IMG/VR virus record: IMGVR_UViG_3300021127_000004
Span: 14,700 to 78,699 of that record
DNA from: a virus
Reading direction: 5' to 3' (one strand)
Length of the DNA: 64,000 nt
The translations under genes were made by a program, and so were the position numbers. This document shows, one piece after another, positions 1-64,000 of the stretch. The notes under the pieces were generated by a model. It was not told where the DNA came from and made no database searches. It saw only the letters and a program-made list of their open reading frames with translations. The stretch's first letter is position 1, and every line of letters begins with the position of its first letter.

Positions 1-81
1 GTTGGCATTGTCGATAAGATTAGCCCATAATATTGCTACTATGAGCGTTAATGAAAATAGTATCGTGTAAACTGCTAACAT
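1..81 (-). CDS. partial small membrane protein (runs off the window start)
   Basis: ATG at 81 overlaps the endolysin stop; reads MLAVYTILFSLTLIVAILWANLIDNAN..., one hydrophobic helix; not in the ORF track. Confidence 0.4.
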   Translation of the reverse strand, partial: MLAVYTILFSLTLIVAILWANLIDNAN

Positions 82-539
82 GGTGTATTGTATAGTGTCC
101 ATTCAGCCCTACGGCGTGTTTCTAGCCCTTTAACGGGCAAGTGGTTAGAGTATATCCATTTGTCAAATTCTAGCTGTATAGACGGGTCTTTTGGGTTTGC
201 GTTTACTTTCTTTAGTAATGTACTTTCGGATAAGTTACCTTCACCCAAATTGTAAGCAAAAGACACCAACGCACCGAACTGATTATCGTTTAATTGTGAT
301 GTGACTAAATGACTAACGGCTACTGCTTTTTGATTGACTTCAAAGGTTAAGTATTCGATTGCTTGTTGTTCTGTAATTGCTGGTTCTCCTACTTTTACTT
401 TGTTGCCATTGGGGTAAGTTGTTGAACCGTATCCGATTGTGTCTATCGAGGGGGCATCTATACTGTCATGATAGGCAGTTGCTGAAAACCCTTCGAAGTG
501 TTTTATTAAATCTATTGTTTGTTTGTTTACTTGTCTCAT
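75..539 (-). CDS. endolysin, GH24 phage lysozyme
   Basis: LIKHFEG catalytic Glu, TIGYG, QFGALVSFAYNLG and GLETRRRAE motifs; lies in the lysis cluster. Confidence 0.95.
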   Translation of the reverse strand: MRQVNKQTIDLIKHFEGFSATAYHDSIDAPSIDTIGYGSTTYPNGNKVKVGEPAITEQQAIEYLTFEVNQKAVAVSHLVTSQLNDNQFGALVSFAYNLGEGNLSESTLLKKVNANPKDPSIQLEFDKWIYSNHLPVKGLETRRRAEWTLYNTPC

Positions 540-543
540 AACC

Positions 544-843
544 TTACTTTTTTAAATCTTCATACCTTAACCCATTGTGATAAGAACGGTAATTTATATC
601 GTCAAAAAATCCATTCATATCATGTTCTACTCCATCCTCTTGCCATCTTAATATTAATCCCACTTCGCACTCATTATCTATATCGTAGCGTATATCGTCA
701 AGATTGAAGAAATACTGGCAACAAAAAGAAGCAATCCCCCCAATATCATCTCCTACCCATCCATCGAAATCTAAAACTTGCTTTCTAATGAATTTATTTA
801 AGTATGCTATTGCTACTGATTCGTAGCGTTGTTTAAGTGTCAT
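544..843 (-). CDS. hypothetical protein
   Basis: 99 aa ORF packed between spanin and endolysin. Confidence 0.6.
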   Translation of the reverse strand: MTLKQRYESVAIAYLNKFIRKQVLDFDGWVGDDIGGIASFCCQYFFNLDDIRYDIDNECEVGLILRWQEDGVEHDMNGFFDDINYRSYHNGLRYEDLKK

Positions 844-1364
844 AACCTAGGTTTTACTATATACAATACCAACGCAATCACTATCGCTGCTAATAATAGC
901 CAGAAATATAAGCACCATTCATTGCCTCTACTATGTTCTTTTGAAACTTGTAGTTGTTGAGTAGTGATTATTCCGTTTAATGTTGCTATCTGCTTGTTTA
1001 AATTCTCTATTTGCGATTTGCAAAGGGATAGTTGTTGGTTGTCGATAATGGTGTCACGGTCGTGTATGTGCGTTGTATTTGTGTGGGTTATTGTAGTGGT
1101 ATCGTGTATGTAATTGCCTACTGTATCATGACAAGTAGCAATAGAGGTATCGTGCAAATAGGTTGTATCGCTCGAATGCGATATCACCTTATTATCGCAA
1201 GGGTGTAAGTTAGTGTAAACTTGCCCCACCGTATCAAATAGCGGTTCTTTAGTTAGCACTTTCTGTAACGCTGTACGGTCGGACATACAACCCGTTAAAT
1301 GCCACATTATCAGTCCAAATAAAATGATAATTCCAATGTAACTATAACCTTTATCTGCTTTCAT
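840..1364 (-). CDS. unimolecular spanin (lipoprotein with C-terminal transmembrane helix)
   Basis: hydrophobic signal plus lipobox LTGC, HDT-rich segment, coiled coil, C-terminal TM (LYFWLLLAAIVIALVLYIV); lies in the lysis cluster. Confidence 0.75.
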   Translation of the reverse strand: MKADKGYSYIGIIILFGLIMWHLTGCMSDRTALQKVLTKEPLFDTVGQVYTNLHPCDNKVISHSSDTTYLHDTSIATCHDTVGNYIHDTTTITHTNTTHIHDRDTIIDNQQLSLCKSQIENLNKQIATLNGIITTQQLQVSKEHSRGNEWCLYFWLLLAAIVIALVLYIVKPRL

Positions 1365-1384
1365 TTTTTCTCTTTTTAAAAGTA

Positions 1385-1481
1385 CCCTCTATCGTTCTTG
1401 TGTTAGATAGAGGGCGTTAAATGTGTCTCGGACACTAGCCCCGTATGATTTAAGGGCGAACTTGGGGCAATGTAGCCGCAA
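1385..1481 (-). other. intergenic cluster of stem-loops (terminator/attenuator-like)
   Basis: CCCTCTATC-N12-GATAGAGGG, GTGTC-TCG-GACAC, GCCC-N12-GGGC and TTGGGGC-N6-GCCGCAA within ~100 nt of GC-rich intergenic DNA. Confidence 0.5.
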
Positions 1482-1486
1482 TCAGT

Positions 1487-1669
1487 TTACTGTGGCGTAG
1501 TGCCTCCTGTTACGTTACCGTCTTTAGCTGCAATCAAACCTGCTGCTACTAAAATAGTAGTTATAGCTGTTGCTACATCTGTTGTCACATATTGGGGATA
1601 TAAAGTATGTGCCAACGTAGGCAATACTGCTAAAATCCCTGCTAATGTTGTCTTCCACGATTTAATCAT
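1487..1669 (-). CDS. holin-like protein (2 TM)
   Basis: 60 aa, KSWKTTLAG N-terminus, two hydrophobic segments and a GLIAAKD ending typical of small phage holins. Confidence 0.7.
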   Translation of the reverse strand: MIKSWKTTLAGILAVLPTLAHTLYPQYVTTDVATAITTILVAAGLIAAKDGNVTGGTTPQ

Positions 1670-1752
1670 TTCTTCTGTTTTAAATTATTATCAAATATTT
1701 TATAACCTATATACATAGACAAAACTACATAAATAAGTTTAATTATCCACAT
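1666..1752 (-). CDS. 28-aa single-TM micropeptide
   Basis: MWIIKLIYVVLSMYIGYKIFDNNLKQKK; start overlaps the upstream stop (TAATG) and stop overlaps the downstream start (ATGA). Confidence 0.55.
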   Translation of the reverse strand: MWIIKLIYVVLSMYIGYKIFDNNLKQKK

Positions 1753-1943
1753 TATTTTTTACTAGCGTCTTTACGGATAGCTTGGTAGTAGTAAATTATG
1801 GCAAAAACGGATACAACACACCCTAATACAAATGAGATAATTTTCATAGTCCAATCGGCTACATTTGCCGATACTGCAAAAAAACCTAATCCCCCTATTA
1901 GTGTTGCAAATCCGTCTGCTGTCTGTTTAATGTGGTGTAACAT
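1752..1943 (-). CDS. holin-like membrane protein
   Basis: 63 aa with two hydrophobic segments and a basic C-terminus, at the head of the lysis cluster. Confidence 0.6.
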   Translation of the reverse strand: MLHHIKQTADGFATLIGGLGFFAVSANVADWTMKIISFVLGCVVSVFAIIYYYQAIRKDASKK

Positions 1944-1960
1944 AGTCTCTTAATGTGATT

Positions 1961-2317
1961 TTATTTGAATGTTAATTTTAAAAACGCCGCAACGAATTGT
2001 AAAAGCATCAACGCCGAACCATCCCAAGCCGTGTATTGTGCTGATGTCAAAGTATACTGATTTGATTTAACCCTCCTGCCATCATTAGCTATTAAAACAT
2101 AGCTAACAGTTACTAAGGTGTCATTTTCACTTGAATAAGACTGATTTGAGCCAGTTATCCCAATAGCTGACAAGGTGTCTTTCTGTTCGGGGAAACCTTG
2201 CCTAAAATAGACTTCGTTTATTCTTGCGGCTGTGCAGCCTGTAATAGTCGTGTCTATTGTTTGAGCCATAACACTTAACGACCCTAATACTAATAATCCT
2301 AATAATAACTTCTTCAT
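1961..2317 (-). CDS. small exported protein of the fibre module (signal peptide)
   Basis: MKKLLLGLLVLGSLSVMA|Q signal peptide; DTT, DTL and DTL sequons. Confidence 0.7.
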   Translation of the reverse strand: MKKLLLGLLVLGSLSVMAQTIDTTITGCTAARINEVYFRQGFPEQKDTLSAIGITGSNQSYSSENDTLVTVSYVLIANDGRRVKSNQYTLTSAQYTAWDGSALMLLQFVAAFLKLTFK

Positions 2318-2328
2318 AATTGATTGAT

Positions 2329-3090
2329 TTATAATCCGTATCTACTTTTTAATGCGTTAAAATTTTGAGCGACTTCTGTTGATGTTAATGCCCTATTATA
2401 TAATTGGCAAACTGATATAAAACCATTATATCCTTGCGTAAGATCTCCCTTATCAGATGCTATTCTTGCATCAAGTCCGCTATTGGTTAGCGTGCTATTT
2501 GTTATAGTACCTGTTGCTTTTGAAACCCCATTAATATATACAGTAATAGCATTGGCGTTATTAGTTACACATATATTAGTCCAATTACTATTTAATATTG
2601 AAACACTTGTTTTTATTTGCGTTAAATTACCGGCATCATTACGTTGCACGAACCCTACTGTAAAACCATCAAAATTACTACCATTGTCTATTTTAAATAT
2701 ATCATTGCCGCTAGATGCCCTTTCACAATACATTGCACCACCCGAAGAAGCGGAATTTACATTTACCCATAAACAAACTGTTGAACTAGATAATGCGCTA
2801 ATAATCTGTTTACCAAAAGAGGCATATTGATTTCCATTAAAAGTAAAGTAACCATTTTTTGAAGTATTAAATGTAGGGCTTGAAACTAAAGTAGTATTAT
2901 TGCTCATTCCACTTATGTCATACCATAAACTCCCAATACCATTATAAGAATTTGAATTTTGAGCGGTAATGTTTGCTATCAATCCATTTGTTACAATTGG
3001 TGGGTATTGCCCGATTGCTCCTAAAAAGAATCGCATAGGCTGTGCGTTTGCAACGCCAATGAATAATAATAAAATAACTAAATATCTCAT
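2329..3090 (-). CDS. LamG/concanavalin A-like lectin domain protein with signal peptide
   Basis: TVCLWV, WTNICVT, VYINGV and LYNRALTSTEVAQNFNA LamG-3 motifs; MRYLVILLLFIGVANA|Q. Confidence 0.85.
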   Translation of the reverse strand: MRYLVILLLFIGVANAQPMRFFLGAIGQYPPIVTNGLIANITAQNSNSYNGIGSLWYDISGMSNNTTLVSSPTFNTSKNGYFTFNGNQYASFGKQIISALSSSTVCLWVNVNSASSGGAMYCERASSGNDIFKIDNGSNFDGFTVGFVQRNDAGNLTQIKTSVSILNSNWTNICVTNNANAITVYINGVSKATGTITNSTLTNSGLDARIASDKGDLTQGYNGFISVCQLYNRALTSTEVAQNFNALKSRYGL

Positions 3091-5547
3091 TTATTTACAA
3101 TTTAATAACCAAACAGACGTAAATTTCGTGCCATCATAAAATATACATATTTCATCCCTCGAACTTGCTGTTGTAGTAAGTGAGGGTATTACTCCTGCTG
3201 GCGAAATAAAGTTAGTATAAGTGGTGATTGTACGACTTCCTGTGGCATCTTGATAAACATCTAAATGATAAGTTCGCCCTGCTACCGCATTGGATATTGT
3301 TAGCGTTCTGCCTGTGCCTGCAAGTGTTACCTGTGCATTGCATCCGTTACGAGCATCCCAAGTAATAGTTGCCCCGTCTGTAAGGGTAATGATGGGGCTG
3401 AAAGTTTGTGTTACTGTTGCTACTGATGCGCTATCTACTTTTAAAGGGCTGCCACTCGTTCCAATTCCTGTCAATCCAAAGCCTGTTGTAATATTAGCCA
3501 CTATTTTAGTCGTATCCAAATTATATGCACCTGTGCTTGAATTGTAGGTAAAGATTGAACCCGTAGAAACGTTGCGAGTTGCAGATAGGCTACTTCCTGC
3601 TAAATAGTCGTTTGATGCACCAGCCGTTGCCGCGCTAACATTACCACTACCGTCCGCCTTTAATATCCCCGTTACACTACCTGCACCGCCTTTAGTACTG
3701 CCTATTACTGACCCGTTCCATGTAGCGTTGGTTATACTTGCCGCCCCTAGATTAAAAGTGTTTGTACTCCAACTTACCGCCGAAGGTGCGCTAAAATGAT
3801 AATCCCATGTACCCGCTGAACTGCCATTGCTTACCAATACAACATAGGCATAACCGCCCGAAGGGATGGATAAAACAGTTGTTCCAGAGTTATTGTTTAC
3901 GGTTACTGCTCCACTAGACTGATTGTTATTGAAACTAAAAGTACACCCATTGGGCAAAGTAGTTGCATCAGGTAACTGCACAACCTGCCCACCTGACCCT
4001 GTTATGTAATAGTTGGGGGTAGATAAAACGGTTAAAGTTATCTGTGTGCCGCTTGCCGCTACGTTACTAAAACCGCTATAAAACGTATTCGCCGCTACAT
4101 TACCACACGCTGTATCTACTGTTACACCGTTGGTATATCCCACATGGTTTGTGCCATTCCAATAAGTTAGGGGTACTTTCGAAGATGTGATAGTTGGGGA
4201 GTTGCCTGTGATGCTACCTGTGCCTTTGTTAGCGTTGAAGTAAGTAGGGGTAATGTATAAACTACTATCCTTAGCCATTAGTACCTGCCTAAAATATTGC
4301 CCCGAACCTATTTGAGCAAATAAACTACCATTATGAGTGCCTATCAAATTATAAGCAACGTTTCTGTTGGTGTCGGGCAATGATAAGTAATTAATAGGAT
4401 ATATCGCACCTCCTGTTATGGCTGCGCTACTCGATGCGGTTACGTCACCTGCAAAATCAAAAGAAACGCCACTATTACTTAATGTGCCTGTTTTGCCGAA
4501 AGTCCAATAGTTAGTATTGTTATTCATTATTTTCAAGTCGTTATTATCCGTAGTACCCAATGTTGCAGTTGTGCCGAATGAGTTGCCGCCTTGTGAGAAA
4601 TAATTAGAAGCGTTTAAACTATCTTTAGGAACGTTACCGATTGCAACCAATAATGAACCGTTTGTATTATTAGCGGTTACTATACCTATTCTCATTGCAG
4701 GGTATAATGTAGAGGGGGTTGGTGATATTCCCCCGTTATCGCCTAGATAAACGTTTTGTCCTGCATTGTATATGCTTAAATTAAGCCCCGTTACTATCCC
4801 CCCGTTATAAACTATTCTTCCATATCCATTATTAGGGATGGAATCTAAAGATATTGCAAAAGGGGGGTATCTAGGATTACTACCTTTTGCTATTGCTATA
4901 CTAGATGTTGAATCAAGGCAAACGGGTGTTAGTGGGGAAATCCCCGTCCCCGTATTTTTGGGACTAGCCCCTACTGTACTTAACCTACTTGAATTGCCAA
5001 GACTATCTATGTAGTAGGGTTCTGTAAAGCCATTATTAGTCTTTGAATAAACCGATATTCCGACACTAGGATTAGAAGGGTCTGTACTTAGTGGGGTATA
5101 ATTATTTTTGGTTGTTTTACCTATGTAATAATATGTCGTACCGCTAGGTGTATCTATTGAAAGATTTGCAGTATAGCTTAATGAATGAACACCATTATAA
5201 AAAGGTATATCTTGAATTACCCCATTGCTGAATGTATTTCCACTTGCTAATGCACTATTGAATTGGGAAACTTTTTTAAAGTTGCTATTAGCTATCCCCC
5301 CGTTTAGAATCCAATAAGAACTATCTACCTTAGTATAAACCATAAAGGTTATAGTATCTCTATAATAAGTGGGGATTGCGTTTCTTGCAATCGTATCATA
5401 AACTACTTTTGTAGCCCCTTGAAGATATGTGCCGTAATATCCTGCATAAGCCCCTGCGGGTTGAATCCCCCCACTAGAATTGATAAACACTTGCCCAAAA
5501 GAATTAAGGCTTATAAAAAGAGATAATATAATTAATAGTTTCTTCAT
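3091..5547 (-). CDS. tail/head fibre-like protein with signal peptide
   Basis: G/S/T/N-rich; C-terminal TLTDGATITWD...QDATGSRTIT...FYDGT domain typical of phage fibres; MKKLLIILSLFISLNSFG|Q. Confidence 0.75.
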   Translation of the reverse strand: MKKLLIILSLFISLNSFGQVFINSSGGIQPAGAYAGYYGTYLQGATKVVYDTIARNAIPTYYRDTITFMVYTKVDSSYWILNGGIANSNFKKVSQFNSALASGNTFSNGVIQDIPFYNGVHSLSYTANLSIDTPSGTTYYYIGKTTKNNYTPLSTDPSNPSVGISVYSKTNNGFTEPYYIDSLGNSSRLSTVGASPKNTGTGISPLTPVCLDSTSSIAIAKGSNPRYPPFAISLDSIPNNGYGRIVYNGGIVTGLNLSIYNAGQNVYLGDNGGISPTPSTLYPAMRIGIVTANNTNGSLLVAIGNVPKDSLNASNYFSQGGNSFGTTATLGTTDNNDLKIMNNNTNYWTFGKTGTLSNSGVSFDFAGDVTASSSAAITGGAIYPINYLSLPDTNRNVAYNLIGTHNGSLFAQIGSGQYFRQVLMAKDSSLYITPTYFNANKGTGSITGNSPTITSSKVPLTYWNGTNHVGYTNGVTVDTACGNVAANTFYSGFSNVAASGTQITLTVLSTPNYYITGSGGQVVQLPDATTLPNGCTFSFNNNQSSGAVTVNNNSGTTVLSIPSGGYAYVVLVSNGSSAGTWDYHFSAPSAVSWSTNTFNLGAASITNATWNGSVIGSTKGGAGSVTGILKADGSGNVSAATAGASNDYLAGSSLSATRNVSTGSIFTYNSSTGAYNLDTTKIVANITTGFGLTGIGTSGSPLKVDSASVATVTQTFSPIITLTDGATITWDARNGCNAQVTLAGTGRTLTISNAVAGRTYHLDVYQDATGSRTITTYTNFISPAGVIPSLTTTASSRDEICIFYDGTKFTSVWLLNCK

Positions 5548-6516
5548 TTATTGAAAAGTTACTGCTGTTGCTGAAAGATTACCAATTTGATTATTACTTA
5601 CTGTATAGTATCCATTATATGTTCCCCCACTTGCATTTGTAAAGGTAATTGAATTATTTAGACTAAATGCAGATGTAGATGGGAATCCATTTACGGTAAC
5701 ACTTGTAACTGTACTCGTATTGACATAGAAAAGATACTTTGCGCTGCCTTGTTGTGGGATTGTGTACGAAAGTGAAGTTGCCCCCCCGCTATTATCTTGA
5801 TATAAGGCTGCCAATATTTCTGCTTGGGTGGGGGTTGTTGTTGCCGAAAATCCCAAATACCTTTTGTTATAAAAGGAAAATATAGTCGTTGCCGTAGCCG
5901 TTTTTGAATCAGTAGTAGTGACTACATTGCTATATGTAGTATTAGTGTTTCTTGTTACTGAAACTCCTTGTGTGCCTGTTACTGTACTACCTGCACTTGG
6001 TTGTGTAAATGTTTGCCCTGTACCTGCTACTACTATTGTAGCAATGGGATTTGTTGCTCCCTGTGTTGATGTAGCCGATAATCTCCCCGCCCCCCAATTT
6101 AAAGTGTAAGACAATGCAGCCCCACTAGCAACGATTTCCTGTGAAAATCCCCCTGTCAAAGTAGCAGTAGGGTTTTGTGTTTGTATCTTAACATACCCCA
6201 ACAAGGTATCATTAAGTGCTGTATGGGTTACAAATAGGCTACTATCTACGGTTGATGAGTTTCGTTTCCATCCGAAACCATTCCAAAACCATTTTGCTGT
6301 ATCCACCCCTGCATTTGCAAAAATTATTTCTGTACCATAATAACGGGCTTTCATATTTGTATCCGTCCTTACTGCGGGGATATAGCCACTATCTGATTTT
6401 AAAAAAGCGTATTTTATCCAACTTGTAGAATTGGTTACGGGATTACCTTGTGGGAGTGATTGCGAAAATCCCCCTACCAAAAACAAACTTAATAATATAG
6501 TTAATAGTATCTTCAT
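5548..6516 (-). CDS. virion appendage/Ig-like beta protein with signal peptide
   Basis: T/S-rich beta protein in the fibre module; MKILLTILLSLFLVGGFS|Q. Confidence 0.65.
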   Translation of the reverse strand: MKILLTILLSLFLVGGFSQSLPQGNPVTNSTSWIKYAFLKSDSGYIPAVRTDTNMKARYYGTEIIFANAGVDTAKWFWNGFGWKRNSSTVDSSLFVTHTALNDTLLGYVKIQTQNPTATLTGGFSQEIVASGAALSYTLNWGAGRLSATSTQGATNPIATIVVAGTGQTFTQPSAGSTVTGTQGVSVTRNTNTTYSNVVTTTDSKTATATTIFSFYNKRYLGFSATTTPTQAEILAALYQDNSGGATSLSYTIPQQGSAKYLFYVNTSTVTSVTVNGFPSTSAFSLNNSITFTNASGGTYNGYYTVSNNQIGNLSATAVTFQ

Positions 6517-6554
6517 TTATTTAATTGTTATTTATTAAGGGTAAACGCGGATTT

Positions 6555-8666
6555 CTATTGATAAACACGTAAGTAAATATTTGAAAATGTCAATAACCCA
6601 TCCGTTAAAACACCGCTTGAATTATATGTATAAAAAGTGAAAATATTTTTATATATTATACCTGATTGCGTTGTAGAAAAAGTACCATTAGTTATTTTAT
6701 TGTCGGAGAATGATATATCTGTATTATTCCCACAATATTGGAAGTGAATATTTGTTTTTGTAGATATAGTGCAAGTGTAAGTTCCTGTAGATATATAGTC
6801 AAAATGAACTGAATTAACACTAAATGTATCTATATCATCTACAAATACCTTTTGAATTGTAGGGGCTGTTGTTCCGCTTTGATATAACCTAGCTCTAAAT
6901 TCATAATATCCTTTTGAGGGGATATTCGCTTGTACATAATTCTTTACTGCATTAACACTAGGATATAGTATATTGCTTGCGCTATCTGATGGATTTATTG
7001 ATACCGCTAAGTTATTTACGTCTTGGGGGATTAATCCTTGATTTTGCACTGAATATAACCATTCGCCGCTACCTACATATTGTAATCTAACTTGTATGCC
7101 CGAATCTACTGTAATATTATTTGTATAGCTTCCACTAGATGCTGTTGCGTAAAAATAAGTCCCTGTATTAGACCTTAAATTAAAATTGTTATTCAAACTA
7201 TAAGAACCTGTTATATTGTATATGTAATCTGTTTCACCTATTTTTGGGTTAGGATTAGTAAATAGTGAATACCCACTATTTGTAGGGTTTACAAAAGTAT
7301 ATTTAGAAGTTGTAGTTATTGTTCCACTTAGGGTTATTACTGTGTCAGTATAAGAAACACTATTTGCTTTTACAAATCTAGTGATAGCTTGTACACTAGG
7401 GTACTTCGTAGTAGAAGCACTATCAGATGTTGCATTGTTAGATAAATTACTTAACGCTTGTGCATATCTGCCTACTGATTGAACTGTTGGGTATTTTGTT
7501 GTGCTGCTACTATCGCTTGCTACATTTGTTGATTTATTAGCAATATTTTCGGGTACATACCCTAAGCCAACATTAAGAATATCCCAATTAGTAGATGTTT
7601 GCCCGGGGCTATTAGTCAATGCCCTTACACTAGACCCTACTACAACCGATGTCCCGCCTAAAGTACCTGCTACTTTTATATACCATAAATCTCCCTTTTG
7701 TATAGCCCCTGCTGTGCCACTACCCCCCGTTGAAGGGAAAACGTTGCCACTAGCATCGTAACTACCTCTGTCATTAAGAAGTCCTACTACTAGACCTGCG
7801 GCATAGGTTCTTGTGGCTTGTTGTGTAGGGTATAAAGTAGAACTATTTGCAGCCATAGTCCCATCGTTAGAAAGGTTTGATGTAACTTGATAGCCACTAA
7901 GGTTTGGGGCGTGGTTGGTTACATAAGACTTTACTGCGTTTTGTGTAGGTAGAGAATACAATGGGGAACTAGAAAGGGATGTATCATTTGAAAATGCGTT
8001 TACACCATACCCCCCTAGATTAATAAAAGAACTAGCTTGTAAGGACAATGCTTCTATACTAGAAAAGTTATTATCTCCCGTAAACACATTGTTTTTAGCT
8101 AAATAAGGGATTCTTGTAGTGTCAATAGAACCACCTCCTCCACCTTGATGATTAGTTACATACGATTTTACTGCTTTTTGTGTGGGCAATATTGCATTTG
8201 AATTACTTGTCATTGCGGTATCGGTAGATATTGATGATATTAATTGACCGCTAGTAAACCCCAAAAAACCATTTATTGTCAATGTATTATAATGCCCGTC
8301 TATTGATAGGGTAGTTCCTGCATCATTATTATTAATATCTCCTATTGTAGTAATATCTCCATTTATTGATAACCCACTTGCATCGTTGTTGTTACTTACG
8401 TTTATATTAGGGAAAGTATTATTGCCTGTAAAATTATTATTCTTAGCTAAATAAGGTATTTTAGTACTATCAATAAGTTTTGAATTATTTATCTTGTTGT
8501 AGATAATGTTTTCAAACATCCTACCTACTCTTACGGCGGTGTTAGCCCCTGCCCTTGTTTCATTTTTTATTGTATCTGCTTGTGTAATTAATTGGGCATC
8601 TGTTAATTGGGATTTCCCCTCAAAGTAAACAAGCCCCAACAAAACTAATAAAATAACTTTCTTCAT
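6555..8666 (-). CDS. fibre protein with signal peptide and internal repeats
   Basis: N-terminal IKNET-AGANTAVRVG segment; repeated PTQKAVKSYV/YPSVQA fibre units; duplicated IPYLAKNNxFTG; MKKVILLVLLGLVYFEGKS|Q. Confidence 0.75.
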   Translation of the reverse strand: MKKVILLVLLGLVYFEGKSQLTDAQLITQADTIKNETRAGANTAVRVGRMFENIIYNKINNSKLIDSTKIPYLAKNNNFTGNNTFPNINVSNNNDASGLSINGDITTIGDINNNDAGTTLSIDGHYNTLTINGFLGFTSGQLISSISTDTAMTSNSNAILPTQKAVKSYVTNHQGGGGGSIDTTRIPYLAKNNVFTGDNNFSSIEALSLQASSFINLGGYGVNAFSNDTSLSSSPLYSLPTQNAVKSYVTNHAPNLSGYQVTSNLSNDGTMAANSSTLYPTQQATRTYAAGLVVGLLNDRGSYDASGNVFPSTGGSGTAGAIQKGDLWYIKVAGTLGGTSVVVGSSVRALTNSPGQTSTNWDILNVGLGYVPENIANKSTNVASDSSSTTKYPTVQSVGRYAQALSNLSNNATSDSASTTKYPSVQAITRFVKANSVSYTDTVITLSGTITTTSKYTFVNPTNSGYSLFTNPNPKIGETDYIYNITGSYSLNNNFNLRSNTGTYFYATASSGSYTNNITVDSGIQVRLQYVGSGEWLYSVQNQGLIPQDVNNLAVSINPSDSASNILYPSVNAVKNYVQANIPSKGYYEFRARLYQSGTTAPTIQKVFVDDIDTFSVNSVHFDYISTGTYTCTISTKTNIHFQYCGNNTDISFSDNKITNGTFSTTQSGIIYKNIFTFYTYNSSGVLTDGLLTFSNIYLRVYQ

Positions 8667-8682
8667 ATATCTATTTTAATTT

Positions 8683-9480
8683 TTAACTAAACGTATTGTC
8701 AAATGTATTATCAAATGTATCTACCGAACTCCCCCCACTACTAACCGCATAATCTATTATTACTTTCATCCCATATTGTAATCCTAAGTTCTCTGTTGGG
8801 TTATCTATGGAATAGTTAAAGAATGTAATTGTGACAAAGGTAGGGGTATAAATTATATCTACGCTAAGTTGCCCTACAATATTTGGAAATATTCTTGTGC
8901 CGTCTATATATACCTTTACTGATTTAGTTGCTATATTAGCAGAATTTATAGTATATGTAGTGGCGTTTGCAGGAATTATAATGGGGGAATCCACTCCTAC
9001 TATTGCATCTATCTCATTGAATACGGTATTTCCGCTGCCGCTAGTTGATGTAAAGTTATTGGATTGATACCATAGTGAGTTTATCCCTTTGCTTATCCTT
9101 AAAGCCTGATTTGCAGGTATATAATTAAGTTGTTCACCAAAAGAAGTATAGTAGACTTTACCGCTTGCAAGGTTCACATCATCCCCTGTTAGGTTTATTA
9201 TAATCCATTCGTTATATACATTGTCCCCAAAAGTGATAGAAGTAGGGGTTATGCCACTTATTACCGTTACCCCGTTTGATAATGTTATATCCCCCCCTGT
9301 TGTTATAGTTTTAGCCCCGTTCCAATTAAGGGGGGATTGTTGGATAAATTTAGCCAACCCATTTATCTGTGCATTACCAAAAATACCCGTTATATCCCCA
9401 ACCCCATTTGGTATCCAAATAGTATTCGTGTCTTGTAATAGAGCCGCTAAGGTTTGATATGTAACATTTGGGTAAATCAT
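8683..9480 (-). CDS. virion hub/fibre adaptor protein
   Basis: N-terminal IPNGVGDITG segment and C-terminal DTFDNTFDNTFS repeat; lies in the structural module. Confidence 0.55.
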   Translation of the reverse strand: MIYPNVTYQTLAALLQDTNTIWIPNGVGDITGIFGNAQINGLAKFIQQSPLNWNGAKTITTGGDITLSNGVTVISGITPTSITFGDNVYNEWIIINLTGDDVNLASGKVYYTSFGEQLNYIPANQALRISKGINSLWYQSNNFTSTSGSGNTVFNEIDAIVGVDSPIIIPANATTYTINSANIATKSVKVYIDGTRIFPNIVGQLSVDIIYTPTFVTITFFNYSIDNPTENLGLQYGMKVIIDYAVSSGGSSVDTFDNTFDNTFS

Positions 9481-10278
9481 TTATCCTTTATTTCTATGCA
9501 ATGAGTATTGTTCTATAAATTGGTCTCTAGTAACTATTCCAAACTTCTCTAATAATCTTCCAACAAATTCGTTTTTAAGGTTTACCCCCCACTCTAATTG
9601 TTGGCTATTTTTTGAATCATAAACTATTTGCCCCCCTGCACCCGTATTCAAATTAGGGGTTGTTGTTGTGTATGCAAATGTAGCTTGTTTTGGCAATCTA
9701 AAATAATATAGGACAACAACGCTTACATCTCTAGGGGCTACGTTGAAAACCCCGTTTACCTGTACCATTTTAGGTTTACTCATTGAAGGTCTTTTATCTT
9801 CAAATTCGTGGTTTAAACAAGCATCCCAACGTTGTAAGTCTACCTCTGTAATATCTACTTCTCTTATGCTATTTAAGTAGTCATTAATGCTTTGTGCAGG
9901 CGGAGTTACTTCTTGATTATCTTCATCTTTGTAACACAATCCTTTGTTTACTTTATCGTTGGGGATTGTTATTACACTATCATCTGTCTTTACTGTTATC
10001 ATCCCTGCTTTGAATAACCTTCCGTAGTCTTTAGGTATATTGGCAGTAGTGTAGTATGATGTAGCGGGGTTTGTTATGATATTTTGAGAAACTAAAAACG
10101 GGCGCATATTATCCCTCCATTCTTGGCTTTTTTCTGATTCACGGCATCCCATTTCCCATAACTCATAGTTGATAAGATTAAGATGCCTTATGAATACCGT
10201 AGCAGGGGGGATAAACCCCCCTTGAAACGTATTTGCTTCCGAACATAAATCTTGATATAAGTCGTATGAATCTATCAT
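9481..10278 (-). CDS. tail ring / head-tail adaptor protein
   Basis: ANTFQGGFIPP..F N-terminus and YFRLPK...YD..SQQLEW C-terminus resemble ring proteins of crAss-related podoviruses. Confidence 0.65.
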   Translation of the reverse strand: MIDSYDLYQDLCSEANTFQGGFIPPATVFIRHLNLINYELWEMGCRESEKSQEWRDNMRPFLVSQNIITNPATSYYTTANIPKDYGRLFKAGMITVKTDDSVITIPNDKVNKGLCYKDEDNQEVTPPAQSINDYLNSIREVDITEVDLQRWDACLNHEFEDKRPSMSKPKMVQVNGVFNVAPRDVSVVVLYYFRLPKQATFAYTTTTPNLNTGAGGQIVYDSKNSQQLEWGVNLKNEFVGRLLEKFGIVTRDQFIEQYSLHRNKG

Positions 10279-10281
10279 CTA

Positions 10282-12876
10282 TTAAGGGCAATTTATTGAT
10301 TGTAATGCACCTACTACTGCATTTGTTACTGCCCATATAGTACCATCCCCTAATGCAACTGCTGTAATAGTGTTTGAAATAGGTATTGATGTGCCACTAT
10401 CTGTATATAGTGTAACCCCACTAGCAAAAGAAGAAGTCGTATAAATGGTGGTATAAGGTTGGCTACAAACCGCCGTTGTAAGTACTGTACCTAATTGTAC
10501 TACTGTCGCTATTGATGGTGGCGTAACTAATATTGTTTGTTCTACTCCGCTTGCAGGACTTGAACAATTTTGCAATACTTGAATGTCGTAAGTAACCCCC
10601 ACCGTAACAGGAATGCTTACAGGTGTAACCAAATACCCATTGCTACCTACTGTTATTGCGGTAGAATATGTTGTATAAGGATATGCAGGGGAATGTCCAC
10701 TAACACGATAAAGGACTGTTACTGTTTGTGCTGATGTAGGTATTGTGTCAAAAGCCAACTTGGTAATATTCAAATTTGTCCCCGAAATATTATATAAGAA
10801 AGAAAGTATAAGTGGGCAACTTGTTGTATTTGCACAAATAGTCGATGCTATGCAAAAATTATTCAAGAATTGTGTATCTGTGATACCTATTGCCATTATA
10901 GCCCTTGCTAATTGTATAGGGGTTGCAAACCCACAAGCATTGGCAAAAACCCCCAATATAATATCTGTTGAAGCAACGGAAGATGCAGGTGTACCAAAAA
11001 CCCCCTTGACTACATTACAATTTGTCCCTTTGTTCCCTAATGAATAAGCAACCAAAGACCCTAAAGCAGTATTTACCGCTTGTATGTAAATATCTAATTC
11101 ACCCCCTTGTGCTACTACTATATCTTGCTCTAATCCTGTTGAATTATTTAAAGCAGGAACGGTATAAGATTGGGATGTGAATACTTCGCTAGTGTCTAGT
11201 GTACAGATTTTATTGATTATATTCTGTATTACTGTTTGTGCAGGGATAGGAACATAACCCCCACTTGTCTTAGTAAATGTAGCCGCATAATTAGAACTAG
11301 CAACTGAATAGTTAAGCCCTATGATTACATTAGGATTAGTGTTAGATACTATATGAATAGTGCCATCTGCGGGGGAATCCCCACTTACTGAAAAAGTACC
11401 TATCCCTAAAGTGTTAAGATATGTTTGTAGTGCAGGTAAGTTATTAGTATTGAAAGTAAAGTTAGTAAGGATACTTTCGCTTTGTAGTTGGAAAGAAGTC
11501 AATATTGCATACACCCCTACCCCTGTTGGGATATTGGACAATGTGAAAGTATAGTTATTTGCTACACTACTATTGAATACGCATTTACCATCTACTATTA
11601 TATCGAAGTTGCTGCTTTGGTTTAATTGGTTTATCAAATTGGGGTTAGCCAAAATAGCATTAACCAAATCTTGTGCAAGTACTGCTTCGTTTACTTTTAG
11701 GGTGTATGTCTTTTGGTCTCCCGAAACAGAAGTACTCCAAGAATAAGCATCTTCATTTGAAGGGTCAACTGCCACTAAGTAAGTTATATCCCCTATTGTA
11801 AGGGTTACGTTATTACCTGTTGCAGAATAAGAGCCTGTTATATCCCCACTAGGATTAAGTATGTAGTTTATCCCGTTTGATATTGCATTTTTACCCGTAA
11901 CTATACCTGACCCAATACCATAACAATTACAAGAAAATTTACCAATACGTTTTATCTTTTCAATAGTTGCAGGGACATCCACGCCCGTAAGTGGCTGCCA
12001 TAAGCCAATTACTACTTGTATAAAAAGGCTATTAATTTGCATTAATTGGTCTCTTGCGGCAGATATATCCACACAAGTACCATATCTGATAGTATCCTCT
12101 AATTTAGTTATTTCACATACTAAAGGGGAAAGGTCAATATTACATAATGCAGCAAATGTCTTTCTTTGGAAGTAAAGTATGGTTACATAAGTATCATTAC
12201 CGTATGCGTAATTGTAAATAGAGTTTTGTACAAATTCATAAGCATCTGAACTTACTGTAAGTGGGGCAGAACATACGGCATAATTATTAGCCACAAAAGG
12301 GATTGGGCTTGTCCCTGTCCCATCCAAAGGATATTTAAGGCTTAGTGTAGATGATATTTGTGTGCCTATCAAACCATTGTAACCATAATTTGTTTGGTCT
12401 TGGAATAAAACGCTTTGTTGGCTACATTGTACCGTTGCTATTGTAGATGCCAAACCTGTCATATCCTGCGAAGCAGTAGTGTTCCCGTTTGGTCTTATTA
12501 TTGTAGCATTTTGTACTGGGGCGGTATATATATTCCCTACACTATCCTGACAAGTTACTTGGAATGTAAAAGGTACAGGAGAAAATTCTATATTACCTGC
12601 GGGCATAGGGAATCTATCGTTCAATACCGTATTAGACCAAACCCCCACAATATCAGGATTACTAATATCCCCGTTATGTATGATTGTTTGTGAAGGTGAT
12701 ATTACCAAAAATGCGTATGATACATTTTGTAGGTTTGTCCCCGTACTAAGATTTTGTAGTTTTACTTTAGGGGTTGGCTGTACGTTGCCATTTGAATCAA
12801 CATTTTGTGTCAAATCAAAAGTTACGGCTACCCTTAAAAGACCTATATCGGGAGAATTTGTTATTACTAATGACAT
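10282..12876 (-). CDS. large Cys-rich virion structural protein
   Basis: 864 aa, S/T/N/V-rich with many Cys; sits between capsid and tail genes. Confidence 0.6.
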   Translation of the reverse strand: MSLVITNSPDIGLLRVAVTFDLTQNVDSNGNVQPTPKVKLQNLSTGTNLQNVSYAFLVISPSQTIIHNGDISNPDIVGVWSNTVLNDRFPMPAGNIEFSPVPFTFQVTCQDSVGNIYTAPVQNATIIRPNGNTTASQDMTGLASTIATVQCSQQSVLFQDQTNYGYNGLIGTQISSTLSLKYPLDGTGTSPIPFVANNYAVCSAPLTVSSDAYEFVQNSIYNYAYGNDTYVTILYFQRKTFAALCNIDLSPLVCEITKLEDTIRYGTCVDISAARDQLMQINSLFIQVVIGLWQPLTGVDVPATIEKIKRIGKFSCNCYGIGSGIVTGKNAISNGINYILNPSGDITGSYSATGNNVTLTIGDITYLVAVDPSNEDAYSWSTSVSGDQKTYTLKVNEAVLAQDLVNAILANPNLINQLNQSSNFDIIVDGKCVFNSSVANNYTFTLSNIPTGVGVYAILTSFQLQSESILTNFTFNTNNLPALQTYLNTLGIGTFSVSGDSPADGTIHIVSNTNPNVIIGLNYSVASSNYAATFTKTSGGYVPIPAQTVIQNIINKICTLDTSEVFTSQSYTVPALNNSTGLEQDIVVAQGGELDIYIQAVNTALGSLVAYSLGNKGTNCNVVKGVFGTPASSVASTDIILGVFANACGFATPIQLARAIMAIGITDTQFLNNFCIASTICANTTSCPLILSFLYNISGTNLNITKLAFDTIPTSAQTVTVLYRVSGHSPAYPYTTYSTAITVGSNGYLVTPVSIPVTVGVTYDIQVLQNCSSPASGVEQTILVTPPSIATVVQLGTVLTTAVCSQPYTTIYTTSSFASGVTLYTDSGTSIPISNTITAVALGDGTIWAVTNAVVGALQSINCP

Positions 12877-12889
12877 ATTCTAAATTTTT

Positions 12890-12925
12890 AAAAACAAAAA
12901 GGGCGAACCGAAAATCAGCCGCCCT
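12890..12925 (-). terminator. rho-independent terminator after the capsid gene block
   Basis: minus strand AGGGCGGCTGA-TTT-TCGGTTCGCCCT followed by TTTTGTTTTT. Confidence 0.8.
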
Positions 12926-12959
12926 ATTACCCACCACCCACAGCGCAATGGGCAACTAT

Positions 12960-13739
12960 TTACACGGCTGTTATTACTGTACCAAAGTTATCTCCCAAAG
13001 TAAATCCTGTTGCGAATAATGTTGAGTTAGTCGAATCAAGATACCAAGTAATTTCACCCCCGTTTGTATAATTTGCGTTTAAGTATGTCAACAATGCTGC
13101 GGGTGTAGAATATGTAGTTGGTGCTGTTGGAAGAAACACGTTATTGATAATCCCTTGTGGGAAATATTTTAAAGAACCACTTAATGTTGGCAACGCTACG
13201 GTTGTGTAATTAACCCCTGCCGCAAAGTAAGTAATAGTCCCATCATTTGTTTGATTGATACTTACTTGTGGTATAATTACTTTAGGAAATAATGTAGGGT
13301 CAACTGCAAATATTTGTCTAGGTGAATTAAATGGGTCTGTTATTTGTACAATACCTTGCATCAATATAACCGTACCCCCACTTTGGACACTAGCTGCTGC
13401 CATCAAATCTGTCAATTCCCCAAATATGTACCAATACTTAGATGTTCTAGGTTCTTTAATCAAGAAACAAGGAAGGCTATCTACGGTAGGTGGGGTTAAG
13501 TAATATTGCCCCGTCCTTAATGTATTGTAATCAAACCCCGTAAAAACACCATTATCTGAAATAGGTACAGCCCATCTATCGTAGTTATCAAACTTTAAAT
13601 CAGATGCCTTTGTTGGAACATACAATGCCTTTGGAGAACAGGATAGACCGTTTACCATATCAAGGAAGTCTATCCCGTTTTCGTTTAAGACACACGCCGC
13701 AACGGTATTACCAAAAATATAAGGAGCAGGTGTTGACAT
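12960..13739 (-). CDS. auxiliary capsid/decoration protein (paralog 2)
   Basis: shares ALPTLSGSL..FP and Y.TPA.LLT..NA with 13759..14490; lies downstream of the MCP. Confidence 0.55.
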   Translation of the reverse strand: MSTPAPYIFGNTVAACVLNENGIDFLDMVNGLSCSPKALYVPTKASDLKFDNYDRWAVPISDNGVFTGFDYNTLRTGQYYLTPPTVDSLPCFLIKEPRTSKYWYIFGELTDLMAAASVQSGGTVILMQGIVQITDPFNSPRQIFAVDPTLFPKVIIPQVSINQTNDGTITYFAAGVNYTTVALPTLSGSLKYFPQGIINNVFLPTAPTTYSTPAALLTYLNANYTNGGEITWYLDSTNSTLFATGFTLGDNFGTVITAV

Positions 13740-13758
13740 TAATTACTTTTATTTACTA

Positions 13759-14490
13759 TTAAAGTGCAGGGTTCACCGCAATCACACCACCACCAAATAC
13801 TATTGGAGTGGTAGCACTAAAGTTTGTAATCGTACCAATCAAGGTAAGGTTATCAGAACTCAAAGCCCAAGTGAAAGTAGTAGAACCGATTGTAGTCCAA
13901 TGTGCATTTGCAAATGTCAATAGGTTTGCAGGGGTTGTATAAGTTGTACCTGCTATTGATGCAGTAGGATATGCTTCTGTACCATTCACGTTTGCAAAAG
14001 GGAATAGTTGCAAGCTACCTGACAAGGTAGGCAATGCTAGGTTTACAGTTGTGTTACCGTTTACATCTGCACCATATACTGTTTGTACCCCATAAAGCGT
14101 TGCAGCCCCGTGAATGTAATAAACAGAATTGTAAGGGTTGGCTGAACCATTCAAGTATGCAGTTGTAGTTGGCAATGCAGTACCACCATTGGAAGCAGTT
14201 ACATATTGTGCAGAAGTACCTACTACTATCCAACTGTCTGAACTATTAGTCATAGACAATTTGAATACAGGGATACCCCACAATGGCAATGGCTGATTAG
14301 GGCTGTCTGCAAGGTTATAAGGGATATAGTCGTAATCGGAAACAAACCCCTCATTAACAGGAACTGCATAATAATCGCCGTCTAAGTGACCGCCCTCTAA
14401 AGGGGTAGCAATTTCTTGTAAAGAACCTATTAGTTGGGATTTCACGAAATCAATCTGATTCCCCTTTCTTAATACTAACGCTTGTATCAT
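13759..14490 (-). CDS. auxiliary capsid/decoration protein (paralog 1)
   Basis: paralog of 12960..13739; co-transcribed with the MCP before the terminator. Confidence 0.55.
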   Translation of the reverse strand: MIQALVLRKGNQIDFVKSQLIGSLQEIATPLEGGHLDGDYYAVPVNEGFVSDYDYIPYNLADSPNQPLPLWGIPVFKLSMTNSSDSWIVVGTSAQYVTASNGGTALPTTTAYLNGSANPYNSVYYIHGAATLYGVQTVYGADVNGNTTVNLALPTLSGSLQLFPFANVNGTEAYPTASIAGTTYTTPANLLTFANAHWTTIGSTTFTWALSSDNLTLIGTITNFSATTPIVFGGGVIAVNPAL

Positions 14491-14502
14491 AATTTATATT
14501 GT

Positions 14503-15450
14503 TTAATTTTCTGAAACTTGTTTTTCTTTTAAGTCAACCTTTGCTATCAACTCTTGATATTTAGCTGCATATTCAGGGGTTTTAAGCAATTCTGCGATTT
14601 GTTTAATCTTAGTCTTTTCGCTTAAATTTTTACCTTCGTAATTAGCCAATACCTTATTGTCGTCAACAAATGAAGCTGTATTTGCCCCTATGTTTATAAC
14701 TTGCAACTCTTTTGCGTGGACAATCAATGTTGTTACATTATCATCCAAAGTGGTAATAGTATTAAGGAACGTTTCAGGGTCTGCGCTTGCCATACCTGCC
14801 AATACTGTTAATTTTTGGGAGTATGTATCGCCACCGTAAGCATTGAACAATGATAATAATGTATCAATCTTAGTTGTTTGGTAAACGTTTTTGCCCCCTT
14901 CTTTCTTGACTAAGTTAGCAACATACCCAATAGCCTTGTTACTTACTATCCACCTGTCGTTAAATTGTTCCTCGTCTTTCAAAGGCTCAATTACTTTAAA
15001 GAACTTCTTTGATGTATCCCCATCAGGTCTGTTTGTTGCATTCTCGTTAAAGGCGCAATCCCTCATAAAAGAAAACATCCCCCTGTCACCTTCGTCTTTA
15101 AGAACTAGGATACCGTTTGGTATCTTTATTTTCTCCCCACTAGGGATATACTCCCCGTTTTCATTGGTTCTAGTTTGGATGCCCTTGGCTTGTAATTTGG
15201 TAATCTCGTTTTCATAGATTCCTTTTACATACCTAATTGGGATTTGATTCCCTTCCTCATCCCACTTGTAACTAATTGTAGGTAGGTAAATCACGCTAGG
15301 AAAAGACTTTACATCTTCTGTCTTTTGTGACATTACATTCGGGGCGATTTCCCTTCTAAATCCGCTATCCCCCTTAATCGTACTTTCAAAGATTAATACC
15401 TGTACTTCTTTCTTTTTGCTAGAAGGTTTAGCTGTGGCTACTTCTGTCAT
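14503..15450 (-). CDS. capsid-module protein of unknown function
   Basis: 315 aa immediately downstream of the MCP. Confidence 0.6.
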   Translation of the reverse strand: MTEVATAKPSSKKKEVQVLIFESTIKGDSGFRREIAPNVMSQKTEDVKSFPSVIYLPTISYKWDEEGNQIPIRYVKGIYENEITKLQAKGIQTRTNENGEYIPSGEKIKIPNGILVLKDEGDRGMFSFMRDCAFNENATNRPDGDTSKKFFKVIEPLKDEEQFNDRWIVSNKAIGYVANLVKKEGGKNVYQTTKIDTLLSLFNAYGGDTYSQKLTVLAGMASADPETFLNTITTLDDNVTTLIVHAKELQVINIGANTASFVDDNKVLANYEGKNLSEKTKIKQIAELLKTPEYAAKYQELIAKVDLKEKQVSEN

Positions 15451-15471
15451 TTATCTACGTTTTATTGTTTA

Positions 15472-17037
15472 TTAGTTATTTTGATAACCTTGTGCAACTG
15501 CCCAGAACTCTGCGTTATGCAAAATCATACACATTGATTCTTCACAATCAATTTCGATTGCTTCACAACCACCTGCAAGGTTACGCAAGTCACGGTAGTG
15601 TTCTGTGTAAGCACCACCCCATTGATTGCTTTGGATTTGATAGAACTCCATAGCTTTCAATTCTTTACCGTTACCGTCTGTCAAACCGCCGTGAGGCATA
15701 AAGTAAGATATGTAACGGTTGTTATCAGAACCTATTGAACGTTCATCACTCAAAGCCCCAAGTTCTTTCAATGTCACTACACGACCCTTATAAGAGTATG
15801 CAGAAAGACCAATTTTGTTTACTGCTGTTTCGGCGTCTTTTTCACCTCTTTCGTTTGCGCTTCTTTTGAAAGCCTCAAACGCAAGTGTACCTACTACGTT
15901 ACGAGTAACCATCTTATTTGTACGGTCAACTGTTTTAAGGTTGAACCCTAAGCCTCCCAAAGCAGTAAATTCTTTTGTTCTCTTAAAGCCATCATTGTAA
16001 AGCAAGAATGGTTCGTAATCACTTTCCCAATCAAATCCAATAGATGCAGAGAAAGGAATCAATGAAGCACCACCGTAGAATAATGAAGGGTTCATACCGT
16101 AGAAACCAATAGTCCAACTATCAAGACCTTGATTTGTCAAACCGCCTGTATTTTGATATACAGAGTTGAAATCGGGGCTACCGCTAAAGCAGTGAATATT
16201 CAAGAAATATCTTAGTTTCTTTCTAAGTTGTTGCATTTCGTAAGTATCGAAAGCATCAAATTCTTTACCTTCTGCATCAATGAATACTGCATAACGTGCT
16301 TGGTCTAACAACCCACGCAAAGTATCAATTTGATAAGAAGCATCTTTTCTTGCTCTTAGGAAATAGTTTTCTCTAGCCCAACCTAAAGTTTCAAAACTTT
16401 CTTTAGGGATAGCACAAGAATAACCACCTACCGCAACCGCTTCCAATACTAAGTAAGGCTTGTTGGCATACAAAGTAATAGGGGTTGTGTTTGAAGCCAA
16501 AGAACGCACTTGGATTTTATGTGCATTAGGGATACTTGAATCCTTTGCAACTACTTCATACATTGTGTTCGTTTCCTTATCCAAAATACGATACCCTGCT
16601 GATGGCAAAGAGTAAACACCGTTTTGGCTGTGGTTTGAAGGTATGATAGTACCTGTTGCAATTTGGGTAGTAATACCGTTTACAGTTGTTGCAGTACTTG
16701 TTACAGTAGCACCAAAGTAAATATTAAAGTTTGGCTCACCTGCATACCTGTTGTAGAAACGCTTAGTGTTCACCATTGTTTCCCCTGTATTGAACAAGTC
16801 AAACATAAAGTTGTAATCTATGTTTTCCCCTTTTAGGTTAATCAATTCGTGAATGATGTTCTTTTGGAATGTAGTCCCTTGCAGGTCATTCTTATTCAAA
16901 CCTAACGCATTCTGCGCTGAACCTGTCCAAGTGATAGCCCCTATCGCTTGGTTTAAATTTGCCATTGTCAATAACCCATCAACCGTAAAAGGTTTTTGTT
17001 GGAATCTAGGCGAGTTGCTAAATGAAGGTATTGCCAT
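15472..17037 (-). CDS. major capsid protein
   Basis: 521 aa, downstream of an acidic scaffold and the portal; size and position match the MCP of crAss-related phages. Confidence 0.75.
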   Translation of the reverse strand: MAIPSFSNSPRFQQKPFTVDGLLTMANLNQAIGAITWTGSAQNALGLNKNDLQGTTFQKNIIHELINLKGENIDYNFMFDLFNTGETMVNTKRFYNRYAGEPNFNIYFGATVTSTATTVNGITTQIATGTIIPSNHSQNGVYSLPSAGYRILDKETNTMYEVVAKDSSIPNAHKIQVRSLASNTTPITLYANKPYLVLEAVAVGGYSCAIPKESFETLGWARENYFLRARKDASYQIDTLRGLLDQARYAVFIDAEGKEFDAFDTYEMQQLRKKLRYFLNIHCFSGSPDFNSVYQNTGGLTNQGLDSWTIGFYGMNPSLFYGGASLIPFSASIGFDWESDYEPFLLYNDGFKRTKEFTALGGLGFNLKTVDRTNKMVTRNVVGTLAFEAFKRSANERGEKDAETAVNKIGLSAYSYKGRVVTLKELGALSDERSIGSDNNRYISYFMPHGGLTDGNGKELKAMEFYQIQSNQWGGAYTEHYRDLRNLAGGCEAIEIDCEESMCMILHNAEFWAVAQGYQNN

Positions 17038-17064
17038 ATTGTTTTATTTTATTGTTTGTTTGTT

Positions 17065-18183
17065 TTAATTATTTTCCGCACTATAATAAGCGTTTCTTTT
17101 TTCTATCCCCGTCTTTACTTCTGTACCATTGCTCAAAGCAACCCTGTCTTTCAATATCCCTTTCAACCCCCCTTTGTGCCTGATAACCCCCTTATTTACC
17201 GCATCTGACAATATGCTTGGCAAGTTTTCTACTATGATGGCATTTTTTACTATCGTAGATATTTGCTCTTTTGTAGCACCGTTTAGTATTTGCTTTCTAG
17301 CTTCTGATTCAGATAAGAAGTGTTCAATATATCCTTCTATCGCTTCACTAGCATCTACTTTTAAAGTCCAATCAACGCCTGCTATTGGCAATTCCAAACT
17401 TTTCAATTCGGTCTTTACTTCTTCTATGATAGCCTTATATGTTGGGGCTTTTGAAAGAACTTCTTTGTTTACCTTTTCTTCTTCTGATTTTTGTTTTTCA
17501 AAAGAAGTGTATTTATCTTCTAGGCTTACTATTTCGGGGAATGTACTTTCGATAATGTTTTTTGCAAGTGCATTAAGAAGTTTTTGCCCTCTCTTATACT
17601 TTGCGCTTTCTTTATCTTCGTTCAATCCAAACTTTTCGTCATATTCCGCCTTGAAATCATCTTCGTCAAATCCTTCTTCTTGTCTTGCTTCTTCAAGTTG
17701 TTGTTCATAAACTGCTTGGTGTGGGTTTGCATTTACTTTTGTAAACAATTCAAAACTTTCTGCATCAATCAGCTTGTTTTGTAACCCCCAAGCAAGGGAT
17801 TCTGATTTACGTCTTGATTTTTCTGCCTTTTCATCAACTACGGGTTTAAATAAATCAGAAACATCATCACGACCCGTTTTCTTTTTAAGGTATTCTACGA
17901 CTGCTTCGTCTGTCAATTCGATTTTAGCAGGGGCATCGTCTTTTTTTTCTTCAACTATTGGGGTAACTTCTTCTTTTTGTTTTGCGCCAATCTTTAAAGG
18001 GGTTTCGTCAATAACTTCTTCTGACTTATCATCTACGTTATCAACTTTATTTGCAGGGGTTTCCAAAGAACTATAATATTCGTCTCTTTTCTTCCTAGCC
18101 TCTAGGACTGCGGCATCATCACCGCCTCCTCCTGTTATTTCTGTATCCGTGTTGAAAATGAATTTGCTGTGGGTGCGAATCAT
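17065..18183 (-). CDS. capsid scaffolding protein
   Basis: very E/D/K-rich and helical; directly upstream of the MCP. Confidence 0.65.
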   Translation of the reverse strand: MIRTHSKFIFNTDTEITGGGGDDAAVLEARKKRDEYYSSLETPANKVDNVDDKSEEVIDETPLKIGAKQKEEVTPIVEEKKDDAPAKIELTDEAVVEYLKKKTGRDDVSDLFKPVVDEKAEKSRRKSESLAWGLQNKLIDAESFELFTKVNANPHQAVYEQQLEEARQEEGFDEDDFKAEYDEKFGLNEDKESAKYKRGQKLLNALAKNIIESTFPEIVSLEDKYTSFEKQKSEEEKVNKEVLSKAPTYKAIIEEVKTELKSLELPIAGVDWTLKVDASEAIEGYIEHFLSESEARKQILNGATKEQISTIVKNAIIVENLPSILSDAVNKGVIRHKGGLKGILKDRVALSNGTEVKTGIEKRNAYYSAENN

Positions 18184-18217
18184 AAATAATTAATTACGAT
18201 GTAAAATTGCACCCGAT

Positions 18218-18248
18218 TTTGTTCTTAAATAACATTCCATTACCTTTG
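18218..18248 (+). promoter_or_regulatory. Bacteroidota housekeeping-sigma promoter
   Basis: TTTG (18218-21), N19, TACCTTTG (18241-48), upstream of the ORF at 18269. Confidence 0.8.
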
Positions 18249-18268
18249 TAATCTTTCAAAGTGATTAT

Positions 18269-18592
18269 ATGTCAAAAAGGAATGTTGTTCAATTAAAACC
18301 CACTAGGACTGAAAACGAGTGGAAAGCATTTGAAGAAAAAATTAAAAGGGATAACCCAAAGGTTACTATACGTTCCTATCTTAGAAAGAAAATAATAACT
18401 TTGATAAGGGATTTCAATGAATGTCCCGAATGTATAACTGAAATGGTTAGCCAAAAAAGGGTGTGGAGTAGTACTTATATATCTACTGACGAACACGAGG
18501 CATTAAAGATAATATCCCAAAAAACAAATACCCCCATCAACACTATTATTGATAGGGGTATTATTCAACCCGTTCTGATAGAAAAAATCTAA
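18269..18592 (+). CDS. ribbon-helix-helix-like DNA-binding protein
   Basis: STYISTDEHEALKIISQKTNTPINTIIDRGI fits the RHH pattern; has its own promoter. Confidence 0.55.
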   Translation: MSKRNVVQLKPTRTENEWKAFEEKIKRDNPKVTIRSYLRKKIITLIRDFNECPECITEMVSQKRVWSSTYISTDEHEALKIISQKTNTPINTIIDRGIIQPVLIEKI

Positions 18593-21069
18593 TAGCTTTC
18601 TTGCTGTTGCAAATCTGCTTTATGTGTGGCTAAGTCTTTTTGGTTAGCCGTTCTTGTTTGTTGTTTTGTAGGCTCGTTTTCTATCTTTTTATCTGTAATA
18701 TCTTCTTTAGTCTTATTGTTAAGTTGTGCAACTTGTACCATAGCTTGTGCAGGGATTTGAGCCTTTTGTATTTCTGCCGCATCTTTAGCTTGTTGCATCT
18801 TAGCTTGATTAGCTTGCATTTCTTTTTCGTGGTCTTGCTGCATCTTCATTTCTTCCAACTTTTCTTTTCTCACACGCTTTCTTGCTTTCTCACGATATTG
18901 CTCTAATAATGCTAATCCTTGTCTTGGGTCTTTCTCACGGGTAATAATTCCCCACTCGTTTAATTCTATCCCACCTTTACCGTCCTGATTAGCTAATGCC
19001 ATATCTGCTGCTTGAATAACCTTTTGTCTATCCATAGCTGTAATGTAGTTGCCTACATATAATCCTAATCTATGTGCTGCTTTGTTTTTATCTGCATAGT
19101 CTTTTAGGGTTTTCAAGTTGTTGAACTGTAATTCCCCTATTATTGACCTAATCCAATCGCAAGCCAAACTATCTTCAAAAGCTAAAGCATCTTGGGTTGT
19201 GTTTAGTATCCTAGTACATATACGTTCTTTTACATACTGTATTATCCTAAATATATACCCTGTGCTTTTTTCGCTTTGGGTTGTTTCCATTTCGGAAGCC
19301 TTGAAGCCTTTTCGTGCATTTTGCACTTGTCCTAATCTTACATCATTAAGACCTACCATTTGGGCAATGTTTTCAATAGCTGTCTTTTCTATTGATTCTA
19401 TCCACATTGATTGTAGGTCACGGGGTTGCTGTACTTCTATCCTATGGTAGTCTTGGGTTTTTCTGCCATCTATTCTAGGTCTTACCCTAATCCTAACGTG
19501 GGATTGTTTTTGTACTTTTACTATATCCTCTAAAATATTCCCTACTGAAAAGTTGGGGGAATCTTCGTTGTCTTGTTGATACTCCCTTTTGAATAGTTGA
19601 GCCAACTCCATTACCTCGTCCCAATCGTAATCTTCTTTGTTAGGCTGTACTTTTGATAGCAACCATAATATCCTATAAGCAGCTTGGTTTGCCTTGAAAA
19701 TATCCGTCTTAGATATATCTACTGCGCTTGCACCTTCTTTACGGTAAACTATCATATTGCCACAAGAATATTCATCATTTACCCCTTGTGTATCTTGATA
19801 GATTACTTTACCGAAATTATATATCCATTGGGATATGCTTGTAGTCGGTAAAAAGTAACTATAATAAAATTGCTCGTTAGTGATATTTTCTACAACATAC
19901 CCTTCTGTAACTTCTTTGTCGTCTAAGTCATAACCATAAGGGACAATCTTGCCTACTTCTATTTCTTTCCCGTTCTTATCTTTTTTTGATAGGTATGACT
20001 TTGTGGCATCTATTGAGCAAAACTCAATATACCCAACTTGAACATTATAGGTATAGGCTTGTTCCCAAGAAAGGAATTTGCCCCCAAACTCCCCACTATA
20101 ACCTTGCGCTTGTGAGAAATAGTCTTTATCGCTTTCGTAATTTGGGTGATGTTTCCCGTTGTATTCCCTATTGCCCTGTGTAAAACCAGTGTAGGTGCTG
20201 TTGTTGCTGAAATTTAAAGCCCATAGTAATTGATACCAATCCCGTTCAAAGTCGAAATCCTGACCTGCCATTGCGATAAAATCCCTTAATGGGACATTCT
20301 GCACCCACCCGTTACAAATATCCCTAGAGCCATCACGTTTATTGCCAAATATGCCATATACTTCTTCGGGGAATATCCTTTGTATCTTTTGTTCCCCCGT
20401 TGTTTGGCTAACATATTTATGTACTGTACAAGTATTGGTGCTAAGAATGTCTATAACGTTGTCCTCTAATATTTCTTTGTCGTAGTTGTTTACATTTAGT
20501 ACTGCACTTATTACTTTGTTAGCGGCGATTTCTTGCTTTAATCGGATAAAGTCATTCCTATGAAAGAAGTCTATATCTTCTTTGTCATTGGGGTCTAACC
20601 CGTATAAAAGCATTTCTTTTATGTTGGTCTTAAACTTTGTATCGTCTGCTGGCAAAGGGGGTAATCCTACCCTTGAATTTAATTCAGATACTGCTTTTTG
20701 ATGTTGGGTAAAAGTAGACAATCTTTTAATATCTGCTTGCTTATCCATCATTGCTGATTCATCATTTGCCCTTACTGTTATTTCGGGGGGGTCGCTTCGC
20801 AATTCTTCCAAGATGATATTGAATATACGCCCCCAAATCCCCAAAGGAACGAAATCGGTATTTTCTAAAAACTCTTTATCGCTAAAAAAAGCCTTTACAT
20901 TGTCCATTGGTTGCTGTGAAAATAGTATCTGTCTATTTTCAATAGCACGTTCACGATTGACTAACTGTACCCAATCTCGTCTGAATATAGTTATTACATC
21001 GTTAAACCATTTTGCATCTTTTTTATTTGGATTAAGCTGTTTGTAACACTCCGAAGCAAATAAGTCCAT
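18589..21069 (-). CDS. portal protein
   Basis: 826 aa with a Q/K/E-rich C-terminal coiled-coil barrel, VGLNDVRLG segment, and position next to scaffold/MCP. Confidence 0.8.
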   Translation of the reverse strand: MDLFASECYKQLNPNKKDAKWFNDVITIFRRDWVQLVNRERAIENRQILFSQQPMDNVKAFFSDKEFLENTDFVPLGIWGRIFNIILEELRSDPPEITVRANDESAMMDKQADIKRLSTFTQHQKAVSELNSRVGLPPLPADDTKFKTNIKEMLLYGLDPNDKEDIDFFHRNDFIRLKQEIAANKVISAVLNVNNYDKEILEDNVIDILSTNTCTVHKYVSQTTGEQKIQRIFPEEVYGIFGNKRDGSRDICNGWVQNVPLRDFIAMAGQDFDFERDWYQLLWALNFSNNSTYTGFTQGNREYNGKHHPNYESDKDYFSQAQGYSGEFGGKFLSWEQAYTYNVQVGYIEFCSIDATKSYLSKKDKNGKEIEVGKIVPYGYDLDDKEVTEGYVVENITNEQFYYSYFLPTTSISQWIYNFGKVIYQDTQGVNDEYSCGNMIVYRKEGASAVDISKTDIFKANQAAYRILWLLSKVQPNKEDYDWDEVMELAQLFKREYQQDNEDSPNFSVGNILEDIVKVQKQSHVRIRVRPRIDGRKTQDYHRIEVQQPRDLQSMWIESIEKTAIENIAQMVGLNDVRLGQVQNARKGFKASEMETTQSEKSTGYIFRIIQYVKERICTRILNTTQDALAFEDSLACDWIRSIIGELQFNNLKTLKDYADKNKAAHRLGLYVGNYITAMDRQKVIQAADMALANQDGKGGIELNEWGIITREKDPRQGLALLEQYREKARKRVRKEKLEEMKMQQDHEKEMQANQAKMQQAKDAAEIQKAQIPAQAMVQVAQLNNKTKEDITDKKIENEPTKQQTRTANQKDLATHKADLQQQESY

Positions 21070-21096
21070 AAATTATAATTATTGTGTAAAAGTACA

Positions 21097-21104
21097 TAAA
21101 TTTG
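21097..21104 (+). promoter_or_regulatory. Bacteroidota -7 promoter element
   Basis: TAAATTTG 25 nt upstream of ATG 21129. Confidence 0.55.
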
Positions 21105-21128
21105 CACGAATTAATTAAACTAGAAAAA

Positions 21129-21902
21129 ATGAGCAATAAATACATCGCCATATCCCCTAATATAATAGTTAGAGTTTCAAAGGAATCCTTAGTTAAAAAC
21201 CGTGAAGGTGAAGAAATATACCACCACCAATCTTTTGTATGGTACACCCGTAATCTTCAATGTGGTGAGATAGTTTCTATTTCTGATATTGCTAAAAAAC
21301 AACTGCCACTTGCTGAAATAGGGGATTTACTAATTTACCACCACTTCATAGAAGCATCTGCTTCATTAAGTGAAACTAAAAGCCACTACTTAGTAGATGA
21401 AACAGAAACAGATTTTTATTTCAATGTATTGGCTAAAGAAGTTGCAGGGGAATTTATACAAACCTACGGCATCTTAAAAGACAATGAAATAATCCCACAC
21501 CCCTTCTATACTTTTTTACACCAAGAAGAAATATGCTTGAATGAAGATAGTTTGGCTGCTTATCGTTTAAGTCGTGACGAAAAGATAAGGAAGCTAAACC
21601 AAGCAAAACAAGATAACCTCTACAAGATGCACAACTCCCCTGCTAATTGGGATTTGCGTACAGAAATAAGACGTAAAGAAAAAGAAAGCCTTGAAACGAC
21701 CAAAGAACTAAGTAAAAGAAAAACCATTGCTTTCAAAGTAGCTTACGTTACAAATGAAAAGCCATATAAAAAAGAAGATATTATCTCTATCCCTAGCTTT
21801 GCAGCCAACACAATAGTTTCCGTTAATGGGAATGATTACCGTGTGGTGGAATCAAAATATATATCATCTGTTATTCCCGAAGTTGCCCCTTCTCTAATAT
21901 AG
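21129..21902 (+). CDS. tandem GroES/Cpn10-like protein
   Basis: N-half IIVRV...GEIVSIS...IGDLLIY and C-half ending VNGNDYRVVESKYISSVI both resemble Cpn10; ATG 21129 preferred over TTG 21102, which lies inside the promoter. Confidence 0.55.
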   Translation: MSNKYIAISPNIIVRVSKESLVKNREGEEIYHHQSFVWYTRNLQCGEIVSISDIAKKQLPLAEIGDLLIYHHFIEASASLSETKSHYLVDETETDFYFNVLAKEVAGEFIQTYGILKDNEIIPHPFYTFLHQEEICLNEDSLAAYRLSRDEKIRKLNQAKQDNLYKMHNSPANWDLRTEIRRKEKESLETTKELSKRKTIAFKVAYVTNEKPYKKEDIISIPSFAANTIVSVNGNDYRVVESKYISSVIPEVAPSLI

Positions 21903-24900
21903 GGTCACGCTTTGAATCAAACATTGTCACTTCACTACCAAAGTACTCCATGTAATTGTTGGCAGTACTACTATCTGTTATTAACCTTATTTGTATCCAT
22001 TGACCGTATAATGGGTTACCCTCTTGACCGATATTGCCAAGTACTGTTGGGGTTGTGTTGGAATCAGTAGGGGTATTCATATCCCGTAAGAATCCTGCCG
22101 AACTAAAGAATTGACCCCATTGAAAGTTGTTTAATAACAAATAAGACTTTTGACCCGTTTGTGTTATTATCCTATCTGCAAATAAAAGATTTTGCTTACA
22201 GTAATTTGATAGTGCTTGGAAGAACACTTGTGACAATGCTTGTGTGGCACAAACTATTTCAATAACACTTTCGCATTGCACTCCATAAAACACATTGAAC
22301 GAATTATTTGTATTTATGTTATGGTGGGAATATATTGCACCGTTGTTAAATGTGAACAACTGCTTATTCAATAAGTCACCATCAATACTTGCATACATTT
22401 CGGGAGTAAAAGATACATCCCCCGTAACATTGGTAGTATTAATATCAAATGTTGTTGTATTGTTGTCTAGTGGGGTATAATTCCTGCTTTGGTTTATGTA
22501 ACTGATATTACTTAAAGAGAAGTCGGTCAATAGATATTTGTTTTCAAGTGGGTCTATTCCCCCTACAAAAAACTTAGTGCCATCTGCTGCAATAGCCTTT
22601 AATTTAGCCCTAAAAGAACTATCTATTTTGCCTTTTATCACATTAGGCAGTATCTCATTTTCATCACTAATCATTGATTTGAAAGAAGAAAAATTAAACT
22701 GCAAAACATCACATTGCTGCCTATCAACAAACATAGTCAATTTACCTAAAGTCTGTATGCTACACTTGTCTATTAGTTGGCATCCGTAAACATCCCCTAT
22801 TTCTCTTTCGGGATTTCCCCACACATTACTTGCAGAAGCAACACTTACCGTCCCTGCTGAATCTACCCTTAATAAGTTGTCATTATACCCTACTTTAAAG
22901 TTGCTGAATTGTGTCAAGAACCAAACAACACCAGTATCGAATACTGCCCCAGAAATGCCAAATGTATTTTTAATGTCGAAATCTTGTATTAAATTATCTG
23001 AAAAATATTGAAGATAATTCAATGCCCCATTCATAGATAAAGTCCCCGTCAATATAACTGAATTTATCTTATGTAAAACTTGTTCGTAAAGGTTATTTGT
23101 ATATGCCCTACCTTGATTGTTTATATTTAACCCCCAAGTATTGCTAGGGGATTTGCTTTCAAATCTAAACCCAAAATTATTTAACGAAACTATTGAATTA
23201 CTACTATCGAAGGTCTGCACTTGCGCCGTTACTATACTTCCAGATGTGTCAGTATTGGTTATTGTTGTGACCAAAGGCGTTTGTGATAATAAAGTTGGGA
23301 CTGGTATTTGCCTACTCAAAAAATAAGTGTCGTAAACATTTAGTTTAATTGATGTCTTTTGTGGCACTCCATCAACTAAATCAATCCTACTATTTGGTAT
23401 TTCAAAGTAAGATATTTGCTCTAAATTATTTACTGATTTTGGTCTATATATCCTAATTATTGCATTTGGCAAAAGTCCCTTTAATTCCCCTGAATAATCA
23501 ATAAGAAAGTACTGCCCTGTTGTATCATATTTTACTACCGAAGATATATTTTTAGAAAAAAAAGTATTATCCCCATTTATCATAAACAAAACCCTGTCCC
23601 CTACTACGGGCGTATTTTTACCCTCTGCGATAAAAGACCAATTGCAAGTGGTATTGTAATTATTATTTGCGTTAAACTTATTTAGACTAGCATACCATAT
23701 CCTTATTTGAGAAGGAGAATATATATTAATAGCCCCCGTATTATCAATAAAATCAGCCTTATCTACTATCCAAGTTACATAGTCTGATATAGACAATTCA
23801 GCCCCCATTGCCACTGTAAGATACTTTAAGTTTTTAGGGAATGTAGTCCCGTTTGTTATATCCAATTGTGGCGACCAAGCGTTTACCGATTGAGATTGAA
23901 TTAAAGATGGGACATTTAATACCCTTAAAGGCTCTGCGTATGTAACTCTTTTTCCATCGTGACCAATAAGTGAAAAAGGATATTTTCCCCCACTAAGCAA
24001 TGACTTAAATGATTTATATTCTAATATAACTACACCAATGTCATATATTCTTTCCCCACAAGCACCAACGCAAGCATCTATTGTTAGTGGTATAGTTGAA
24101 ATACAAGTATCCCCCACGCCCGTAAATGAACACGCCCCCCCGCTTATAATCAATGAATCGTATCGAACACTGCCATTGTAAACGTCATCGTGAGCAATCA
24201 AAGAAAAAGAACCATCATCATCCGTTGTTGTATGCCCACCCCTTGTTAATGTTATAGGCAAGTTCGGTATCCCTTCATCTGTGCCATTCAGTATTATTTT
24301 ACCCTGTATTATCACCCTATTACATGGCAAGTTATACATTTGTTCCCAAGCAGGGTTCTTTGTGTTTATGGTGAAATTAGAAAAACTCATCATCCCCCTG
24401 TTCCCCTTGCCTGTATTCCAACTCGCTTCTTGACAATTATAGTAAAAATTGTAATAATAAGTTCTAGGCGATGTAGATGTAACAAATTTATAATAAAACC
24501 CATTATGGTCTGTTATCCCGCTAGTAAACCTGCCATCTATCCTCATCAACTCCATTGGGTTTTGTGGAAACCCATTCTGATTTGTTTCGTATATATAACC
24601 ACAAGTGGCATAGTTATCTTGCGATGTAAATTCTGCGATAGTAAGAATCCTTACGCTGTCTAGTGTATTATAGTCTAAATCACAAGCGTTTATAACTAAT
24701 TCTTTTGTGGTTGGGTCGCCGTTACTGAAATTAAGTATCCCTGCCTTTATATCGTCTGGGTTAATAGTGTTTAAGCCATATACGGTTGTACTTGTAGACT
24801 GAAAATCACCCCCACTTGCTGGGTCGTATAAGTGAGATGCTAGTCTAAATATTTTAACCCCTGCCGTAACCCCTGTAAAAGTAAATCGTTGCAAGGAATT

Positions 24901-26358
24901 ACCTGTGTGTGAAAAATCTTCATCAACTTGCCAAGTGCCTCCGTCCCAATATACTTGTTCACTTACTGCAATGCTGCCATCGTTTAGATAACCAATAAAA
25001 CCGCTTTGGTAAATATTAGTAAAGTATTGACTGAAATTTCTTGCCAAGTCTGAATTTCCCCAAACATACCCCGTTGAACCTTTCTTAGTAACTCCACCAA
25101 TAGAACCATTAAGTACGCTTTGTATGGCAACGTATATCGTTATATTCCTTGTTTCCCCTATGCTTACGGGGGTTGAATTTAAAGATAACTTGCAATTATC
25201 TGTTATACTACTGCCAAACGGCGAGAACCCTTGCAAGAAATTGGCATAAGCAAGTTTTTGATTTAATTCAAATAAAACCTGTGGCTTTTGGGGAACGGGG
25301 TTTTCTATCCTGTTTGTTTCATCTTGGGAAACAGGCGTTTGTTGCCCATTATTGCAGAATGTATATGTTATTTGATTAGTTGAAGGGTTATATGTAACGT
25401 TGGGGTTTCTTTGCCTAGTCCACCATTCCCCTACTGTACTGCCTTTATAAAGTAGCAATGTGGAATCAACATACCATTGGTCACTATTTCCTATCCTATA
25501 TTCTACATCTATTGAATTGTTGAATGGATTACCCGCATCAAATGTCAATGACAAGCAACGTGGGCTAGTACTGCTTGATACCATACAATCATTGACCCCA
25601 CTAAAATATAGGTCACTGATTATCCCATGTTCAGAGGGTACGCCAAATACGTTTGTGTTTTTTATCCTAAATTGAAATCCTTGATACAATAAATCATTAG
25701 GTATAGCTAAATCTGCTGTTGTTGCGGGAATTTCTGCTATTAATATTTCAGAATCAGGCGTATCAAATCCAGTCCTTATTAATGTACAAGGGTCGTAATT
25801 ACCTTTAAAATAAGGGTAAATAGTACTATTAAAGCCTTGTGAAGATATTGCATCGTCAACTCTTAAATATCCGCCGTCATTAAATCCATCAGCCCAATAC
25901 AAATCCCTTTTTAATACTGTAACCCCCGTGTCAGGGTCAGTTAGTGTAATAGGCAATAATACTATCGAAGCAATAAAGTATTGTGGCAACAACTGAAAAT
26001 TAAGGCAAGCATTTTGATAAACTAAATCAGCCGTCCTATTACTTGCACTTACTCTATAAATTGAATGATTCCCATTACTGTTATATATGAAACAATAAAC
26101 TTCATTTGTAACTGCAAAGCCTTTAGCACCTATGCAATAGTTATTCCCACTTGGGAGATTAAAAGGCACATACAACTCATTGCTTTGCAATTTTTTCAAT
26201 GATGCAGCATTATTCCCCTCTTTTATGTCACCATACTCATTGGTAGTACTTTCGTATGAAGTAACGTTTTTTAGATACCTAGCGGTAAATTCGTCAAAAT
26301 ACGATGCGCTAAGGTCTGTGTTTATCTTTAGGGGCAATATCTTTTTTGTGTGTTGCAT
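21871..26358 (-). CDS. tail stabilisation/nozzle (muzzle) protein
   Basis: 1495 aa beta-rich; N-terminal ARYLKNV..GN....CIGA and C-terminal YGC..., FVGGIDP and NVFYGVQ motifs of podovirus nozzle proteins. Confidence 0.7.
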   Translation of the reverse strand: MQHTKKILPLKINTDLSASYFDEFTARYLKNVTSYESTTNEYGDIKEGNNAASLKKLQSNELYVPFNLPSGNNYCIGAKGFAVTNEVYCFIYNSNGNHSIYRVSASNRTADLVYQNACLNFQLLPQYFIASIVLLPITLTDPDTGVTVLKRDLYWADGFNDGGYLRVDDAISSQGFNSTIYPYFKGNYDPCTLIRTGFDTPDSEILIAEIPATTADLAIPNDLLYQGFQFRIKNTNVFGVPSEHGIISDLYFSGVNDCMVSSSTSPRCLSLTFDAGNPFNNSIDVEYRIGNSDQWYVDSTLLLYKGSTVGEWWTRQRNPNVTYNPSTNQITYTFCNNGQQTPVSQDETNRIENPVPQKPQVLFELNQKLAYANFLQGFSPFGSSITDNCKLSLNSTPVSIGETRNITIYVAIQSVLNGSIGGVTKKGSTGYVWGNSDLARNFSQYFTNIYQSGFIGYLNDGSIAVSEQVYWDGGTWQVDEDFSHTGNSLQRFTFTGVTAGVKIFRLASHLYDPASGGDFQSTSTTVYGLNTINPDDIKAGILNFSNGDPTTKELVINACDLDYNTLDSVRILTIAEFTSQDNYATCGYIYETNQNGFPQNPMELMRIDGRFTSGITDHNGFYYKFVTSTSPRTYYYNFYYNCQEASWNTGKGNRGMMSFSNFTINTKNPAWEQMYNLPCNRVIIQGKIILNGTDEGIPNLPITLTRGGHTTTDDDGSFSLIAHDDVYNGSVRYDSLIISGGACSFTGVGDTCISTIPLTIDACVGACGERIYDIGVVILEYKSFKSLLSGGKYPFSLIGHDGKRVTYAEPLRVLNVPSLIQSQSVNAWSPQLDITNGTTFPKNLKYLTVAMGAELSISDYVTWIVDKADFIDNTGAINIYSPSQIRIWYASLNKFNANNNYNTTCNWSFIAEGKNTPVVGDRVLFMINGDNTFFSKNISSVVKYDTTGQYFLIDYSGELKGLLPNAIIRIYRPKSVNNLEQISYFEIPNSRIDLVDGVPQKTSIKLNVYDTYFLSRQIPVPTLLSQTPLVTTITNTDTSGSIVTAQVQTFDSSNSIVSLNNFGFRFESKSPSNTWGLNINNQGRAYTNNLYEQVLHKINSVILTGTLSMNGALNYLQYFSDNLIQDFDIKNTFGISGAVFDTGVVWFLTQFSNFKVGYNDNLLRVDSAGTVSVASASNVWGNPEREIGDVYGCQLIDKCSIQTLGKLTMFVDRQQCDVLQFNFSSFKSMISDENEILPNVIKGKIDSSFRAKLKAIAADGTKFFVGGIDPLENKYLLTDFSLSNISYINQSRNYTPLDNNTTTFDINTTNVTGDVSFTPEMYASIDGDLLNKQLFTFNNGAIYSHHNINTNNSFNVFYGVQCESVIEIVCATQALSQVFFQALSNYCKQNLLFADRIITQTGQKSYLLLNNFQWGQFFSSAGFLRDMNTPTDSNTTPTVLGNIGQEGNPLYGQWIQIRLITDSSTANNYMEYFGSEVTMFDSKRDPILEKGQLRE

Positions 26359-26362
26359 TATG

Positions 26363-26370
26363 CAAAATTA
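26363..26370 (-). promoter_or_regulatory. -7 promoter element (possibly a leaderless transcript)
   Basis: TAATTTTG only 4 nt before the ATG of the 1495-aa gene; no -33 element seen. Confidence 0.4.
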
Positions 26371-26375
26371 GTGTT

Positions 26376-28712
26376 TTAGGCGACTTGTTTTGGTTTTGAA
26401 TATTTACCATTTAAAGCACCTAAGAAATTACCGAAAAACTGACTATCTTCCACATAGTTTTGTCGCCCCAAAATGGTAGCCATATAAATATCGTGCGCCA
26501 ATACCAAATATCCAAACATCATTACCAAATCCGAAGGTTTTGTCATTTCGGGGTCAAAATCCAAGAACTGTCTAAGTAATGGAATAAAGTGTATTGTTTC
26601 GACATAATTAGGTTCATCTTTACCTACATAAAGGTAGTCCTTAGCACTTCTTATTATTGTTTCTAATAGTACGTTTTGGTGGGCGTTTCTTGTCCTTACT
26701 ATAAAGTTAAAATCAGCCCCTAATTGCATCCACGGTTCGTATGTTATAAGGGTAAATGTAGGGGCTTTGACATCTTTGAAAATCATATAGTACCCTAATC
26801 CCTCTTGCAACATCATATTTGCATAAGTGGGTTCGTTTGCTTCTACTATGCTTATCTTAGAAAAGAATATTGTTTCTTTTACTAATTGTTCGTATGATTC
26901 ACGGGGGTTATCTGGGCGTGCAAAGTAAACTGAAATCAATCGCTTAGATGCTATCTTTCTTTCACGGCTATCCCTGATTGGGTCGTAAATACTCATAGTT
27001 CCATAAGCACATTTAGAACCTTCGTTTATTGCTTCTGCCCATTTAACGGTATCTGCACCGCCTACGTTGTTAAATCTTTTTGGGGGCAATAAAGAACCGT
27101 TTGTATCGTACCCCCTTAATAAACTTTCGTTGAAAGTGCCTCTATAAAATTCTTCCTTATCTATCCAAAATTCGGGTTCAAATCCGTTTTGCACATCTTC
27201 TTCTGAAAGGGGAATACATCTTACTTTAGTAAACTTACCTTTGGGGCGTTTATCTTTTTTACCCATTTCCCAAGCTGCATTATCCCATATCAAACGTGCA
27301 GGTATCATTCCGTGTACCCCGTTTGCATTATCTTCTAATTCACTATCTATTTGGGCTATTATCGGTAGGGGATTGAATGTAGAACTTTCTCCACCTATTT
27401 CCCAAGCCTCTTTTTCAGTACGGGCTAACTGCCTTTTTACTGAAAGGTATCTTTTAGGGTCGGTCTTAACTTTTTCTAAGGCTTCCTCGATACTATCATT
27501 CGCCGCCACTTCGTCACATTCCCCGTACTTATCAATCAAACTAAGGAATGAATAAAGAGAAGAAACGTGGTAGCATATCAATTCACTAAGGGTTCTTTTA
27601 CTCCCTCTTTTTGTGTGTAATTTACTGCCAAAGAAAATATCCCTTGCTTCTGTAACCCCCACGTCATTTTGTTCTGAAACGTACCCAAATAACCACATTT
27701 TGCCTTCGATGTCATTTTGCATCTTAACGGTGGCATTGTTTGTTTCAAATATTTCTTTTGGGTGTTGGTTACTTTTGGCAAGGGTTTTATTAAACTCATC
27801 CAAAACAACGTCTGTCATTTTAGGGCTATCAAATCCTTTAGGGTCTGTGGGGGCTACGAATATTCTTGAATTAAGTGCCTTTTCTTGCATCATTGTGTTT
27901 AATGCCGACTTATGTGAAGAAGTCCCACTAAATGATTTTGCCCCAAATATTGTATGACCTTCACTTCTTGCATCTGTTTTAGTAGAGGGTTTGAATATGT
28001 TTGGCAATCCATCAAAAGCATGATAAAAGTACATCATGTTACTTGTTATGGCAACATCTTTACTCATACTCATTACACCTACTTGTTGCCCTTTGTAAAG
28101 GGTTGTTTTGTTTAGTAGGTAACAAGAAAAAAGGAAAGTAACCCCTGTTTTTTTAGCCTTAGAAATGAAAGCCCCAAGTATATTTTCATCCTTATTAACC
28201 AAGTCTATCAAATAGAAAATATCTTGTTGGTATTTATAGAAATAACCATATTCTGCATAAACCCTAAGAAAATAATCTTTTGGCACACTATCCCCAAATG
28301 TGGCTACATACTTTTCATACCTAGCACTTTTACCATAACAACGGCAATGCTGCATAGTGAAGTAATGATGCCCCGTAATGTATTCTATTTCATTTTTGTT
28401 ACGGAAGAAAACCCCGTGTTCACGCCTATATAATTCTTTCGATACTGTTTCTATGAATAGTTGGCTATCTGCTGAATTAAAAGACTTGTAAAGCCCACTT
28501 TCATCTTGTAGTGTAGCATCTGCATCTAGTTCTGTATAATTAGGGACGAAATTATAAAACACACTAGGTAACTCTAATCTTCTCCAATAGGCGTTTTCGG
28601 GCTTTTCATTGTACCATAGTATTTCATCCGTGTTTTTAGGCAACGGGGGTTTGGTATAATGATGTTCCCCAATGATTGCAGTAGTTTTATATGTTACCCC
28701 TTTTTTTAGCAT
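26376..28712 (-). CDS. terL: terminase large subunit
   Basis: YITGHHYF, Walker A-like KAKKTGVT, Walker B VVLDE, nuclease GGAD, YFARP...YE...K...F and VEAN motifs. Confidence 0.9.
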   Translation of the reverse strand: MLKKGVTYKTTAIIGEHHYTKPPLPKNTDEILWYNEKPENAYWRRLELPSVFYNFVPNYTELDADATLQDESGLYKSFNSADSQLFIETVSKELYRREHGVFFRNKNEIEYITGHHYFTMQHCRCYGKSARYEKYVATFGDSVPKDYFLRVYAEYGYFYKYQQDIFYLIDLVNKDENILGAFISKAKKTGVTFLFSCYLLNKTTLYKGQQVGVMSMSKDVAITSNMMYFYHAFDGLPNIFKPSTKTDARSEGHTIFGAKSFSGTSSHKSALNTMMQEKALNSRIFVAPTDPKGFDSPKMTDVVLDEFNKTLAKSNQHPKEIFETNNATVKMQNDIEGKMWLFGYVSEQNDVGVTEARDIFFGSKLHTKRGSKRTLSELICYHVSSLYSFLSLIDKYGECDEVAANDSIEEALEKVKTDPKRYLSVKRQLARTEKEAWEIGGESSTFNPLPIIAQIDSELEDNANGVHGMIPARLIWDNAAWEMGKKDKRPKGKFTKVRCIPLSEEDVQNGFEPEFWIDKEEFYRGTFNESLLRGYDTNGSLLPPKRFNNVGGADTVKWAEAINEGSKCAYGTMSIYDPIRDSRERKIASKRLISVYFARPDNPRESYEQLVKETIFFSKISIVEANEPTYANMMLQEGLGYYMIFKDVKAPTFTLITYEPWMQLGADFNFIVRTRNAHQNVLLETIIRSAKDYLYVGKDEPNYVETIHFIPLLRQFLDFDPEMTKPSDLVMMFGYLVLAHDIYMATILGRQNYVEDSQFFGNFLGALNGKYSKPKQVA

Positions 28713-29359
28713 TATTTATTCCTATTTATAAAGTCCTCTATTGAAGCAGTATTTTTTTGCATTGACATTTCGTTTGCAGCCCCAACGCTTACTTTTAGTT
28801 TTGCATGGTTTTGAATAAAAGACGACTTAGCTTCATTCATCATATTCATTAATTCCCTTGCGTTTTCTGCTGCTGCCATTTTGCCATCTACTATTGATTT
28901 TATCTTAGCATAAGCATCCAAATCGGTAGTGCCATCATCATTTTTAATCTTAGGTTCGGGTAAAGACATTATTGAAAGGAATTGTGACCTTAACCCCCTG
29001 TATGCAACATATTGGGCAAAGTTATCATCATTCTGTAACTTAATCCACCTATCAATACTTAGCCTTAAATTATCATTTCTTAGCTTTGCAACTTCATCAT
29101 AATATACTTCGGGCAATCCTACTTTTGTAAATATCCTTCTAGCTAAGTTATCCCAAGAAATCCCCCCTGTATTAAGCATTTCACTTTCCAAAGAAAACCC
29201 GTATAAGATAAACTTAACTACCCCTACAAAAACTTCTGCAACGGGGAAATCTTCTGATAACGGTTTAAATATTTCCCACAAATACCTATTTCTAAGAAAT
29301 TGCTCGAAGTAATCATCCCCCTCATCGTAAGATATAATTTCGCTGTAATTATTTATCAT
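28712..29359 (-). CDS. putative terminase small subunit
   Basis: 215 aa helical protein overlapping the terL start. Confidence 0.45.
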   Translation of the reverse strand: MINNYSEIISYDEGDDYFEQFLRNRYLWEIFKPLSEDFPVAEVFVGVVKFILYGFSLESEMLNTGGISWDNLARRIFTKVGLPEVYYDEVAKLRNDNLRLSIDRWIKLQNDDNFAQYVAYRGLRSQFLSIMSLPEPKIKNDDGTTDLDAYAKIKSIVDGKMAAAENARELMNMMNEAKSSFIQNHAKLKVSVGAANEMSMQKNTASIEDFINRNK

Positions 29360-29360
29360 C

Positions 29361-30632
29361 CTAAAATAAGTTTATCCCGTACTTCTTTAAATTGCCAATA
29401 ACAACTTCTGCTTCATCTAGTGCAGATAATTCTATTTTTAATTCAAATCCCTTTACTTCTTTTGCTATTTTTATGCAACCTTCTTTTGCTGCCTTTAAAG
29501 TATCTGCATAAAAAACAACTGCACCTATTTCTGTCATATCTGTGTTCTGTGGAACAAATATCGAAGTGCCATTTTCATCAATATGTAAACTTTTTATCTT
29601 TACAAATTCTTTGTATTTTTTTGGGAAATAAACTCTTTGCGGGTGTTCTTTAGCCCTATATGACTTTATAATTAACTGTACGCCGTACTTTGCTTTTGCT
29701 TCTACATTGGGGATGATACCATTTGCAACTTCCCAACAATAAACAGGATAATCTTTAAACATTTCACAAGCCAATGAAGTAGGGGGTTCTCCCAAACGTG
29801 CGGTCATATCTAGGTAATAGCTAAAGTCTTTTTTAGTACACCTTTCTTCACTACTATACCATCCTTTATACTCGTTATCTTTGAAAGTTTGGGACATTTT
29901 TTCATTTGCTTCACGGGTTGTTTTGGGCAACTTATCATAGTCTGTAAATACGGCACAATAAGAAGCATCTTTCACTTCGCATCCAAACAAAGTTTTAGAA
30001 GTAAATTTCCCGTCAATCGTAAACCCATCAAACCCGTACTCCAAAGCATCTTTAATGGATTCCTCGATAATAAAATCTTCATTTTCTTTATTAATACCTA
30101 AGTCTCGTTCTAAATCCATTAAAGCATCTATGCCACATTCATCATCTTGATATTTGAACGTTTCACAATCGCCACGAAAAAAGCTAGCCTTAACCCAAAC
30201 ATCTTTTTTCCCTTTCAACTTTTCACGAAGTTCCGTTATCCCGTGTGCTACTTCATATTTATTTACAGGCATATCTAGTTGTTCTAAGAACTTTTTTAGC
30301 TGCAACCGATATAATTCATAATCTTGTATTTTACCTGACCCAAATACAGCTTTACCTTCATTTCTTAGCCTGTTTTGCCTTGCCCCTTTATGTAAGTCTG
30401 TGAAAAAGAATAAATCTATTTCATGCTCGTAGTCATCTACATTATCTATCCTTGTTACATTAGGTATCCCCGTTCCAACTATAAAAGGTTGGCTTCTAGC
30501 AAACTCACTCTCATAGGGGGAGTAGTAAAGTACCGTACCGAAATATCTTGCAAATACTTCTACTAAATAAGTAAACCCCCCGTAATCTTCGATAAGTACA
30601 ACCTTATCTTTTAAATTATATTTATCCATCAT
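29361..30632 (-). CDS. ATP-grasp ligase (PurD/GARS-like fold)
   Basis: VFGSG...EL.R...KKFL...MPV, VWVKA, FIIEESI...EYGFDGF and DMTARLGEP ATP-grasp motifs. Confidence 0.8.
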   Translation of the reverse strand: MMDKYNLKDKVVLIEDYGGFTYLVEVFARYFGTVLYYSPYESEFARSQPFIVGTGIPNVTRIDNVDDYEHEIDLFFFTDLHKGARQNRLRNEGKAVFGSGKIQDYELYRLQLKKFLEQLDMPVNKYEVAHGITELREKLKGKKDVWVKASFFRGDCETFKYQDDECGIDALMDLERDLGINKENEDFIIEESIKDALEYGFDGFTIDGKFTSKTLFGCEVKDASYCAVFTDYDKLPKTTREANEKMSQTFKDNEYKGWYSSEERCTKKDFSYYLDMTARLGEPPTSLACEMFKDYPVYCWEVANGIIPNVEAKAKYGVQLIIKSYRAKEHPQRVYFPKKYKEFVKIKSLHIDENGTSIFVPQNTDMTEIGAVVFYADTLKAAKEGCIKIAKEVKGFELKIELSALDEAEVVIGNLKKYGINLF

Positions 30633-31021
30633 AAATTATTTATCAAATTTTCGTATTCAGCCCAATCAACACCAAGTTCTGCTGCCAAAAGTAACTCTAT
30701 CCCCGTACTTTGCGTATGTTGTTTGCGGTAAGGCGCATCGTGCCTAAAACCATTTTCAATATCATCATTCATTGTCCCTATTTCTTTTGCTTTTTCACAA
30801 TAAGCATCCCAATCGGTTATTTCTTTTTCGCTGACCCCATTGGCTTCGGTTGTTAGCACCTCCCATAATTCGTGCATAACAATTAATGATTCTTTCTTTT
30901 TGTCCCCCAACTCTGCAACTAATATATTTAAAACACCATTTGCATCATAGAAATAATCCCCAACATCATTGTTTCTTATTTTGCTTCTATCTACTGACTT
31001 TATATGTATCTCTAATGACAT
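30629..31021 (-). CDS. small zincin-like metalloprotein
   Basis: VGDY...LNILV...MHELWE (HExxE) and APYRKQH; overlaps the ATP-grasp start. Confidence 0.55.
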   Translation of the reverse strand: MSLEIHIKSVDRSKIRNNDVGDYFYDANGVLNILVAELGDKKKESLIVMHELWEVLTTEANGVSEKEITDWDAYCEKAKEIGTMNDDIENGFRHDAPYRKQHTQSTGIELLLAAELGVDWAEYENLINNL

Positions 31022-31320
31022 TCGCTTGTTTTAAACAGTTCATTATTAACTCGTTCAACTTCCTTGTAAATATCTTTCCTTAGTTTTGCATCGTACATCT
31101 TACAAATACGGGAATGTGGTAAATGCCTCTTTACTTCTTTTACATTATCTTCATCACTTAGTAATTCAACCCAATGATAACCGAATTTATTAAAAGAAGT
31201 CCCGCCCAATCCAACCATTTTTCTAGTGGTAAAGTATCCATATATTTTCCCATCAAAAGGAACTATATCAATATTGTAACTAGCCTTAAATTGTTTTATA
31301 ACTTCTATTTTTAATGGCAT
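31012..31320 (-). CDS. hypothetical protein
   Basis: ATG 31320 directly follows the stop of the 45-aa ORF (the ORF track extends it to 31356). Confidence 0.55.
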   Translation of the reverse strand: MPLKIEVIKQFKASYNIDIVPFDGKIYGYFTTRKMVGLGGTSFNKFGYHWVELLSDEDNVKEVKRHLPHSRICKMYDAKLRKDIYKEVERVNNELFKTSECH

Positions 31321-31321
31321 T

Positions 31322-31459
31322 TTATTTCTTTTTACCTTTTGCTTTTTTTTGAACACTATAAGCTATTGCTACTGCTTGTTTTTGGGGTTTCCCCGCTTTT
31401 ACTTCCTTCTTTACATTTTCAGAAAATGCTTTCTTACTTGTTGACTTTTTTAAAGGCAT
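31322..31459 (-). CDS. 45-aa basic phage protein (DUF6496-like)
   Basis: MPLKKSTSKKAFSENVRREVKAGKPQKQAVAIAYSVQKKAKGKKK; the KQAVAIA motif is widespread in phage packaging modules; below the ORF-track cutoff. Confidence 0.75.
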   Translation of the reverse strand: MPLKKSTSKKAFSENVKKEVKAGKPQKQAVAIAYSVQKKAKGKKK

Positions 31460-31469
31460 AAAATATGTT

Positions 31470-31658
31470 TTAAATTTGTATCCCTATAAAAACTGTTGAA
31501 AACTCCATTAGTCTTTCGAGTGCCTTTTGCGACTTACCTTCTTCGTAACCTTCATAAGTAAGTGTGTCATATTCTTTGCCTTCGTTATCTATTACATTTA
31601 AGTGTAAACACCTTATTTCTGAATTATTCCTTATTACGCTTTTTACTATTTGTGGCAT
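31470..31658 (-). CDS. hypothetical protein
   Basis: 62 aa ORF filling the gap in the operon. Confidence 0.55.
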   Translation of the reverse strand: MPQIVKSVIRNNSEIRCLHLNVIDNEGKEYDTLTYEGYEEGKSQKALERLMEFSTVFIGIQI

Positions 31659-31671
31659 AATTGTTTATTTT

Positions 31672-34600
31672 TTATTTACTATACCCTGTTGCTTCTGCTT
31701 TCTTTTCATCAGTAGGGGCTAGCTTTCTCAATCCAACACCAGCCTCAACCTGTGAAATAACACCTTTGTCAATAGGTCTTAGATTTCCGTTACTATCTTT
31801 ATCAAACCATTCACTAACATTTTCCATAATAGGTACAGATAAGGCACTAAGCGCAATTTCAGACGGATGCAAGATACTCTTATATGGCAATCTTTCTGAA
31901 ACTTCATTTACATCAGACCAAAATGTATTTGATGCTGAATCCAACGCCCCTTTAAGTTTCTTTTTACCTGTCTTACCTGCATAATCATGTTCAAAGGTAT
32001 ATACTTGCATAGAATTAACCAATAATGCAACTGAAAGAAATTCGGGTAAGTGATTTAATACTGAACTACCAAACTTGCCAAACCTATGACCATCTATTTC
32101 CCATTGACCAAACTCTAACGGTGTTCCATCTTCGCCGTAAACAACTCGTTTTTTGCCATCTTCATATTGACCACCATATCTTAATTTACCATTAGCATAC
32201 ATCGCTCCTGCCGTTAAAAATAACGCTGCCCCAAACAATCCCCTAGACATAATTTTATTTATGTATGCTTTTTTAGCTTCGGGAATATTGTCTGCTGCCG
32301 ATTTGAACTTGTCCCAAACATCATTATACTCTTTCCCTTCTTTCTCATTCAGGTTCATTTGTTTACCTACTTCCCTAAAATAGCTTACCCACCCTTCTGC
32401 CCCTAATGTTGATACATCTATACCATGCTTAACTATATTAACTCCAATTTTAGCTGCTGGTAAAGCAAATTTAAGGAATCCTGAAATAATACGTTTTACA
32501 CGACTATTTTGCGGCTTAGACCATCCTTCTTTTAATTCATTTACCGCCTCTACTAATTGCGTTTTGTCATTAAACTTACCTGAATTATATTCTACATAAG
32601 CCTTATTTAAAGCCCTTTGTCTTGTTACTCCATCTAAATCTTCTCCACGATTTTGATAGTCCTCTAAATACTTATTATAGCTTTCAATTAACGCTCTCCT
32701 AGATGAAGGTGCTTTTAATGCTCCGTGTGTTCTATTCAGGGAACTAAGATAATAGTGTGCCTTATCCGCTCCGTTTACGTCAACAGAACCTATTCTTATA
32801 TTCCCACCCATCATTTCATCAAATTCAGTAGAACCAAATCGTGCTAATTCAATCATATCTATTCCTACATTACCGTGAATAAAACGATATATATTAGCAC
32901 TTGCGTTTTCTAATTCTGCTTTTTTGTAATTAAATATTGCATCTTGATATTCTTTTGATGCCTTATACTTACTATATTCATCAGAGTATTTGCCATATTT
33001 AGACTTAATAGCATCTAAATTATCTGAAACCTTTTTAGTGTTTTTTATAGCATCTTCAAAAACAGCCTTTTTGCTATCAGCAAACTTAATGGCTTCTTTA
33101 TCTGACTTAAATTCTATTAGCCCCTTAAACCCTTTGCCTGTTTGAGAAATAGATGTCCTTTCTGATTTCATGCCCGGCAAGAATTTAATTGGATAACCAA
33201 ATATTCTAGTAACAATAAGTGGGTCAACTATCAATTTGCTTAATCCTGAAATACCTACACGACCTTCTGTCTTTAACCCGCCCGTCAAAAATGTGTTCCT
33301 CCACTTTATAAACTTTTGCCATCCTGTTTCATTCTCTAATTCTGCCTTTCTAGTTAAAAATTTAAGACGACCCTTTATCTTTGTTTTCTCTATTTGAGAA
33401 TTAGTCAATAAATTATCTTTCTTATAACTATAAGGGGTTGTTGGTATATCTGTATAGTTTCCAGATTTTATTTTTCTTTGAGTATTCTTTATTTCATTAT
33501 CATATTGCTTTTGAAGCCTTTTTTTAGAAATAGCATCTGCACTTTTTTGCCAATTATCTTCCAAATTAAGCCTTATCTCTTTCAGTTTTTTAGCCAAAGA
33601 TTTATCGCCTACACTATTTTCTAGTTTTTGAATAATGCCATGCGCTTTTTTTGCCGCTTCCCCTAAATCTTGTCCATTATCAATAAGGCTATTATGCAAT
33701 AACCCCAACTCTCTATTTAGATTGTTAAGTAGCATTACATTTTCAAAATCTCCTTTTTCTGCACTTTCAAGTGCTTCATGGGTAATGTCCCCTTGAAACT
33801 TATTTAAGTCGTCCGAAATACTGCCAATAACAGCCCTTTTAGCATCCACACTATCTTTATCCCCACGCTCACGCTTTAATCCCCTATCAATGTATGATTG
33901 GTTTAAATCTTCCCTTGCTTTATTAAGTTCTTCTATTGAAGCCGACTTTTGTTTTATCTCTTTCCTGAAAATAGTTCCTTCATTATTGACGTGTTCAATT
34001 TCATCATTTATGGCATCTAACTTTTCTTGCCTACGTTGTTTTTCCGCATCCTGCTTCTCTTTTATTTTATCTAAATCAGGCGCAACCTTATCTAACAAAT
34101 CCTGCTTTGCTTGCTTTATTTCACGAAGTGTTTTAGTTCGTTCAGAATCTTCTACACTTGCTGTTTTATTATCAATCTTTCTTTGACCTGCATTTATTTG
34201 GTCATTAAGGGAACTAATCTCATTTACCAACGATTGGTTGCGTTTCTTTAATTCCTTTTCATTTGCCCATTGGTCTATTGGTAGTGGGATATACTTATTT
34301 TCTAAATCCAACAAAGATTTTTCAACTTCTTTTAACCTGCTTAATTCAACATCATCCAATGGCTTTTTTTGTTCTTCTAATGCTCTTTTCTTTGCAAGTA
34401 TTTCATTCCTTATTTTCTCAATTGATTTTTTAACCGCATCCTTTGCTGCCTTTAATCGGTCGTAAGGTTGTTTCCTGTCGCTTTCTTCTATTTCTCTTTC
34501 TGCTTGCCTGCGCTCTTTAGTCAAATCGGACAATCTATTATCTAACCCTTTTTCGTATTCTGATTTTATTAATGATTTTTTTGTTTCATCCGTTTCCTCG

Positions 34601-37600
34601 TGCCATTCAACACCTTTCTCTAGTGCCGAAACCTTTAACTCTTTTGATGCAATACGTTTTACTTCTTTTCTTTTTGAAGTAACGTCACTGTCTAGTTTAC
34701 TCTTTTTTTCTTTAGCAAATTCACCATCACCCAAATACGCTTCGTTCAGTTGTTGGCGTGTCAAAGAAGGTAACTCCTTTTTCAATTCATTGTAAGCATC
34801 GGACATGACTTTATCGCCATTAGTCCTGCCATCATGTATTATATCTTCTACATAGTCTTTAATCAATCCACTATCAACCATTTCTTTTGTAATGGTATCT
34901 GCGTTTAAAGTTTCTTTAATCGCTTGCAATTTCTTTAATGTTTCTTCTTTCGATGGAAGTTGCGTTTTAGATATTGCACTATTAATCAACTTCATAAAAT
35001 CAGCTTCATCAAAATTCTCTTTGAAGTCTTTTTTATATGAATCTATTTTGTCTTTTATAAGTTTAGCCAATTCTTCGCCCTTATCTAATCCATCTGCAAT
35101 GTGTTCTAACATATCCGCCAAATGTTCTTTGACGTTAAATCCACTTACTCCTGCCTTATAAGCATCGGGGGCAGCCGACTTACCTAACCCTAGTTTATCT
35201 AAAGTTTCACTTTCCCTAACCTTCTTTGCGAAATCCCTTATACTATCAGTTTTCTTTTTGTTTGCAATCGACTTCTTTTCTGCCGTACCCTCTTTCTTTC
35301 CTTTCTCAAATGCTTCTTTTATTTTTTGTTGCACTTCTTTGTCAGAAAGTTCCGTAATTTCAGTTTTATCTTTTGCAATACGTTCATCTAATTGCTTTTG
35401 CAATTTCTCCATTTCTTTTACATACGGTTCTATCCTTTTTGCATTGTACTTTGATATTTTCTTATCTTTAATTAATTGCTCTAAATCTGAACTAGATTTT
35501 GGTATATCAAAACCAAACATACCACTTTGGATAACTCTGTAAATATCTACTTGCCCCTTTTCATCTTTACTGAAAATACCACCAAACAGTCCTAGTGTTC
35601 TACCTGCCTTACTGCCCAATGTATTTAGTACTTCTAATGTATCATCTTGCTGTTGCAGTAAATCAGCCATTATTGCTGCCGCATCCGTAATCTCTTTATC
35701 CGTTTCGTGCTTACCGTCTTTTATTGAATCTATTTGTTCGTCTAAATTCATCAAGTGTAATGCCGCCGTAACAACCTTATGTTCATTAAAAGCTAAAGTA
35801 CCTTCTTTTAAGTCTTTATACATTTGGTCAACTTCACTACGAGCAACATCATTAATAGTATTACCTCGCCTACTTGCCGTATCTGCAAGGCTACTTAATG
35901 TTTGCTTTGCTAATTCACCCCACCCTATCTTAATCTTTGCAAACTTTTTACCATACTTTTCAAAAACGCTCGCTTTGTCTATTCGTGTTCCACGTCCGTC
36001 TGCATTTCCTGTTTCTTTGTTGTCAGTGTCATTAGTAGGAGGTACACCACCTTCACTAGATGATGTACCGTCCCCACCAATTACATTGCTTTCTTCATCG
36101 CCTTCTTGGCTACCTTTTTGGCTATCGCCTTTTTGGCGACCTTTTTTACCTCTTTCTTTGCTGCTGCTTTCATCTGTTGATGTTTTTGTTGTTGTGCTGC
36201 CGATATTGGCATTATATTCTGTTGGGGTTTGTTCCCCTACTGTTTCTTCTTTCGGCTCAACGTTAATATTGCCGCTTTTTTCTGTAAATCCGTTAGTGGC
36301 TGCGTACTGTTCCCAATATTCTTTTTCAAGCTGTTCGATTGTATCAAACTGTTGTTCTGCAAGTTTTTGTTGCCCTTCTGTGAGTTTTCTAAATTCATTT
36401 TCTATCGCTTTTGTGGCTATCTCATTGTTTAATGGAAGCCCTGTTAATTTTTCAAATTTGTCTTTTGCACTTTGTGCAACGCTATTTTCTGATTCTTTTA
36501 ATGCGCTACTTTCGCCTTTAGGGAATTTGGTAATAAAGTCAACAATATCTTGTGGGGTTATTTCAGTTCCATAATGGTCGGACATTTCTTTTGCAACCTC
36601 GTCTATACTTCTTGCTTCTTCGCCTTTTTTGCCTTTAAAATAACTATTTATAATGTCGGAATCAATATTATTCCTATCCCCAAAACTTTTAAAGCTATCT
36701 TGAGATATTTTACCAAGACCATATTCTGCTATTTGTCTTTCTTTCGTGTCAATAACTTCCCCTTCGGGCTGTTGCCTAATATAAGTTTCTGCAATTTCTA
36801 GTGGATTATTTGAATTGTCAATTACATATTGGTCTGCTTCTTTCTCGTCTTTAAAAGAAATCCCTTTAGGTTCTTTTGAAACTTCTCCCACATTAAAATT
36901 ATAATTATCTGCCGCCTCGTTTATAACCTTTTTAGATGTTTTTTTACTTACTTCTTTACCCGTATTAATATCAACCACTTTGGCAAACCCGTTCTCGTCA
37001 TAAACTAATTTATTTCTGCCACTTTTTGAAATATACTCTTTTGGTTCTGCAACTTGGCTCTTTTCTTCACTAGGTACAGATAATTCTTCTTTAGTAGGGG
37101 TAGGGGCTTTTTCGGGTACTTCAAGCATACCTTCGGGTATATCTTCTGATTGACTAAATCCTAGTTTATCTTGTGCTTCACTTCTAGGTATTAATTCCCC
37201 ACTATCTGTTTTAAATTGCCCGTTTTCTGTTCTCCATTTTTTACCTTCTGCTGTATCGGGGCTTGGTATTTTTTGACCGTCTGCAATAGCAGCTTCCATT
37301 GCTTCCCCGTGATTAGCACCATAGTATTCTTTCCCATATACTACTATTGTAGGGGTTACTTTACCTTCGGGTATTTCAACTTCTGCACCTTTACCGTTGG
37401 TGGGTGTGACTTTCTCACTTTCGGTTTCTTCGATTGGGGTTTCCTCATTTACTCTTTGTTTTTGTTTTACTAAATAGTTATCGTTTAAAAAATCAACTTT
37501 AGCTTTTTTAGCTGCTAATTGTTCATCGGTTATTTTCCCATTTGAATGTTCTTGTACTGCTTCTTCAAAATCTTTTTTAGCTTGAAACAAATCATTTAAA

Positions 37601-40179
37601 GGCTCTAATGTGTCATTAAATTTTAACCCTTTTTGTATCTTATCATTTTGTTCATTTAAGGCATCAATTCTTTTTTGAATGTCGTTCTTTTCTGCCTCGT
37701 TCTTTGCACTTTCAAGTTTATCTGTTAATACGGATACGGCTGTTTTGTTTGCAACCCAAACTTTCTTTTGCTTATCATCAATAACAAGTCCATCTTCATT
37801 AATAGCAGCATCTAAAGCCCCCTTAGAAGCCCTTGCCGTATTAAGTATTTTCATTTTTTCATTATAGCCTTGTTCAGTATCTAACCCTTTTTCTAAATTG
37901 GTTTTAAAAACATCTTGCCAACTATCGTGATTAAGTGCTAGGTCGTAAGTGAATGCTTTGAAGGATGAATTTTTAGCTTCTTGGTGTTCTCCAATAGTTT
38001 TTACACCCCCTAATAAAGCCATGCCTATCATTCCATCTACAAAAGACTTTCCTGCTTGGCTTACAATTTTATCAGAAGTCATAGACTTATCCCCCGCTAC
38101 CATTTTAAGCAAGTTGTCTGCTGCCCCAAAAGATGCCATAGTAACAGCCCCTTTAGCTACGTTTGTAGCATACTTGCCAACAAACTTAACTAAGTCTTTT
38201 TTACTACCTTGCAATAACTCATTGGCAACATCTTTAGACATCGTATTGTTAGATAATCCTTCTGCTATTTTAGCAAACTTATCAGTTACTGTTGATGGCA
38301 GTTTTACATAGTGGTCTAGTTCTAAGTATTTGCCTATTTCAGCATTAGTTACAGCCCCTAAAGCAGCATATAAGTGTCTCCCTGCATCATTATCTATAAT
38401 GTCATAGCTTTCCTTTAAATGTGGGTCGTAAGAAGGTAACCCAAAAGACAAATAATTACCAACTCTTTCTGTTGCTTGTTTTGACAATCCTGCTGCTTCC
38501 GAAAATTCGCCCCCAACCGATGAAAGCGCAACCATACCTGCAACATTAGCAGTAGTATTTAATATAGTCTTTGGGACTGTAAAAAACCAATTAGCCTTAT
38601 CTTTATTTGTTATTTCTGTTTGTGATGGATATAATTCATCTGCCATCTTGCTTGCAGTAATATCTTGTTTTGACCTAAACCCTGTAATATCTCCTAAAGA
38701 AAAACCTAAATTTTTAAAAGGGTCTATAAGAGAACGAAAAGTACTAGCTAGTAAACTATTATCTGCAAAAGATAATTCTTTATCAGTTAATGATTGTGCT
38801 ATATCTTTTGTTTTGGGGTTATCTAAAAAACCTAATTCCCCCATTATTCTTTCCAAATCCCCACTTTGAATACCTAATATTTTCTCTCTAATAGACTTAG
38901 TATCCGCATCTTTATCTAAACCTTGTTCACTTAGTATCTTAGCATTAACTGCATTTATTATTTTTGATTTTACTAATGCTGGATATTTATAAATTGCATC
39001 ATCATCAACCAAATTATATTTTGCTTGTGCGGCATCAAATTTAATCTTGTCGCCACTTTCATAGGCATCAGACATTTCATCTAGTGCAGACTGCTTCTTA
39101 ACTTTATTATAATCTAATTCTGCATATCCTTTGACACTATTTAAAACTGTTGCGTTATTCTTATCGTTCCCTACTACTTTGTTATAAAGTTGCCCCATAG
39201 CTTCTATCCCACCTAAAACACCAATTGAATGTATTTCGGGGGCGAGTGCTTTTTGAACCATTTGATAACCCGTAGGATTAGTCCTTTGTGCTATTTTTTG
39301 TAATGTAACATCTTTAGGGACACCACTTGCTTCATCTTCTGTAATAGTTTGCTTAACAACGTGGTCTGATATTAATGCTTGATACTGTTTTGATTTAGTC
39401 AAAAAGTCACTTATATCATTTAATATTGGGTCATTAAAATTAGTTGGGACATCTTTAACGGAGGCTTCGTAATCCCATTTAGTATGTGCAATCGTTAAAT
39501 CTTTTTTCTTTTTATTTTCCCCCGTCTTTAATGCTTCTAAAAATTGTGCAGACTTTTCAGCACTACTCAACACTTCATCTGTATTGAACGTAGTGCCAAA
39601 TTGTTTATTGTAATCTGAAATAGTGTTATCTAAATCAGACTTTATCTTCTTTCTGTTTTCTTGGTTTTCTAATAATACTCCTGCTTGATTCCCTTTTTTA
39701 ATATAGGCATCAATAACTTTAGGGGATTTCCCCGAACTTGAAGCTAAATGATTAATATCTTCATCATTAACAGTACCATCCATTACTCTCTTTTGTAACC
39801 CCTCAATAGCAGTAGGGTCGTTTGAATAAGGTACTTTATCGGTAGGTATTTCTAATCCACCACTTGTCTTAACTTTTTGTTTTGGGCTAACCCCGTAAAG
39901 TTCGCTCGTAGGTAATTGTGATTGACCATCCGTTGTTGGTTTTTGACCTTGTGAACTTGAAACGTCTGTACCATCTTTTTTTTTTACCGTACTAAATTCA
40001 TCAAAGCTGTAAGCCTTATCGCTAATCATTTTACTTTTTGTAGCGTTAGGCTTAACAGGGTTATTAATGGGTTTATTTGAGGCAATATTGGACTTATCGG
40101 AACTTCCTTTTTGAAATTCATCGAAGCTATACGCATCGTCACTAATCATTCGCCCGTTACTACTTTTTGATGTTGCCAT
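31672..40179 (-). CDS. giant internal virion/ejection protein
   Basis: 2835 aa, K/E-rich coiled coils with Gly/Ala-rich hydrophobic stretches; last of three ejection-type genes. Confidence 0.65.
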   Translation of the reverse strand: MATSKSSNGRMISDDAYSFDEFQKGSSDKSNIASNKPINNPVKPNATKSKMISDKAYSFDEFSTVKKKDGTDVSSSQGQKPTTDGQSQLPTSELYGVSPKQKVKTSGGLEIPTDKVPYSNDPTAIEGLQKRVMDGTVNDEDINHLASSSGKSPKVIDAYIKKGNQAGVLLENQENRKKIKSDLDNTISDYNKQFGTTFNTDEVLSSAEKSAQFLEALKTGENKKKKDLTIAHTKWDYEASVKDVPTNFNDPILNDISDFLTKSKQYQALISDHVVKQTITEDEASGVPKDVTLQKIAQRTNPTGYQMVQKALAPEIHSIGVLGGIEAMGQLYNKVVGNDKNNATVLNSVKGYAELDYNKVKKQSALDEMSDAYESGDKIKFDAAQAKYNLVDDDAIYKYPALVKSKIINAVNAKILSEQGLDKDADTKSIREKILGIQSGDLERIMGELGFLDNPKTKDIAQSLTDKELSFADNSLLASTFRSLIDPFKNLGFSLGDITGFRSKQDITASKMADELYPSQTEITNKDKANWFFTVPKTILNTTANVAGMVALSSVGGEFSEAAGLSKQATERVGNYLSFGLPSYDPHLKESYDIIDNDAGRHLYAALGAVTNAEIGKYLELDHYVKLPSTVTDKFAKIAEGLSNNTMSKDVANELLQGSKKDLVKFVGKYATNVAKGAVTMASFGAADNLLKMVAGDKSMTSDKIVSQAGKSFVDGMIGMALLGGVKTIGEHQEAKNSSFKAFTYDLALNHDSWQDVFKTNLEKGLDTEQGYNEKMKILNTARASKGALDAAINEDGLVIDDKQKKVWVANKTAVSVLTDKLESAKNEAEKNDIQKRIDALNEQNDKIQKGLKFNDTLEPLNDLFQAKKDFEEAVQEHSNGKITDEQLAAKKAKVDFLNDNYLVKQKQRVNEETPIEETESEKVTPTNGKGAEVEIPEGKVTPTIVVYGKEYYGANHGEAMEAAIADGQKIPSPDTAEGKKWRTENGQFKTDSGELIPRSEAQDKLGFSQSEDIPEGMLEVPEKAPTPTKEELSVPSEEKSQVAEPKEYISKSGRNKLVYDENGFAKVVDINTGKEVSKKTSKKVINEAADNYNFNVGEVSKEPKGISFKDEKEADQYVIDNSNNPLEIAETYIRQQPEGEVIDTKERQIAEYGLGKISQDSFKSFGDRNNIDSDIINSYFKGKKGEEARSIDEVAKEMSDHYGTEITPQDIVDFITKFPKGESSALKESENSVAQSAKDKFEKLTGLPLNNEIATKAIENEFRKLTEGQQKLAEQQFDTIEQLEKEYWEQYAATNGFTEKSGNINVEPKEETVGEQTPTEYNANIGSTTTKTSTDESSSKERGKKGRQKGDSQKGSQEGDEESNVIGGDGTSSSEGGVPPTNDTDNKETGNADGRGTRIDKASVFEKYGKKFAKIKIGWGELAKQTLSSLADTASRRGNTINDVARSEVDQMYKDLKEGTLAFNEHKVVTAALHLMNLDEQIDSIKDGKHETDKEITDAAAIMADLLQQQDDTLEVLNTLGSKAGRTLGLFGGIFSKDEKGQVDIYRVIQSGMFGFDIPKSSSDLEQLIKDKKISKYNAKRIEPYVKEMEKLQKQLDERIAKDKTEITELSDKEVQQKIKEAFEKGKKEGTAEKKSIANKKKTDSIRDFAKKVRESETLDKLGLGKSAAPDAYKAGVSGFNVKEHLADMLEHIADGLDKGEELAKLIKDKIDSYKKDFKENFDEADFMKLINSAISKTQLPSKEETLKKLQAIKETLNADTITKEMVDSGLIKDYVEDIIHDGRTNGDKVMSDAYNELKKELPSLTRQQLNEAYLGDGEFAKEKKSKLDSDVTSKRKEVKRIASKELKVSALEKGVEWHEETDETKKSLIKSEYEKGLDNRLSDLTKERRQAEREIEESDRKQPYDRLKAAKDAVKKSIEKIRNEILAKKRALEEQKKPLDDVELSRLKEVEKSLLDLENKYIPLPIDQWANEKELKKRNQSLVNEISSLNDQINAGQRKIDNKTASVEDSERTKTLREIKQAKQDLLDKVAPDLDKIKEKQDAEKQRRQEKLDAINDEIEHVNNEGTIFRKEIKQKSASIEELNKAREDLNQSYIDRGLKRERGDKDSVDAKRAVIGSISDDLNKFQGDITHEALESAEKGDFENVMLLNNLNRELGLLHNSLIDNGQDLGEAAKKAHGIIQKLENSVGDKSLAKKLKEIRLNLEDNWQKSADAISKKRLQKQYDNEIKNTQRKIKSGNYTDIPTTPYSYKKDNLLTNSQIEKTKIKGRLKFLTRKAELENETGWQKFIKWRNTFLTGGLKTEGRVGISGLSKLIVDPLIVTRIFGYPIKFLPGMKSERTSISQTGKGFKGLIEFKSDKEAIKFADSKKAVFEDAIKNTKKVSDNLDAIKSKYGKYSDEYSKYKASKEYQDAIFNYKKAELENASANIYRFIHGNVGIDMIELARFGSTEFDEMMGGNIRIGSVDVNGADKAHYYLSSLNRTHGALKAPSSRRALIESYNKYLEDYQNRGEDLDGVTRQRALNKAYVEYNSGKFNDKTQLVEAVNELKEGWSKPQNSRVKRIISGFLKFALPAAKIGVNIVKHGIDVSTLGAEGWVSYFREVGKQMNLNEKEGKEYNDVWDKFKSAADNIPEAKKAYINKIMSRGLFGAALFLTAGAMYANGKLRYGGQYEDGKKRVVYGEDGTPLEFGQWEIDGHRFGKFGSSVLNHLPEFLSVALLVNSMQVYTFEHDYAGKTGKKKLKGALDSASNTFWSDVNEVSERLPYKSILHPSEIALSALSVPIMENVSEWFDKDSNGNLRPIDKGVISQVEAGVGLRKLAPTDEKKAEATGYSK

Positions 40180-40192
40180 TTTTTATTTTAAT

Positions 40193-42244
40193 TTATGGAT
40201 GCGCATCCACATCTACATTATCGTTTCCGTCAGATTGTTCTTCACTACTACCACCTTTGTCAATACCACCTCCTATTGCACTTTCGTGTTTTTCATGATT
40301 ATTTAATAAAACAGAACTTGCAAACATAGAACCCATGTTAGCATATACCTTGTTTCCTGCTTTATCCCTGCCTTCAAATACGGGTTCTATTCCGCTATCT
40401 TCGTTTAGTAAAATTTTCTCTTTTACAAATGTATTATAATCCCCGTCATATTTAGGTATTTTTTTGCCATTTGCCCCAATTCCGATTTTGGCATTATCAT
40501 ACATTTTATGGAATCGTTCATCATTCCAATCTATTTCTTGACCACTTCTTTTGCTAATTACCTTAAAACCATATTGCGGACCTGCTTTTGTAGTAGCTAT
40601 TGGTAAAAATGGAGAAGCTATCGGTTTAGTTCCCATAGTTTCGGTAACAGATTTATCCGCATTTGTCTTTTTAATAACGGGGTAAACTATACCACCTATA
40701 TTTTTATACCCCTCTGGAATACCTGCCGCATCAACCATCATTATGGTACGTTTTGAAGTAGTACCATCAGGCTTAGTAGTTGTTTCAAGAATAGGGTTAA
40801 CATTATTTACATAGTTAGCTACAATATCACTAACATCTGTTTTTGCCTTACGTTCTGCTTCTGTGTGTTTTTCTTTATCCCAACCTAATCTATCTTCTGC
40901 TTCTTTATGTCTTAAACTTGCAATATAACGCTTAGTAGCATCATCCATATCTTCCTTTCTTCTCTTTTCTGCATCTTCTGTTGCTTTTTCATCAAATACA
41001 TAACCACCTGTTTTAAAGGCTTTTTGTTTTGCTAAAACTTGAAGTGCAGCATATTCGGGTGCAGATACATTAAGATGATATTTACCGTTTGCATCTTTGG
41101 TAGCAAGTATAGGTTTAGGTTTAACACCCGATGCCATTTGCTCTTTAGTCAAAGGAGGCGGTGGATTATTTACATCATAAATATCATAATCTAATTTTCT
41201 AGCACCCTCTACTCCTTGTGTTTCTTGATTATACCTATTAATTGCGCTATAAATATCTGCTACTACTCCTTCTTGTAAATAAGGTGGTATATTTTCAAAC
41301 ATTTTTACCCCATCATCAAATTGCTCGTGGTCATTACTTTTAGGGTCTGAATATATTTGTGCTGCCTTATCTATAACAGAATTGTAATCAAATATCTTTT
41401 CGGGTTCTTTTCTGAAAACCCTTCCTGTTTGTGGGTCTGTCTTGTAATCGCTTTCTGTTGAAACTACGGGTTGTCCTACCCCTGATTGAGTTTTTGTTGA
41501 AATAGTTTTTTTGCCTTTATTATCAACGGTTACTGTTTGGGTTTGTTTGCCTTGTGGTGTTGCCGTTGGGGCTACTTCACCTGTCGGTGTAGTAGTAGTT
41601 CCTTGTGCTTTAGCTGTTATTGTAGGGCTAGTCCAAAAAGAAGCCTCGCTACCACCTAATTTATCTTCTGCATAATTAGGGTTAAAATCTAATGCTTTTT
41701 GATAAGGGTCAATATTATAACCAAACCCCTTAGACATTTGTTTATCTAAGTGTGCTTGCATTTCTGCTTTTTTAGCGGCATTAGGTTCGTCTGCAATAGC
41801 TTGTTTTTGTTCGTGTATTGTACTGTATCTACTTTGTGCTTCTGTTACTATGTCCGAATATTTAGTATGTGCATTTTGATATTCTTGTAAAGCCTTAGTA
41901 TCGCTAGGCGGGGCGTTTACAAATTTCTCATAAGCATCATTTACTTCTTTTTGAGCCTTTGTTATTATAGGGTTATCGCTATCTAAATGAGTGCCTACTT
42001 TTATTTGCCCTTCTTCAAATAGCTTTCTTTTGTAATCCCTATCCTTTATTTTTTGGTCGAAAATATTTTTATTGGCGTTTACTTGTTGTAAAGCCCACAA
42101 CTCCCCTGCACGATTTATATTTTCAAAATCAGACTTTTGGGGTAATACATTCCCACTCCCCCCTGCACCTAATGCAGCATTACCTTGATATGATTGTAAT
42201 TCAGCTAATGAAGCCATTTTGTTTATTATATTATTGACCTCCAA
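40193..42244 (-). CDS. internal virion/ejection protein
   Basis: 683 aa between the 262-aa and 2835-aa genes; helical N-terminus. Confidence 0.55.
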   Translation of the reverse strand: MEVNNIINKMASLAELQSYQGNAALGAGGSGNVLPQKSDFENINRAGELWALQQVNANKNIFDQKIKDRDYKRKLFEEGQIKVGTHLDSDNPIITKAQKEVNDAYEKFVNAPPSDTKALQEYQNAHTKYSDIVTEAQSRYSTIHEQKQAIADEPNAAKKAEMQAHLDKQMSKGFGYNIDPYQKALDFNPNYAEDKLGGSEASFWTSPTITAKAQGTTTTPTGEVAPTATPQGKQTQTVTVDNKGKKTISTKTQSGVGQPVVSTESDYKTDPQTGRVFRKEPEKIFDYNSVIDKAAQIYSDPKSNDHEQFDDGVKMFENIPPYLQEGVVADIYSAINRYNQETQGVEGARKLDYDIYDVNNPPPPLTKEQMASGVKPKPILATKDANGKYHLNVSAPEYAALQVLAKQKAFKTGGYVFDEKATEDAEKRRKEDMDDATKRYIASLRHKEAEDRLGWDKEKHTEAERKAKTDVSDIVANYVNNVNPILETTTKPDGTTSKRTIMMVDAAGIPEGYKNIGGIVYPVIKKTNADKSVTETMGTKPIASPFLPIATTKAGPQYGFKVISKRSGQEIDWNDERFHKMYDNAKIGIGANGKKIPKYDGDYNTFVKEKILLNEDSGIEPVFEGRDKAGNKVYANMGSMFASSVLLNNHEKHESAIGGGIDKGGSSEEQSDGNDNVDVDAHP

Positions 42245-43019
42245 ACCCTGCTACTTGTACAGGGTCTAAATTAAAATTGTTTGGGGCATAAACGTCACCA
42301 CCGCCTTGACTTTTCCAATCCATAGAATCCGAAACTAATGGTCTACTAGAGGCTACGGGTGTTGTAGGGGCTTGTGCAGGTTGTAAATACTTATTGTAAG
42401 AATCACTTATTGATTTGCCCCCAAACGCATTTGATAATGCACTACCATAAGTATCTATCCCACTCATTATTAATGCACTATTCTTTTCCCTTGCGGCTGT
42501 ATTAGCCGTCTTTTCGTCTTTCCAAGGGTTTTCTTTATTGATAGCCCATTGCTTGTCTAATTGGTCGTTGTAATATTGGTGGGATTGTACTAAATTATTT
42601 ATCTTAGCCATACGATTGCTTTCCTTTAGCATAGCCAAGTTTTTTAACCCTTCTTCTGCATTACCAAATACACCAGAAACAGTATTAGGTGTTCCGCCAC
42701 CTTTTAGTATTGCTGAAAGTGATGCTGCAAAATTCTTATCAACCCCCTCTTTATATGCTTGATTAGCTTCTGCACCCATACCGTTAGATAGGTTACTTTC
42801 TGCCAATGATACGTCTTGACCTGCATAAGGGGAAATGTTATACATAGGTCTCCTTGCATCAATAGCTGCTGCTTGTTTCTTTAGCTTTTTTGCATTTATT
42901 AATCCATAAATAGCTTCCCCTGCACCAACTACTTGTTGCACTCCTGCACCTGCCGCTTTGCCTATTGCATCGTAAGGCATTGCATCGTATTGTAATATGG
43001 GTAAATAATTATTTTTCAT
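42231..43019 (-). CDS. small ejection (core) protein
   Basis: Gly/Ala-rich amphipathic N-terminus (AAGAGVQQVVGAGEAIYGL) plus coiled coil, typical of podovirus pilot proteins. Confidence 0.6.
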   Translation of the reverse strand: MKNNYLPILQYDAMPYDAIGKAAGAGVQQVVGAGEAIYGLINAKKLKKQAAAIDARRPMYNISPYAGQDVSLAESNLSNGMGAEANQAYKEGVDKNFAASLSAILKGGGTPNTVSGVFGNAEEGLKNLAMLKESNRMAKINNLVQSHQYYNDQLDKQWAINKENPWKDEKTANTAAREKNSALIMSGIDTYGSALSNAFGGKSISDSYNKYLQPAQAPTTPVASSRPLVSDSMDWKSQGGGDVYAPNNFNLDPVQVAGFGGQ

Positions 43020-43022
43020 ATA

Positions 43023-44087
43023 TTACCAATAGTTCTTTGTATCTTGTATCTTCCCAATAGAAGTTATACTTAATGGGTTTAAATATTGTATTATTTTCTT
43101 ACATTCTTTTAAATAGTTTGGTTCAGTTGCTTGCTTCATTTTAATATCTGAAAGCCTATATTCTATTCCTGCCCAAATTGCTTCTACTGAATATTCGGGG
43201 ACTTCTACTATTTTACCGCACCCTACGCCATTCGTCTGATAATTAACCAACAATCTAGTCGGGATTTTGCCACCCCTGCAATCGTTGTGGTGTGGTTTAT
43301 ATCTTAGTTGTGTTCCACATTGTGATAACTTAACACCCCCCTTGTCATTCCCATCTACATCTGAATAAACTTGATTTTGGTTTATTTGTCTATCCCAATA
43401 TCTTTTATAACATCCACAATGATTGTTTAATAATTCAATGTTTTGTGGAGTATTGTCGGGGCATCCACAAGGCTTCAATGTAAGATTACAAAGAATAGTA
43501 TTGGTTTCTTTGATTGCTATTTCTAAGTCGGACGTATCGTTTACCAATAAGTAATCATCGTTATAATCATCCGTATAATCCCCCGTATTATCCCCATTTA
43601 GTGTATTGTATTTTTTATAAGGTAGTTGAACCCATTGTTGAATATCCCCATTAGGTAACATCCTTATCCAAGTATAGGAATAGTAATCAACACCACCATA
43701 AGTAAAAACATATTCAGAAGTCTTTACCCAATCCGTTTCAGTACTTGGCAAACCACCGCAAACACCACCACATTTAGTATTAGGTTTAGGGGTTACATTT
43801 AATCTTTGGTTGTAGAATATTGGTTCTATTTCACCGTGTTTGTTTACAACCGCCGCCCCGAAAACCCTTTGTGCATCTTTTGGGATATTCACAAACAATC
43901 CATCATTATCTTGTAAAACAGTTTGCCATACGCTTTGTTGGGACATTATTGTGTTCTTGAAAATATCTTTCCAAGTCCATTCTGCTGCCAATAAATAAGC
44001 ATCATAGTACTTCTTCTTATCAACTTGTTTTATGATAAAAAGTTGGTCTACAACTTCATCGAGTGAATATGTTTGTGCTGCTGCCAA
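43023..44087 (-). CDS. tail ring protein
   Basis: TTG start; ring-protein-like layout (SLDEVV...; LLVNYQTNG...VPEY...AI.A.IEY); internal DYTDDYNDDY repeat; Cys-rich. Confidence 0.55.
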   Translation of the reverse strand: MAAAQTYSLDEVVDQLFIIKQVDKKKYYDAYLLAAEWTWKDIFKNTIMSQQSVWQTVLQDNDGLFVNIPKDAQRVFGAAVVNKHGEIEPIFYNQRLNVTPKPNTKCGGVCGGLPSTETDWVKTSEYVFTYGGVDYYSYTWIRMLPNGDIQQWVQLPYKKYNTLNGDNTGDYTDDYNDDYLLVNDTSDLEIAIKETNTILCNLTLKPCGCPDNTPQNIELLNNHCGCYKRYWDRQINQNQVYSDVDGNDKGGVKLSQCGTQLRYKPHHNDCRGGKIPTRLLVNYQTNGVGCGKIVEVPEYSVEAIWAGIEYRLSDIKMKQATEPNYLKECKKIIQYLNPLSITSIGKIQDTKNYW

Positions 44088-44279
44088 TTATTTGCGTTTG
44101 TTTGGTGTGCCTACTATTGCTTTGTGTGTTTGCTGAACGTGCTTTGTAACGTCACGCATAAGGCTTTTGTCGTTCCTTATTTCGTCTGCACGTTTCAATG
44201 TGTTTACAGCATTTTCAACTTGCCATTTCTTTTCTTGTTGTGCTTGCATCGCTCTAGCACTAATTTTAGGTATTGCCAT
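44088..44279 (-). CDS. small basic hypothetical protein
   Basis: 63 aa, abuts the neighbouring genes. Confidence 0.65.
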   Translation of the reverse strand: MAIPKISARAMQAQQEKKWQVENAVNTLKRADEIRNDKSLMRDVTKHVQQTHKAIVGTPNKRK

Positions 44280-44281
44280 TG

Positions 44282-44956
44282 CTATTGTTTTAAACTTTGT
44301 TTGTTAATTTCCCCCTCGGGTATTTTATTCTTATTATTATCTATGCTTTCTTTGATAACAACCCCTTTAGCCATTTCTTTAAACATCATTACGGTCTTTG
44401 TTATTACATCTGCTACTATCCCATCAGGGACTTCCATTGTGGGGCTTGCTTTAGGAACGTAATAAACCCTAATCTTATTTAAAGAAAAATCGCCCAAACA
44501 TTGAAAATATATTCCCGTGTTGTCGGTGTAGAATAAAATCTTATTCACCTTTGGCATATATTTTTTGTTCAAGCGTTTAGAGAAAGTTATCCTTTCTATT
44601 CCTGCATCGCACTTGGGGGAAAGTATCGCAATATCTTGTATCCCTACATCTTGGTTTGAATACATAAAGTGCATTACATCATCCCCAAATAAAACAAACT
44701 TATCCCCTAACTTTTCATCTTTAACTTCTAAGTCGGAACTTGCTAAAATCCCATCCTCAAACCCAACTATTTCATCTTTACCCTCTTTCTTTAATTCTGC
44801 ATAAACCTGCCTATACGTTTGTTCGTATATTTGAGTTACTGCATCCCCTGCATTTCTAACAAAGTCCTCTATTTCAAAGAAGTCTGTCATAGACTTATAT
44901 TCTTGAAAGAACAAGTCCATTGATTGTTGGGCAATATAACGTAGTGGCTTACTCAA
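44282..44956 (-). CDS. tail ring/tubular protein
   Basis: TTG start, 224 aa; C-terminal VPDGIVADVI...D pattern of podovirus ring proteins. Confidence 0.5.
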   Translation of the reverse strand: MSKPLRYIAQQSMDLFFQEYKSMTDFFEIEDFVRNAGDAVTQIYEQTYRQVYAELKKEGKDEIVGFEDGILASSDLEVKDEKLGDKFVLFGDDVMHFMYSNQDVGIQDIAILSPKCDAGIERITFSKRLNKKYMPKVNKILFYTDNTGIYFQCLGDFSLNKIRVYYVPKASPTMEVPDGIVADVITKTVMMFKEMAKGVVIKESIDNNKNKIPEGEINKQSLKQ

Positions 44957-45136
44957 TTAGATACGTCTTGTTTTTATTGTTATTCCCCCTACATTAATTG
45001 GCATCTGATTAGCATTAATCAATTTTGCTTTTGCTTGCTCGTATGTATTAGCATTGCCTACTGTTTGCTGTGGGGTTGTATTAAATTCGTTTTTTTGCCT
45101 ATCAGGGCAATTTTTAACACTCGGAGGACACGCCAT
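44957..45136 (-). CDS. 59-aa hypothetical protein
   Basis: MACPPSVKNCPDRQKNEF...KTRRI; exactly fills the gap and its stop abuts the next start; below the ORF-track cutoff. Confidence 0.6.
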   Translation of the reverse strand: MACPPSVKNCPDRQKNEFNTTPQQTVGNANTYEQAKAKLINANQMPINVGGITIKTRRI

Positions 45137-45138
45137 AA

Positions 45139-45687
45139 CTAAAAATATTTAACTATTAAATTTATTAAGAACGACAAAACTACGACAAATATACACCAAA
45201 AAAACAAAATCCCGATAATAGGGTAATTTGCCCACAAAAATAGGTCTTTTATCAATAAGCAAGAAAAAAAATAAATAACACTACCATATACACTAGACAT
45301 ACAAGTAGGACACTCTGAAATTGGGTTTCTAATCCATTCGGGGAAACGATAAATTGGTTCTTCTAAATAAAAAAATATCTCATCATCTGTAACTTCTATT
45401 TTGCATCCTATTTGTTCTTCTATTTCGGGAATTTTATTAATATCCCAAATGGGTTTTATTGCTTCTACCAATGCTTTCTCTGCATCCCCCTCGTAATAAA
45501 CTTTTTCAATCCCTATTTGTTTTTGCCAATAAGCAGACCACCCACTTACTATAAAACCTATACGCTTTACTCTTCCGTTTGGTTGTACTTCTAAACTATG
45601 TCTAGTCAAATAATGCCATTGATAAACTAAAAAGCTACCCAACACTAAAAGTATCGAGTAGCTTAATATGAAATTCAAAAAAGTCAT
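45139..45687 (-). CDS. membrane protein with CxxC motif (DUF1360-like)
   Basis: three TM segments and PISECPTCMSSVYG. Confidence 0.6.
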   Translation of the reverse strand: MTFLNFILSYSILLVLGSFLVYQWHYLTRHSLEVQPNGRVKRIGFIVSGWSAYWQKQIGIEKVYYEGDAEKALVEAIKPIWDINKIPEIEEQIGCKIEVTDDEIFFYLEEPIYRFPEWIRNPISECPTCMSSVYGSVIYFFSCLLIKDLFLWANYPIIGILFFWCIFVVVLSFLINLIVKYF

Positions 45688-47363
45688 TATCTAGCTAATT
45701 GATTGTTATAAGCTAATTGTATATCTTCTTGTACTACAACACACTTACAAGTAAGTAAAGTACTAGCTACACTAGCTGCATTTTGTAATGCACACCTAAA
45801 GGCTTTTGCAGCATCAATAACCCCACTTTCTACTAAATTTTCGTACTTATCTATTTTGAAATTATAACCACCGTTTAATGGAAGTGCTTTAATAGCAGAT
45901 ATGTCGGCGTTTTTAACTAGTGAATCATTTGTTTGGAATAACTTAGCCAACCCTTTTTTATCTTCAAACCCTGCATTTGCCCTCATTTGAAGGTACGGTG
46001 CTTCCAATGCTTTTGCAATGATTGATATGCCTAATTTTTCATCTTTGTTGTCATAAGGGATTTTTTCTAATGTGGGGATACATCTAATCCCCGTAACACC
46101 ACCACCTGCTACTATACCTTCTAATAGTGCCGCTTGTGAAGAACGAATAGAATCATCTACACGGTCTTTCTTTTCTTTTAATTCGCTTTCGGAGGTTGCC
46201 CCAACATAAATAACACCAACTTTACCTTCAAGCCTTGCAAGTCTTTGTTCTTTAGCTTTTTTATCAAAGTCGTTTGTTGAATTAGCTAAGTCTTTTCTTA
46301 CAAATTCTATCCTGTCGGAAACTAATTTTTTATCCCCACCGCCACCAAGTATAGTCGTGTTGGTTGAAGTAACAAGGATTTTATCGCAAGTGCCAAAATA
46401 ATCAACCTTAGTATCAATAGCCCTTATGCTATTTACATCGCTTATTAATTTACCACCAAGTACTGATTGTAAATCTTCTAGTATATCTTTTTGTGTTTCC
46501 CCGTATCCATCTGCTTTAATAATACAAATAGGTAATCCCCTTTGAGTACGATTAGCTAAGAAGAACATTAAAGGTTCATCTTCTATCATTGGGGTAATCA
46601 ATATGATAGGGGGATTTGTTTGTGTCTTATTTGCAATATCCAACCTAACACTAAGTATCTTTTTGGCTTCTTCCAAAGTACTTATTTTTTCGGTAGAAAG
46701 AAGTATTAATGGGTTTTCATATTGAACCGAAAAAGTATCTTGATTTGTGATATACAACTTATTAGTCCAACCCGTATTTAATTCAAGCCCCTCTACTAAC
46801 TTAATGTATGTTTCCCCGTTTTGGCTTTCATCAATTCTTGCTGCACCGTTAGCCCCTGTTTGACTAATCAACTTTGCAACGTGCTTACCTATTTCTAAGT
46901 CATTATTTGCTGAAATGGTTGCTATTTGTAGCAGTTGTTCACTATTGGGCTTTATTGGTAAAGCAATGTCTTTTACTTTTGCTACTACTGCATCTACTGC
47001 TTTGTTTATACCTTTAGTTATGGATATGGGGTTTGAACCGTTTTTTATAAGCCTAAACCCTTCGTTTATAATAGCTTGTGCTAAAACCATTGCAGTAGTG
47101 GTATTGTCCCCTGCTTCATCAACAGTATTACTGGCTACTTCTTTAATAACATTTGCTGCCCACGCCTCTCTTGGGTCACTAAGGTTTACATACTTTGAAA
47201 TGGTATAACCATCTTTTGTCAGGTCGTGGTAACTGTTAGTCCCCATAGCAACGGTGTTACCTTTTACCCCTAAGCTTACCTTTACTGCATCACAAATTTT
47301 GTTTACCCCTGCTAGGATTGCGTTTGTTGCATCTTCCCCAAATAAAATTTCCTTTGTTTTCAT
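45687..47363 (-). CDS. groEL: chaperonin GroEL (phage-encoded)
   Basis: AVKVSLGVKG, TKDG, AGDNTTTA, ATISANND, ERLA-like QRLARL, EKKDRVDD, EGIVAGGG and ALQNAASVA. Confidence 0.97.
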   Translation of the reverse strand: MKTKEILFGEDATNAILAGVNKICDAVKVSLGVKGNTVAMGTNSYHDLTKDGYTISKYVNLSDPREAWAANVIKEVASNTVDEAGDNTTTAMVLAQAIINEGFRLIKNGSNPISITKGINKAVDAVVAKVKDIALPIKPNSEQLLQIATISANNDLEIGKHVAKLISQTGANGAARIDESQNGETYIKLVEGLELNTGWTNKLYITNQDTFSVQYENPLILLSTEKISTLEEAKKILSVRLDIANKTQTNPPIILITPMIEDEPLMFFLANRTQRGLPICIIKADGYGETQKDILEDLQSVLGGKLISDVNSIRAIDTKVDYFGTCDKILVTSTNTTILGGGGDKKLVSDRIEFVRKDLANSTNDFDKKAKEQRLARLEGKVGVIYVGATSESELKEKKDRVDDSIRSSQAALLEGIVAGGGVTGIRCIPTLEKIPYDNKDEKLGISIIAKALEAPYLQMRANAGFEDKKGLAKLFQTNDSLVKNADISAIKALPLNGGYNFKIDKYENLVESGVIDAAKAFRCALQNAASVASTLLTCKCVVVQEDIQLAYNNQLAR

Positions 47364-47372
47364 TTTTTTAAT

Positions 47373-47672
47373 TTAAAGTTTACAAATTATATGTCTTTCG
47401 TATGCTTCGACATAATCAATATTGTCGTATGTGGCGTTTGATACCATCCTTTCTTCATACTTTACCCTATCCCCTACTTTTACCGTTACGGGGATATGCA
47501 ACACAAACGGTCTGCCATCATCCCCCGAAAAAGCATAGATGCCATCCCCCACTGAAACTACTTCCCCCGTATTGGCTTTTTTCTTTTCTAAACCAATCAT
47601 ATCATCGTTACTGCTTTCTACTTCATCGGGCTTTATTAATACCCTGTCATGTAACATTTTTGGTAAACTCAT
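47373..47672 (-). CDS. groES: co-chaperonin GroES
   Basis: LHDRVLIK, GEVVSVGDG and VKVGDRV; directly upstream of groEL. Confidence 0.92.
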   Translation of the reverse strand: MSLPKMLHDRVLIKPDEVESSNDDMIGLEKKKANTGEVVSVGDGIYAFSGDDGRPFVLHIPVTVKVGDRVKYEERMVSNATYDNIDYVEAYERHIICKL

Positions 47673-48496
47673 TAACTAAAATTTTTTGATTTGATAACGT
47701 AATTTATAAATTCTTGAACTTTTGCTATCCCTTTCCCGTTTATTGTAAATTTAGGAACGGTTGCATAAGCATATTCATTTAGGTATCCATTATTCATTAA
47801 GTACCTTATAGAGTTGGATATTTTTTGTTTTTGCCAAACCCCATCAAGCAACCCGTAAATACCTTCTTTAGTAAAAAACTTTGTCCTATTGACATATAAT
47901 TTTAAAAGCAATTGTAAATCTATCTGCCTTAAACCAACAACGTCCTTGATAAACATTGTGCCAATACTAGCATTCGTTATTGTTTCTGCCACTAAGTCTG
48001 CATTCTCTATTGAATCAAGTAATTCTAACTGTTCGGGGCTATCTAACCTTTTACTCCATTCTTTAGTGACATTCCCAACTTTATTAAAGTCCAACTGCCT
48101 TAAAACGCTTTCTTGATTACTTGCGTTACCCATTATATTGTAAAGGTGGATTATTTCTTTATCTGTTGTTGCATATACATTAAGGGATATTTGTTTTTTC
48201 TTAGCTTCGTGTATTTCCCCCTTGTTGTAACTTTTTATAAAGTCGTGTATCTGAACACCGTTATACAATTCAGAAGGGAAAAAAGAAATACTGAACCTTA
48301 CCCCTATCATAGCTAAAAAAGACATCCTTTCATCCATACTAGCACGGTCACAAAAGTTTTTAGTCTTAACTTCTGATTGTACCATACGCCTATACTTAAT
48401 TGGTAAGTTATCCTTAACCTCTTTTTTTAGGTTATAGATAAAATCATAAGTGATTGCGTTTAAAATTGGTAGCCTTATAGTGTCGTGTTTAGCCAA
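47672..48496 (-). CDS. protein with C-terminal winged-helix (MarR-like) domain
   Basis: LRQIDLQLLLKLY...KISNSIRYLMNNGYL...FTINGKG wHTH pattern; TTG start. Confidence 0.55.
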   Translation of the reverse strand: MAKHDTIRLPILNAITYDFIYNLKKEVKDNLPIKYRRMVQSEVKTKNFCDRASMDERMSFLAMIGVRFSISFFPSELYNGVQIHDFIKSYNKGEIHEAKKKQISLNVYATTDKEIIHLYNIMGNASNQESVLRQLDFNKVGNVTKEWSKRLDSPEQLELLDSIENADLVAETITNASIGTMFIKDVVGLRQIDLQLLLKLYVNRTKFFTKEGIYGLLDGVWQKQKISNSIRYLMNNGYLNEYAYATVPKFTINGKGIAKVQEFINYVIKSKNFS

Positions 48497-48513
48497 ATGA
48501 GAATTTTTTTTGT

Positions 48514-48533
48514 TACTTTTGCTGTCAAAGATA
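48514..48533. promoter_or_regulatory. overlapping face-to-face -7 promoter elements
   Basis: TACTTTTG on + (48514-21) and TATCTTTG on - (48526-33), between oppositely oriented regulator genes. Confidence 0.65.
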
Positions 48534-48539
48534 TGACTT

Positions 48540-48740
48540 ATGATTGAATTAGAAAAAACAAATGAAAAATCTGCCGAAAAAATGGAGGTATATAGGAAAG
48601 AACACGGGGTATCTTACACTTTTATAGCCAATAGAACCAATTACGCCCCATCTTATGTTAGAAGATGCCTACTTAAAAAGAATATACTTTCAGAAAATTT
48701 GCGTAAAAAAATAAATGAATTGTGGGGGACTGATTTCTAA
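48540..48740 (+). CDS. Cro/XRE-like HTH protein
   Basis: GVSYTFIANRTNYAPSYVRRCL helix-turn-helix; 66 aa. Confidence 0.65.
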   Translation: MIELEKTNEKSAEKMEVYRKEHGVSYTFIANRTNYAPSYVRRCLLKKNILSENLRKKINELWGTDF

Positions 48741-49357
48741 GTCCCATATAATATTTTCCCTGCAAGAAAGTGGTCTAATAACCTATCTTGACTATAATTA
48801 AAAGAATATCCCTCTAGTTGTTTACATACATAAGGTTGGCATATCCTAAACTTATGTGTATCTATAAATTCATTTAAGTAGACATCTATGTTTTTAAGTT
48901 CACCTTCGGGGGCTGCAAGTAATATATCATAAAGTGATTCTTTGATAATATAAAGGGTAGTACTATAAAATGCGTGTTGAACTACGTTGGTGGGGTAAGT
49001 TAATGTTGAATAAGAAACCCCCATATAAAAATCGAAGTCGGTTGGCATTTTCTCTAAAAAGTACGACCAAGCCCCCTTTGATGAAAACACTATATCATCT
49101 TCTGCTATTGCCACTTGCTTTAAACCTTTCTCTTTTGCATCCCTTACTATTGCTTTATGGCTTAAACAACATCCAAGCCCAATTACATCTGGTATATACT
49201 TAGCATCCCAAACTTTGTAGGCAATCCCCTGTTCTGCCATTTCCCAAATAAAAGACTTTTCACGCCTTACTGATTCTTTGTATTGGGGGCTATCTATTTG
49301 GAATTGTTCTTTTGCTAAGTGTACTATATTCAACATTATTTTTTCATCCATACCCAA
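48737..49357 (-). CDS. glycosyltransferase family 25-like
   Basis: GCCLSH and IAEDD motifs. Confidence 0.8.
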   Translation of the reverse strand: MGMDEKIMLNIVHLAKEQFQIDSPQYKESVRREKSFIWEMAEQGIAYKVWDAKYIPDVIGLGCCLSHKAIVRDAKEKGLKQVAIAEDDIVFSSKGAWSYFLEKMPTDFDFYMGVSYSTLTYPTNVVQHAFYSTTLYIIKESLYDILLAAPEGELKNIDVYLNEFIDTHKFRICQPYVCKQLEGYSFNYSQDRLLDHFLAGKILYGT

Positions 49358-50913
49358 GATTTTACATATTCTTTTAATTCTTTGTTGCTCATATTCCTTA
49401 TTTTATATAGTTCGTTCCAATTATCATTAAAAAATGGATTTTTTTCAGAACTATCAATACTTATGAAATGGTCTAAATGATAAAGAACACCTTTAACTCT
49501 ACCTACTTTATACCCAAGCCTTTCAAACCTTTCCCTTCTTTCCGTATCCTCTGGTGCATAGGAAATCATATTTTCATTTTCCCCACCACCTTCTATAAAT
49601 ACATCTTTTCGCCAAGCCATTGCACCACCTACACTCATGCCGTCTCCTTGTCTCATCCCTTTGAAAACTTCCCCTCCTAAAATACCTATGTCTAAAAATT
49701 TTTCTATTGTTGAAAATCTATTTCTAGGAACTCTTGCGAAACGTCCGTCATAAGGATAGCACATATCAGCACGTTTACTTCTTAATTCTTCTATACAATT
49801 TAATACTTGTAATGGGGGGACTATAACATCTGCATCCCAATTAAATATAATATCTGTTTGTACTAAATAAAACATTTCATTCAGCATTTTCGTACGGTGA
49901 AAGTTATTTATTTCGGGGAAATTTACATAATTAACCCCTTGTATATCTTTCCATTGTTCACCGCCCATTTCCCCTACTAATATATCTGCATTAAATAACC
50001 TTTGTAGCATACATATATTCAGCAATAGGTTTGAATTTCTATCGGGGTGGTCGTAAAATACAGGGATGCAAAAAGTGACATCGTGAAGGTCTATCCTATT
50101 AAGTTCCACATCATTGTGGTCGTAAATAATCCAATCATTAGGATAGTATGTACTCCAATCACTTTCTTCTAATAATTTTCCTGCAAAGTGATAGTTAGGG
50201 CGAACTATTTTTGAGTAAGACTTTTTGCCTAAATAAGCCATCCAAAAGGCAAATGTTGAATTTGAAACTATGAAATTATCCATCATAGTACCTAAGCAAA
50301 GTTGTTCTATATCGCTTAACCCTTCTGCAAAAAAAGAATTATCTAAACACTCAAAATGGGTTCTACAATAGGCTAAATCATCCGAAAAAATAACAATATT
50401 GTAATCTTTAAAGTTTGAGAAATTATAGTACAATGCACCAATATAATATTCAATGCTTAATAAATGATAATTACTATTCCCAACATAATCCCCACGCCTT
50501 ATACTTATTGCTATTGTGGGCTTTGTAAATATGTGTTTAAACTTTTCTTTTAGGCTATTTTGAAATTCGTGAGTAAATGATAGCCGTTCTTTTATTTGCG
50601 ATGAATGTTCTTCTAAATATTTACTTGATTGAAACCATCCTCTAAGACCGACTGTTTGTGTTTTAAAATCATCTATTAAACTTTGCCAATAGTCGGGAGT
50701 ATAATGAAAGTGGGGTTCTTCTATTTGCTTGACTAATAGAGGAGTGTTATCTATTTGCGGCGGCGGGGACATAAAAAACTTTGAATAATGCCAAGTGGGT
50801 ATGGCATATTCAATACCATGCTTCAATCTTAAACTTTCTAAGAAACTCCATTGCCATAAAGAGTTCCCTAATCTGCCTCCACCAACTTTACCAACGTGTG
50901 TACCTACTATCAT
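49336..50913 (-). CDS. fused GT11 (alpha-1,2-fucosyltransferase-like) + GT-A (GT2/GT7-like) glycosyltransferase
   Basis: N-half GGRLGN, IRRGDY, FSDD and SNSTFAFWMAYL; C-half WDADV and GGENENMISYAPED. Confidence 0.85.
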   Translation of the reverse strand: MIVGTHVGKVGGGRLGNSLWQWSFLESLRLKHGIEYAIPTWHYSKFFMSPPPQIDNTPLLVKQIEEPHFHYTPDYWQSLIDDFKTQTVGLRGWFQSSKYLEEHSSQIKERLSFTHEFQNSLKEKFKHIFTKPTIAISIRRGDYVGNSNYHLLSIEYYIGALYYNFSNFKDYNIVIFSDDLAYCRTHFECLDNSFFAEGLSDIEQLCLGTMMDNFIVSNSTFAFWMAYLGKKSYSKIVRPNYHFAGKLLEESDWSTYYPNDWIIYDHNDVELNRIDLHDVTFCIPVFYDHPDRNSNLLLNICMLQRLFNADILVGEMGGEQWKDIQGVNYVNFPEINNFHRTKMLNEMFYLVQTDIIFNWDADVIVPPLQVLNCIEELRSKRADMCYPYDGRFARVPRNRFSTIEKFLDIGILGGEVFKGMRQGDGMSVGGAMAWRKDVFIEGGGENENMISYAPEDTERRERFERLGYKVGRVKGVLYHLDHFISIDSSEKNPFFNDNWNELYKIRNMSNKELKEYVKSWVWMKK

Positions 50914-50918
50914 GTTTT

Positions 50919-51569
50919 TTATTTTTTAGTTATTACAATTAAATTACGGTAAAAAGATATTGATTCTATTTGGTCTTTAAAAATTTCATTTGGAGTAAAC
51001 CCTTCTATATATTTATAGTTTACTTCGTCTACTAACTTTCTAAAATAGTTTAAGCTAGTGTTAGAAGAATAATCTGACAATTCTAACGTGCCGCCAAATC
51101 CATCACGCTCGTAATAACTTGTTTCAGAATCTTCAACTATATATATCCCCCCACTTTTTAATAATGGGAATACGATTTCAAAAGCGTCTATAACGTGTGA
51201 ATTAACGTGGCTACCATCATCTAAAAAGACAGTTGGATTGCCTACCTTAGTAAACATATCTTCTATAAATTCAAGGTCTATTTGAGAGCCTTTAAATACT
51301 TTTATACCATCAAAATTAGGTAAATCTTTTTTATGAATATCGAAAGTTATAATATCTGCTAAGGGGAAATATTCACGCCACATTCTTGCGCTTTGTCCGC
51401 CTCTATCAATGTACTCATATCCCCCAATCCCACATTCAATAAAAACAAAATTGTTGTGTCTTAAATTAGAGAAAATTTTTTCATAAATACTACAATAGTC
51501 ATGGTGTAAACTAGACTTATCTGTTTCATATTTTATTGCAAGTGTATCTAGTGATGTTTGTTCTGTCAT
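50919..51569 (-). CDS. SAM-dependent sugar O-methyltransferase (MycE/TylE-like)
   Basis: TDK..HHDY, ECGIGGY, S.RMWREYF, GSQID, DDGSH and LKSGGIYIVED. Confidence 0.8.
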   Translation of the reverse strand: MTEQTSLDTLAIKYETDKSSLHHDYCSIYEKIFSNLRHNNFVFIECGIGGYEYIDRGGQSARMWREYFPLADIITFDIHKKDLPNFDGIKVFKGSQIDLEFIEDMFTKVGNPTVFLDDGSHVNSHVIDAFEIVFPLLKSGGIYIVEDSETSYYERDGFGGTLELSDYSSNTSLNYFRKLVDEVNYKYIEGFTPNEIFKDQIESISFYRNLIVITKK

Positions 51570-51581
51570 TATTTATTAAAT

Positions 51582-51788
51582 TTAGTTGTTATTATCTTTA
51601 AAATTATCAATAATTTCTGCTGCTGGGTCAAACTTTTCTAAAACCAAAGTTACTTTTACCCATATACCACAAGGTAATGCTACCTTAGCTAATATTTCAG
51701 ATTCATATTCAACAACTTCTTTCTGTATTTTTTCTAACAATGATTCTAATTTTTCATCAAAAATATCAGTAATATTATCGTGTGGCAT
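51582..51788 (-). CDS. hypothetical protein
   Basis: 68 aa ORF within the operon. Confidence 0.5.
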   Translation of the reverse strand: MPHDNITDIFDEKLESLLEKIQKEVVEYESEILAKVALPCGIWVKVTLVLEKFDPAAEIIDNFKDNNN

Positions 51789-51800
51789 TATTTAATAAAT

Positions 51801-52019
51801 TTAGTCAATATATTTTTCTTCAAAAATAGAATGAAATTTACATCCAAAATTTTCATTTGTAGTTACATAGCCAATTTCATCACCATTAATCATATATGGG
51901 TCGCTATTTATTACTTTATTATTACAATCACCTTGTTCATAAATGCCCCTTCTTTTCCAATACTTACAATTACCACAAGATGCTTTGTCCCAATCTATAC
52001 TTATTGTGTATGTAGCCAT
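51801..52019 (-). CDS. small Cys-rich (CxxC) protein
   Basis: CGNCKYW...GDC...FGCKF. Confidence 0.6.
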   Translation of the reverse strand: MATYTISIDWDKASCGNCKYWKRRGIYEQGDCNNKVINSDPYMINGDEIGYVTTNENFGCKFHSIFEEKYID

Positions 52020-52582
52020 TATTTATTAAATTTAAGCATTAAGTAATTAAGTTTTTCGATGTACTCCCTTCTTAATTCAATTAGTTCGTTTAGGGTGAAT
52101 TTATGTACCAAGTGAGATTGTTCAATTAAGTAGGTTGTTATCCCTTTATGTAAAGATTCTAAAGCATTAGTGTAGGGGGCTTTGTCGGTATTATGTATTT
52201 CATTGCAACGTGGGCAACTTTCATTGCAGTTATTAAGGTCAAATCTTAATCCTAAATGCCTTCTATCTATATAGTGGGAATTGTGCATTTTTGTCCAATG
52301 ATTACGACCTTTCCCCTTACAAACTACACAATCAACAAACCCCGAAACATCACTATGCCTTATCCTTACTATCTTACTTGTTAGTACATCTAAATCGTTA
52401 ATGACATTTTGCATACTTTCCCCACAACCTTCTAATTCACTTTCTCTTTTCTTTGAGAATTTAGAAATAGGTTTGGCATCTTCTTTTTGAGCGCAAGATT
52501 TACAACGTCCCCTACTGAAAGCGTAATCAAAATGACCGCATTTAAGTTGTTTCTTACGGGGTATTATTGTACTGTTACGCAT
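52019..52582 (-). CDS. ninG: NinG/Rap-like recombination endonuclease
   Basis: CVVC, HNSHYIDR, RFDLNNCNESCPRCN and TLNELIEL. Confidence 0.8.
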   Translation of the reverse strand: MRNSTIIPRKKQLKCGHFDYAFSRGRCKSCAQKEDAKPISKFSKKRESELEGCGESMQNVINDLDVLTSKIVRIRHSDVSGFVDCVVCKGKGRNHWTKMHNSHYIDRRHLGLRFDLNNCNESCPRCNEIHNTDKAPYTNALESLHKGITTYLIEQSHLVHKFTLNELIELRREYIEKLNYLMLKFNK

Positions 52583-54017
52583 TACTTTTTAATCTATTTC
52601 TAATTTCATCCAATGTTGTTTCTTTTACTAATTTGCCATCTATAAAAAGAGGTGTCAATAAACCTGTTTGTTCTTGTTCTTTTGTTTGTTGGTCAAAACA
52701 GACTATTTTGCCATTAGTATCGTAATCAACACGAAGTAATCCTTTTTTAGATTTTTTAGTACCATCGTCTGTAATTGGGTCTTTAAATATTTCACGACCT
52801 ATGCCATCAACTTCACCGTAAGTTGCTTTCATTGCAAACCCAAAAGTATCTCTAGTGTTATACTGATATGTATAAGAACCTATACCAAATACAATATTTG
52901 TAGATGCAAACCCTTTCTTCTTTAACCTTTCACAAATTCTATTAGCCCTATCTATTGTAATACTATCACCATAAATAGCACCAATATGACTATCTAATAC
53001 TTTATATCCTTTTTCGTTTAATGTACCTCCAAAAACATCCCAAAGTAATTCAATAACACCTTTGTCTTGCGGGGTATTATAATTTTCGTTTTCAAAGTCA
53101 ATTTTACGACCACAAATAATATCAACAGGGTCTCCGCTATCAGGTCGTATAACTAATTTGCCATCACGACTAAGTATATCTGATTTTAATTGGGGCAAAA
53201 TAACAGTTAATACATACCACAAATCCCAAGTATCACTTACAACACTTAGTATTTGTGTTGGGTATAATTCAAGTAACCTTTTAAAGGTATCTATCTCGTT
53301 TTCTTTTTGACCCATACACATAACGCTATGTTCTGTTGCAGGAACACTTGCCCCAATTAATCCGATTGCATTGTATGATTTTTCAAGTTGATATATAGCA
53401 GGTATAGTGTCAGTACCCGTAAAAGAAAGTAAATGCCCCATACCGCTAAGTATTGCACTTTCTACGCTAGACATACCCCTCATACTAAAATCGTGACCTT
53501 GCCATTGAACAAAAGAATATTCTCCCGTTGTTTCTATTGCATATTTAGATAGTAACTTTCTATATTCGTTAGCAATAGTAGCACTTGTTATGGACTGCCA
53601 TAAAGAACAACTAATTAAAGTCTCCAAGTAATTTACTAACCACCCAAACCTATCATCAGTATTTGTAATTGTAAAAGCAGGAACCCCAATTGGACATAAT
53701 GTTCCTTCATCTAAAGATTTAATTTCAATAGGTAAATAACCTAAGTCGTGCAATGATTCTATATGAGAAGTATCTATTTGGCAATGCCTTTTGTATTCTT
53801 CGATAATTTCCTTTTTTGATACGTTGAAAAAACTGTCGTTAAAATCTTTTACAAGATACTCTTTTACAAAGTGTTGTAATCCAAATACAACCACTTCATT
53901 TACACATTCAATCCTAGATTTTCTAGGGGTAAAGTTAGATACTAATTTGTTCATTCCTTGCGGATACATAAGGTTATGATGCACCTTGTAAAAATCCGTC
54001 TTTAATAGTGGGTTCAT
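52575..54017 (-). CDS. nadV: nicotinamide phosphoribosyltransferase family (likely Namat of NARP1)
   Basis: LLKTDFYK..H, HDFSMRG, SFTGTDT, SVPATEHSVMC, SVVSDT, VIRPDSGDP, IYGDSIT, TRDTFGFAMKAT and KDPITDDG. Confidence 0.93.
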   Translation of the reverse strand: MNPLLKTDFYKVHHNLMYPQGMNKLVSNFTPRKSRIECVNEVVVFGLQHFVKEYLVKDFNDSFFNVSKKEIIEEYKRHCQIDTSHIESLHDLGYLPIEIKSLDEGTLCPIGVPAFTITNTDDRFGWLVNYLETLISCSLWQSITSATIANEYRKLLSKYAIETTGEYSFVQWQGHDFSMRGMSSVESAILSGMGHLLSFTGTDTIPAIYQLEKSYNAIGLIGASVPATEHSVMCMGQKENEIDTFKRLLELYPTQILSVVSDTWDLWYVLTVILPQLKSDILSRDGKLVIRPDSGDPVDIICGRKIDFENENYNTPQDKGVIELLWDVFGGTLNEKGYKVLDSHIGAIYGDSITIDRANRICERLKKKGFASTNIVFGIGSYTYQYNTRDTFGFAMKATYGEVDGIGREIFKDPITDDGTKKSKKGLLRVDYDTNGKIVCFDQQTKEQEQTGLLTPLFIDGKLVKETTLDEIRNRLKSNA

Positions 54018-54022
54018 TTTTT

Positions 54023-54409
54023 TTATTTTATGAGTGTTAATAATAAATTTAATTCTGTGTAAACTTGTGACAATCCCGCCCTATCGTCCAATAAAGCATT
54101 AAAGTATATTTTCCTTTCATCGCTTTTAAAGAAAGGTGGGTTTTCGTTTATGGAATCAAATGGTATTTTATTTTTTAAAAGATAATCTATTATAAAATGT
54201 TTATTTGGATTAGCAGTAAAGCAAATTAGATAACATCCAACGAATTTTAATTCTTGCAACAATAATATAACATCATAGTAAGTGCTACCTTTTTTATGAA
54301 AATCATAAACCGTATTATCAAAATCAAATGCCACTACTAAACTTTTATGCTCGTTGTATTCTTTTAATAACCTTAAAAATGATGCGTTGTGCTTTAAGTA
54401 CTCATCCAT
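54023..54409 (-). CDS. HAD-superfamily phosphatase
   Basis: VAFDFDNTV (motif I), CFTAN (II), RKIY (III) and LLDDRAG (IV). Confidence 0.8.
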   Translation of the reverse strand: MDEYLKHNASFLRLLKEYNEHKSLVVAFDFDNTVYDFHKKGSTYYDVILLLQELKFVGCYLICFTANPNKHFIIDYLLKNKIPFDSINENPPFFKSDERKIYFNALLDDRAGLSQVYTELNLLLTLIK

Positions 54410-55203
54410 TATATTTCTATTTTAATTGTTTTAACAATAGGGCTTTCGTATGTGTGACAATAACTATCAGACACTATCACTTCATTAAATACGCCTTCAA
54501 ACAATTTAGTTCCCTTAGAAAATACACCGTGAGTAACTATAAGTGTTAAGTATGCGGGGTTTATTTGTGATGCAATACCTAAAAAAGTACCTCCACCATC
54601 GCATAAGTCATCTATGATAACGCAATTACGATTTTTACATTTTTCTGGTTCTAAAACTTTTAAAGTTAAGTTACCATTACTTAAATCACGGCTTTTATTG
54701 CAATAAACAATATCTTTTATGTTTTCATTACATTGAAAATATTTGCCTACTTTTTTTACTGCACCAGCATCAGGACAAATCAATATAGAGTTTTCTTTAC
54801 TGTATTTTTTAACCAAAAATTCATTTGTAATGTTTACGGAATTATTTATAAGCATAGTAGATACATCAGAATGAACATCATACAAATAAACTTTTTCAAA
54901 TTTGCAATAATTAACTAAGTCTGCAATTACCTTCAAATCTACACTATCCCCGTGTTGCATAAGCCTATCAAACCTAGCCCCCATTAAATACGGAATATGT
55001 AAATTTTTCTTTTTGGCAAATAAATTATCTAAAGAATTTGAAATTTGCAATAGATTAACTAAAGTAATACTACTTAAAATAGATACGGTTACATCTACCT
55101 CGTCACCTTCATTAACGCCTTGTATATTAATGTGAGGTTGGTTGTCAGGGTAAAGTAAAAACGTTACCCCTTCTTGTTTGTTAATGTTAATTTTTTTTTT
55201 CAT
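54409..55203 (-). CDS. prs: ribose-phosphate pyrophosphokinase-like (likely Adps of NARP1)
   Basis: YPD, PYLMGARFDR, DVHS, PDAGAVKK, IDDLCDGGGTF and VTHGVFSKG; ATG 55203 preferred over the track's 55269. Confidence 0.9.
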   Translation of the reverse strand: MKKKININKQEGVTFLLYPDNQPHINIQGVNEGDEVDVTVSILSSITLVNLLQISNSLDNLFAKKKNLHIPYLMGARFDRLMQHGDSVDLKVIADLVNYCKFEKVYLYDVHSDVSTMLINNSVNITNEFLVKKYSKENSILICPDAGAVKKVGKYFQCNENIKDIVYCNKSRDLSNGNLTLKVLEPEKCKNRNCVIIDDLCDGGGTFLGIASQINPAYLTLIVTHGVFSKGTKLFEGVFNEVIVSDSYCHTYESPIVKTIKIEI

Positions 55204-55207
55204 ATAT

Positions 55208-55447
55208 TTATTTTTTATTGTTATTAAATATTTTTTTACACAAAATATCGGAATACTCAACCAATGCAATTAACCCCCAAAAAAATCCGATAAGACAAGG
55301 TTCAAATAATCCTATACCAAAACAAAACCTATAATCATGGTGACCCGTTAAAAAAATTGCAATAGCAGATATTATAGCAAAAACAAACCCTAATATACAT
55401 CCAACAAAAGGATGTACTTTATTTTCGGGATTACTAGGTAGTCTCAT
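55208..55447 (-). CDS. small membrane protein
   Basis: 79 aa with two hydrophobic segments. Confidence 0.55.
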   Translation of the reverse strand: MRLPSNPENKVHPFVGCILGFVFAIISAIAIFLTGHHDYRFCFGIGLFEPCLIGFFWGLIALVEYSDILCKKIFNNNKK

Positions 55448-55452
55448 TTTGT

Positions 55453-55755
55453 TTATTTTTTATTTTTACTGCTTCCTTTTTCTTGTATTGTAATAGAATC
55501 CCAAAACCCATTACTATCATCTAATAATTCTAGTGGGAGATTATTGTCTGAAATTACTTTTATTGCTTCTATCCTTGCTTCGTTACCAACCCCCTTAGCA
55601 ATCTTACCATAAACTAAACAATCATCATATACCATTAGATTTTTCTTTTTGTAAAATAATCTTCTAAAGGTATCTAGTGGGGTTTCTTCGCCCCCTGTTT
55701 CCGATAATCCCCCCTCGTACACATAAGGTTCTTTGTTATCATTTTTTTTACTCAT
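55453..55755 (-). CDS. hypothetical protein
   Basis: first gene after the leftward promoter. Confidence 0.65.
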   Translation of the reverse strand: MSKKNDNKEPYVYEGGLSETGGEETPLDTFRRLFYKKKNLMVYDDCLVYGKIAKGVGNEARIEAIKVISDNNLPLELLDDSNGFWDSITIQEKGSSKNKK

Positions 55756-55782
55756 AATTTTTTACTTTTTTTTAGTACGGGA

Positions 55783-55880
55783 CAAAAGTAATAATTAATT
55801 CGAGATAATTCATAATTGTTGCAAAATATTTTCTTTATTCAAATAAGTTTGAAAGTTTGGATTAAATGACTATATATTTG
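55783..55880. promoter_or_regulatory. divergent promoter region (main strand switch)
   Basis: leftward TACTTTTG (55783-90, minus); rightward TTTG (55848-51), N21, TATATTTG (55873-80). Confidence 0.75.
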
Positions 55881-55900
55881 CATCGAACAAATAATTAACA

Positions 55901-56095
55901 ATGGAAAAAGAAAAAGTAACATTTAAAGATGCTCTTATAAAAGAGTTAGATGGTAGGTCAAATAGATGGCTTTCAAAAAGGTGTAAGATACACGAAAGCG
56001 AAATCTCTCGTATGACAACTGGCAGACTTATCCCAACCGATAAGCAAGTTGAAAAAATAAAAAGTGTATTCCCAAATTTGATTTATAATAAATAA
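55901..56095 (+). CDS. Cro/XRE-family HTH regulator
   Basis: GRSNRWLSKRCKIHESEISRMTTGRLIPT. Confidence 0.8.
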   Translation: MEKEKVTFKDALIKELDGRSNRWLSKRCKIHESEISRMTTGRLIPTDKQVEKIKSVFPNLIYNK

Positions 56096-56120
56096 ATTTT
56101 TTTAATTGAATTTATCTCCA

Positions 56121-56128
56121 TAATTTTG
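56121..56128 (+). promoter_or_regulatory. -7 promoter element
   Basis: TAATTTTG 16 nt before the KilA-N gene. Confidence 0.45.
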
Positions 56129-56144
56129 TCGAAAATAATTTATA

Positions 56145-56837
56145 ATGAAAACAAATGTAGTTTTAAGTAGTACAGACAGAGATTTGTTTGGTGTTACTAT
56201 TCGGCAAAATACTAAAGAAAAATATCTTAGCTTAACTGATTTACAAAGAGCTTATGAAAAAGCTAGATGGGTTCATGGTTGGAATGATAAAAGAATTAAT
56301 GATATTCTTTCTAGTAAAGACACAAGGGAGCGTATTTTTTATTTGTTATTAGAACGCGGTATTATAAAAACGGAATTTTCCGCATTTATAGAAATGGTAG
56401 AAAAAGAAGGATTGACAAAGGTTTTAAAAGGTCTTGAACTTTATAAAACAACAGGTAGAGGTTCTGATAAAACCGTAATGTGCGACCCTTATGTTTGGAT
56501 ACTGATAGCTATGGAATTAAACCCAATGTTATACGCTAAGGTTATTATATGGCTAACCGATAGTCTAATATTTGACAGAATTGAAGCAGGTACTGAATAT
56601 AGACCAATGAATAGTTGTATAAAAAAGATAGTAGGTGGGAATACAGACTATTCTAAATATGCCAAGCTAATTAACACTAATGTTTTCGGTCAACACCAAA
56701 CAGGAATGAGAAACCTTGCAAGCGCAAAAGAATTAAAAAAGATTGCTGATATAGAAAAGTTTGTCATTAATGCTATTGAACAAGGTTGGCTAAAAAATGA
56801 AAATGATATAACTAATGCAATAACAAATTACAAATAA
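56145..56837 (+). CDS. KilA-N domain DNA-binding protein
   Basis: IRQ...YLSLTDL, TTGRG and CDPYVWILIAMELNP.LYAKVIIWL. Confidence 0.8.
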   Translation: MKTNVVLSSTDRDLFGVTIRQNTKEKYLSLTDLQRAYEKARWVHGWNDKRINDILSSKDTRERIFYLLLERGIIKTEFSAFIEMVEKEGLTKVLKGLELYKTTGRGSDKTVMCDPYVWILIAMELNPMLYAKVIIWLTDSLIFDRIEAGTEYRPMNSCIKKIVGGNTDYSKYAKLINTNVFGQHQTGMRNLASAKELKKIADIEKFVINAIEQGWLKNENDITNAITNYK

Positions 56838-56841
56838 TATT

Positions 56842-57459
56842 ATGGCAGGGTGGGTAAAGATACACAGACAGATTATGGATAACGTTAATTATCTAAGTGA
56901 GCCTTTTTGTAGAAATATGGCTTGGATAGATTTAATATTGTTAGCTAATCACGATGATAACTCATTTAGGTGTAGGGGAATTTTAGTAAAAGTTAAAAGA
57001 GGTCAAATAGGTTATACTTCTGAAAACCTCGCTGAAAGGTGGAAGTGGTCACGGGGTAAAGTTTTAAGATACCTAACGGAACTACAAAAACGTGGGCAGA
57101 TAGTACAACAAAAAAATAACGTAACTACTTTAATATCAATACTTAACTACGAAAAATACCAACACAACAGTACAACAAACGATACAGCAAACGATACAGA
57201 GTTTGAGACAACAGATAGTACAACAGAAAGACAACAAACGGACACTAACAAGAATGATAAGAATGATAAGAATATATATAATAGTATAACTAATAAAGAA
57301 ATTTTCGATTTTTTTTCAATTTTAAAAACAAAAATAAATGTCACAGACACAGAATTTAGCGGCGCAATTCAATCACAGGGGGAAGATTATTTTCTTGAAA
57401 GATTACGAGAATCTCAAATGGAATCAACAGACACTCAATTTAATAAGGTTGAGGACTAA
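56842..57459 (+). CDS. replication initiator (DnaD/lambda O-like replisome organiser)
   Basis: GWVKIHRQI, AWIDLILLANH, RGQ...S...LAERWKWS and TLISILNYEKYQ, followed by a T/N/D-rich linker. Confidence 0.85.
   Translation: MAGWVKIHRQIMDNVNYLSEPFCRNMAWIDLILLANHDDNSFRCRGILVKVKRGQIGYTSENLAERWKWSRGKVLRYLTELQKRGQIVQQKNNVTTLISILNYEKYQHNSTTNDTANDTEFETTDSTTERQQTDTNKNDKNDKNIYNSITNKEIFDFFSILKTKINVTDTEFSGAIQSQGEDYFLERLRESQMESTDTQFNKVED
57098..57275 (+). repeat. iteron-like repeats (putative replication origin) inside the initiator gene
   Basis: CAGATAGTACAACA x2, CAAACGATACAG x2, multiple ACAACA units and AAGAATGAT x2, followed by an AT-rich tract. Confidence 0.6.
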
Positions 57460-57832
57460 TAGTGATTGTGCTTGGCATCAAGTTGAAGAAAAGTATTTAA
57501 ACGGTAAGTTTAATGATTTGATTTTAAGGATTTGCGTTATAAGTGGCGGTAGTTATCCTAAGACTAAGCCTATGTATGATGCTTTTCTATCTGAATTAAA
57601 AGTATTTGTTTCCCAACCGAAGTATATTACCCTTTCTTTTGACGAATTTATATTTGCTTTTAGGATGAGCATAGATAGTACTTATCGTTACCAAAGTGGG
57701 GAATATGTAGAAACAGTTTTTTTAGATAGTGAAAACATAAACATTGGTTATATTTCAAAAGTTTTGTACCACTACTACCAACTAAGAATAGGTGTTGAAA
57801 ATTTGATAGGTAACACGATTGATGGCTACTAA
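57338..57832 (+). CDS. hypothetical replication-module protein
   Basis: 164 aa between initiator and primase-helicase; the start overlaps the initiator by 122 nt and is uncertain. Confidence 0.55.
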   Translation: MSQTQNLAAQFNHRGKIIFLKDYENLKWNQQTLNLIRLRTNSDCAWHQVEEKYLNGKFNDLILRICVISGGSYPKTKPMYDAFLSELKVFVSQPKYITLSFDEFIFAFRMSIDSTYRYQSGEYVETVFLDSENINIGYISKVLYHYYQLRIGVENLIGNTIDGY

Positions 57833-57844
57833 AAAAAATAAAGT

Positions 57845-59929
57845 ATGGATTTTTCTTCGATGAATGAAATAGAGGGGTTACAATTTATTCCTGTTGACGA
57901 TAAAAAACGTCCAATAGTAAAAAATTGGCAAACAGTAAAAGCTAAACATAATATTTCAAACTGTTACGGGGTAGGGCTTGTTTGTGGTGAACCTTCGGGT
58001 GGAGTGGAAGCCCTTGACTTCGATTTGAAATATGACATTAGCGGTGATTTATTTACTAGATACAAGAATTTAGTTCAAAATTATGACAATGGATTGCTTA
58101 AAAAACTTGTTGTACAGAAAACAAAAAATGGGGGATACCATTTGATATTTCGTTGTTCTAAGAATGAAGGTAATTTAAAACTCGCCAATAGACCAACGAC
58201 AGAAGAAGAAAGGGGAAAGACATACAGTGAAACTTATACAGCAGAATGTGCTAAGGGTAAAACACACGATGAAGCAACCAATGTGGCAAAGCGTAGTTCT
58301 GAAAACGACAAGGTTAGGGTTTTAATTGAAACAAGAGGTATAGGGGGGCAGATTGTAATTTCCCCGACAGAAGGGTATGAAATGATTTTTGGGGACTTGA
58401 TGAGTATTTCAGAGATAACTCCCGAAGAAAGAGATAGTCTATTTGGCATCGCTAGAATGTTTAATGAGGTTTTAGAAGAAGTTGCAATAGAACGTAAGGG
58501 ATACCAAAAGAAAACAGAAGGGTTAAGCCCATTTGATGATTACAATGAAAGAGGTGATGTTGTTGGTTTATTACAGAATTACGGTTGGAAGATAGTTAGT
58601 CAAAAAGGACAGAAGGTACATTTTTTAAGACCCGGACAAACAACCGCTTTAACTAGCGGTAATTATGATTATACTAGAAGGTGGTTTACTGTTTTTACTA
58701 CTAGCACAGAGTTTAATCCACAGACCGCATACTTGCCTTATGCTGTATTTGCAAAGCTAGAATGTAAGGATAATTTTTCAGAAGCAGCAAAAAGACTTTT
58801 GGATATGGGGTACGGGGAAAGAAAAGAAGAAAAGAAACCCGCAGAAAAGCCACAAAGCACTAGAAAAATATCATCTAGGGTAGATTTAGAAGATAATGAT
58901 TTCTCTTTTTTAGCTACGGGGGCAGATTATGACCCTTATTTAAAACAAGTTAGGGATGGCACTTTACCACAAGGGTTGACTACGGGATGCCCTTCTTTAG
59001 ATGAACATTTTTTATTCAAAAGGGCTTCTTTTGTGATGAATAACGGAGTAGATAACGTTGGTAAAACTAAGTTCATTTGGTGGCTTCTTTTAATTGCAGC
59101 AATGTATCACGGGTGGAAAGGGGTAATTTTTGCTAGTGAAAATACACTAGGGTCTTGTATGAGGGCTTTAATGCAATTTTATTGGGGTAAGCCACTTCAC
59201 GGAAAATACGCAATGAATGACAAGGAATACGATATAGCGTACAAGTTTGTTCAAGAACATTTTAAGTTAATAAAGGCTCAAGAGGACTTGTATAATTACA
59301 AGGACATTATCAATATGACTAAAAAGGCTAGAATTAAATACCCCGATTTAACCTATACTATGATTGACCCGTACAATAGCTTAAAAATTGATTTAAGCGG
59401 TTTTAGTAAGTTAAATACCCACGAATATCATTACGAGGCTTTAAGTGAAATGAAGGCTTATGGGCAACAAACAGACTATGGGTGGTATATTAACCACCAC
59501 GCAGTAACGGCTGCTGCAAGGGCAAAGGATGGCGAAAAAAAATATCCACTTGCCCCAAACAAAGCAGATACCGAAGGCGGACAAAAGGTCGCTAATAAGG
59601 CAGATGATTTTTTAACTATCCACCGTATAACACAACACCCCACCGAATGGATGGTAACAGAAGTTCACGTTAGGAAGATAAAAGAAACGGAAACTGGTGG
59701 TCGCCCCACATCAATAGACCACCCTGTTAAATTTGAAAGATACAAGGGGGAGTGTGCCTTTATTGAAAAACTTGAAGAAGGTACAGGAAGAAACCCAATA
59801 GACCCAATAGAAAGGTGGCATAGTATGAAAGAAGAACAGCAACAACAACCATTATTCACTCACGAACAACCCCCAATAAAAAATTGGGATAACGATGGAG
59901 TAGAGAATATTAAAGACGTAATTTTTTAA
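57845..59929 (+). CDS. bifunctional primase-polymerase (Prim-Pol) fused to SF4/DnaB-like helicase
   Basis: GLVCG...ALDFD, TKNGGYH and ETRG.GG (Prim-Pol); GVDNVGKT, IDPYN, NKADDFLTIHR and VRKIK (helicase). Confidence 0.88.
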   Translation: MDFSSMNEIEGLQFIPVDDKKRPIVKNWQTVKAKHNISNCYGVGLVCGEPSGGVEALDFDLKYDISGDLFTRYKNLVQNYDNGLLKKLVVQKTKNGGYHLIFRCSKNEGNLKLANRPTTEEERGKTYSETYTAECAKGKTHDEATNVAKRSSENDKVRVLIETRGIGGQIVISPTEGYEMIFGDLMSISEITPEERDSLFGIARMFNEVLEEVAIERKGYQKKTEGLSPFDDYNERGDVVGLLQNYGWKIVSQKGQKVHFLRPGQTTALTSGNYDYTRRWFTVFTTSTEFNPQTAYLPYAVFAKLECKDNFSEAAKRLLDMGYGERKEEKKPAEKPQSTRKISSRVDLEDNDFSFLATGADYDPYLKQVRDGTLPQGLTTGCPSLDEHFLFKRASFVMNNGVDNVGKTKFIWWLLLIAAMYHGWKGVIFASENTLGSCMRALMQFYWGKPLHGKYAMNDKEYDIAYKFVQEHFKLIKAQEDLYNYKDIINMTKKARIKYPDLTYTMIDPYNSLKIDLSGFSKLNTHEYHYEALSEMKAYGQQTDYGWYINHHAVTAAARAKDGEKKYPLAPNKADTEGGQKVANKADDFLTIHRITQHPTEWMVTEVHVRKIKETETGGRPTSIDHPVKFERYKGECAFIEKLEEGTGRNPIDPIERWHSMKEEQQQQPLFTHEQPPIKNWDNDGVENIKDVIF

Positions 59930-59953
59930 TCAAACAATAAATACAAACAAGTT

Positions 59954-60298
59954 ATGGCAGTATTAAATTTAACAGTAGTAGGTAACGTAGGTGGGGATGC
60001 AATCCTTTCAGACGTAAATGGTCGTAAAGTTTTAAAGTTTTCGGTTGCCCATACCGAAAGTTACAAAAACCAAGAAGGAGTAAAAGTAGATAAGACAGTA
60101 TGGATTTCAGTAAACTATTGGTCTGATGAAACTAAGTTGGCTTCTTTTATTAAAAAGGGGGATGTTATCTATGTAAGTGGGACACCCGAAGCAAGATGCT
60201 ATCAAGATAAAGATGGTAAGTGGGTCGCACAACAAGTACTTACAGCAAGGGAAATTAAACTTTTGCCTAATGGTAGACAAGAAAACCCCACCAATTAA
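59954..60298 (+). CDS. ssb: single-stranded DNA-binding protein
   Basis: VGNVGGDA, FSVAH, TVWISVNYW and IKKGDVIYVSG. Confidence 0.92.
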   Translation: MAVLNLTVVGNVGGDAILSDVNGRKVLKFSVAHTESYKNQEGVKVDKTVWISVNYWSDETKLASFIKKGDVIYVSGTPEARCYQDKDGKWVAQQVLTAREIKLLPNGRQENPTN

Positions 60299-60308
60299 TT
60301 AACTACAC

Positions 60309-60380
60309 GGCTCAAATTTCAATCTTAATGTATTTTGTGTATAATGTATCCAAAATTAAATTATCTTAGAAATTTGAGCC
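60309..60380. repeat. long inverted repeat
   Basis: GGCTCAAATTTC (60309-20) and GAAATTTGAGCC (60369-80), with an inner ATTTTG/CAAAAT pair. Confidence 0.8.
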
Positions 60381-60420
60381 ACTTAATGCGTTTTTAATAA
60401 CAAACTAAAAAATAAAAAAA

Positions 60421-61719
60421 ATGAGTAACAGTAAAGAACAATTATTTAGTGATGATTATGTTAAGGGGTTTTTAAACGGAGTATTGCCTCCTTTTATGGG
60501 TATGGAAACACAATGGAGTAATTATAAAAATTCACATCCCCCCATTCCCGAACCAATAGTAGAAATGCCCCGTAGTAAACACCCTATCGAGTTGGTAAAT
60601 GAAAAATACCCTAATGGGTGGTATAGTGAAGCATTTGAGGAGTTGTTTGAGGATATAGCAATAGCTAGACCTGAATTAGAGTGGGGTTGTGAAGGTTTTT
60701 TAGGGTGGGATTTTATTAAAGAAAAATTGAATAGGGGGTATAATGGGTGTGGTAACAAGTATGAAAAATTAGATGCTAATGCCACCAAAATAACCAAAGA
60801 AGAATACCTATCTATAACTAGACCAAATGAACAACCCCAACAACGAGACTATACGGGGGTGAAGTTTAGGCATAAGTCGTCGGAAGAAATTAATATATTA
60901 AACAAATACGGAAATGATTATAGGGTAGAAGGTTGGTATTACTATTCAAATGAGGCTATTACTTCATGCCAAATTTCAGTTTTATTTCAAGACGGCACTT
61001 GGATAGAAATCCCCAATGAAGAAAAATGGCAACCAAAAGTAGGCGAATTAGTAGAGATATACGGTGACAATGAATCAGACGGGGTTTTCAGAGGCGAATA
61101 CAGTTATACTACAAAAGATGGGTATCATTACATTAAGGGGAAAGATGTCATTGGGTGTATTAATATACGTCCTGCTTCTAAATCCATCCACATCGAACAA
61201 CCGAAGCCTGAACCAACACAAAGGATTGAATCTTTAGAGAAAAGTAGAAAAGAATTGTTTACTAATCAAAGTAATATTTTTAGTAGGCTAGATGCGTTAG
61301 AATTACAAGATGAAAAGTATCAGCAGATGTTATCTAAGTGGGATGAAACTTTAGAGGGATTACAACATTTATTAAAACCCCAACCAACTAAAAAAAATCT
61401 TGATATTGGTGAAGTATCAAAAAATAAAGAACCTATTTTAGTTACAGAAGATGGTGTAGAAATGTTTGACGATAGTACTTGGGTTGTTGCCTTTACTAAA
61501 GATAATTTTAGAGGTATAGAAAGCCCATTATATACTTTTAATCTTGCAGATGGATATATTTTTTACTATTCAAAAGAGGCTGCAAGTAATTATATTTTAC
61601 TAAATAAACCATGTCTTAGTTATAATGATGTTCGTAAATTTAGTAGAATGACCAATACCTTTAGCCGTGATGATATGGATAAGTTTTTAGAATTAGTTAA
61701 ATCAAAAATAAATGGATAA
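60421..61719 (+). CDS. mosaic hypothetical protein
   Basis: 432 aa ORF of short modules joined by P/Q linkers. Confidence 0.7.
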   Translation: MSNSKEQLFSDDYVKGFLNGVLPPFMGMETQWSNYKNSHPPIPEPIVEMPRSKHPIELVNEKYPNGWYSEAFEELFEDIAIARPELEWGCEGFLGWDFIKEKLNRGYNGCGNKYEKLDANATKITKEEYLSITRPNEQPQQRDYTGVKFRHKSSEEINILNKYGNDYRVEGWYYYSNEAITSCQISVLFQDGTWIEIPNEEKWQPKVGELVEIYGDNESDGVFRGEYSYTTKDGYHYIKGKDVIGCINIRPASKSIHIEQPKPEPTQRIESLEKSRKELFTNQSNIFSRLDALELQDEKYQQMLSKWDETLEGLQHLLKPQPTKKNLDIGEVSKNKEPILVTEDGVEMFDDSTWVVAFTKDNFRGIESPLYTFNLADGYIFYYSKEAASNYILLNKPCLSYNDVRKFSRMTNTFSRDDMDKFLELVKSKING

Positions 61720-61790
61720 AGAAACCACAACACAATAAACATTCTAATCCAACCCAAAAAAGATAATTCTAACTTAGTAAAAAAAAAGAA

Positions 61791-62135
61791 ATGAGCGAAC
61801 AAAGAAGTAATATTATAAGTGCTTTCCACCACCTAAAAGTATCAAGGGAGTATTGGGAAGATTTAAAAAGGGATTTGCCCGAAACCGATGCAGAAAAGTT
61901 AGCAAACCGATATATAAAAAAGATAGATTGGTGCTATGGGGATTTTATTACTATCCCTGCATTCCCCGATGCAGTAAGAGAAGGGGTTAGGTTAGAATGG
62001 AGTAGTGATGTGTTAGCAATCCCCGAAATAATGAATAAAATATCGTTACTAACCCCCGAAAAAAGAGCCTTAGTTGAAGAATTAGTAAATGCTTTATATC
62101 GAGGGGAAGAAATTACTTTTGAAGAAAAGGTTTAA
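61791..62135 (+). CDS. hypothetical protein
   Basis: 114 aa, last gene before the terminator. Confidence 0.7.
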   Translation: MSEQRSNIISAFHHLKVSREYWEDLKRDLPETDAEKLANRYIKKIDWCYGDFITIPAFPDAVREGVRLEWSSDVLAIPEIMNKISLLTPEKRALVEELVNALYRGEEITFEEKV

Positions 62136-62140
62136 TTTGT

Positions 62141-62172
62141 AAGCCCTGCATTTATATGTGGGGCTTTATTTT
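62141..62172. terminator. terminator between convergent genes
   Basis: AAGCCCTGCAT-TTAT-ATGTGGGGCTT followed by TATTTTT on +. Confidence 0.75.
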
Positions 62173-62726
62173 TGGCTATCTCTTAATTCTTTTTTATTAT
62201 AGTATTCTTGAATTTTTTTATCCCATCCATCAATTTGAATAATACCTTCTCTTATTCTACGTTGCTTTTTAGTTTCTTTAGGTCGTACATATTTAGTATC
62301 GCATTTTTTCTTTTTTTGGGGATGTTTGCTTTTATTTTTATTGTTGTTATAAGTGGGTTGTGCTTTTTTCTTGTTAACAAATATATAAGTACCCGTTTTG
62401 CCGTTGGTAACTCTATCTTCTTCCGTTGTTATCCCAATATGATTAAGGGAAAGTGTCCTATCAATATTGTAATCTGAATTTTTTAGTCTTGCTATTAATT
62501 CGTACTCACGAAGGAACAAGTCTTTTTTGTTTCTATACCCCGTTTCTAATATCTCAAATACAAAAGAATCAATACCTTGTTTATTAAAGTCTTTTTGTAA
62601 TCTAAAGTTGTGATGCTTCTTTTCTATTAAATCCTTTATGTGTTGGGACTTCCTATTAATAAAACAAACAGTAGAGCCAATATAGACCCTACTGTTTTTT
62701 ACATTTACTATTCGATATATAACCAT
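62166..62726 (-). CDS. GIY-YIG endonuclease (free-standing, homing-type)
   Basis: VIYRIVN...VYIGS...RKSQH, LQKDFNKQG..F.FEILE, RE and YN. Confidence 0.88.
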   Translation of the reverse strand: MVIYRIVNVKNSRVYIGSTVCFINRKSQHIKDLIEKKHHNFRLQKDFNKQGIDSFVFEILETGYRNKKDLFLREYELIARLKNSDYNIDRTLSLNHIGITTEEDRVTNGKTGTYIFVNKKKAQPTYNNNKNKSKHPQKKKKCDTKYVRPKETKKQRRIREGIIQIDGWDKKIQEYYNKKELRDSQK

Positions 62727-62800
62727 AGAAAAAAGTTATTTAAACTAAAAAAGCCCCGCAGGGTAAAAAAAAATAAAACCCCGTAGGGAAAGAAAAAAAA

Positions 62801-62992
62801 TCACTTCAACATTGCATCACAAACAGAAACAATATCATCCCAACTATTATCTTGGGTTAAGAATACTTCTTTGTCTTTGTAGTTAAGACGTAACCAAATA
62901 TTATCAGACCCCACTAACTTAGATATTCTTTCGTAACGGGGGTGATGTAACAAAGTAGTAATGTTATGTTCCCAAACTTCTTGTTCAATCAT
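62801..62992 (-). CDS. hypothetical protein
   Basis: ATG 62992 follows the stop of the upstream small ORF (the track starts it at TTG 63010). Confidence 0.5.
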   Translation of the reverse strand: MIEQEVWEHNITTLLHHPRYERISKLVGSDNIWLRLNYKDKEVFLTQDNSWDDIVSVCDAMLK

Positions 62993-62993
62993 T

Positions 62994-63158
62994 TCAGAAT
63001 AAATTATCAATTAAAATAATAGAGTAACGTTTCCCCTTCCAATTATAGTAAAGAACAAGTAACCCTGCTTTTGGTAGATAGTCAAATGAAATCTCCAATG
63101 TTAAAAGTAGAATTATAAAAAGGGGAATTATTGCACCACAAAAAAATAGACTTGTCAT
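62994..63158 (-). CDS. 54-aa membrane protein
   Basis: MTSLFFCGAIIPLFIILLLTLEISFDYLPKAG...; fills the gap between neighbours. Confidence 0.45.
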   Translation of the reverse strand: MTSLFFCGAIIPLFIILLLTLEISFDYLPKAGLLVLYYNWKGKRYSIILIDNLF

Positions 63159-63159
63159 T

Positions 63160-63528
63160 TTACTTTTGTTTTAATTGTTTTTTTAAATCTGAAATTCTTT
63201 TCGCTTTGCCTTTTTTATAAATATCTATTGCCCAAGTTGCAGTTATGTGTGAGGGGCGTTTCTCATTTTCTATTTCGTCAATCTTTTCCCAAATTAAATC
63301 ATCACTACCCAACTCTACTTTAGGCTCTGCTCTTTTTTCTTCTGCCTTTTTGGCAACTGAAATTTCTTTTATGGGGTTTATTTCTCCCAAAGGAATAGGG
63401 TTGTGTGAAAACCAAAAGTTATCTACGAAGTAATCTACTAATTTTTGATTACCCGTTATTCCTAACTTTTCTTTTGCAAAAGCCGCTCTTTCACTAAATC
63501 TTATTCCCGTAGGTTTACTTTTTGCCAT
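63160..63528 (-). CDS. hypothetical protein, possible N-terminal DNA-binding domain
   Basis: KSKPTGIRF...KLVDYFV; preceded by a canonical promoter. Confidence 0.6.
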   Translation of the reverse strand: MAKSKPTGIRFSERAAFAKEKLGITGNQKLVDYFVDNFWFSHNPIPLGEINPIKEISVAKKAEEKRAEPKVELGSDDLIWEKIDEIENEKRPSHITATWAIDIYKKGKAKRISDLKKQLKQK

Positions 63529-63545
63529 GTGCTACAAATGTGCGT

Positions 63546-63577
63546 CAAAGGTAGCACACTATCTTTGAATAAACAAA
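63546..63577 (-). promoter_or_regulatory. Bacteroidota housekeeping-sigma promoter
   Basis: minus strand TTTG (63574-77), N20, TACCTTTG (63546-53). Confidence 0.75.
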
Positions 63578-63578
63578 C

Positions 63579-63854
63579 TTATTTTTTCAAATTGGCGTAA
63601 TAATCTTCCAATATTTTCGATAATTCGGGGTTTGAAGTAACGAATTGACCTCCCCATTTTCTTACTTTTATGACATCTAAACCGCTTTCGGTTATCCAAT
63701 TTTCGATGTCTATTTTTTGTTTTTCGGTGGGGTTTTGATACCCGTGAAGTAGGGTTACGACTTCCCCAATACCCCAATTTAGACCTACTGAAACTTGTTC
63801 ATAGTCAAGGTTATTATCCCTCATAACCCTTCTTAAATGTTCTATTGCTGCCAT
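63579..63854 (-). CDS. HTH (XRE-like) protein
   Basis: LRRVMRDNNLDYEQVSVGLNWGIGEVVTLLHGYQNPT. Confidence 0.5.
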   Translation of the reverse strand: MAAIEHLRRVMRDNNLDYEQVSVGLNWGIGEVVTLLHGYQNPTEKQKIDIENWITESGLDVIKVRKWGGQFVTSNPELSKILEDYYANLKK

Positions 63855-64000
63855 AATATTTATATGTTTTTACAAAGGTGCAAGGGGGTTTTCACCCCAC
63901 CAAATCTAATCGGTAAACAACCAACCCCTAACACTAGAACCCACACACACGAAAGGGAATAAACCAACATAACCAAAACAAAACGGTAAAACCCCCGTTA

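Follow-up and report, generated by a model that had tools for sequence, protein, structure and literature searches.

A block of five fibre-like phage genes with Bacteroidota-type signal peptides suggests a periplasmic route for host-recognition proteins

Tail fibres of well-studied phages, such as T4 gp34-37, lambda Stf and T7 gp17, are encoded last in the structural module and combine a conserved, virion-proximal N-terminus with distal parts that bind the receptor and can be exchanged; a small assembly partner is encoded downstream. The block of five genes described here shares with these canonical fibres its position, the conserved N-terminus, the swappable distal parts and the small downstream partner; however, canonical tail fibres lack a signal peptide and are both made and mounted in the cytoplasm. 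In fact, we know of no tailed phage that adds to its particle parts made outside the cytoplasm, and we found no paper describing a periplasmic fibre route in tailed phages, in line with the original prediction, whose author likewise knew of no such mechanism. Cultured counterparts of the block exist in the Cellulophaga phages phi18:3 and phi46:3 (Pachyviridae), which are distant relatives of our phage as judged from TerL. In phi18:3, three genes (gp085-087) with leaders following the Q-rule (Gln at position +1) immediately precede the lysis genes, that is, in the same position as our block, and in phi46:3 five large genes of this type (gp079-083) stand in a row directly upstream of the lysis genes. 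The phi18:3 record lists gp085-087 as 'structural protein, based on experimental MS/MS proteomics analysis', and according to this public record leader-bearing proteins at the block position thus appear to occur in virions of a distant relative, with the proviso that MS/MS of purified virions can include co-purifying proteins. The Cellulophaga leader proteins exhibit no detectable sequence similarity to our five, and we found no paper commenting on the leaders of the phi18:3 and phi46:3 proteins. Comparable leaders are absent from five other cultured Bacteroidota phages, namely 11b, FCL-2, 6H, B40-8 and elemoA (first 50 kb).

The window, i.e., the whole stretch of 64,000 nucleotides that was analysed, belongs to a 78,699-bp (78.7-kb) genome represented by a single phage contig, which encodes portal and terminase and is that of an icosahedral, DNA-packaging, lytic phage. 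A TerL search among 50,697 phage records yielded 87 matching records, all from phages of Flavobacteriia and with 20-25% identity, and these matches, taken together with the Q-rule leaders, suggest a host from the Bacteroidota. The block comprises five adjoining minus-strand ORFs (window positions 1961-8666) with intergenic gaps of 0-38 nt, on the strand that also encodes the late genes. As had been claimed, it is located between tail and lysis genes: leaderless structural genes lie upstream and a canonical holin/spanin/endolysin set downstream, so that the block is the most distal part of the structural module, an order likewise found in the related loci L002-L012. Directly upstream (8683..12876, minus strand) are three leaderless structural proteins of 265, 265 and 864 residues, which we consider candidate docking sites on the particle; none matched a Pfam family, and in the PHROG search the second 265-residue protein alone gave a weak match to 'virion structural protein'. 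The lysis cassette (75..1943, minus strand) encodes a holin-like protein of 63 residues (1752-1943), a second membrane protein of 60 residues (1487-1669), a 174-residue protein resembling a unimolecular spanin, which combines an LTGC lipobox with a membrane helix at its C-terminus (840-1364), a 99-residue ORF (544-843) and a leaderless GH24-type endolysin of 154 residues (75-539; lysozyme family match with E 5.5e-30), which is matched by 690 phage records. Near-identical lysis cassettes are present in L004 and L007, where they follow those phages' own leader-bearing fibres.

All five ORFs exist as originally described, with N-termini exactly as quoted, and the five-leader block is a real feature of the genome. 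Every N-terminus exhibits a Sec/SPI-type leader of 16-19 residues with Lys or Arg within residues 2-3, a hydrophobic core of 10-13 residues, -3/-1 pairs of G/S, G/S, S/G, A/A and V/A, and Gln at +1, so that the basic n-region, hydrophobic core and +1 Gln of the original description are seen in five out of five cases. Leaders were called with our own rule-based heuristic scan of the 105 ORFs of the genome rather than a trained predictor. A Q-rule SPI signal should have a basic n-region, an uncharged core of ~8-15 residues, a total length of ~15-25 residues and small residues at -3/-1, with Gln at +1, and the five leaders agree with this. In the scan the block genes alone have non-lipoprotein leaders of the Q-rule type, the remaining matches being the spanin, a membrane protein resembling a holin, and an ORF outside the window that looks like a lipoprotein gene, and the chance of five out of 105 genes all being adjacent is ~1e-6. 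In the same scan no leader was found for capsid, portal or any other structural protein, as had been stated for the upstream capsid and tail genes. The expectation that SPI leaders are limited to the block is nearly but not entirely borne out, since a nuclease-like protein encoded outside the window has an internal leader ending in SWG ahead of Gln. The lipobox Cys is absent from all five leaders (it is present in the spanin and in one ORF outside the window), and searches of Pfam (E<=0.1) and NCBIfam (E<=1) detected no T9SS C-terminal sorting domain of the TIGR04183/PF18962 type in the five proteins. A survey of homologues for co-conserved signal peptides, proposed along with the original prediction, gave Gln at +1 in 31 out of 33 called leaders, despite widely differing leader sequences. 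Gln at +1 is specific to SPI substrates of Bacteroidota (PMC5837995, PMC10653852), and the sequence comparison supports reading the leaders as Sec/SPI signals that are conserved and peculiar to the phylum.

The first fibre (fibre 1, 703 residues; 6555..8666, minus strand) starts with the leader MKKVILLVLLGLVYFEGKS (nt 8610-8666) followed by Gln, and its predicted mature chain consists of an N-terminal module (QLTDAQL..ANTAVRVG), six PTQxAVKxY-type repeats conforming to [Y/L]P[S/T]xx[A/S]xxx[Y/F], and a central domain (residues 255-410) that is widespread, with 2752 relatives in a representative search. Leaderless homologues of fibre 1 start with M-(A/S)-Q-(L/K)-TDAQL, in register with its predicted mature end, and the leader thus appears to be an add-on to a normal fibre, set exactly before the N-terminal module with which leaderless fibres of other phages begin. 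The leader is not obligatory for this module, since another Bacteroidota-type phage (L142) has the module without it. Fibre-like protein 2 (322 residues; 5548..6516, minus strand), with the leader MKILLTILLSLFLVGGFS (nt 6463-6516) before Gln, gave only leads in the ESM Atlas, to phage protein clusters of which some contain Mtd_N or Phage_tail_C. Fibre 3 (818 residues; 3091..5547, minus strand; leader MKKLLIILSLFISLNSFG, nt 5494-5547, before Gln) is a mosaic with 31 mosaic homologues: its module at residues 400-650 is common to leaderless tail fibres of higher-GC phages, and its C-terminal tip (residues about 704-809) matches the unrelated Methylophilales phage MEP301 and Arthrobacter phage Jinkies. 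Domains identified in homologues include Peptidase_S74 and BppL_N above, and K1-lyase_C and F5/8-type-C below, the respective cut-offs.

The fourth protein (253 residues; 2329..3090, minus strand; leader MRYLVILLLFIGVANA, nt 3043-3090, before Gln) is a LamG/ConA-like lectin protein, which matches PF13385 with E 4.1e-20 and 72.9 bits (gathering cut-off 27.6) over profile positions 2-151 of 151, and is also similar to the C-terminal portions of large proteins listed in PHROG as 'virion structural proteins'; L002/L004 encode a leader-bearing homologue of 260 residues in the same position. The fifth is a small conserved partner (118 residues, ending in LTFK; 1961..2317, minus strand; leader MKKLLLGLLVLGSLSVMA, nt 2264-2317, before Gln), whose homologues of 119-126 residues all have leaders exposing Gln and are encoded directly between the leader-bearing fibre and the holin (L005-L012, L008). 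Across this family Q19 and D47-T48 do not vary, and in five of five members a glycosylation sequon is completed by the residue following D47-T48. The slot directly after the fibre genes is the usual place of tail-fibre assembly proteins. The fibre-like details of the original description are borne out by the six repeats of the 703-residue protein and the LamG domain of the 253-residue protein. In Pfam and PHROG profile searches the five proteins themselves matched no fibre family; they share modules with leaderless fibres located in tail modules. AF2 monomer models were of low confidence (mean pLDDT 53 for the 118-residue protein, and 59) and did not confirm a fibre fold, and structure comparison gave nothing at E<=0.001 with Foldseek and a best VIA Z of 5.1, which is within noise.

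Comparison with a sister phage bears on the probable role of the block. The structural proteins and the holin of the two phages are 99-100% identical, including the upstream leaderless proteins of 265, 265 and 864 residues, whereas the leader block differs; variation in host range is thus to be sought only in the block. Fibre 1 retains residues 1-173 at 95% identity, with a different sequence beyond; in fibre-like protein 2, the leader and three further residues are kept and the body is swapped for that of a 393-residue protein; and in fibre 3, residues 1-316 are 75% identical and the distal part is replaced. Conservation of leader-proximal parts along with exchange of distal parts is the pattern expected of virion-anchored receptor-binding proteins, and the five genes are therefore supported, at the level of sequence, as behaving like the host-range cassette of the phage, that is, as a modular set of fibres and receptor-binding proteins. 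Among homologues of the 818-residue fibre, the leader exposing Gln is found in all six distinct low-GC phage types (11 loci, myovirus-like and podovirus-like backbones among them) versus none of 16 distinct higher-GC types (34 loci). Homologues of the block were found exclusively in phage contigs, in the terminal part of the structural module, and in two podovirus-like loci (L010 and L012) a leader-bearing protein of 924-972 residues is the sole large protein encoded from portal to holin.

Non-cytoplasmic proteins containing the motif D-(S/T)-(A/I/L/V/M/T) are normally O-glycosylated in Bacteroidota (PMC12871550). In the five proteins this motif occurs 21 times versus 8.0 expected (2.6-fold over), with seven sequons in fibre 1 (2.9 expected), nine in fibre 3 (3.0 expected) and none in the LamG protein, and 13 leaderless structural proteins contain 15 versus 21.9 expected. 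The ratio amounts to 2.4 in 31 leader-bearing homologues versus 1.1 in 145 leaderless ones, with most control motifs not enriched, and to 3.1 versus 1.45 in related loci, although these statistics are non-independent in that homologous modules are counted together. In contrast to its enrichment in our five proteins, the motif is rarer than expected in the leader-bearing proteins of the Cellulophaga phages (~3 observed versus 10 expected), and glycosylation can thus not be the general reason for export.

The presence of a host secretion signal on all five host-recognition proteins makes it probable that they mature in the periplasm and join the particle only at lysis. We propose that the five genes, three for modular fibres, one for a LamG lectin and one for a small conserved partner, together serve host recognition and that their products, made as Sec/SPI pre-proteins adapted to a Bacteroidota host, are exported and dock at lysis, a reading to which we assign a probability of roughly 0.58. 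Late in infection, the five pre-proteins would pass unfolded through SecYEG; signal peptidase I would cleave before Gln, which host glutaminyl cyclase would convert into pyroglutamate; and the chains would then fold and trimerise in the periplasm, where, in this freshwater lineage, they would probably also be O-glycosylated at the D-(S/T)-(A/I/L/V/M/T) motif. A DNA-filled particle devoid of fibres would meanwhile be assembled in the cytoplasm, and fibres and particle would first meet once the action of holin, endolysin and spanin has joined the two compartments, at which point the conserved N-terminal modules would dock on leaderless tail proteins. Export, cleavage, glycosylation and the time of docking are what we infer for this phage. 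Docking after lysis would be sensitive to dilution, which counts against the proposal; T4 fibres can attach in vitro to fibreless particles.

It is conceivable instead, if rather unlikely, that the five proteins are exported but never become part of the virion, and act as fibre-derived periplasmic or released proteins on the host envelope, with a leaderless protein such as that of 864 residues serving as the true receptor-binding protein. Possible roles would then be receptor masking or superinfection exclusion, blocking of receptors on debris so that progeny escape, or remodelling of surface glycans. The leaders do look real, the genome encodes at least one non-structural, nuclease-like protein with a predicted export leader, the 864-residue protein has no assigned function, and Q-rule proteins encoded by phages of Porphyromonas gingivalis have been interpreted as modifying the host outer membrane (PMC10367356). 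However, N-terminal modules that co-vary with the virion backbone while distal parts are swapped would be needless for a free protein, which also speaks against the receptor-blocking decoys put forward originally as an alternative, and the near-identity of the leaderless proteins in the sister phage, that of 864 residues included, leaves the block as the only place for host-range variation. Moreover, L010 and L012 offer no other fibre candidate, the phi18:3 leader proteins are found in virions according to the record, and the five proteins have neither a lipobox nor a T9SS C-terminal domain for reaching the cell surface.

We consider it improbable that the leader is not used for export at all and that the fibres are mounted in the cytoplasm, with the hydrophobic N-terminus being hidden within the tail, cut off by a protease of the phage, or serving as an anchor that ties the fibre to the inner membrane face. 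Such a view would agree with cytoplasmic assembly being the established rule in all studied tailed phages and with the leaderless module of L142, and prohead proteases were suggested to remove leader-like ends of capsid proteins in P. gingivalis phages (PMC10367356). Yet it leaves without reason both the strict -3/-1 residues and +1 Gln, retained across diverse leader sequences, and the restriction of the leader to phages of the Q-rule phylum, and it does not account for the enrichment, in this lineage, of a glycosylation motif that acts only outside the cytoplasm; furthermore, the MAT fibres of Bdellovibrio show that fibre-like trimers with a signal peptide can work outside the cytoplasm (PMC10769870). 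Most improbable of all appears a cargo ('moron') cassette of bacterial-type adhesins and lectins that benefits the host or lysogen and has no role in the virion: LamG lectins and leader-bearing adhesins are common in bacteria, and there is an NCBIfam match to the fimbrial TafC, though far below cut-off, but a pattern scan of 185,579 bacterial species genomes found no relative, all homologues come from phage contigs, in which they close the structural module, the genes follow the late-gene strand almost without gaps, and their modules are common to bona fide tail fibres.

Should the proposed route apply more widely, many Bacteroidota tailed phages would build their particles in two compartments, combining a head and tail core from the cytoplasm with Sec-exported, pyroglutamate-capped fibres, lectins and small partners that receive host O-glycan in some lineages and dock at lysis, a generalisation for which we see even odds. 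Several known systems share individual elements of such a route. The MAT fibres of Bdellovibrio bacteriovorus are tail-fibre-like mosaic trimers with a signal peptide, a conserved N-terminal domain, variable distal parts and, in some cases, an S74 chaperone; unlike the proteins considered here, they are encoded by the bacterium and reside on its own surface or a vesicle rather than on a virion, and the likeness considered here is one of architecture (PMC10769870). Predicted SPI cleavage likewise exposes Gln in Q-rule genes of P. gingivalis prophages, evidence of adaptation to the Sec pathway of Bacteroidota, but those genes are of unknown function and were read as host-envelope modifiers, whereas ours resemble a fibre and host-range cassette (PMC10367356). 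Sec- and SAR-exported endolysins use the host Sec pathway, as we propose here, but are not virion parts. The coat proteins pIII and pVIII of filamentous phages use host Sec as well, and pIII indeed combines a cleaved leader with a receptor-binding role in the virion; however, filamentous particles are put together at the membrane and leave by extrusion, while the phage described here is icosahedral, packages DNA and is lytic. Mycobacteriophages, finally, have glycosylated virion surface proteins modified by phage glycosyltransferases acting in the cytoplasm, whereas the glycosylation suggested here would be carried out by the periplasmic system of the host on exported fibres.

The five N-termini quoted in the original prediction are an exact match to those of five consecutive minus-strand genes at 1961-8666, which encode fibre 1 (703 residues), fibre 2 (322), fibre 3 (818), a LamG protein (253) and a small partner (118). 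Each leader has Lys or Arg at positions 2-3, a hydrophobic core of 10-13 residues, small residues at -3 and -1, and Gln at +1 of the predicted cleavage site (denoted '|' in what follows), and the PTQxAVKxY-type repeats, of which there are six, and the LamG domain are both genuine. A rule-based scan of all 105 ORFs (our own script, not SignalP) flagged just three other genes, namely those of a lipoprotein-like ORF, the spanin and a holin-like protein. The five-gene observation is real and lies far beyond chance, the probability of five of 105 genes all being neighbours being ~1e-6. The claim that leaders are confined to this block is nearly right, these five being the only non-lipoprotein leaders of their type in the scan, but it fails for a nuclease-like ORF outside the window with an internal ..SWG|Q leader. 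This 267-aa ORF (genome positions 11213-12016, minus strand, ~2.7 kb before the window start) exhibits the leader ..LWSWG|QHTIQ and a GHIxP-type motif resembling non-specific nucleases; its 234-aa homologue in the compared phage locus L007 begins right at the leader MKQTLLFFSWLVIVVNSWG|Q. Judged from sequence, it probably encodes one more exported protein, the sixth, with its start codon misplaced by ATG-only ORF calling.

Two ways of explaining the leaders differently were considered for the five proteins. Translation might begin at a downstream start that skips the leader, which is ruled out given that none of the five genes has an in-frame Met near the leader and that homologues keep it; export through the T9SS or as lipoproteins was rejected after a domain and lipobox check. 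Cysteine counts gave no clear sign of periplasmic disulfides.

The window is the right-hand 64 kb of one phage contig, 78,699 bp long, and encodes, nearly all on the minus strand, a portal, large terminase, GroEL/GroES, a 2835-aa protein and a nicotinamide phosphoribosyltransferase. The portal gene is followed by ORFs of 372, 521, 315, 243, 259, 864, 265 and 265 aa, then by the five leader genes with intergenic gaps of 0-38 nt, and then by the lysis cassette; because no tape-measure or sheath gene is found among the ORFs downstream of the portal, the phage is probably short-tailed. The cassette comprises, in order, a 63-aa holin-like protein, a 60-aa membrane protein, a 174-aa unimolecular-spanin-like protein (840-1364, minus strand; N-terminal LTGC lipobox and C-terminal membrane helix), a 99-aa ORF and a leaderless GH24 endolysin. 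The spanin-like protein is 99% identical in L004, an otherwise different phage, which suggests that phages of this host trade the lysis cassette as a unit, and a near-identical cassette is common to the window and some phages with the leader-bearing fibre design. Elsewhere, the 259-aa and 243-aa structural proteins (12960-14490, minus strand) are neighbouring paralogues of 31% identity; the GroEL/GroES pair (45687-47672, minus strand) is phage-encoded, with 30% identity between its GroEL and that of Flavobacterium phage elemoA, and cpn10 genes are present in the Cellulophaga relatives; and 27-nt tandem repeats at the contig start (genome positions 1-285, outside the window) are covered by an ORF reading MFGTMLRYR several times. 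Bacteroidota promoters are unlike the sigma-70 consensus. A site matching this consensus at 11 of 12 positions (TTGACA, 18 nt, TAAAAT; 8673-8702, minus strand) lies immediately 5' of fibre 1, such sites being at chance level regionally; neither promoter-like (52 versus 53.2 in shuffles) nor terminator-like sites (9 versus 8.0) exceed expectation.

Leaderless relatives of fibre 1 start M-(A/S)-Q-(L/K)-TDAQL..ANTAxRVG, and the leader represents a clean 18-residue N-terminal addition, cleavage of which at KS|Q would give nearly the leaderless N-terminus. On this comparison, the leader appears to be grafted onto a genuine fibre. Homologues of the block proteins carry Peptidase_S74, BppL_N, K1-lyase_C and F5/8-type-C domains. 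In a sister phage, an IMG/VR relative, DNA identity is 98% over the structural genes, drops away at around codon 173 in fibre 1 and recovers at the holin, with the holin and flanking structural proteins being 99-100% identical at the protein level. The sister phage retains (i) residues 1-173 of fibre 1 (95%), (ii) only the leader and three residues of fibre 2, and (iii) residues 1-316 of fibre 3 (75%); its small partner exhibits 28% identity, and the LamG gene is absent. Proximal ends are thus kept and distal ends swapped, a pattern that marks receptor-binding proteins anchored to the virion. The order leader-bearing fibre, leader-bearing 119-126-aa partner or LamG-like protein, holin recurs on other backbones, including a myovirus-like one (with sheath and baseplate hub) and a podovirus-like one (with the fibre as sole large protein after the portal). 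That the block encodes exported host-recognition proteins is well supported at the sequence level.

A pattern scan gave no close relative of the 118-aa partner, homologues of which were located via position and their ..LTFK end, and the model of this family (pLDDT 53) was too poor for a structure search. The fibre 1 model is good only at residues 260-410; Foldseek against the PDB yielded no match at E<=0.001, and the best Z in the VIA wide search was 5.1, with tailspike rows at 3.8-3.9 lying within noise. Nothing was returned by an ESM Atlas search with the 864-aa leaderless protein, by megablast of window positions 1-20000 against 50,697 phage records, by tblastn of fibre 1 and of the portal against phage records, or by a pattern scan of bacterial genomes with fibre 3; in phage records, fibre 3 and protein P0012 gave only short module matches.

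The survey of homologues for co-conserved leaders, suggested in the original prediction, revealed leader-like N-termini in 33 of 181 database homologues of fibres 1 and 3, with Gln exposed in 31 of the 33. The leader sequences themselves are highly divergent among those homologues; what is conserved is their properties, not their sequence. Exposure of Gln by SPI cleavage is a Bacteroidota hallmark (PMC5837995) and, together with glutaminyl cyclase, stabilises extracytoplasmic proteins (PMC10653852). The large terminase is an independent pointer to Bacteroidota: among 50,697 phage records it matches, apart from one uncultured record, only 87 phages infecting Flavobacterium, Cellulophaga, Tenacibaculum and Maribacter. 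GroEL (best bacterial matches at <=39% identity, from unrelated phyla) and the endolysin (a generic GH24 enzyme) were uninformative as to the host. Among IMG/VR homologues of fibre 3, the ..|Q leader is present in 6/6 distinct low-GC phage types (11 loci) and in 0/16 higher-GC types (34 loci), the N-termini of the latter being like those of ordinary fibres. Leaders of this kind are absent from Flavobacterium phages 11b, FCL-2, 6H and elemoA (first 50 kb only) and from Bacteroides phage B40-8, and the pattern across Bacteroidota phages is patchy. In L142, a Bacteroidota-type phage (GC 0.33; 8001-13894), a fibre-1 N-module without leader lies beside leader-bearing 824-aa and 456-aa proteins, the latter continuing after its leader with ..YYVSSNGSDGNNG.. 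and resembling a beta-helix depolymerase. A 143-aa protein with a ..SNA|Q leader, encoded between the major capsid and tail sheath genes of a myovirus-like phage (L006/L007, 1735-2166), could be a head decoration protein that undergoes export.

In the cultured Cellulophaga phage phi18:3 (KC821620), gp085, gp086 and gp087 are located directly upstream of the lysis genes, start with ..FGYS|Q, ..GVSA|Q and ..GLNA|Q, and are labelled in the record as 'structural protein, annotation based on experimental MS/MS proteomics analysis'; phi46:3 likewise has five consecutive genes with leaders exposing Gln upstream of its lysis genes. By analogy, the MS/MS label provides the sole experimental anchor for leader-bearing proteins in virions, and it comes from distant relatives, the Cellulophaga leader proteins having no sequence similarity to the five window proteins.

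In Bacteroidota, the O-glycosylation motif D-(S/T)-(A/I/L/V/M/T) is modified in non-cytoplasmic proteins only, normally at full occupancy (PMC8550257, PMC12871550). The five mature proteins contain 21 copies (8.0 expected), and 13 leaderless structural proteins contain 15 (21.9 expected). Observed/expected ratios are 2.4 in 31 leader-bearing and 1.1 in 145 leaderless homologues, and 3.1 in leader-bearing proteins versus 1.45 in the rest at related loci, these sets having modules in common, so that z-scores make the data look more independent than they are; control motifs are mostly not enriched, with one that partly overlaps the glycosylation motif at 1.7. In the Cellulophaga leader proteins, however, the motif is rarer than expected (~3 versus 10; phi18:3, 2892-8584; phi46:3, 30343-38945), opposite to the freshwater lineage. 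Because of this depletion, glycosylation would appear to be an effect or advantage of export that is specific to the lineage, and not the general cause of export. A glycosyltransferase cassette (48737-51569, minus strand), recognized by PHROG glycosyltransferase matches, could tailor the glycan put on exported fibres.

Tailed phages are, by textbook rule, completed in the cytoplasm. The best explanation, to which we assign a probability of about 0.58, would instead be a two-compartment assembly route: host-recognition proteins would be exported and then joined to the particle. If true, the cytoplasm-only rule would be overturned, and the host Sec pathway, signal peptidase I, glutaminyl cyclase and O-glycosylation system would become phage assembly factors and, as such, also possible resistance determinants. 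Host-made glycans would then reside on the virion parts touching new hosts. For Bacteroidota phages of the gut, mouth and environment, this would bear on host range, resistance to proteases and recognition by the immune system. For annotation, leader-bearing 'hypothetical' proteins beside lysis genes in Bacteroidota phages would be candidate receptor-binding proteins and not cargo. Cultured Cellulophaga phages, for which virion MS data already exist, allow a direct test.

Sec-routed endolysins and filamentous-phage coat proteins are known. For Sec-exported tail fibres of tailed phages, our literature search found no paper. Phage genes in Porphyromonas gingivalis prophages obey the same Gln rule but are seen as host-modifying genes of unknown type (PMC10367356), and the fibre-like trimers of Bdellovibrio have a signal peptide as do the window fibres but are bacterial surface proteins (PMC10769870), unlike the phage fibres described here. 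The novelty would lie in the route taken by an otherwise familiar element, the tail fibre.

Follow-up and report, generated by a model that had tools for sequence, protein, structure and literature searches.

The window, the whole stretch of 64,000 nucleotides that was analysed, carries five consecutive late genes with predicted leaders at the distal end of the virion module, directly ahead of the lysis cassette. Sequons were counted as the strict motif D-(S/T)-(A/I/L/V/M/T), with expectations taken from composition-preserving shuffles; a slash marks a predicted cleavage site. The relevant features are the following.

75..539, minus strand: endolysin (Phage_lysozyme, PF00959, E = 2e-33; phrog_7 endolysin), without a leader
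840..1364, minus strand: putative spanin-like lipoprotein of 174 aa, lipobox LTG/C and a C-terminal hydrophobic membrane helix
1487..1943, minus strand: two small membrane proteins of 63 and 60 aa with hydrophobic segments, separating the fibre block from the lysis genes
1961-8666, minus strand throughout: putative fibre block, five consecutive leader-bearing genes for fibre, lectin-type and small partner products
1961..2317, minus strand: 118-aa small partner of the big fibre, predicted to be exported, leader ending SLSVMA/Q, 3 sequons
2329..3090, minus strand: 253-aa predicted exported lectin-like protein (Laminin_G_3 / ConA-like), leader ending GVANA/Q, 0 sequons
3091..5547, minus strand: 818-aa modular fibre protein, leader ending SLNSFG/Q, 9 sequons
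5548..6516, minus strand: 322-aa predicted exported protein, leader ending LVGGFS/Q, 2 strict sequons, with 6 of its 7 Asp followed by S/T
6555..8666, minus strand: 703-aa fibre protein, leader MKKVILLVLLGLVYFEGKS/Q, 7 sequons
8683..12876, minus strand: three signal-less structural proteins of 265, 265 and 864 aa, directly upstream of the fibre block
10282-12876, minus strand: the 864-aa signal-less structural protein among these, 3 sequons

Four of the leader-bearing ORFs (1961-2317, 3091-5547, 5548-6516 and 6555-8666, all on the minus strand) lie where the original prediction had placed them. A fifth signal-bearing gene within the same span, that of the 253-aa Laminin_G_3 lectin at 2329-3090, was absent from it.

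All five leaders show the n-h-c layout; positions -3 and -1 of the small-x-small site are occupied by small residues and +1 by Gln. The predicted Sec/signal-peptidase-I sites are VMA/Q, ANA/Q, SFG/Q, GFS/Q and GKS/Q, as called at the sequence level by a home-made rule. An N-terminal Gln after cleavage is the Q-rule of Bacteroidetes signal peptidase I substrates (Bochtler et al. 2018, as cited in PMC10367356). The Q-rule is also obeyed by all 26 leader-bearing homologues of the 818-aa protein, and among relatives the leader sequences diverge while their properties are conserved. The operon is tightly packed and the first internal Met comes no earlier than residue 49, so that a leaderless isoform is unlikely. 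We infer that the five proteins are exported to the periplasm. It is highly improbable that the hydrophobic N-termini instead anchor the proteins in the membrane, or are propeptides that a phage protease cuts off, with the proteins remaining on the cytoplasmic side. The reliance on a home-made rule leaves room for that explanation, as does the finding that predicted "signal peptides" on P. gingivalis phage capsid proteins are probably cut by the prohead protease (PMC10367356). However, the layout, the small-x-small site and Gln at +1 hold in 5/5 leaders and in 26/26 homologues despite divergence, a periplasmic modification motif is enriched in the exported class only (see below), and the predicted cleavage of the 703-aa protein yields the start of leaderless fibres.

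The DNA comes from an uncultured lake-water phage, and its host is probably a member of the Bacteroidota, because of the Q-rule, the lack of Shine-Dalgarno motifs (use in the phage at background, 7% vs 4.5%), the portal and terminase families in common with Cellulophaga phages, and the sequon excess. The fibre module was not found among the 185,579 species genomes searched, and comparison of the phage GroEL gave no indication of the host.

The predicted mature N-terminal domain of the 703-aa protein is the domain that opens leaderless tail fibres; five of these (P0046, P0048, P0056, P0063 and P0114) start 2-4 residues ahead of the shared TDAQLI..A..IKNET..GANTA.RVG domain. Its central domain is also present in leaderless fibres from other viral contigs. 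A repeated fibre motif, S-D-S/T-A ... YP-S/T ... V, contains three of the seven sequons of the protein and could have a structural role.

Homologues of the 818-aa protein end in K1-lyase_C, F5/8 type C or Peptidase_S74 domains. Its AF2 monomer model is poor (pLDDT 48) and gives no structural support for a fibre architecture. For the 322-aa protein, the nearest protein-atlas clusters are viral, with Mtd_N and Phage_tail_C on some members, which serve as leads only; in a close relative of the phage its leader and first residues are retained and the remainder is exchanged. The 253-aa protein matches Pfam PF13385 (E = 4e-20) and, in PHROG families labelled "virion structural protein", the C-terminal ends.

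The 118-aa protein has no Pfam or PHROGs match. Its AF2 model (pLDDT 80) has no clear solved relative, with a best Foldseek E of 0.07 and a best VIA Z of 5.0. The family alignment has 12 invariant columns, among them D47 and T48, and only A, I or L occurs at position 49. Small-partner subtypes track the C-terminal domain of the fibre, not its N-terminal domain, in the groups L007/L015/L017 and L014/L020. A small gene right after a fibre gene, co-varying with the fibre C-terminal domain, is what is expected of a tail-fibre assembly chaperone or tip adhesin.

In the close relative the upstream structural genes are 99% identical, and the adjoining leader-bearing genes are mosaic, with N-terminal parts conserved and C-terminal parts exchanged. 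This is the pattern of receptor-binding fibres, and a gene that closes the tail module and combines a conserved N-terminus with an exchanged C-terminus bears the mark of a tail fibre. Homology to fibre and tailspike domains likewise points to the leader-bearing proteins being fibres. In three other phages, L014, L017 and L020, a leader-bearing fibre and its small partner close the tail gene block and the lysis genes come next; L014 is a myovirus contig with sheath, tape measure and baseplate hub.

Analogy and synteny suggest that the leader-bearing proteins of the window belong to the virion. The analogy is with Cellulophaga phage phi18:3 (KC821620; Pachyviridae), in which gp085, gp086 and gp087 have Q-rule leaders and the position of the window's block; all three are annotated in the record as "structural protein, experimental MS/MS", that is, from virion proteomics. 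In phage phi46:3 (KC821622), gp079-083 are likewise consecutive leader-bearing genes directly ahead of the lysis genes. The window and the Cellulophaga phages have a common layout of fibres, lysis genes, GroES-like gene, terminase and portal. The portal and terminase of the window match the PHROGs of phi46:3 (6547 and 6681) weakly, with E = 1.6e-15 and 1e-25, and the portal genes of phi46:3 and phi18:3 are 98% identical. In tblastn searches the window portal matched no phage record, and the 818-aa and 703-aa proteins matched no Cellulophaga phage record. The phage thus appears related to Pachyviridae distantly at best. Fibre-block genes are common to unrelated Cellulophaga phage types, and here to a podovirus-like and a myovirus contig.

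The proteins might also be no virion parts at all. As exported fibre-like or lectin-like agents acting on the envelope of the infected cell, they might mask or destroy receptors (superinfection exclusion, or sparing progeny from debris) or loosen the capsule or envelope at release, and glycosylation would merely stabilise them in the periplasm. Tailed-phage particles are built in the cytoplasm, so an exported protein is excluded from ordinary assembly. One member of the block is a lectin domain, homologues carry depolymerase-type ends (K1-lyase_C), mosaic evolution is expected of receptor-masking proteins too, and P. gingivalis prophage genes with Q-rule leaders have been read as host-surface modifiers (PMC10367356). 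We nevertheless consider such a function unlikely, though deserving of some weight, in view of the MS/MS annotation of phi18:3 gp085-087 at the same position, the leader-bearing protein in the fibre slot between tail and lysis genes in L014, L017 and L020, the fibre-opening domain retained by the mature 703-aa protein, and the exchange of C-terminal parts behind conserved N-terminal ones.

The original prediction held that the exported fibre proteins are enriched in the Bacteroidota O-glycosylation sequon. Its hand counts were exact: 3, 9, 2 and 7 sequons in the 118-, 818-, 322- and 703-aa proteins (21 in 1961 aa), and 3 in the 864-aa protein. The shuffle check that it called for bears out the enrichment. 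The four proteins pooled as mature sequences have 21 sequons vs 7.4 +/- 2.5 (sd) expected, and 0 of 20,000 shuffles attain 21; with the 253-aa protein added, the pool has 21 vs 8.0, again attained by 0 of 20,000 shuffles. Ten signal-less structural proteins have 14 vs 18.2 expected, and the internal controls directly upstream (265, 265 and 864 aa) have 0, 1 and 3 vs 1.25, 0.75 and 3.5. In shuffles of single proteins the excess is found in the 818-aa (9 vs 3.0, p = 0.0008), 703-aa (7 vs 2.9, p = 0.02) and 118-aa (3 vs 0.5, p = 0.007) proteins. The strict-motif excess of the 322-aa protein is not significant (2 vs 0.9), nor is the deficit of the 253-aa protein (0 vs 0.6). The observation that S/T follows 6 of the 7 Asp in the 322-aa protein also stands, with 1.95 expected (p = 0.002).

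The wider sample comprised 561 proteins, non-redundant and drawn from 86 viral loci and contigs. The 28 non-redundant proteins from related loci with a leader and Gln have 148 sequons vs 46.7 expected (O/E 3.17), and the 21 other leader or lipoprotein calls among relatives have an O/E of 3.38. The 512 leaderless proteins have an O/E of 0.99. Leader and Gln are present in 26 of 31 homologues of the 818-aa protein, and these contain 213 sequons vs 69.6 expected. In that family the sequon Asp are 71% conserved vs 50% for other Asp. Fibres that share the 703-aa protein's N-terminal domain and have a leader contain 18 sequons vs 6.8.

An excess of this kind could be a by-product of fibre repeats, shared ancestry and S/T-rich composition, with no glycosylation involved. 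Three sequons of the 703-aa protein do lie within a repeated motif typical of fibres, homologues are non-independent samples, the 253-aa and 322-aa proteins have no significant strict excess, and leader-bearing proteins more distantly homologous to the 703-aa protein are near expectation, with little excess, all ten pooled having an O/E of 1.39. However, the leaderless members of the same two fibre families have none: 14 vs 14.1 in the five leaderless homologues of the 818-aa protein, and 8 vs 12.0 in leaderless fibres with the 703-aa N-terminal domain. Composition does not produce it either, the 89 leaderless S/T-rich proteins having an O/E of 0.78. In the exported class the control motifs are not enriched, with an O/E of 0.46 for E and 0.59 for N at -1, 0.90 for the reversed motif, 1.01 for the permuted motif and 0.55 for a non-hydrophobic residue at +1. 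The non-homologous segments swapped into the close relative carry sequons again. Exported proteins outside the fibres are also enriched: the 174-aa spanin-like lipoprotein, unrelated to fibres, has 5 sequons vs 0.9 (shuffle p = 0.0006), an exported nuclease has 3 vs 0.7, and spanin-like lipoproteins have 4-6 each. A protein sharing its first 34 residues with the 174-aa lipoprotein is found in the lysis cassette of the myovirus contig L014. The by-product explanation is thus quite improbable, and the excess appears confined to the exact motif and to proteins with a signal.

In known Bacteroidota, the general O-glycosylation system modifies every motif that is accessible in a protein after export. 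Because the excess is motif-specific, signal-specific and recurs in non-homologous segments and in relatives, exposure to periplasmic O-glycosylation together with selection for glycosylation is the best reading of these sequences. The original prediction went further, proposing that glycosylation supplies the reason for the signal peptides. Its leaders, fibre modules and specific sequon excess stand, and that part of the claim does not. The leader-bearing structural proteins of the Cellulophaga phages are sequon-depleted (3 vs 9.7 and 3 vs 15.5), whereas those of the window are three-fold enriched; export therefore occurs without glycosylation, or even avoiding it. Since exported proteins other than fibres, the spanin-like lipoprotein and the nuclease, are enriched too, glycosylation in this host lineage looks like an adaptation that follows from export, and not like its general cause.

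We regard as fairly probable that the window encodes an exported five-gene fibre block, that periplasmic O-glycosylation is an adaptation to export, and that the fibres join virions late. The five leader-bearing proteins would be exported to the periplasm, where the host's general O-glycosylation system would modify exported proteins at D-(S/T)-(A/I/L/V/M/T). Selection favouring glycosylation in this host lineage would account for the excess, as it would in the non-cytoplasmic proteins of the host itself. The big fibre would fold with a small partner that is exported alongside it and corresponds to its C-terminal domain. Mature fibres, retaining the N-terminal domain of ordinary fibres, would most likely join particles built in the cytoplasm, either as soon as the inner membrane has been opened by the holin or once lysis has occurred. 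The N-terminus of the endolysin is not hydrophobic and has no leader, which implies holin-dependent release; the 63- and 60-aa membrane proteins, with no PHROGs match, may be holin-like, judging by position. We know of no mechanism by which fibres located in the periplasm would be attached to cytoplasmically built particles. The host-recognition parts of the window would probably mature and become sugar-coated in the periplasm.

The predicted fibres resemble the known substrates of Bacteroidota O-glycosylation in their Sec signals, in a motif enriched only in non-cytoplasmic proteins and in conserved motif positions. They differ in being encoded by a lytic-type phage, in consisting of tail-fibre modules and in being predicted from sequence. 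For the known substrates, glycosylation of non-cytoplasmic proteins is motif-driven, engineered motifs are glycosylated, cross-species glycosylation occurs, and the OTase is still unidentified (PMC12871550). Flavobacterium johnsoniae and Bacteroides are hosts in which engineered motifs become glycosylated. In the literature searched, no paper was found that reports phage proteins as substrates of this system.

Genes of Porphyromonas gingivalis prophages also have SPI leaders exposing an N-terminal Gln, which Matrishin et al. 2023 (PMC10367356) took for an adaptation to secretion in the Bacteroidota. Those genes, of unknown function, were read as host-surface modifiers, with no fibre homology and no sequon analysis reported. 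The MAT (mosaic adhesive trimer) fibres of Bdellovibrio bacteriovorus are modular and phage-tail-fibre-like and, as in the window, the conserved N-terminal domain lies behind a signal peptide; S74 chaperone ends are present in some (Caulton et al. 2024, PMC10769870). They show that tail-fibre-like proteins are able to fold after Sec export. However, the MAT fibres are cellular, located on the predator's own surface and not phage-encoded, with no link to O-glycosylation described (PMC10769870).

For tailed phages, no paper was found in the literature searched with fibres that mature and are sugar-coated in the periplasm. Virion glycosylation is known from mycobacteriophages, in which capsid and tail proteins are substrates of cytoplasmic glycosyltransferases that the phage encodes. 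That route is cytoplasmic and uses phage enzymes, whereas the route proposed here would combine export with the host's periplasmic system.

Five tightly packed genes of the window encode proteins that all begin with a basic n-region and a hydrophobic core, followed by a small-x-small site and then Gln. The predicted cleavage sites are VMA↓Q, ANA↓Q, SFG↓Q, GFS↓Q and GKS↓Q. Small-x-small followed by Gln is the Bacteroidetes Q-rule for signal peptidase I substrates (summarised in PMC10367356). From these Sec/SPI-type leaders, which were called by a simple N-terminus rule, we infer that all five proteins are exported. The window covers 64 kb at the 3′ end of an IMG/VR viral contig of 78.7 kb, and the five genes belong to the following module.

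Virion and lysis genes of the window
26376-28712, minus strand: large terminase, PHROG match; start of the virion module
18589-21069, minus strand: portal, PHROG match
Between the portal and the leader-bearing block, minus strand: structural proteins without signal, 265, 265 and 864 aa
8666 down to 1961, minus strand: the five tightly packed genes, in the order 703, 322, 818, 253 and 118 aa
After the 118-aa gene, minus strand: two small membrane proteins
840-1364, minus strand, after the small membrane proteins: spanin-like 174-aa lipoprotein with a C-terminal membrane helix
After the 174-aa lipoprotein, minus strand: 99-aa ORF, then a Phage_lysozyme endolysin without leader

The leader-bearing genes abut, and their earliest internal Met stands at residue 49 or beyond, so that a leaderless isoform is unlikely. 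In a close relative, IMGVR_UViG_3300025789_000038, the structural proteins are 99% identical to those of the window. Its leader-bearing genes are mosaic, with the N-terminal parts kept and the C-terminal parts swapped, and all four of them keep a Q-rule leader. The leader of its 818-aa homologue differs in sequence but keeps its properties. Among a collection of 5.8 billion proteins, the small residue followed by Gln is present in 26 of 26 leader-bearing homologues of the 818-aa protein.

The sequence evidence says that the leader-bearing proteins are fibres. The 253-aa protein is a lectin of the ConA-like type, with matches to the ends of PHROG virion structural proteins, and the C-terminal ends of 818-aa homologues carry K1-lyase_C, F5/8 type C or Peptidase_S74 domains. 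Ordinary leaderless fibres also contain the central domain of the 703-aa protein. Most telling is the N-terminus of this protein. Five leaderless homologues begin 2–4 residues before a TDAQLI..A..IKNET..GANTA.RVG domain, which in the 703-aa protein stands after the predicted cleavage site. The leader appears to be grafted onto a conventional fibre N-terminus, which the predicted cleavage would restore. The 118-, 322-, 703- and 818-aa proteins themselves have no Pfam or PHROG match. For the 818-aa protein, the AF2 model (pLDDT 48) was too poor for a structure search. The model of the 118-aa protein (pLDDT 80) resembles no solved structure convincingly, with a Foldseek E of 0.07 and a VIA-align Z of 5.0 at best.

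The 818-aa and 118-aa proteins look like a pair of big fibre and small partner. In the related viral loci L014, L017 and L020, the last tail-module slot, before the lysis genes, likewise holds a large leader-bearing fibre and a leader-bearing partner of about 120 aa. L014 is a myovirus with sheath, tape measure and baseplate hub, and the other two come from complete genomes of 46.8 kb (L017) and 39 kb (L020). L014 (IMGVR_UViG_3300025789_000072), from the same sample as the close relative, carries a fibre-partner-lysis block of the window type at 9377-13986. Its spanin-like protein shares all of the first 34 residues with the window protein, and its endolysin differs at 1 of the first 30, which argues for exchange of the block between unrelated phages, probably of one host. 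L014 also encodes a 143-aa Q-rule leader protein between its capsid and sheath genes. The small-partner subtype tracks the C-terminal domain of the fibre and not the N-terminal domain, a co-variation resembling that of fibre-chaperone or fibre-adhesin pairs.

The original prediction held that the exported fibres are enriched in the strict Bacteroidota O-glycosylation sequon, D-(S/T)-(A/I/L/V/M/T). Its hand counts of 3, 9, 2 and 7 sites in the 118-, 818-, 322- and 703-aa proteins are exact, as is that of 3 in the signal-less 864-aa protein. In composition-preserving shuffles the expected numbers are 0.5 for the 118-aa protein (p = 0.007), 3.0 for the 818-aa protein (p = 0.0008), 0.9 for the 322-aa protein (p = 0.22) and 2.9 for the 703-aa protein (p = 0.02), three of whose sequons fall within a repeated fibre motif. 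Asp precedes S/T in 6 of 7 cases in the 322-aa protein, as had been noted (p = 0.002). For the four mature proteins pooled, 21 sequons compare with 7.4 ± 2.5, and 0 of 20,000 shuffles reach 21, while ten structural proteins without signal together hold 14 against 18.2 expected. The 253-aa protein, a fifth leader-bearing gene that the prediction had left out, has 0 sequons; with it the pool still stands at 21 against 8.0.

The spanin-like 174-aa lipoprotein has 5 sequons against 0.9 expected. Its lipobox and C-terminal membrane helix would suit a single-component spanin. Spanin-like lipoproteins of 152–174 aa are similarly packed in L014 (12825-13349, 4 sites), L017 (13610-14068, 4) and L020 (13340-13828, 6). 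Upstream of the window, the contig encodes a 267-aa exported protein, a putative nuclease (contig 11213-12016, minus strand), with a long basic n-region and a predicted cleavage site SWG↓Q; 3 sequons lie in its mature part, where 0.68 would be expected (p = 0.02).

The specificity of the excess was examined in 80 viral loci encoding relatives of the 818-aa mid-domain, together with further loci and the window's contig, 86 loci and contigs in all. ORFs were called, N-termini classed by the simple rule and redundancy removed.

Sequons by N-terminal class in the 86 loci and contigs (O/E, observed over composition expectation)
Leader + Q: 28 proteins, observed 148, expected 46.7, O/E 3.17
Other leader or lipoprotein calls: 21 proteins, observed 35, expected 10.3, O/E 3.38
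Leaderless: 512 proteins, observed 433, expected 435.5, O/E 0.99
Leaderless, S/T-rich, at least 200 aa: 89 proteins, observed 115, expected 147.2, O/E 0.78

Control motifs are not enriched in the exported class: O/E is 0.46 with Glu at −1, 0.59 with Asn at −1, 0.90 for the reversed motif, 1.01 for the permuted motif and 0.55 for D-[ST] followed by a non-hydrophobic residue. The presence of a leader also divides homologues, which are non-independent samples in these counts. Leader-bearing homologues of the 818-aa protein have 213 sequons against 69.6 expected, and the five without leader have 14 against 14.1. Among fibres that share the 703-aa protein's N-terminal domain, those with a leader have 18 against 6.8 and those without have 8 against 12.0; distant leader-bearing homologues of the 703-aa protein are near expectation. 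The small-partner family has just 12 invariant columns, two of which are D47 and T48, and every member has A, I or L at position 49. Asp of the 818-aa family is conserved at 71% inside sequons vs 50% elsewhere. Sequence comparison shows the motif excess to be conserved and specific to exported proteins.

In Bacteroidota, the O-glycosylation system modifies non-cytoplasmic proteins at accessible D-(S/T)-(hydrophobic) sites. It accepts engineered sites as well and works across species; host non-cytoplasmic proteins are enriched in the motif, and the transferase is still unidentified (review PMC12871550). The five phage proteins would be exported and then glycosylated, and the big fibre would fold together with its co-exported small partner. 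The fibres would meet the particles when a holin opens the inner membrane, or after lysis. A large-hole holin is to be expected here, given that the endolysin lacks a leader.

Shine-Dalgarno cores precede 7% of starts vs a background of 4.5%, and this background level agrees with a Bacteroidota host. Matches to the Bacteroidota promoter consensus TTTG-N17-21-TAnnTTTG show no enrichment across the window (5 vs 4.2); one TTTG-N-TAnnTTTG match, at 55848-55880 (plus strand), stands 20 nt ahead of the ATG (55901) that opens the plus-strand block. Among 185,579 species genomes, none carries a relative of the fibre mid-domain. The bacterial GroELs found reach no more than 39% identity to that of the phage, and the best matches are in unrelated phyla. 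Many studies of lakes and other freshwaters contribute metagenomic reads and contigs with the fibre block, and among the sequencing runs listed no RNA dataset contains it.

The following genes of the phage were also identified.

48737-51569, minus strand: glycan-modifying cassette, comprising a GT25-like glucosyltransferase (206 aa), a two-domain GT11-like glycosyltransferase (525 aa) and a methyltransferase (216 aa, phrog_21658)
45687-47672, minus strand: GroEL (558 aa) and an adjoining small 99-aa ORF in the GroES position
21102-21902, plus strand: ORF whose matching place in Cellulophaga phage phi18:3 is gp096, a 200-aa 'cpn10'
52575-55269, minus strand: NAD-salvage-type genes, a NAMPT/NAPRTase-family protein (480 aa) and a phosphoribosyltransferase-domain protein (286 aa)
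Contig 10-285, plus strand, at the contig end upstream of the window: ORF of tandem MFGTMLRYR repeats, which may be a terminal repeat or an assembly artefact

The cassette enzymes are leaderless and so probably cytoplasmic, and the close relative encodes the 525-aa glycosyltransferase with 98% identity. The cassette could alter the host surface glycan or the O-glycan on exported proteins. It was rejected as a general companion of leader-bearing fibres, being absent from L014, L017, L020 and phi18:3.

The fibres of tailed phages are taken to be made and attached in the cytoplasm, and the virions of mycobacteriophages are glycosylated, there by phage enzymes in the cytoplasm. Sec-exported fibre-like trimers are known from Bdellovibrio (PMC10769870), and Q-rule leader genes from P. 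gingivalis prophages (PMC10367356). Our literature search found no paper on tailed-phage fibres that are exported, mature in the periplasm or receive host O-glycans. The cytoplasm-only picture is challenged by a large recurrent class of fibre genes with cleavable secretion leaders. The same genes bear the selection footprint of a periplasmic glycosylation system, and this enrichment is independent evidence, drawn from sequence only, for working leaders.

The window portal and terminase give weak matches (E = 1.6e-15 and 1e-25) to PHROGs 6547 and 6681, shared with Cellulophaga phage phi46:3 (Pachyviridae), at best a distant relation, and the label 'crAss-like', based on gene layout alone, was therefore dropped. 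The phage record collection gave no match to the DNA of window 1-20000, to the portal or to the 703-aa protein. Between phi46:3 and phi18:3, the portal genes are 98% identical. Both Cellulophaga phages resemble the window in the order of leader-bearing genes, lysis genes, GroES-like gene, terminase and portal, and Q-rule leaders like those of the window stand on all of phi18:3 gp085-087 and phi46:3 gp079-083. These leader-bearing genes are common to podovirus- and siphovirus-size Cellulophaga phages. The GenBank record describes phi18:3 gp085-087 as 'structural protein, annotation based on experimental MS/MS proteomics analysis', the only direct hint, by analogy, that such proteins reach virions.

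In contrast to the window's enrichment, the Cellulophaga leader-bearing proteins are depleted in sequons, with 3 against 9.7 expected in phi18:3 (KC821620, 3892-9584; P = 0.012) and 3 against 15.5 in phi46:3 (KC821622, 344-8946; P < 0.0002). The proposal that glycosylation is the reason for the signal peptides is not supported, because the Cellulophaga relatives export without enrichment and because the spanin-like lipoprotein and the putative nuclease are enriched as well. Glycosylation is thus better regarded as an adaptation of this phage's exports than as the cause of export.

Tentatively, and as a reading that we find plausible but somewhat short of probable, some tailed Bacteroidota phages may be built in two compartments. 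Heads and tails would form in the cytoplasm, and Sec-exported, periplasm-folded fibres and partners, coated at selected sites with host O-glycan, would dock at holin opening or after lysis. On this view the virion surface would carry a selected, host-specific trait, with the glycan either sought (lake lineage, O/E about 3) or shunned (Cellulophaga, O/E about 0.2–0.3). If so, the host-range determinants of many Bacteroidota phages are glycoproteins whose sugar is set by the host strain. This would bear on receptor-binding predictions, recombinant fibre expression, virion stability and antigenicity, and on phage engineering for gut and aquatic Bacteroidota. The opposite signal in the cultured Cellulophaga phages provides a tractable test system.
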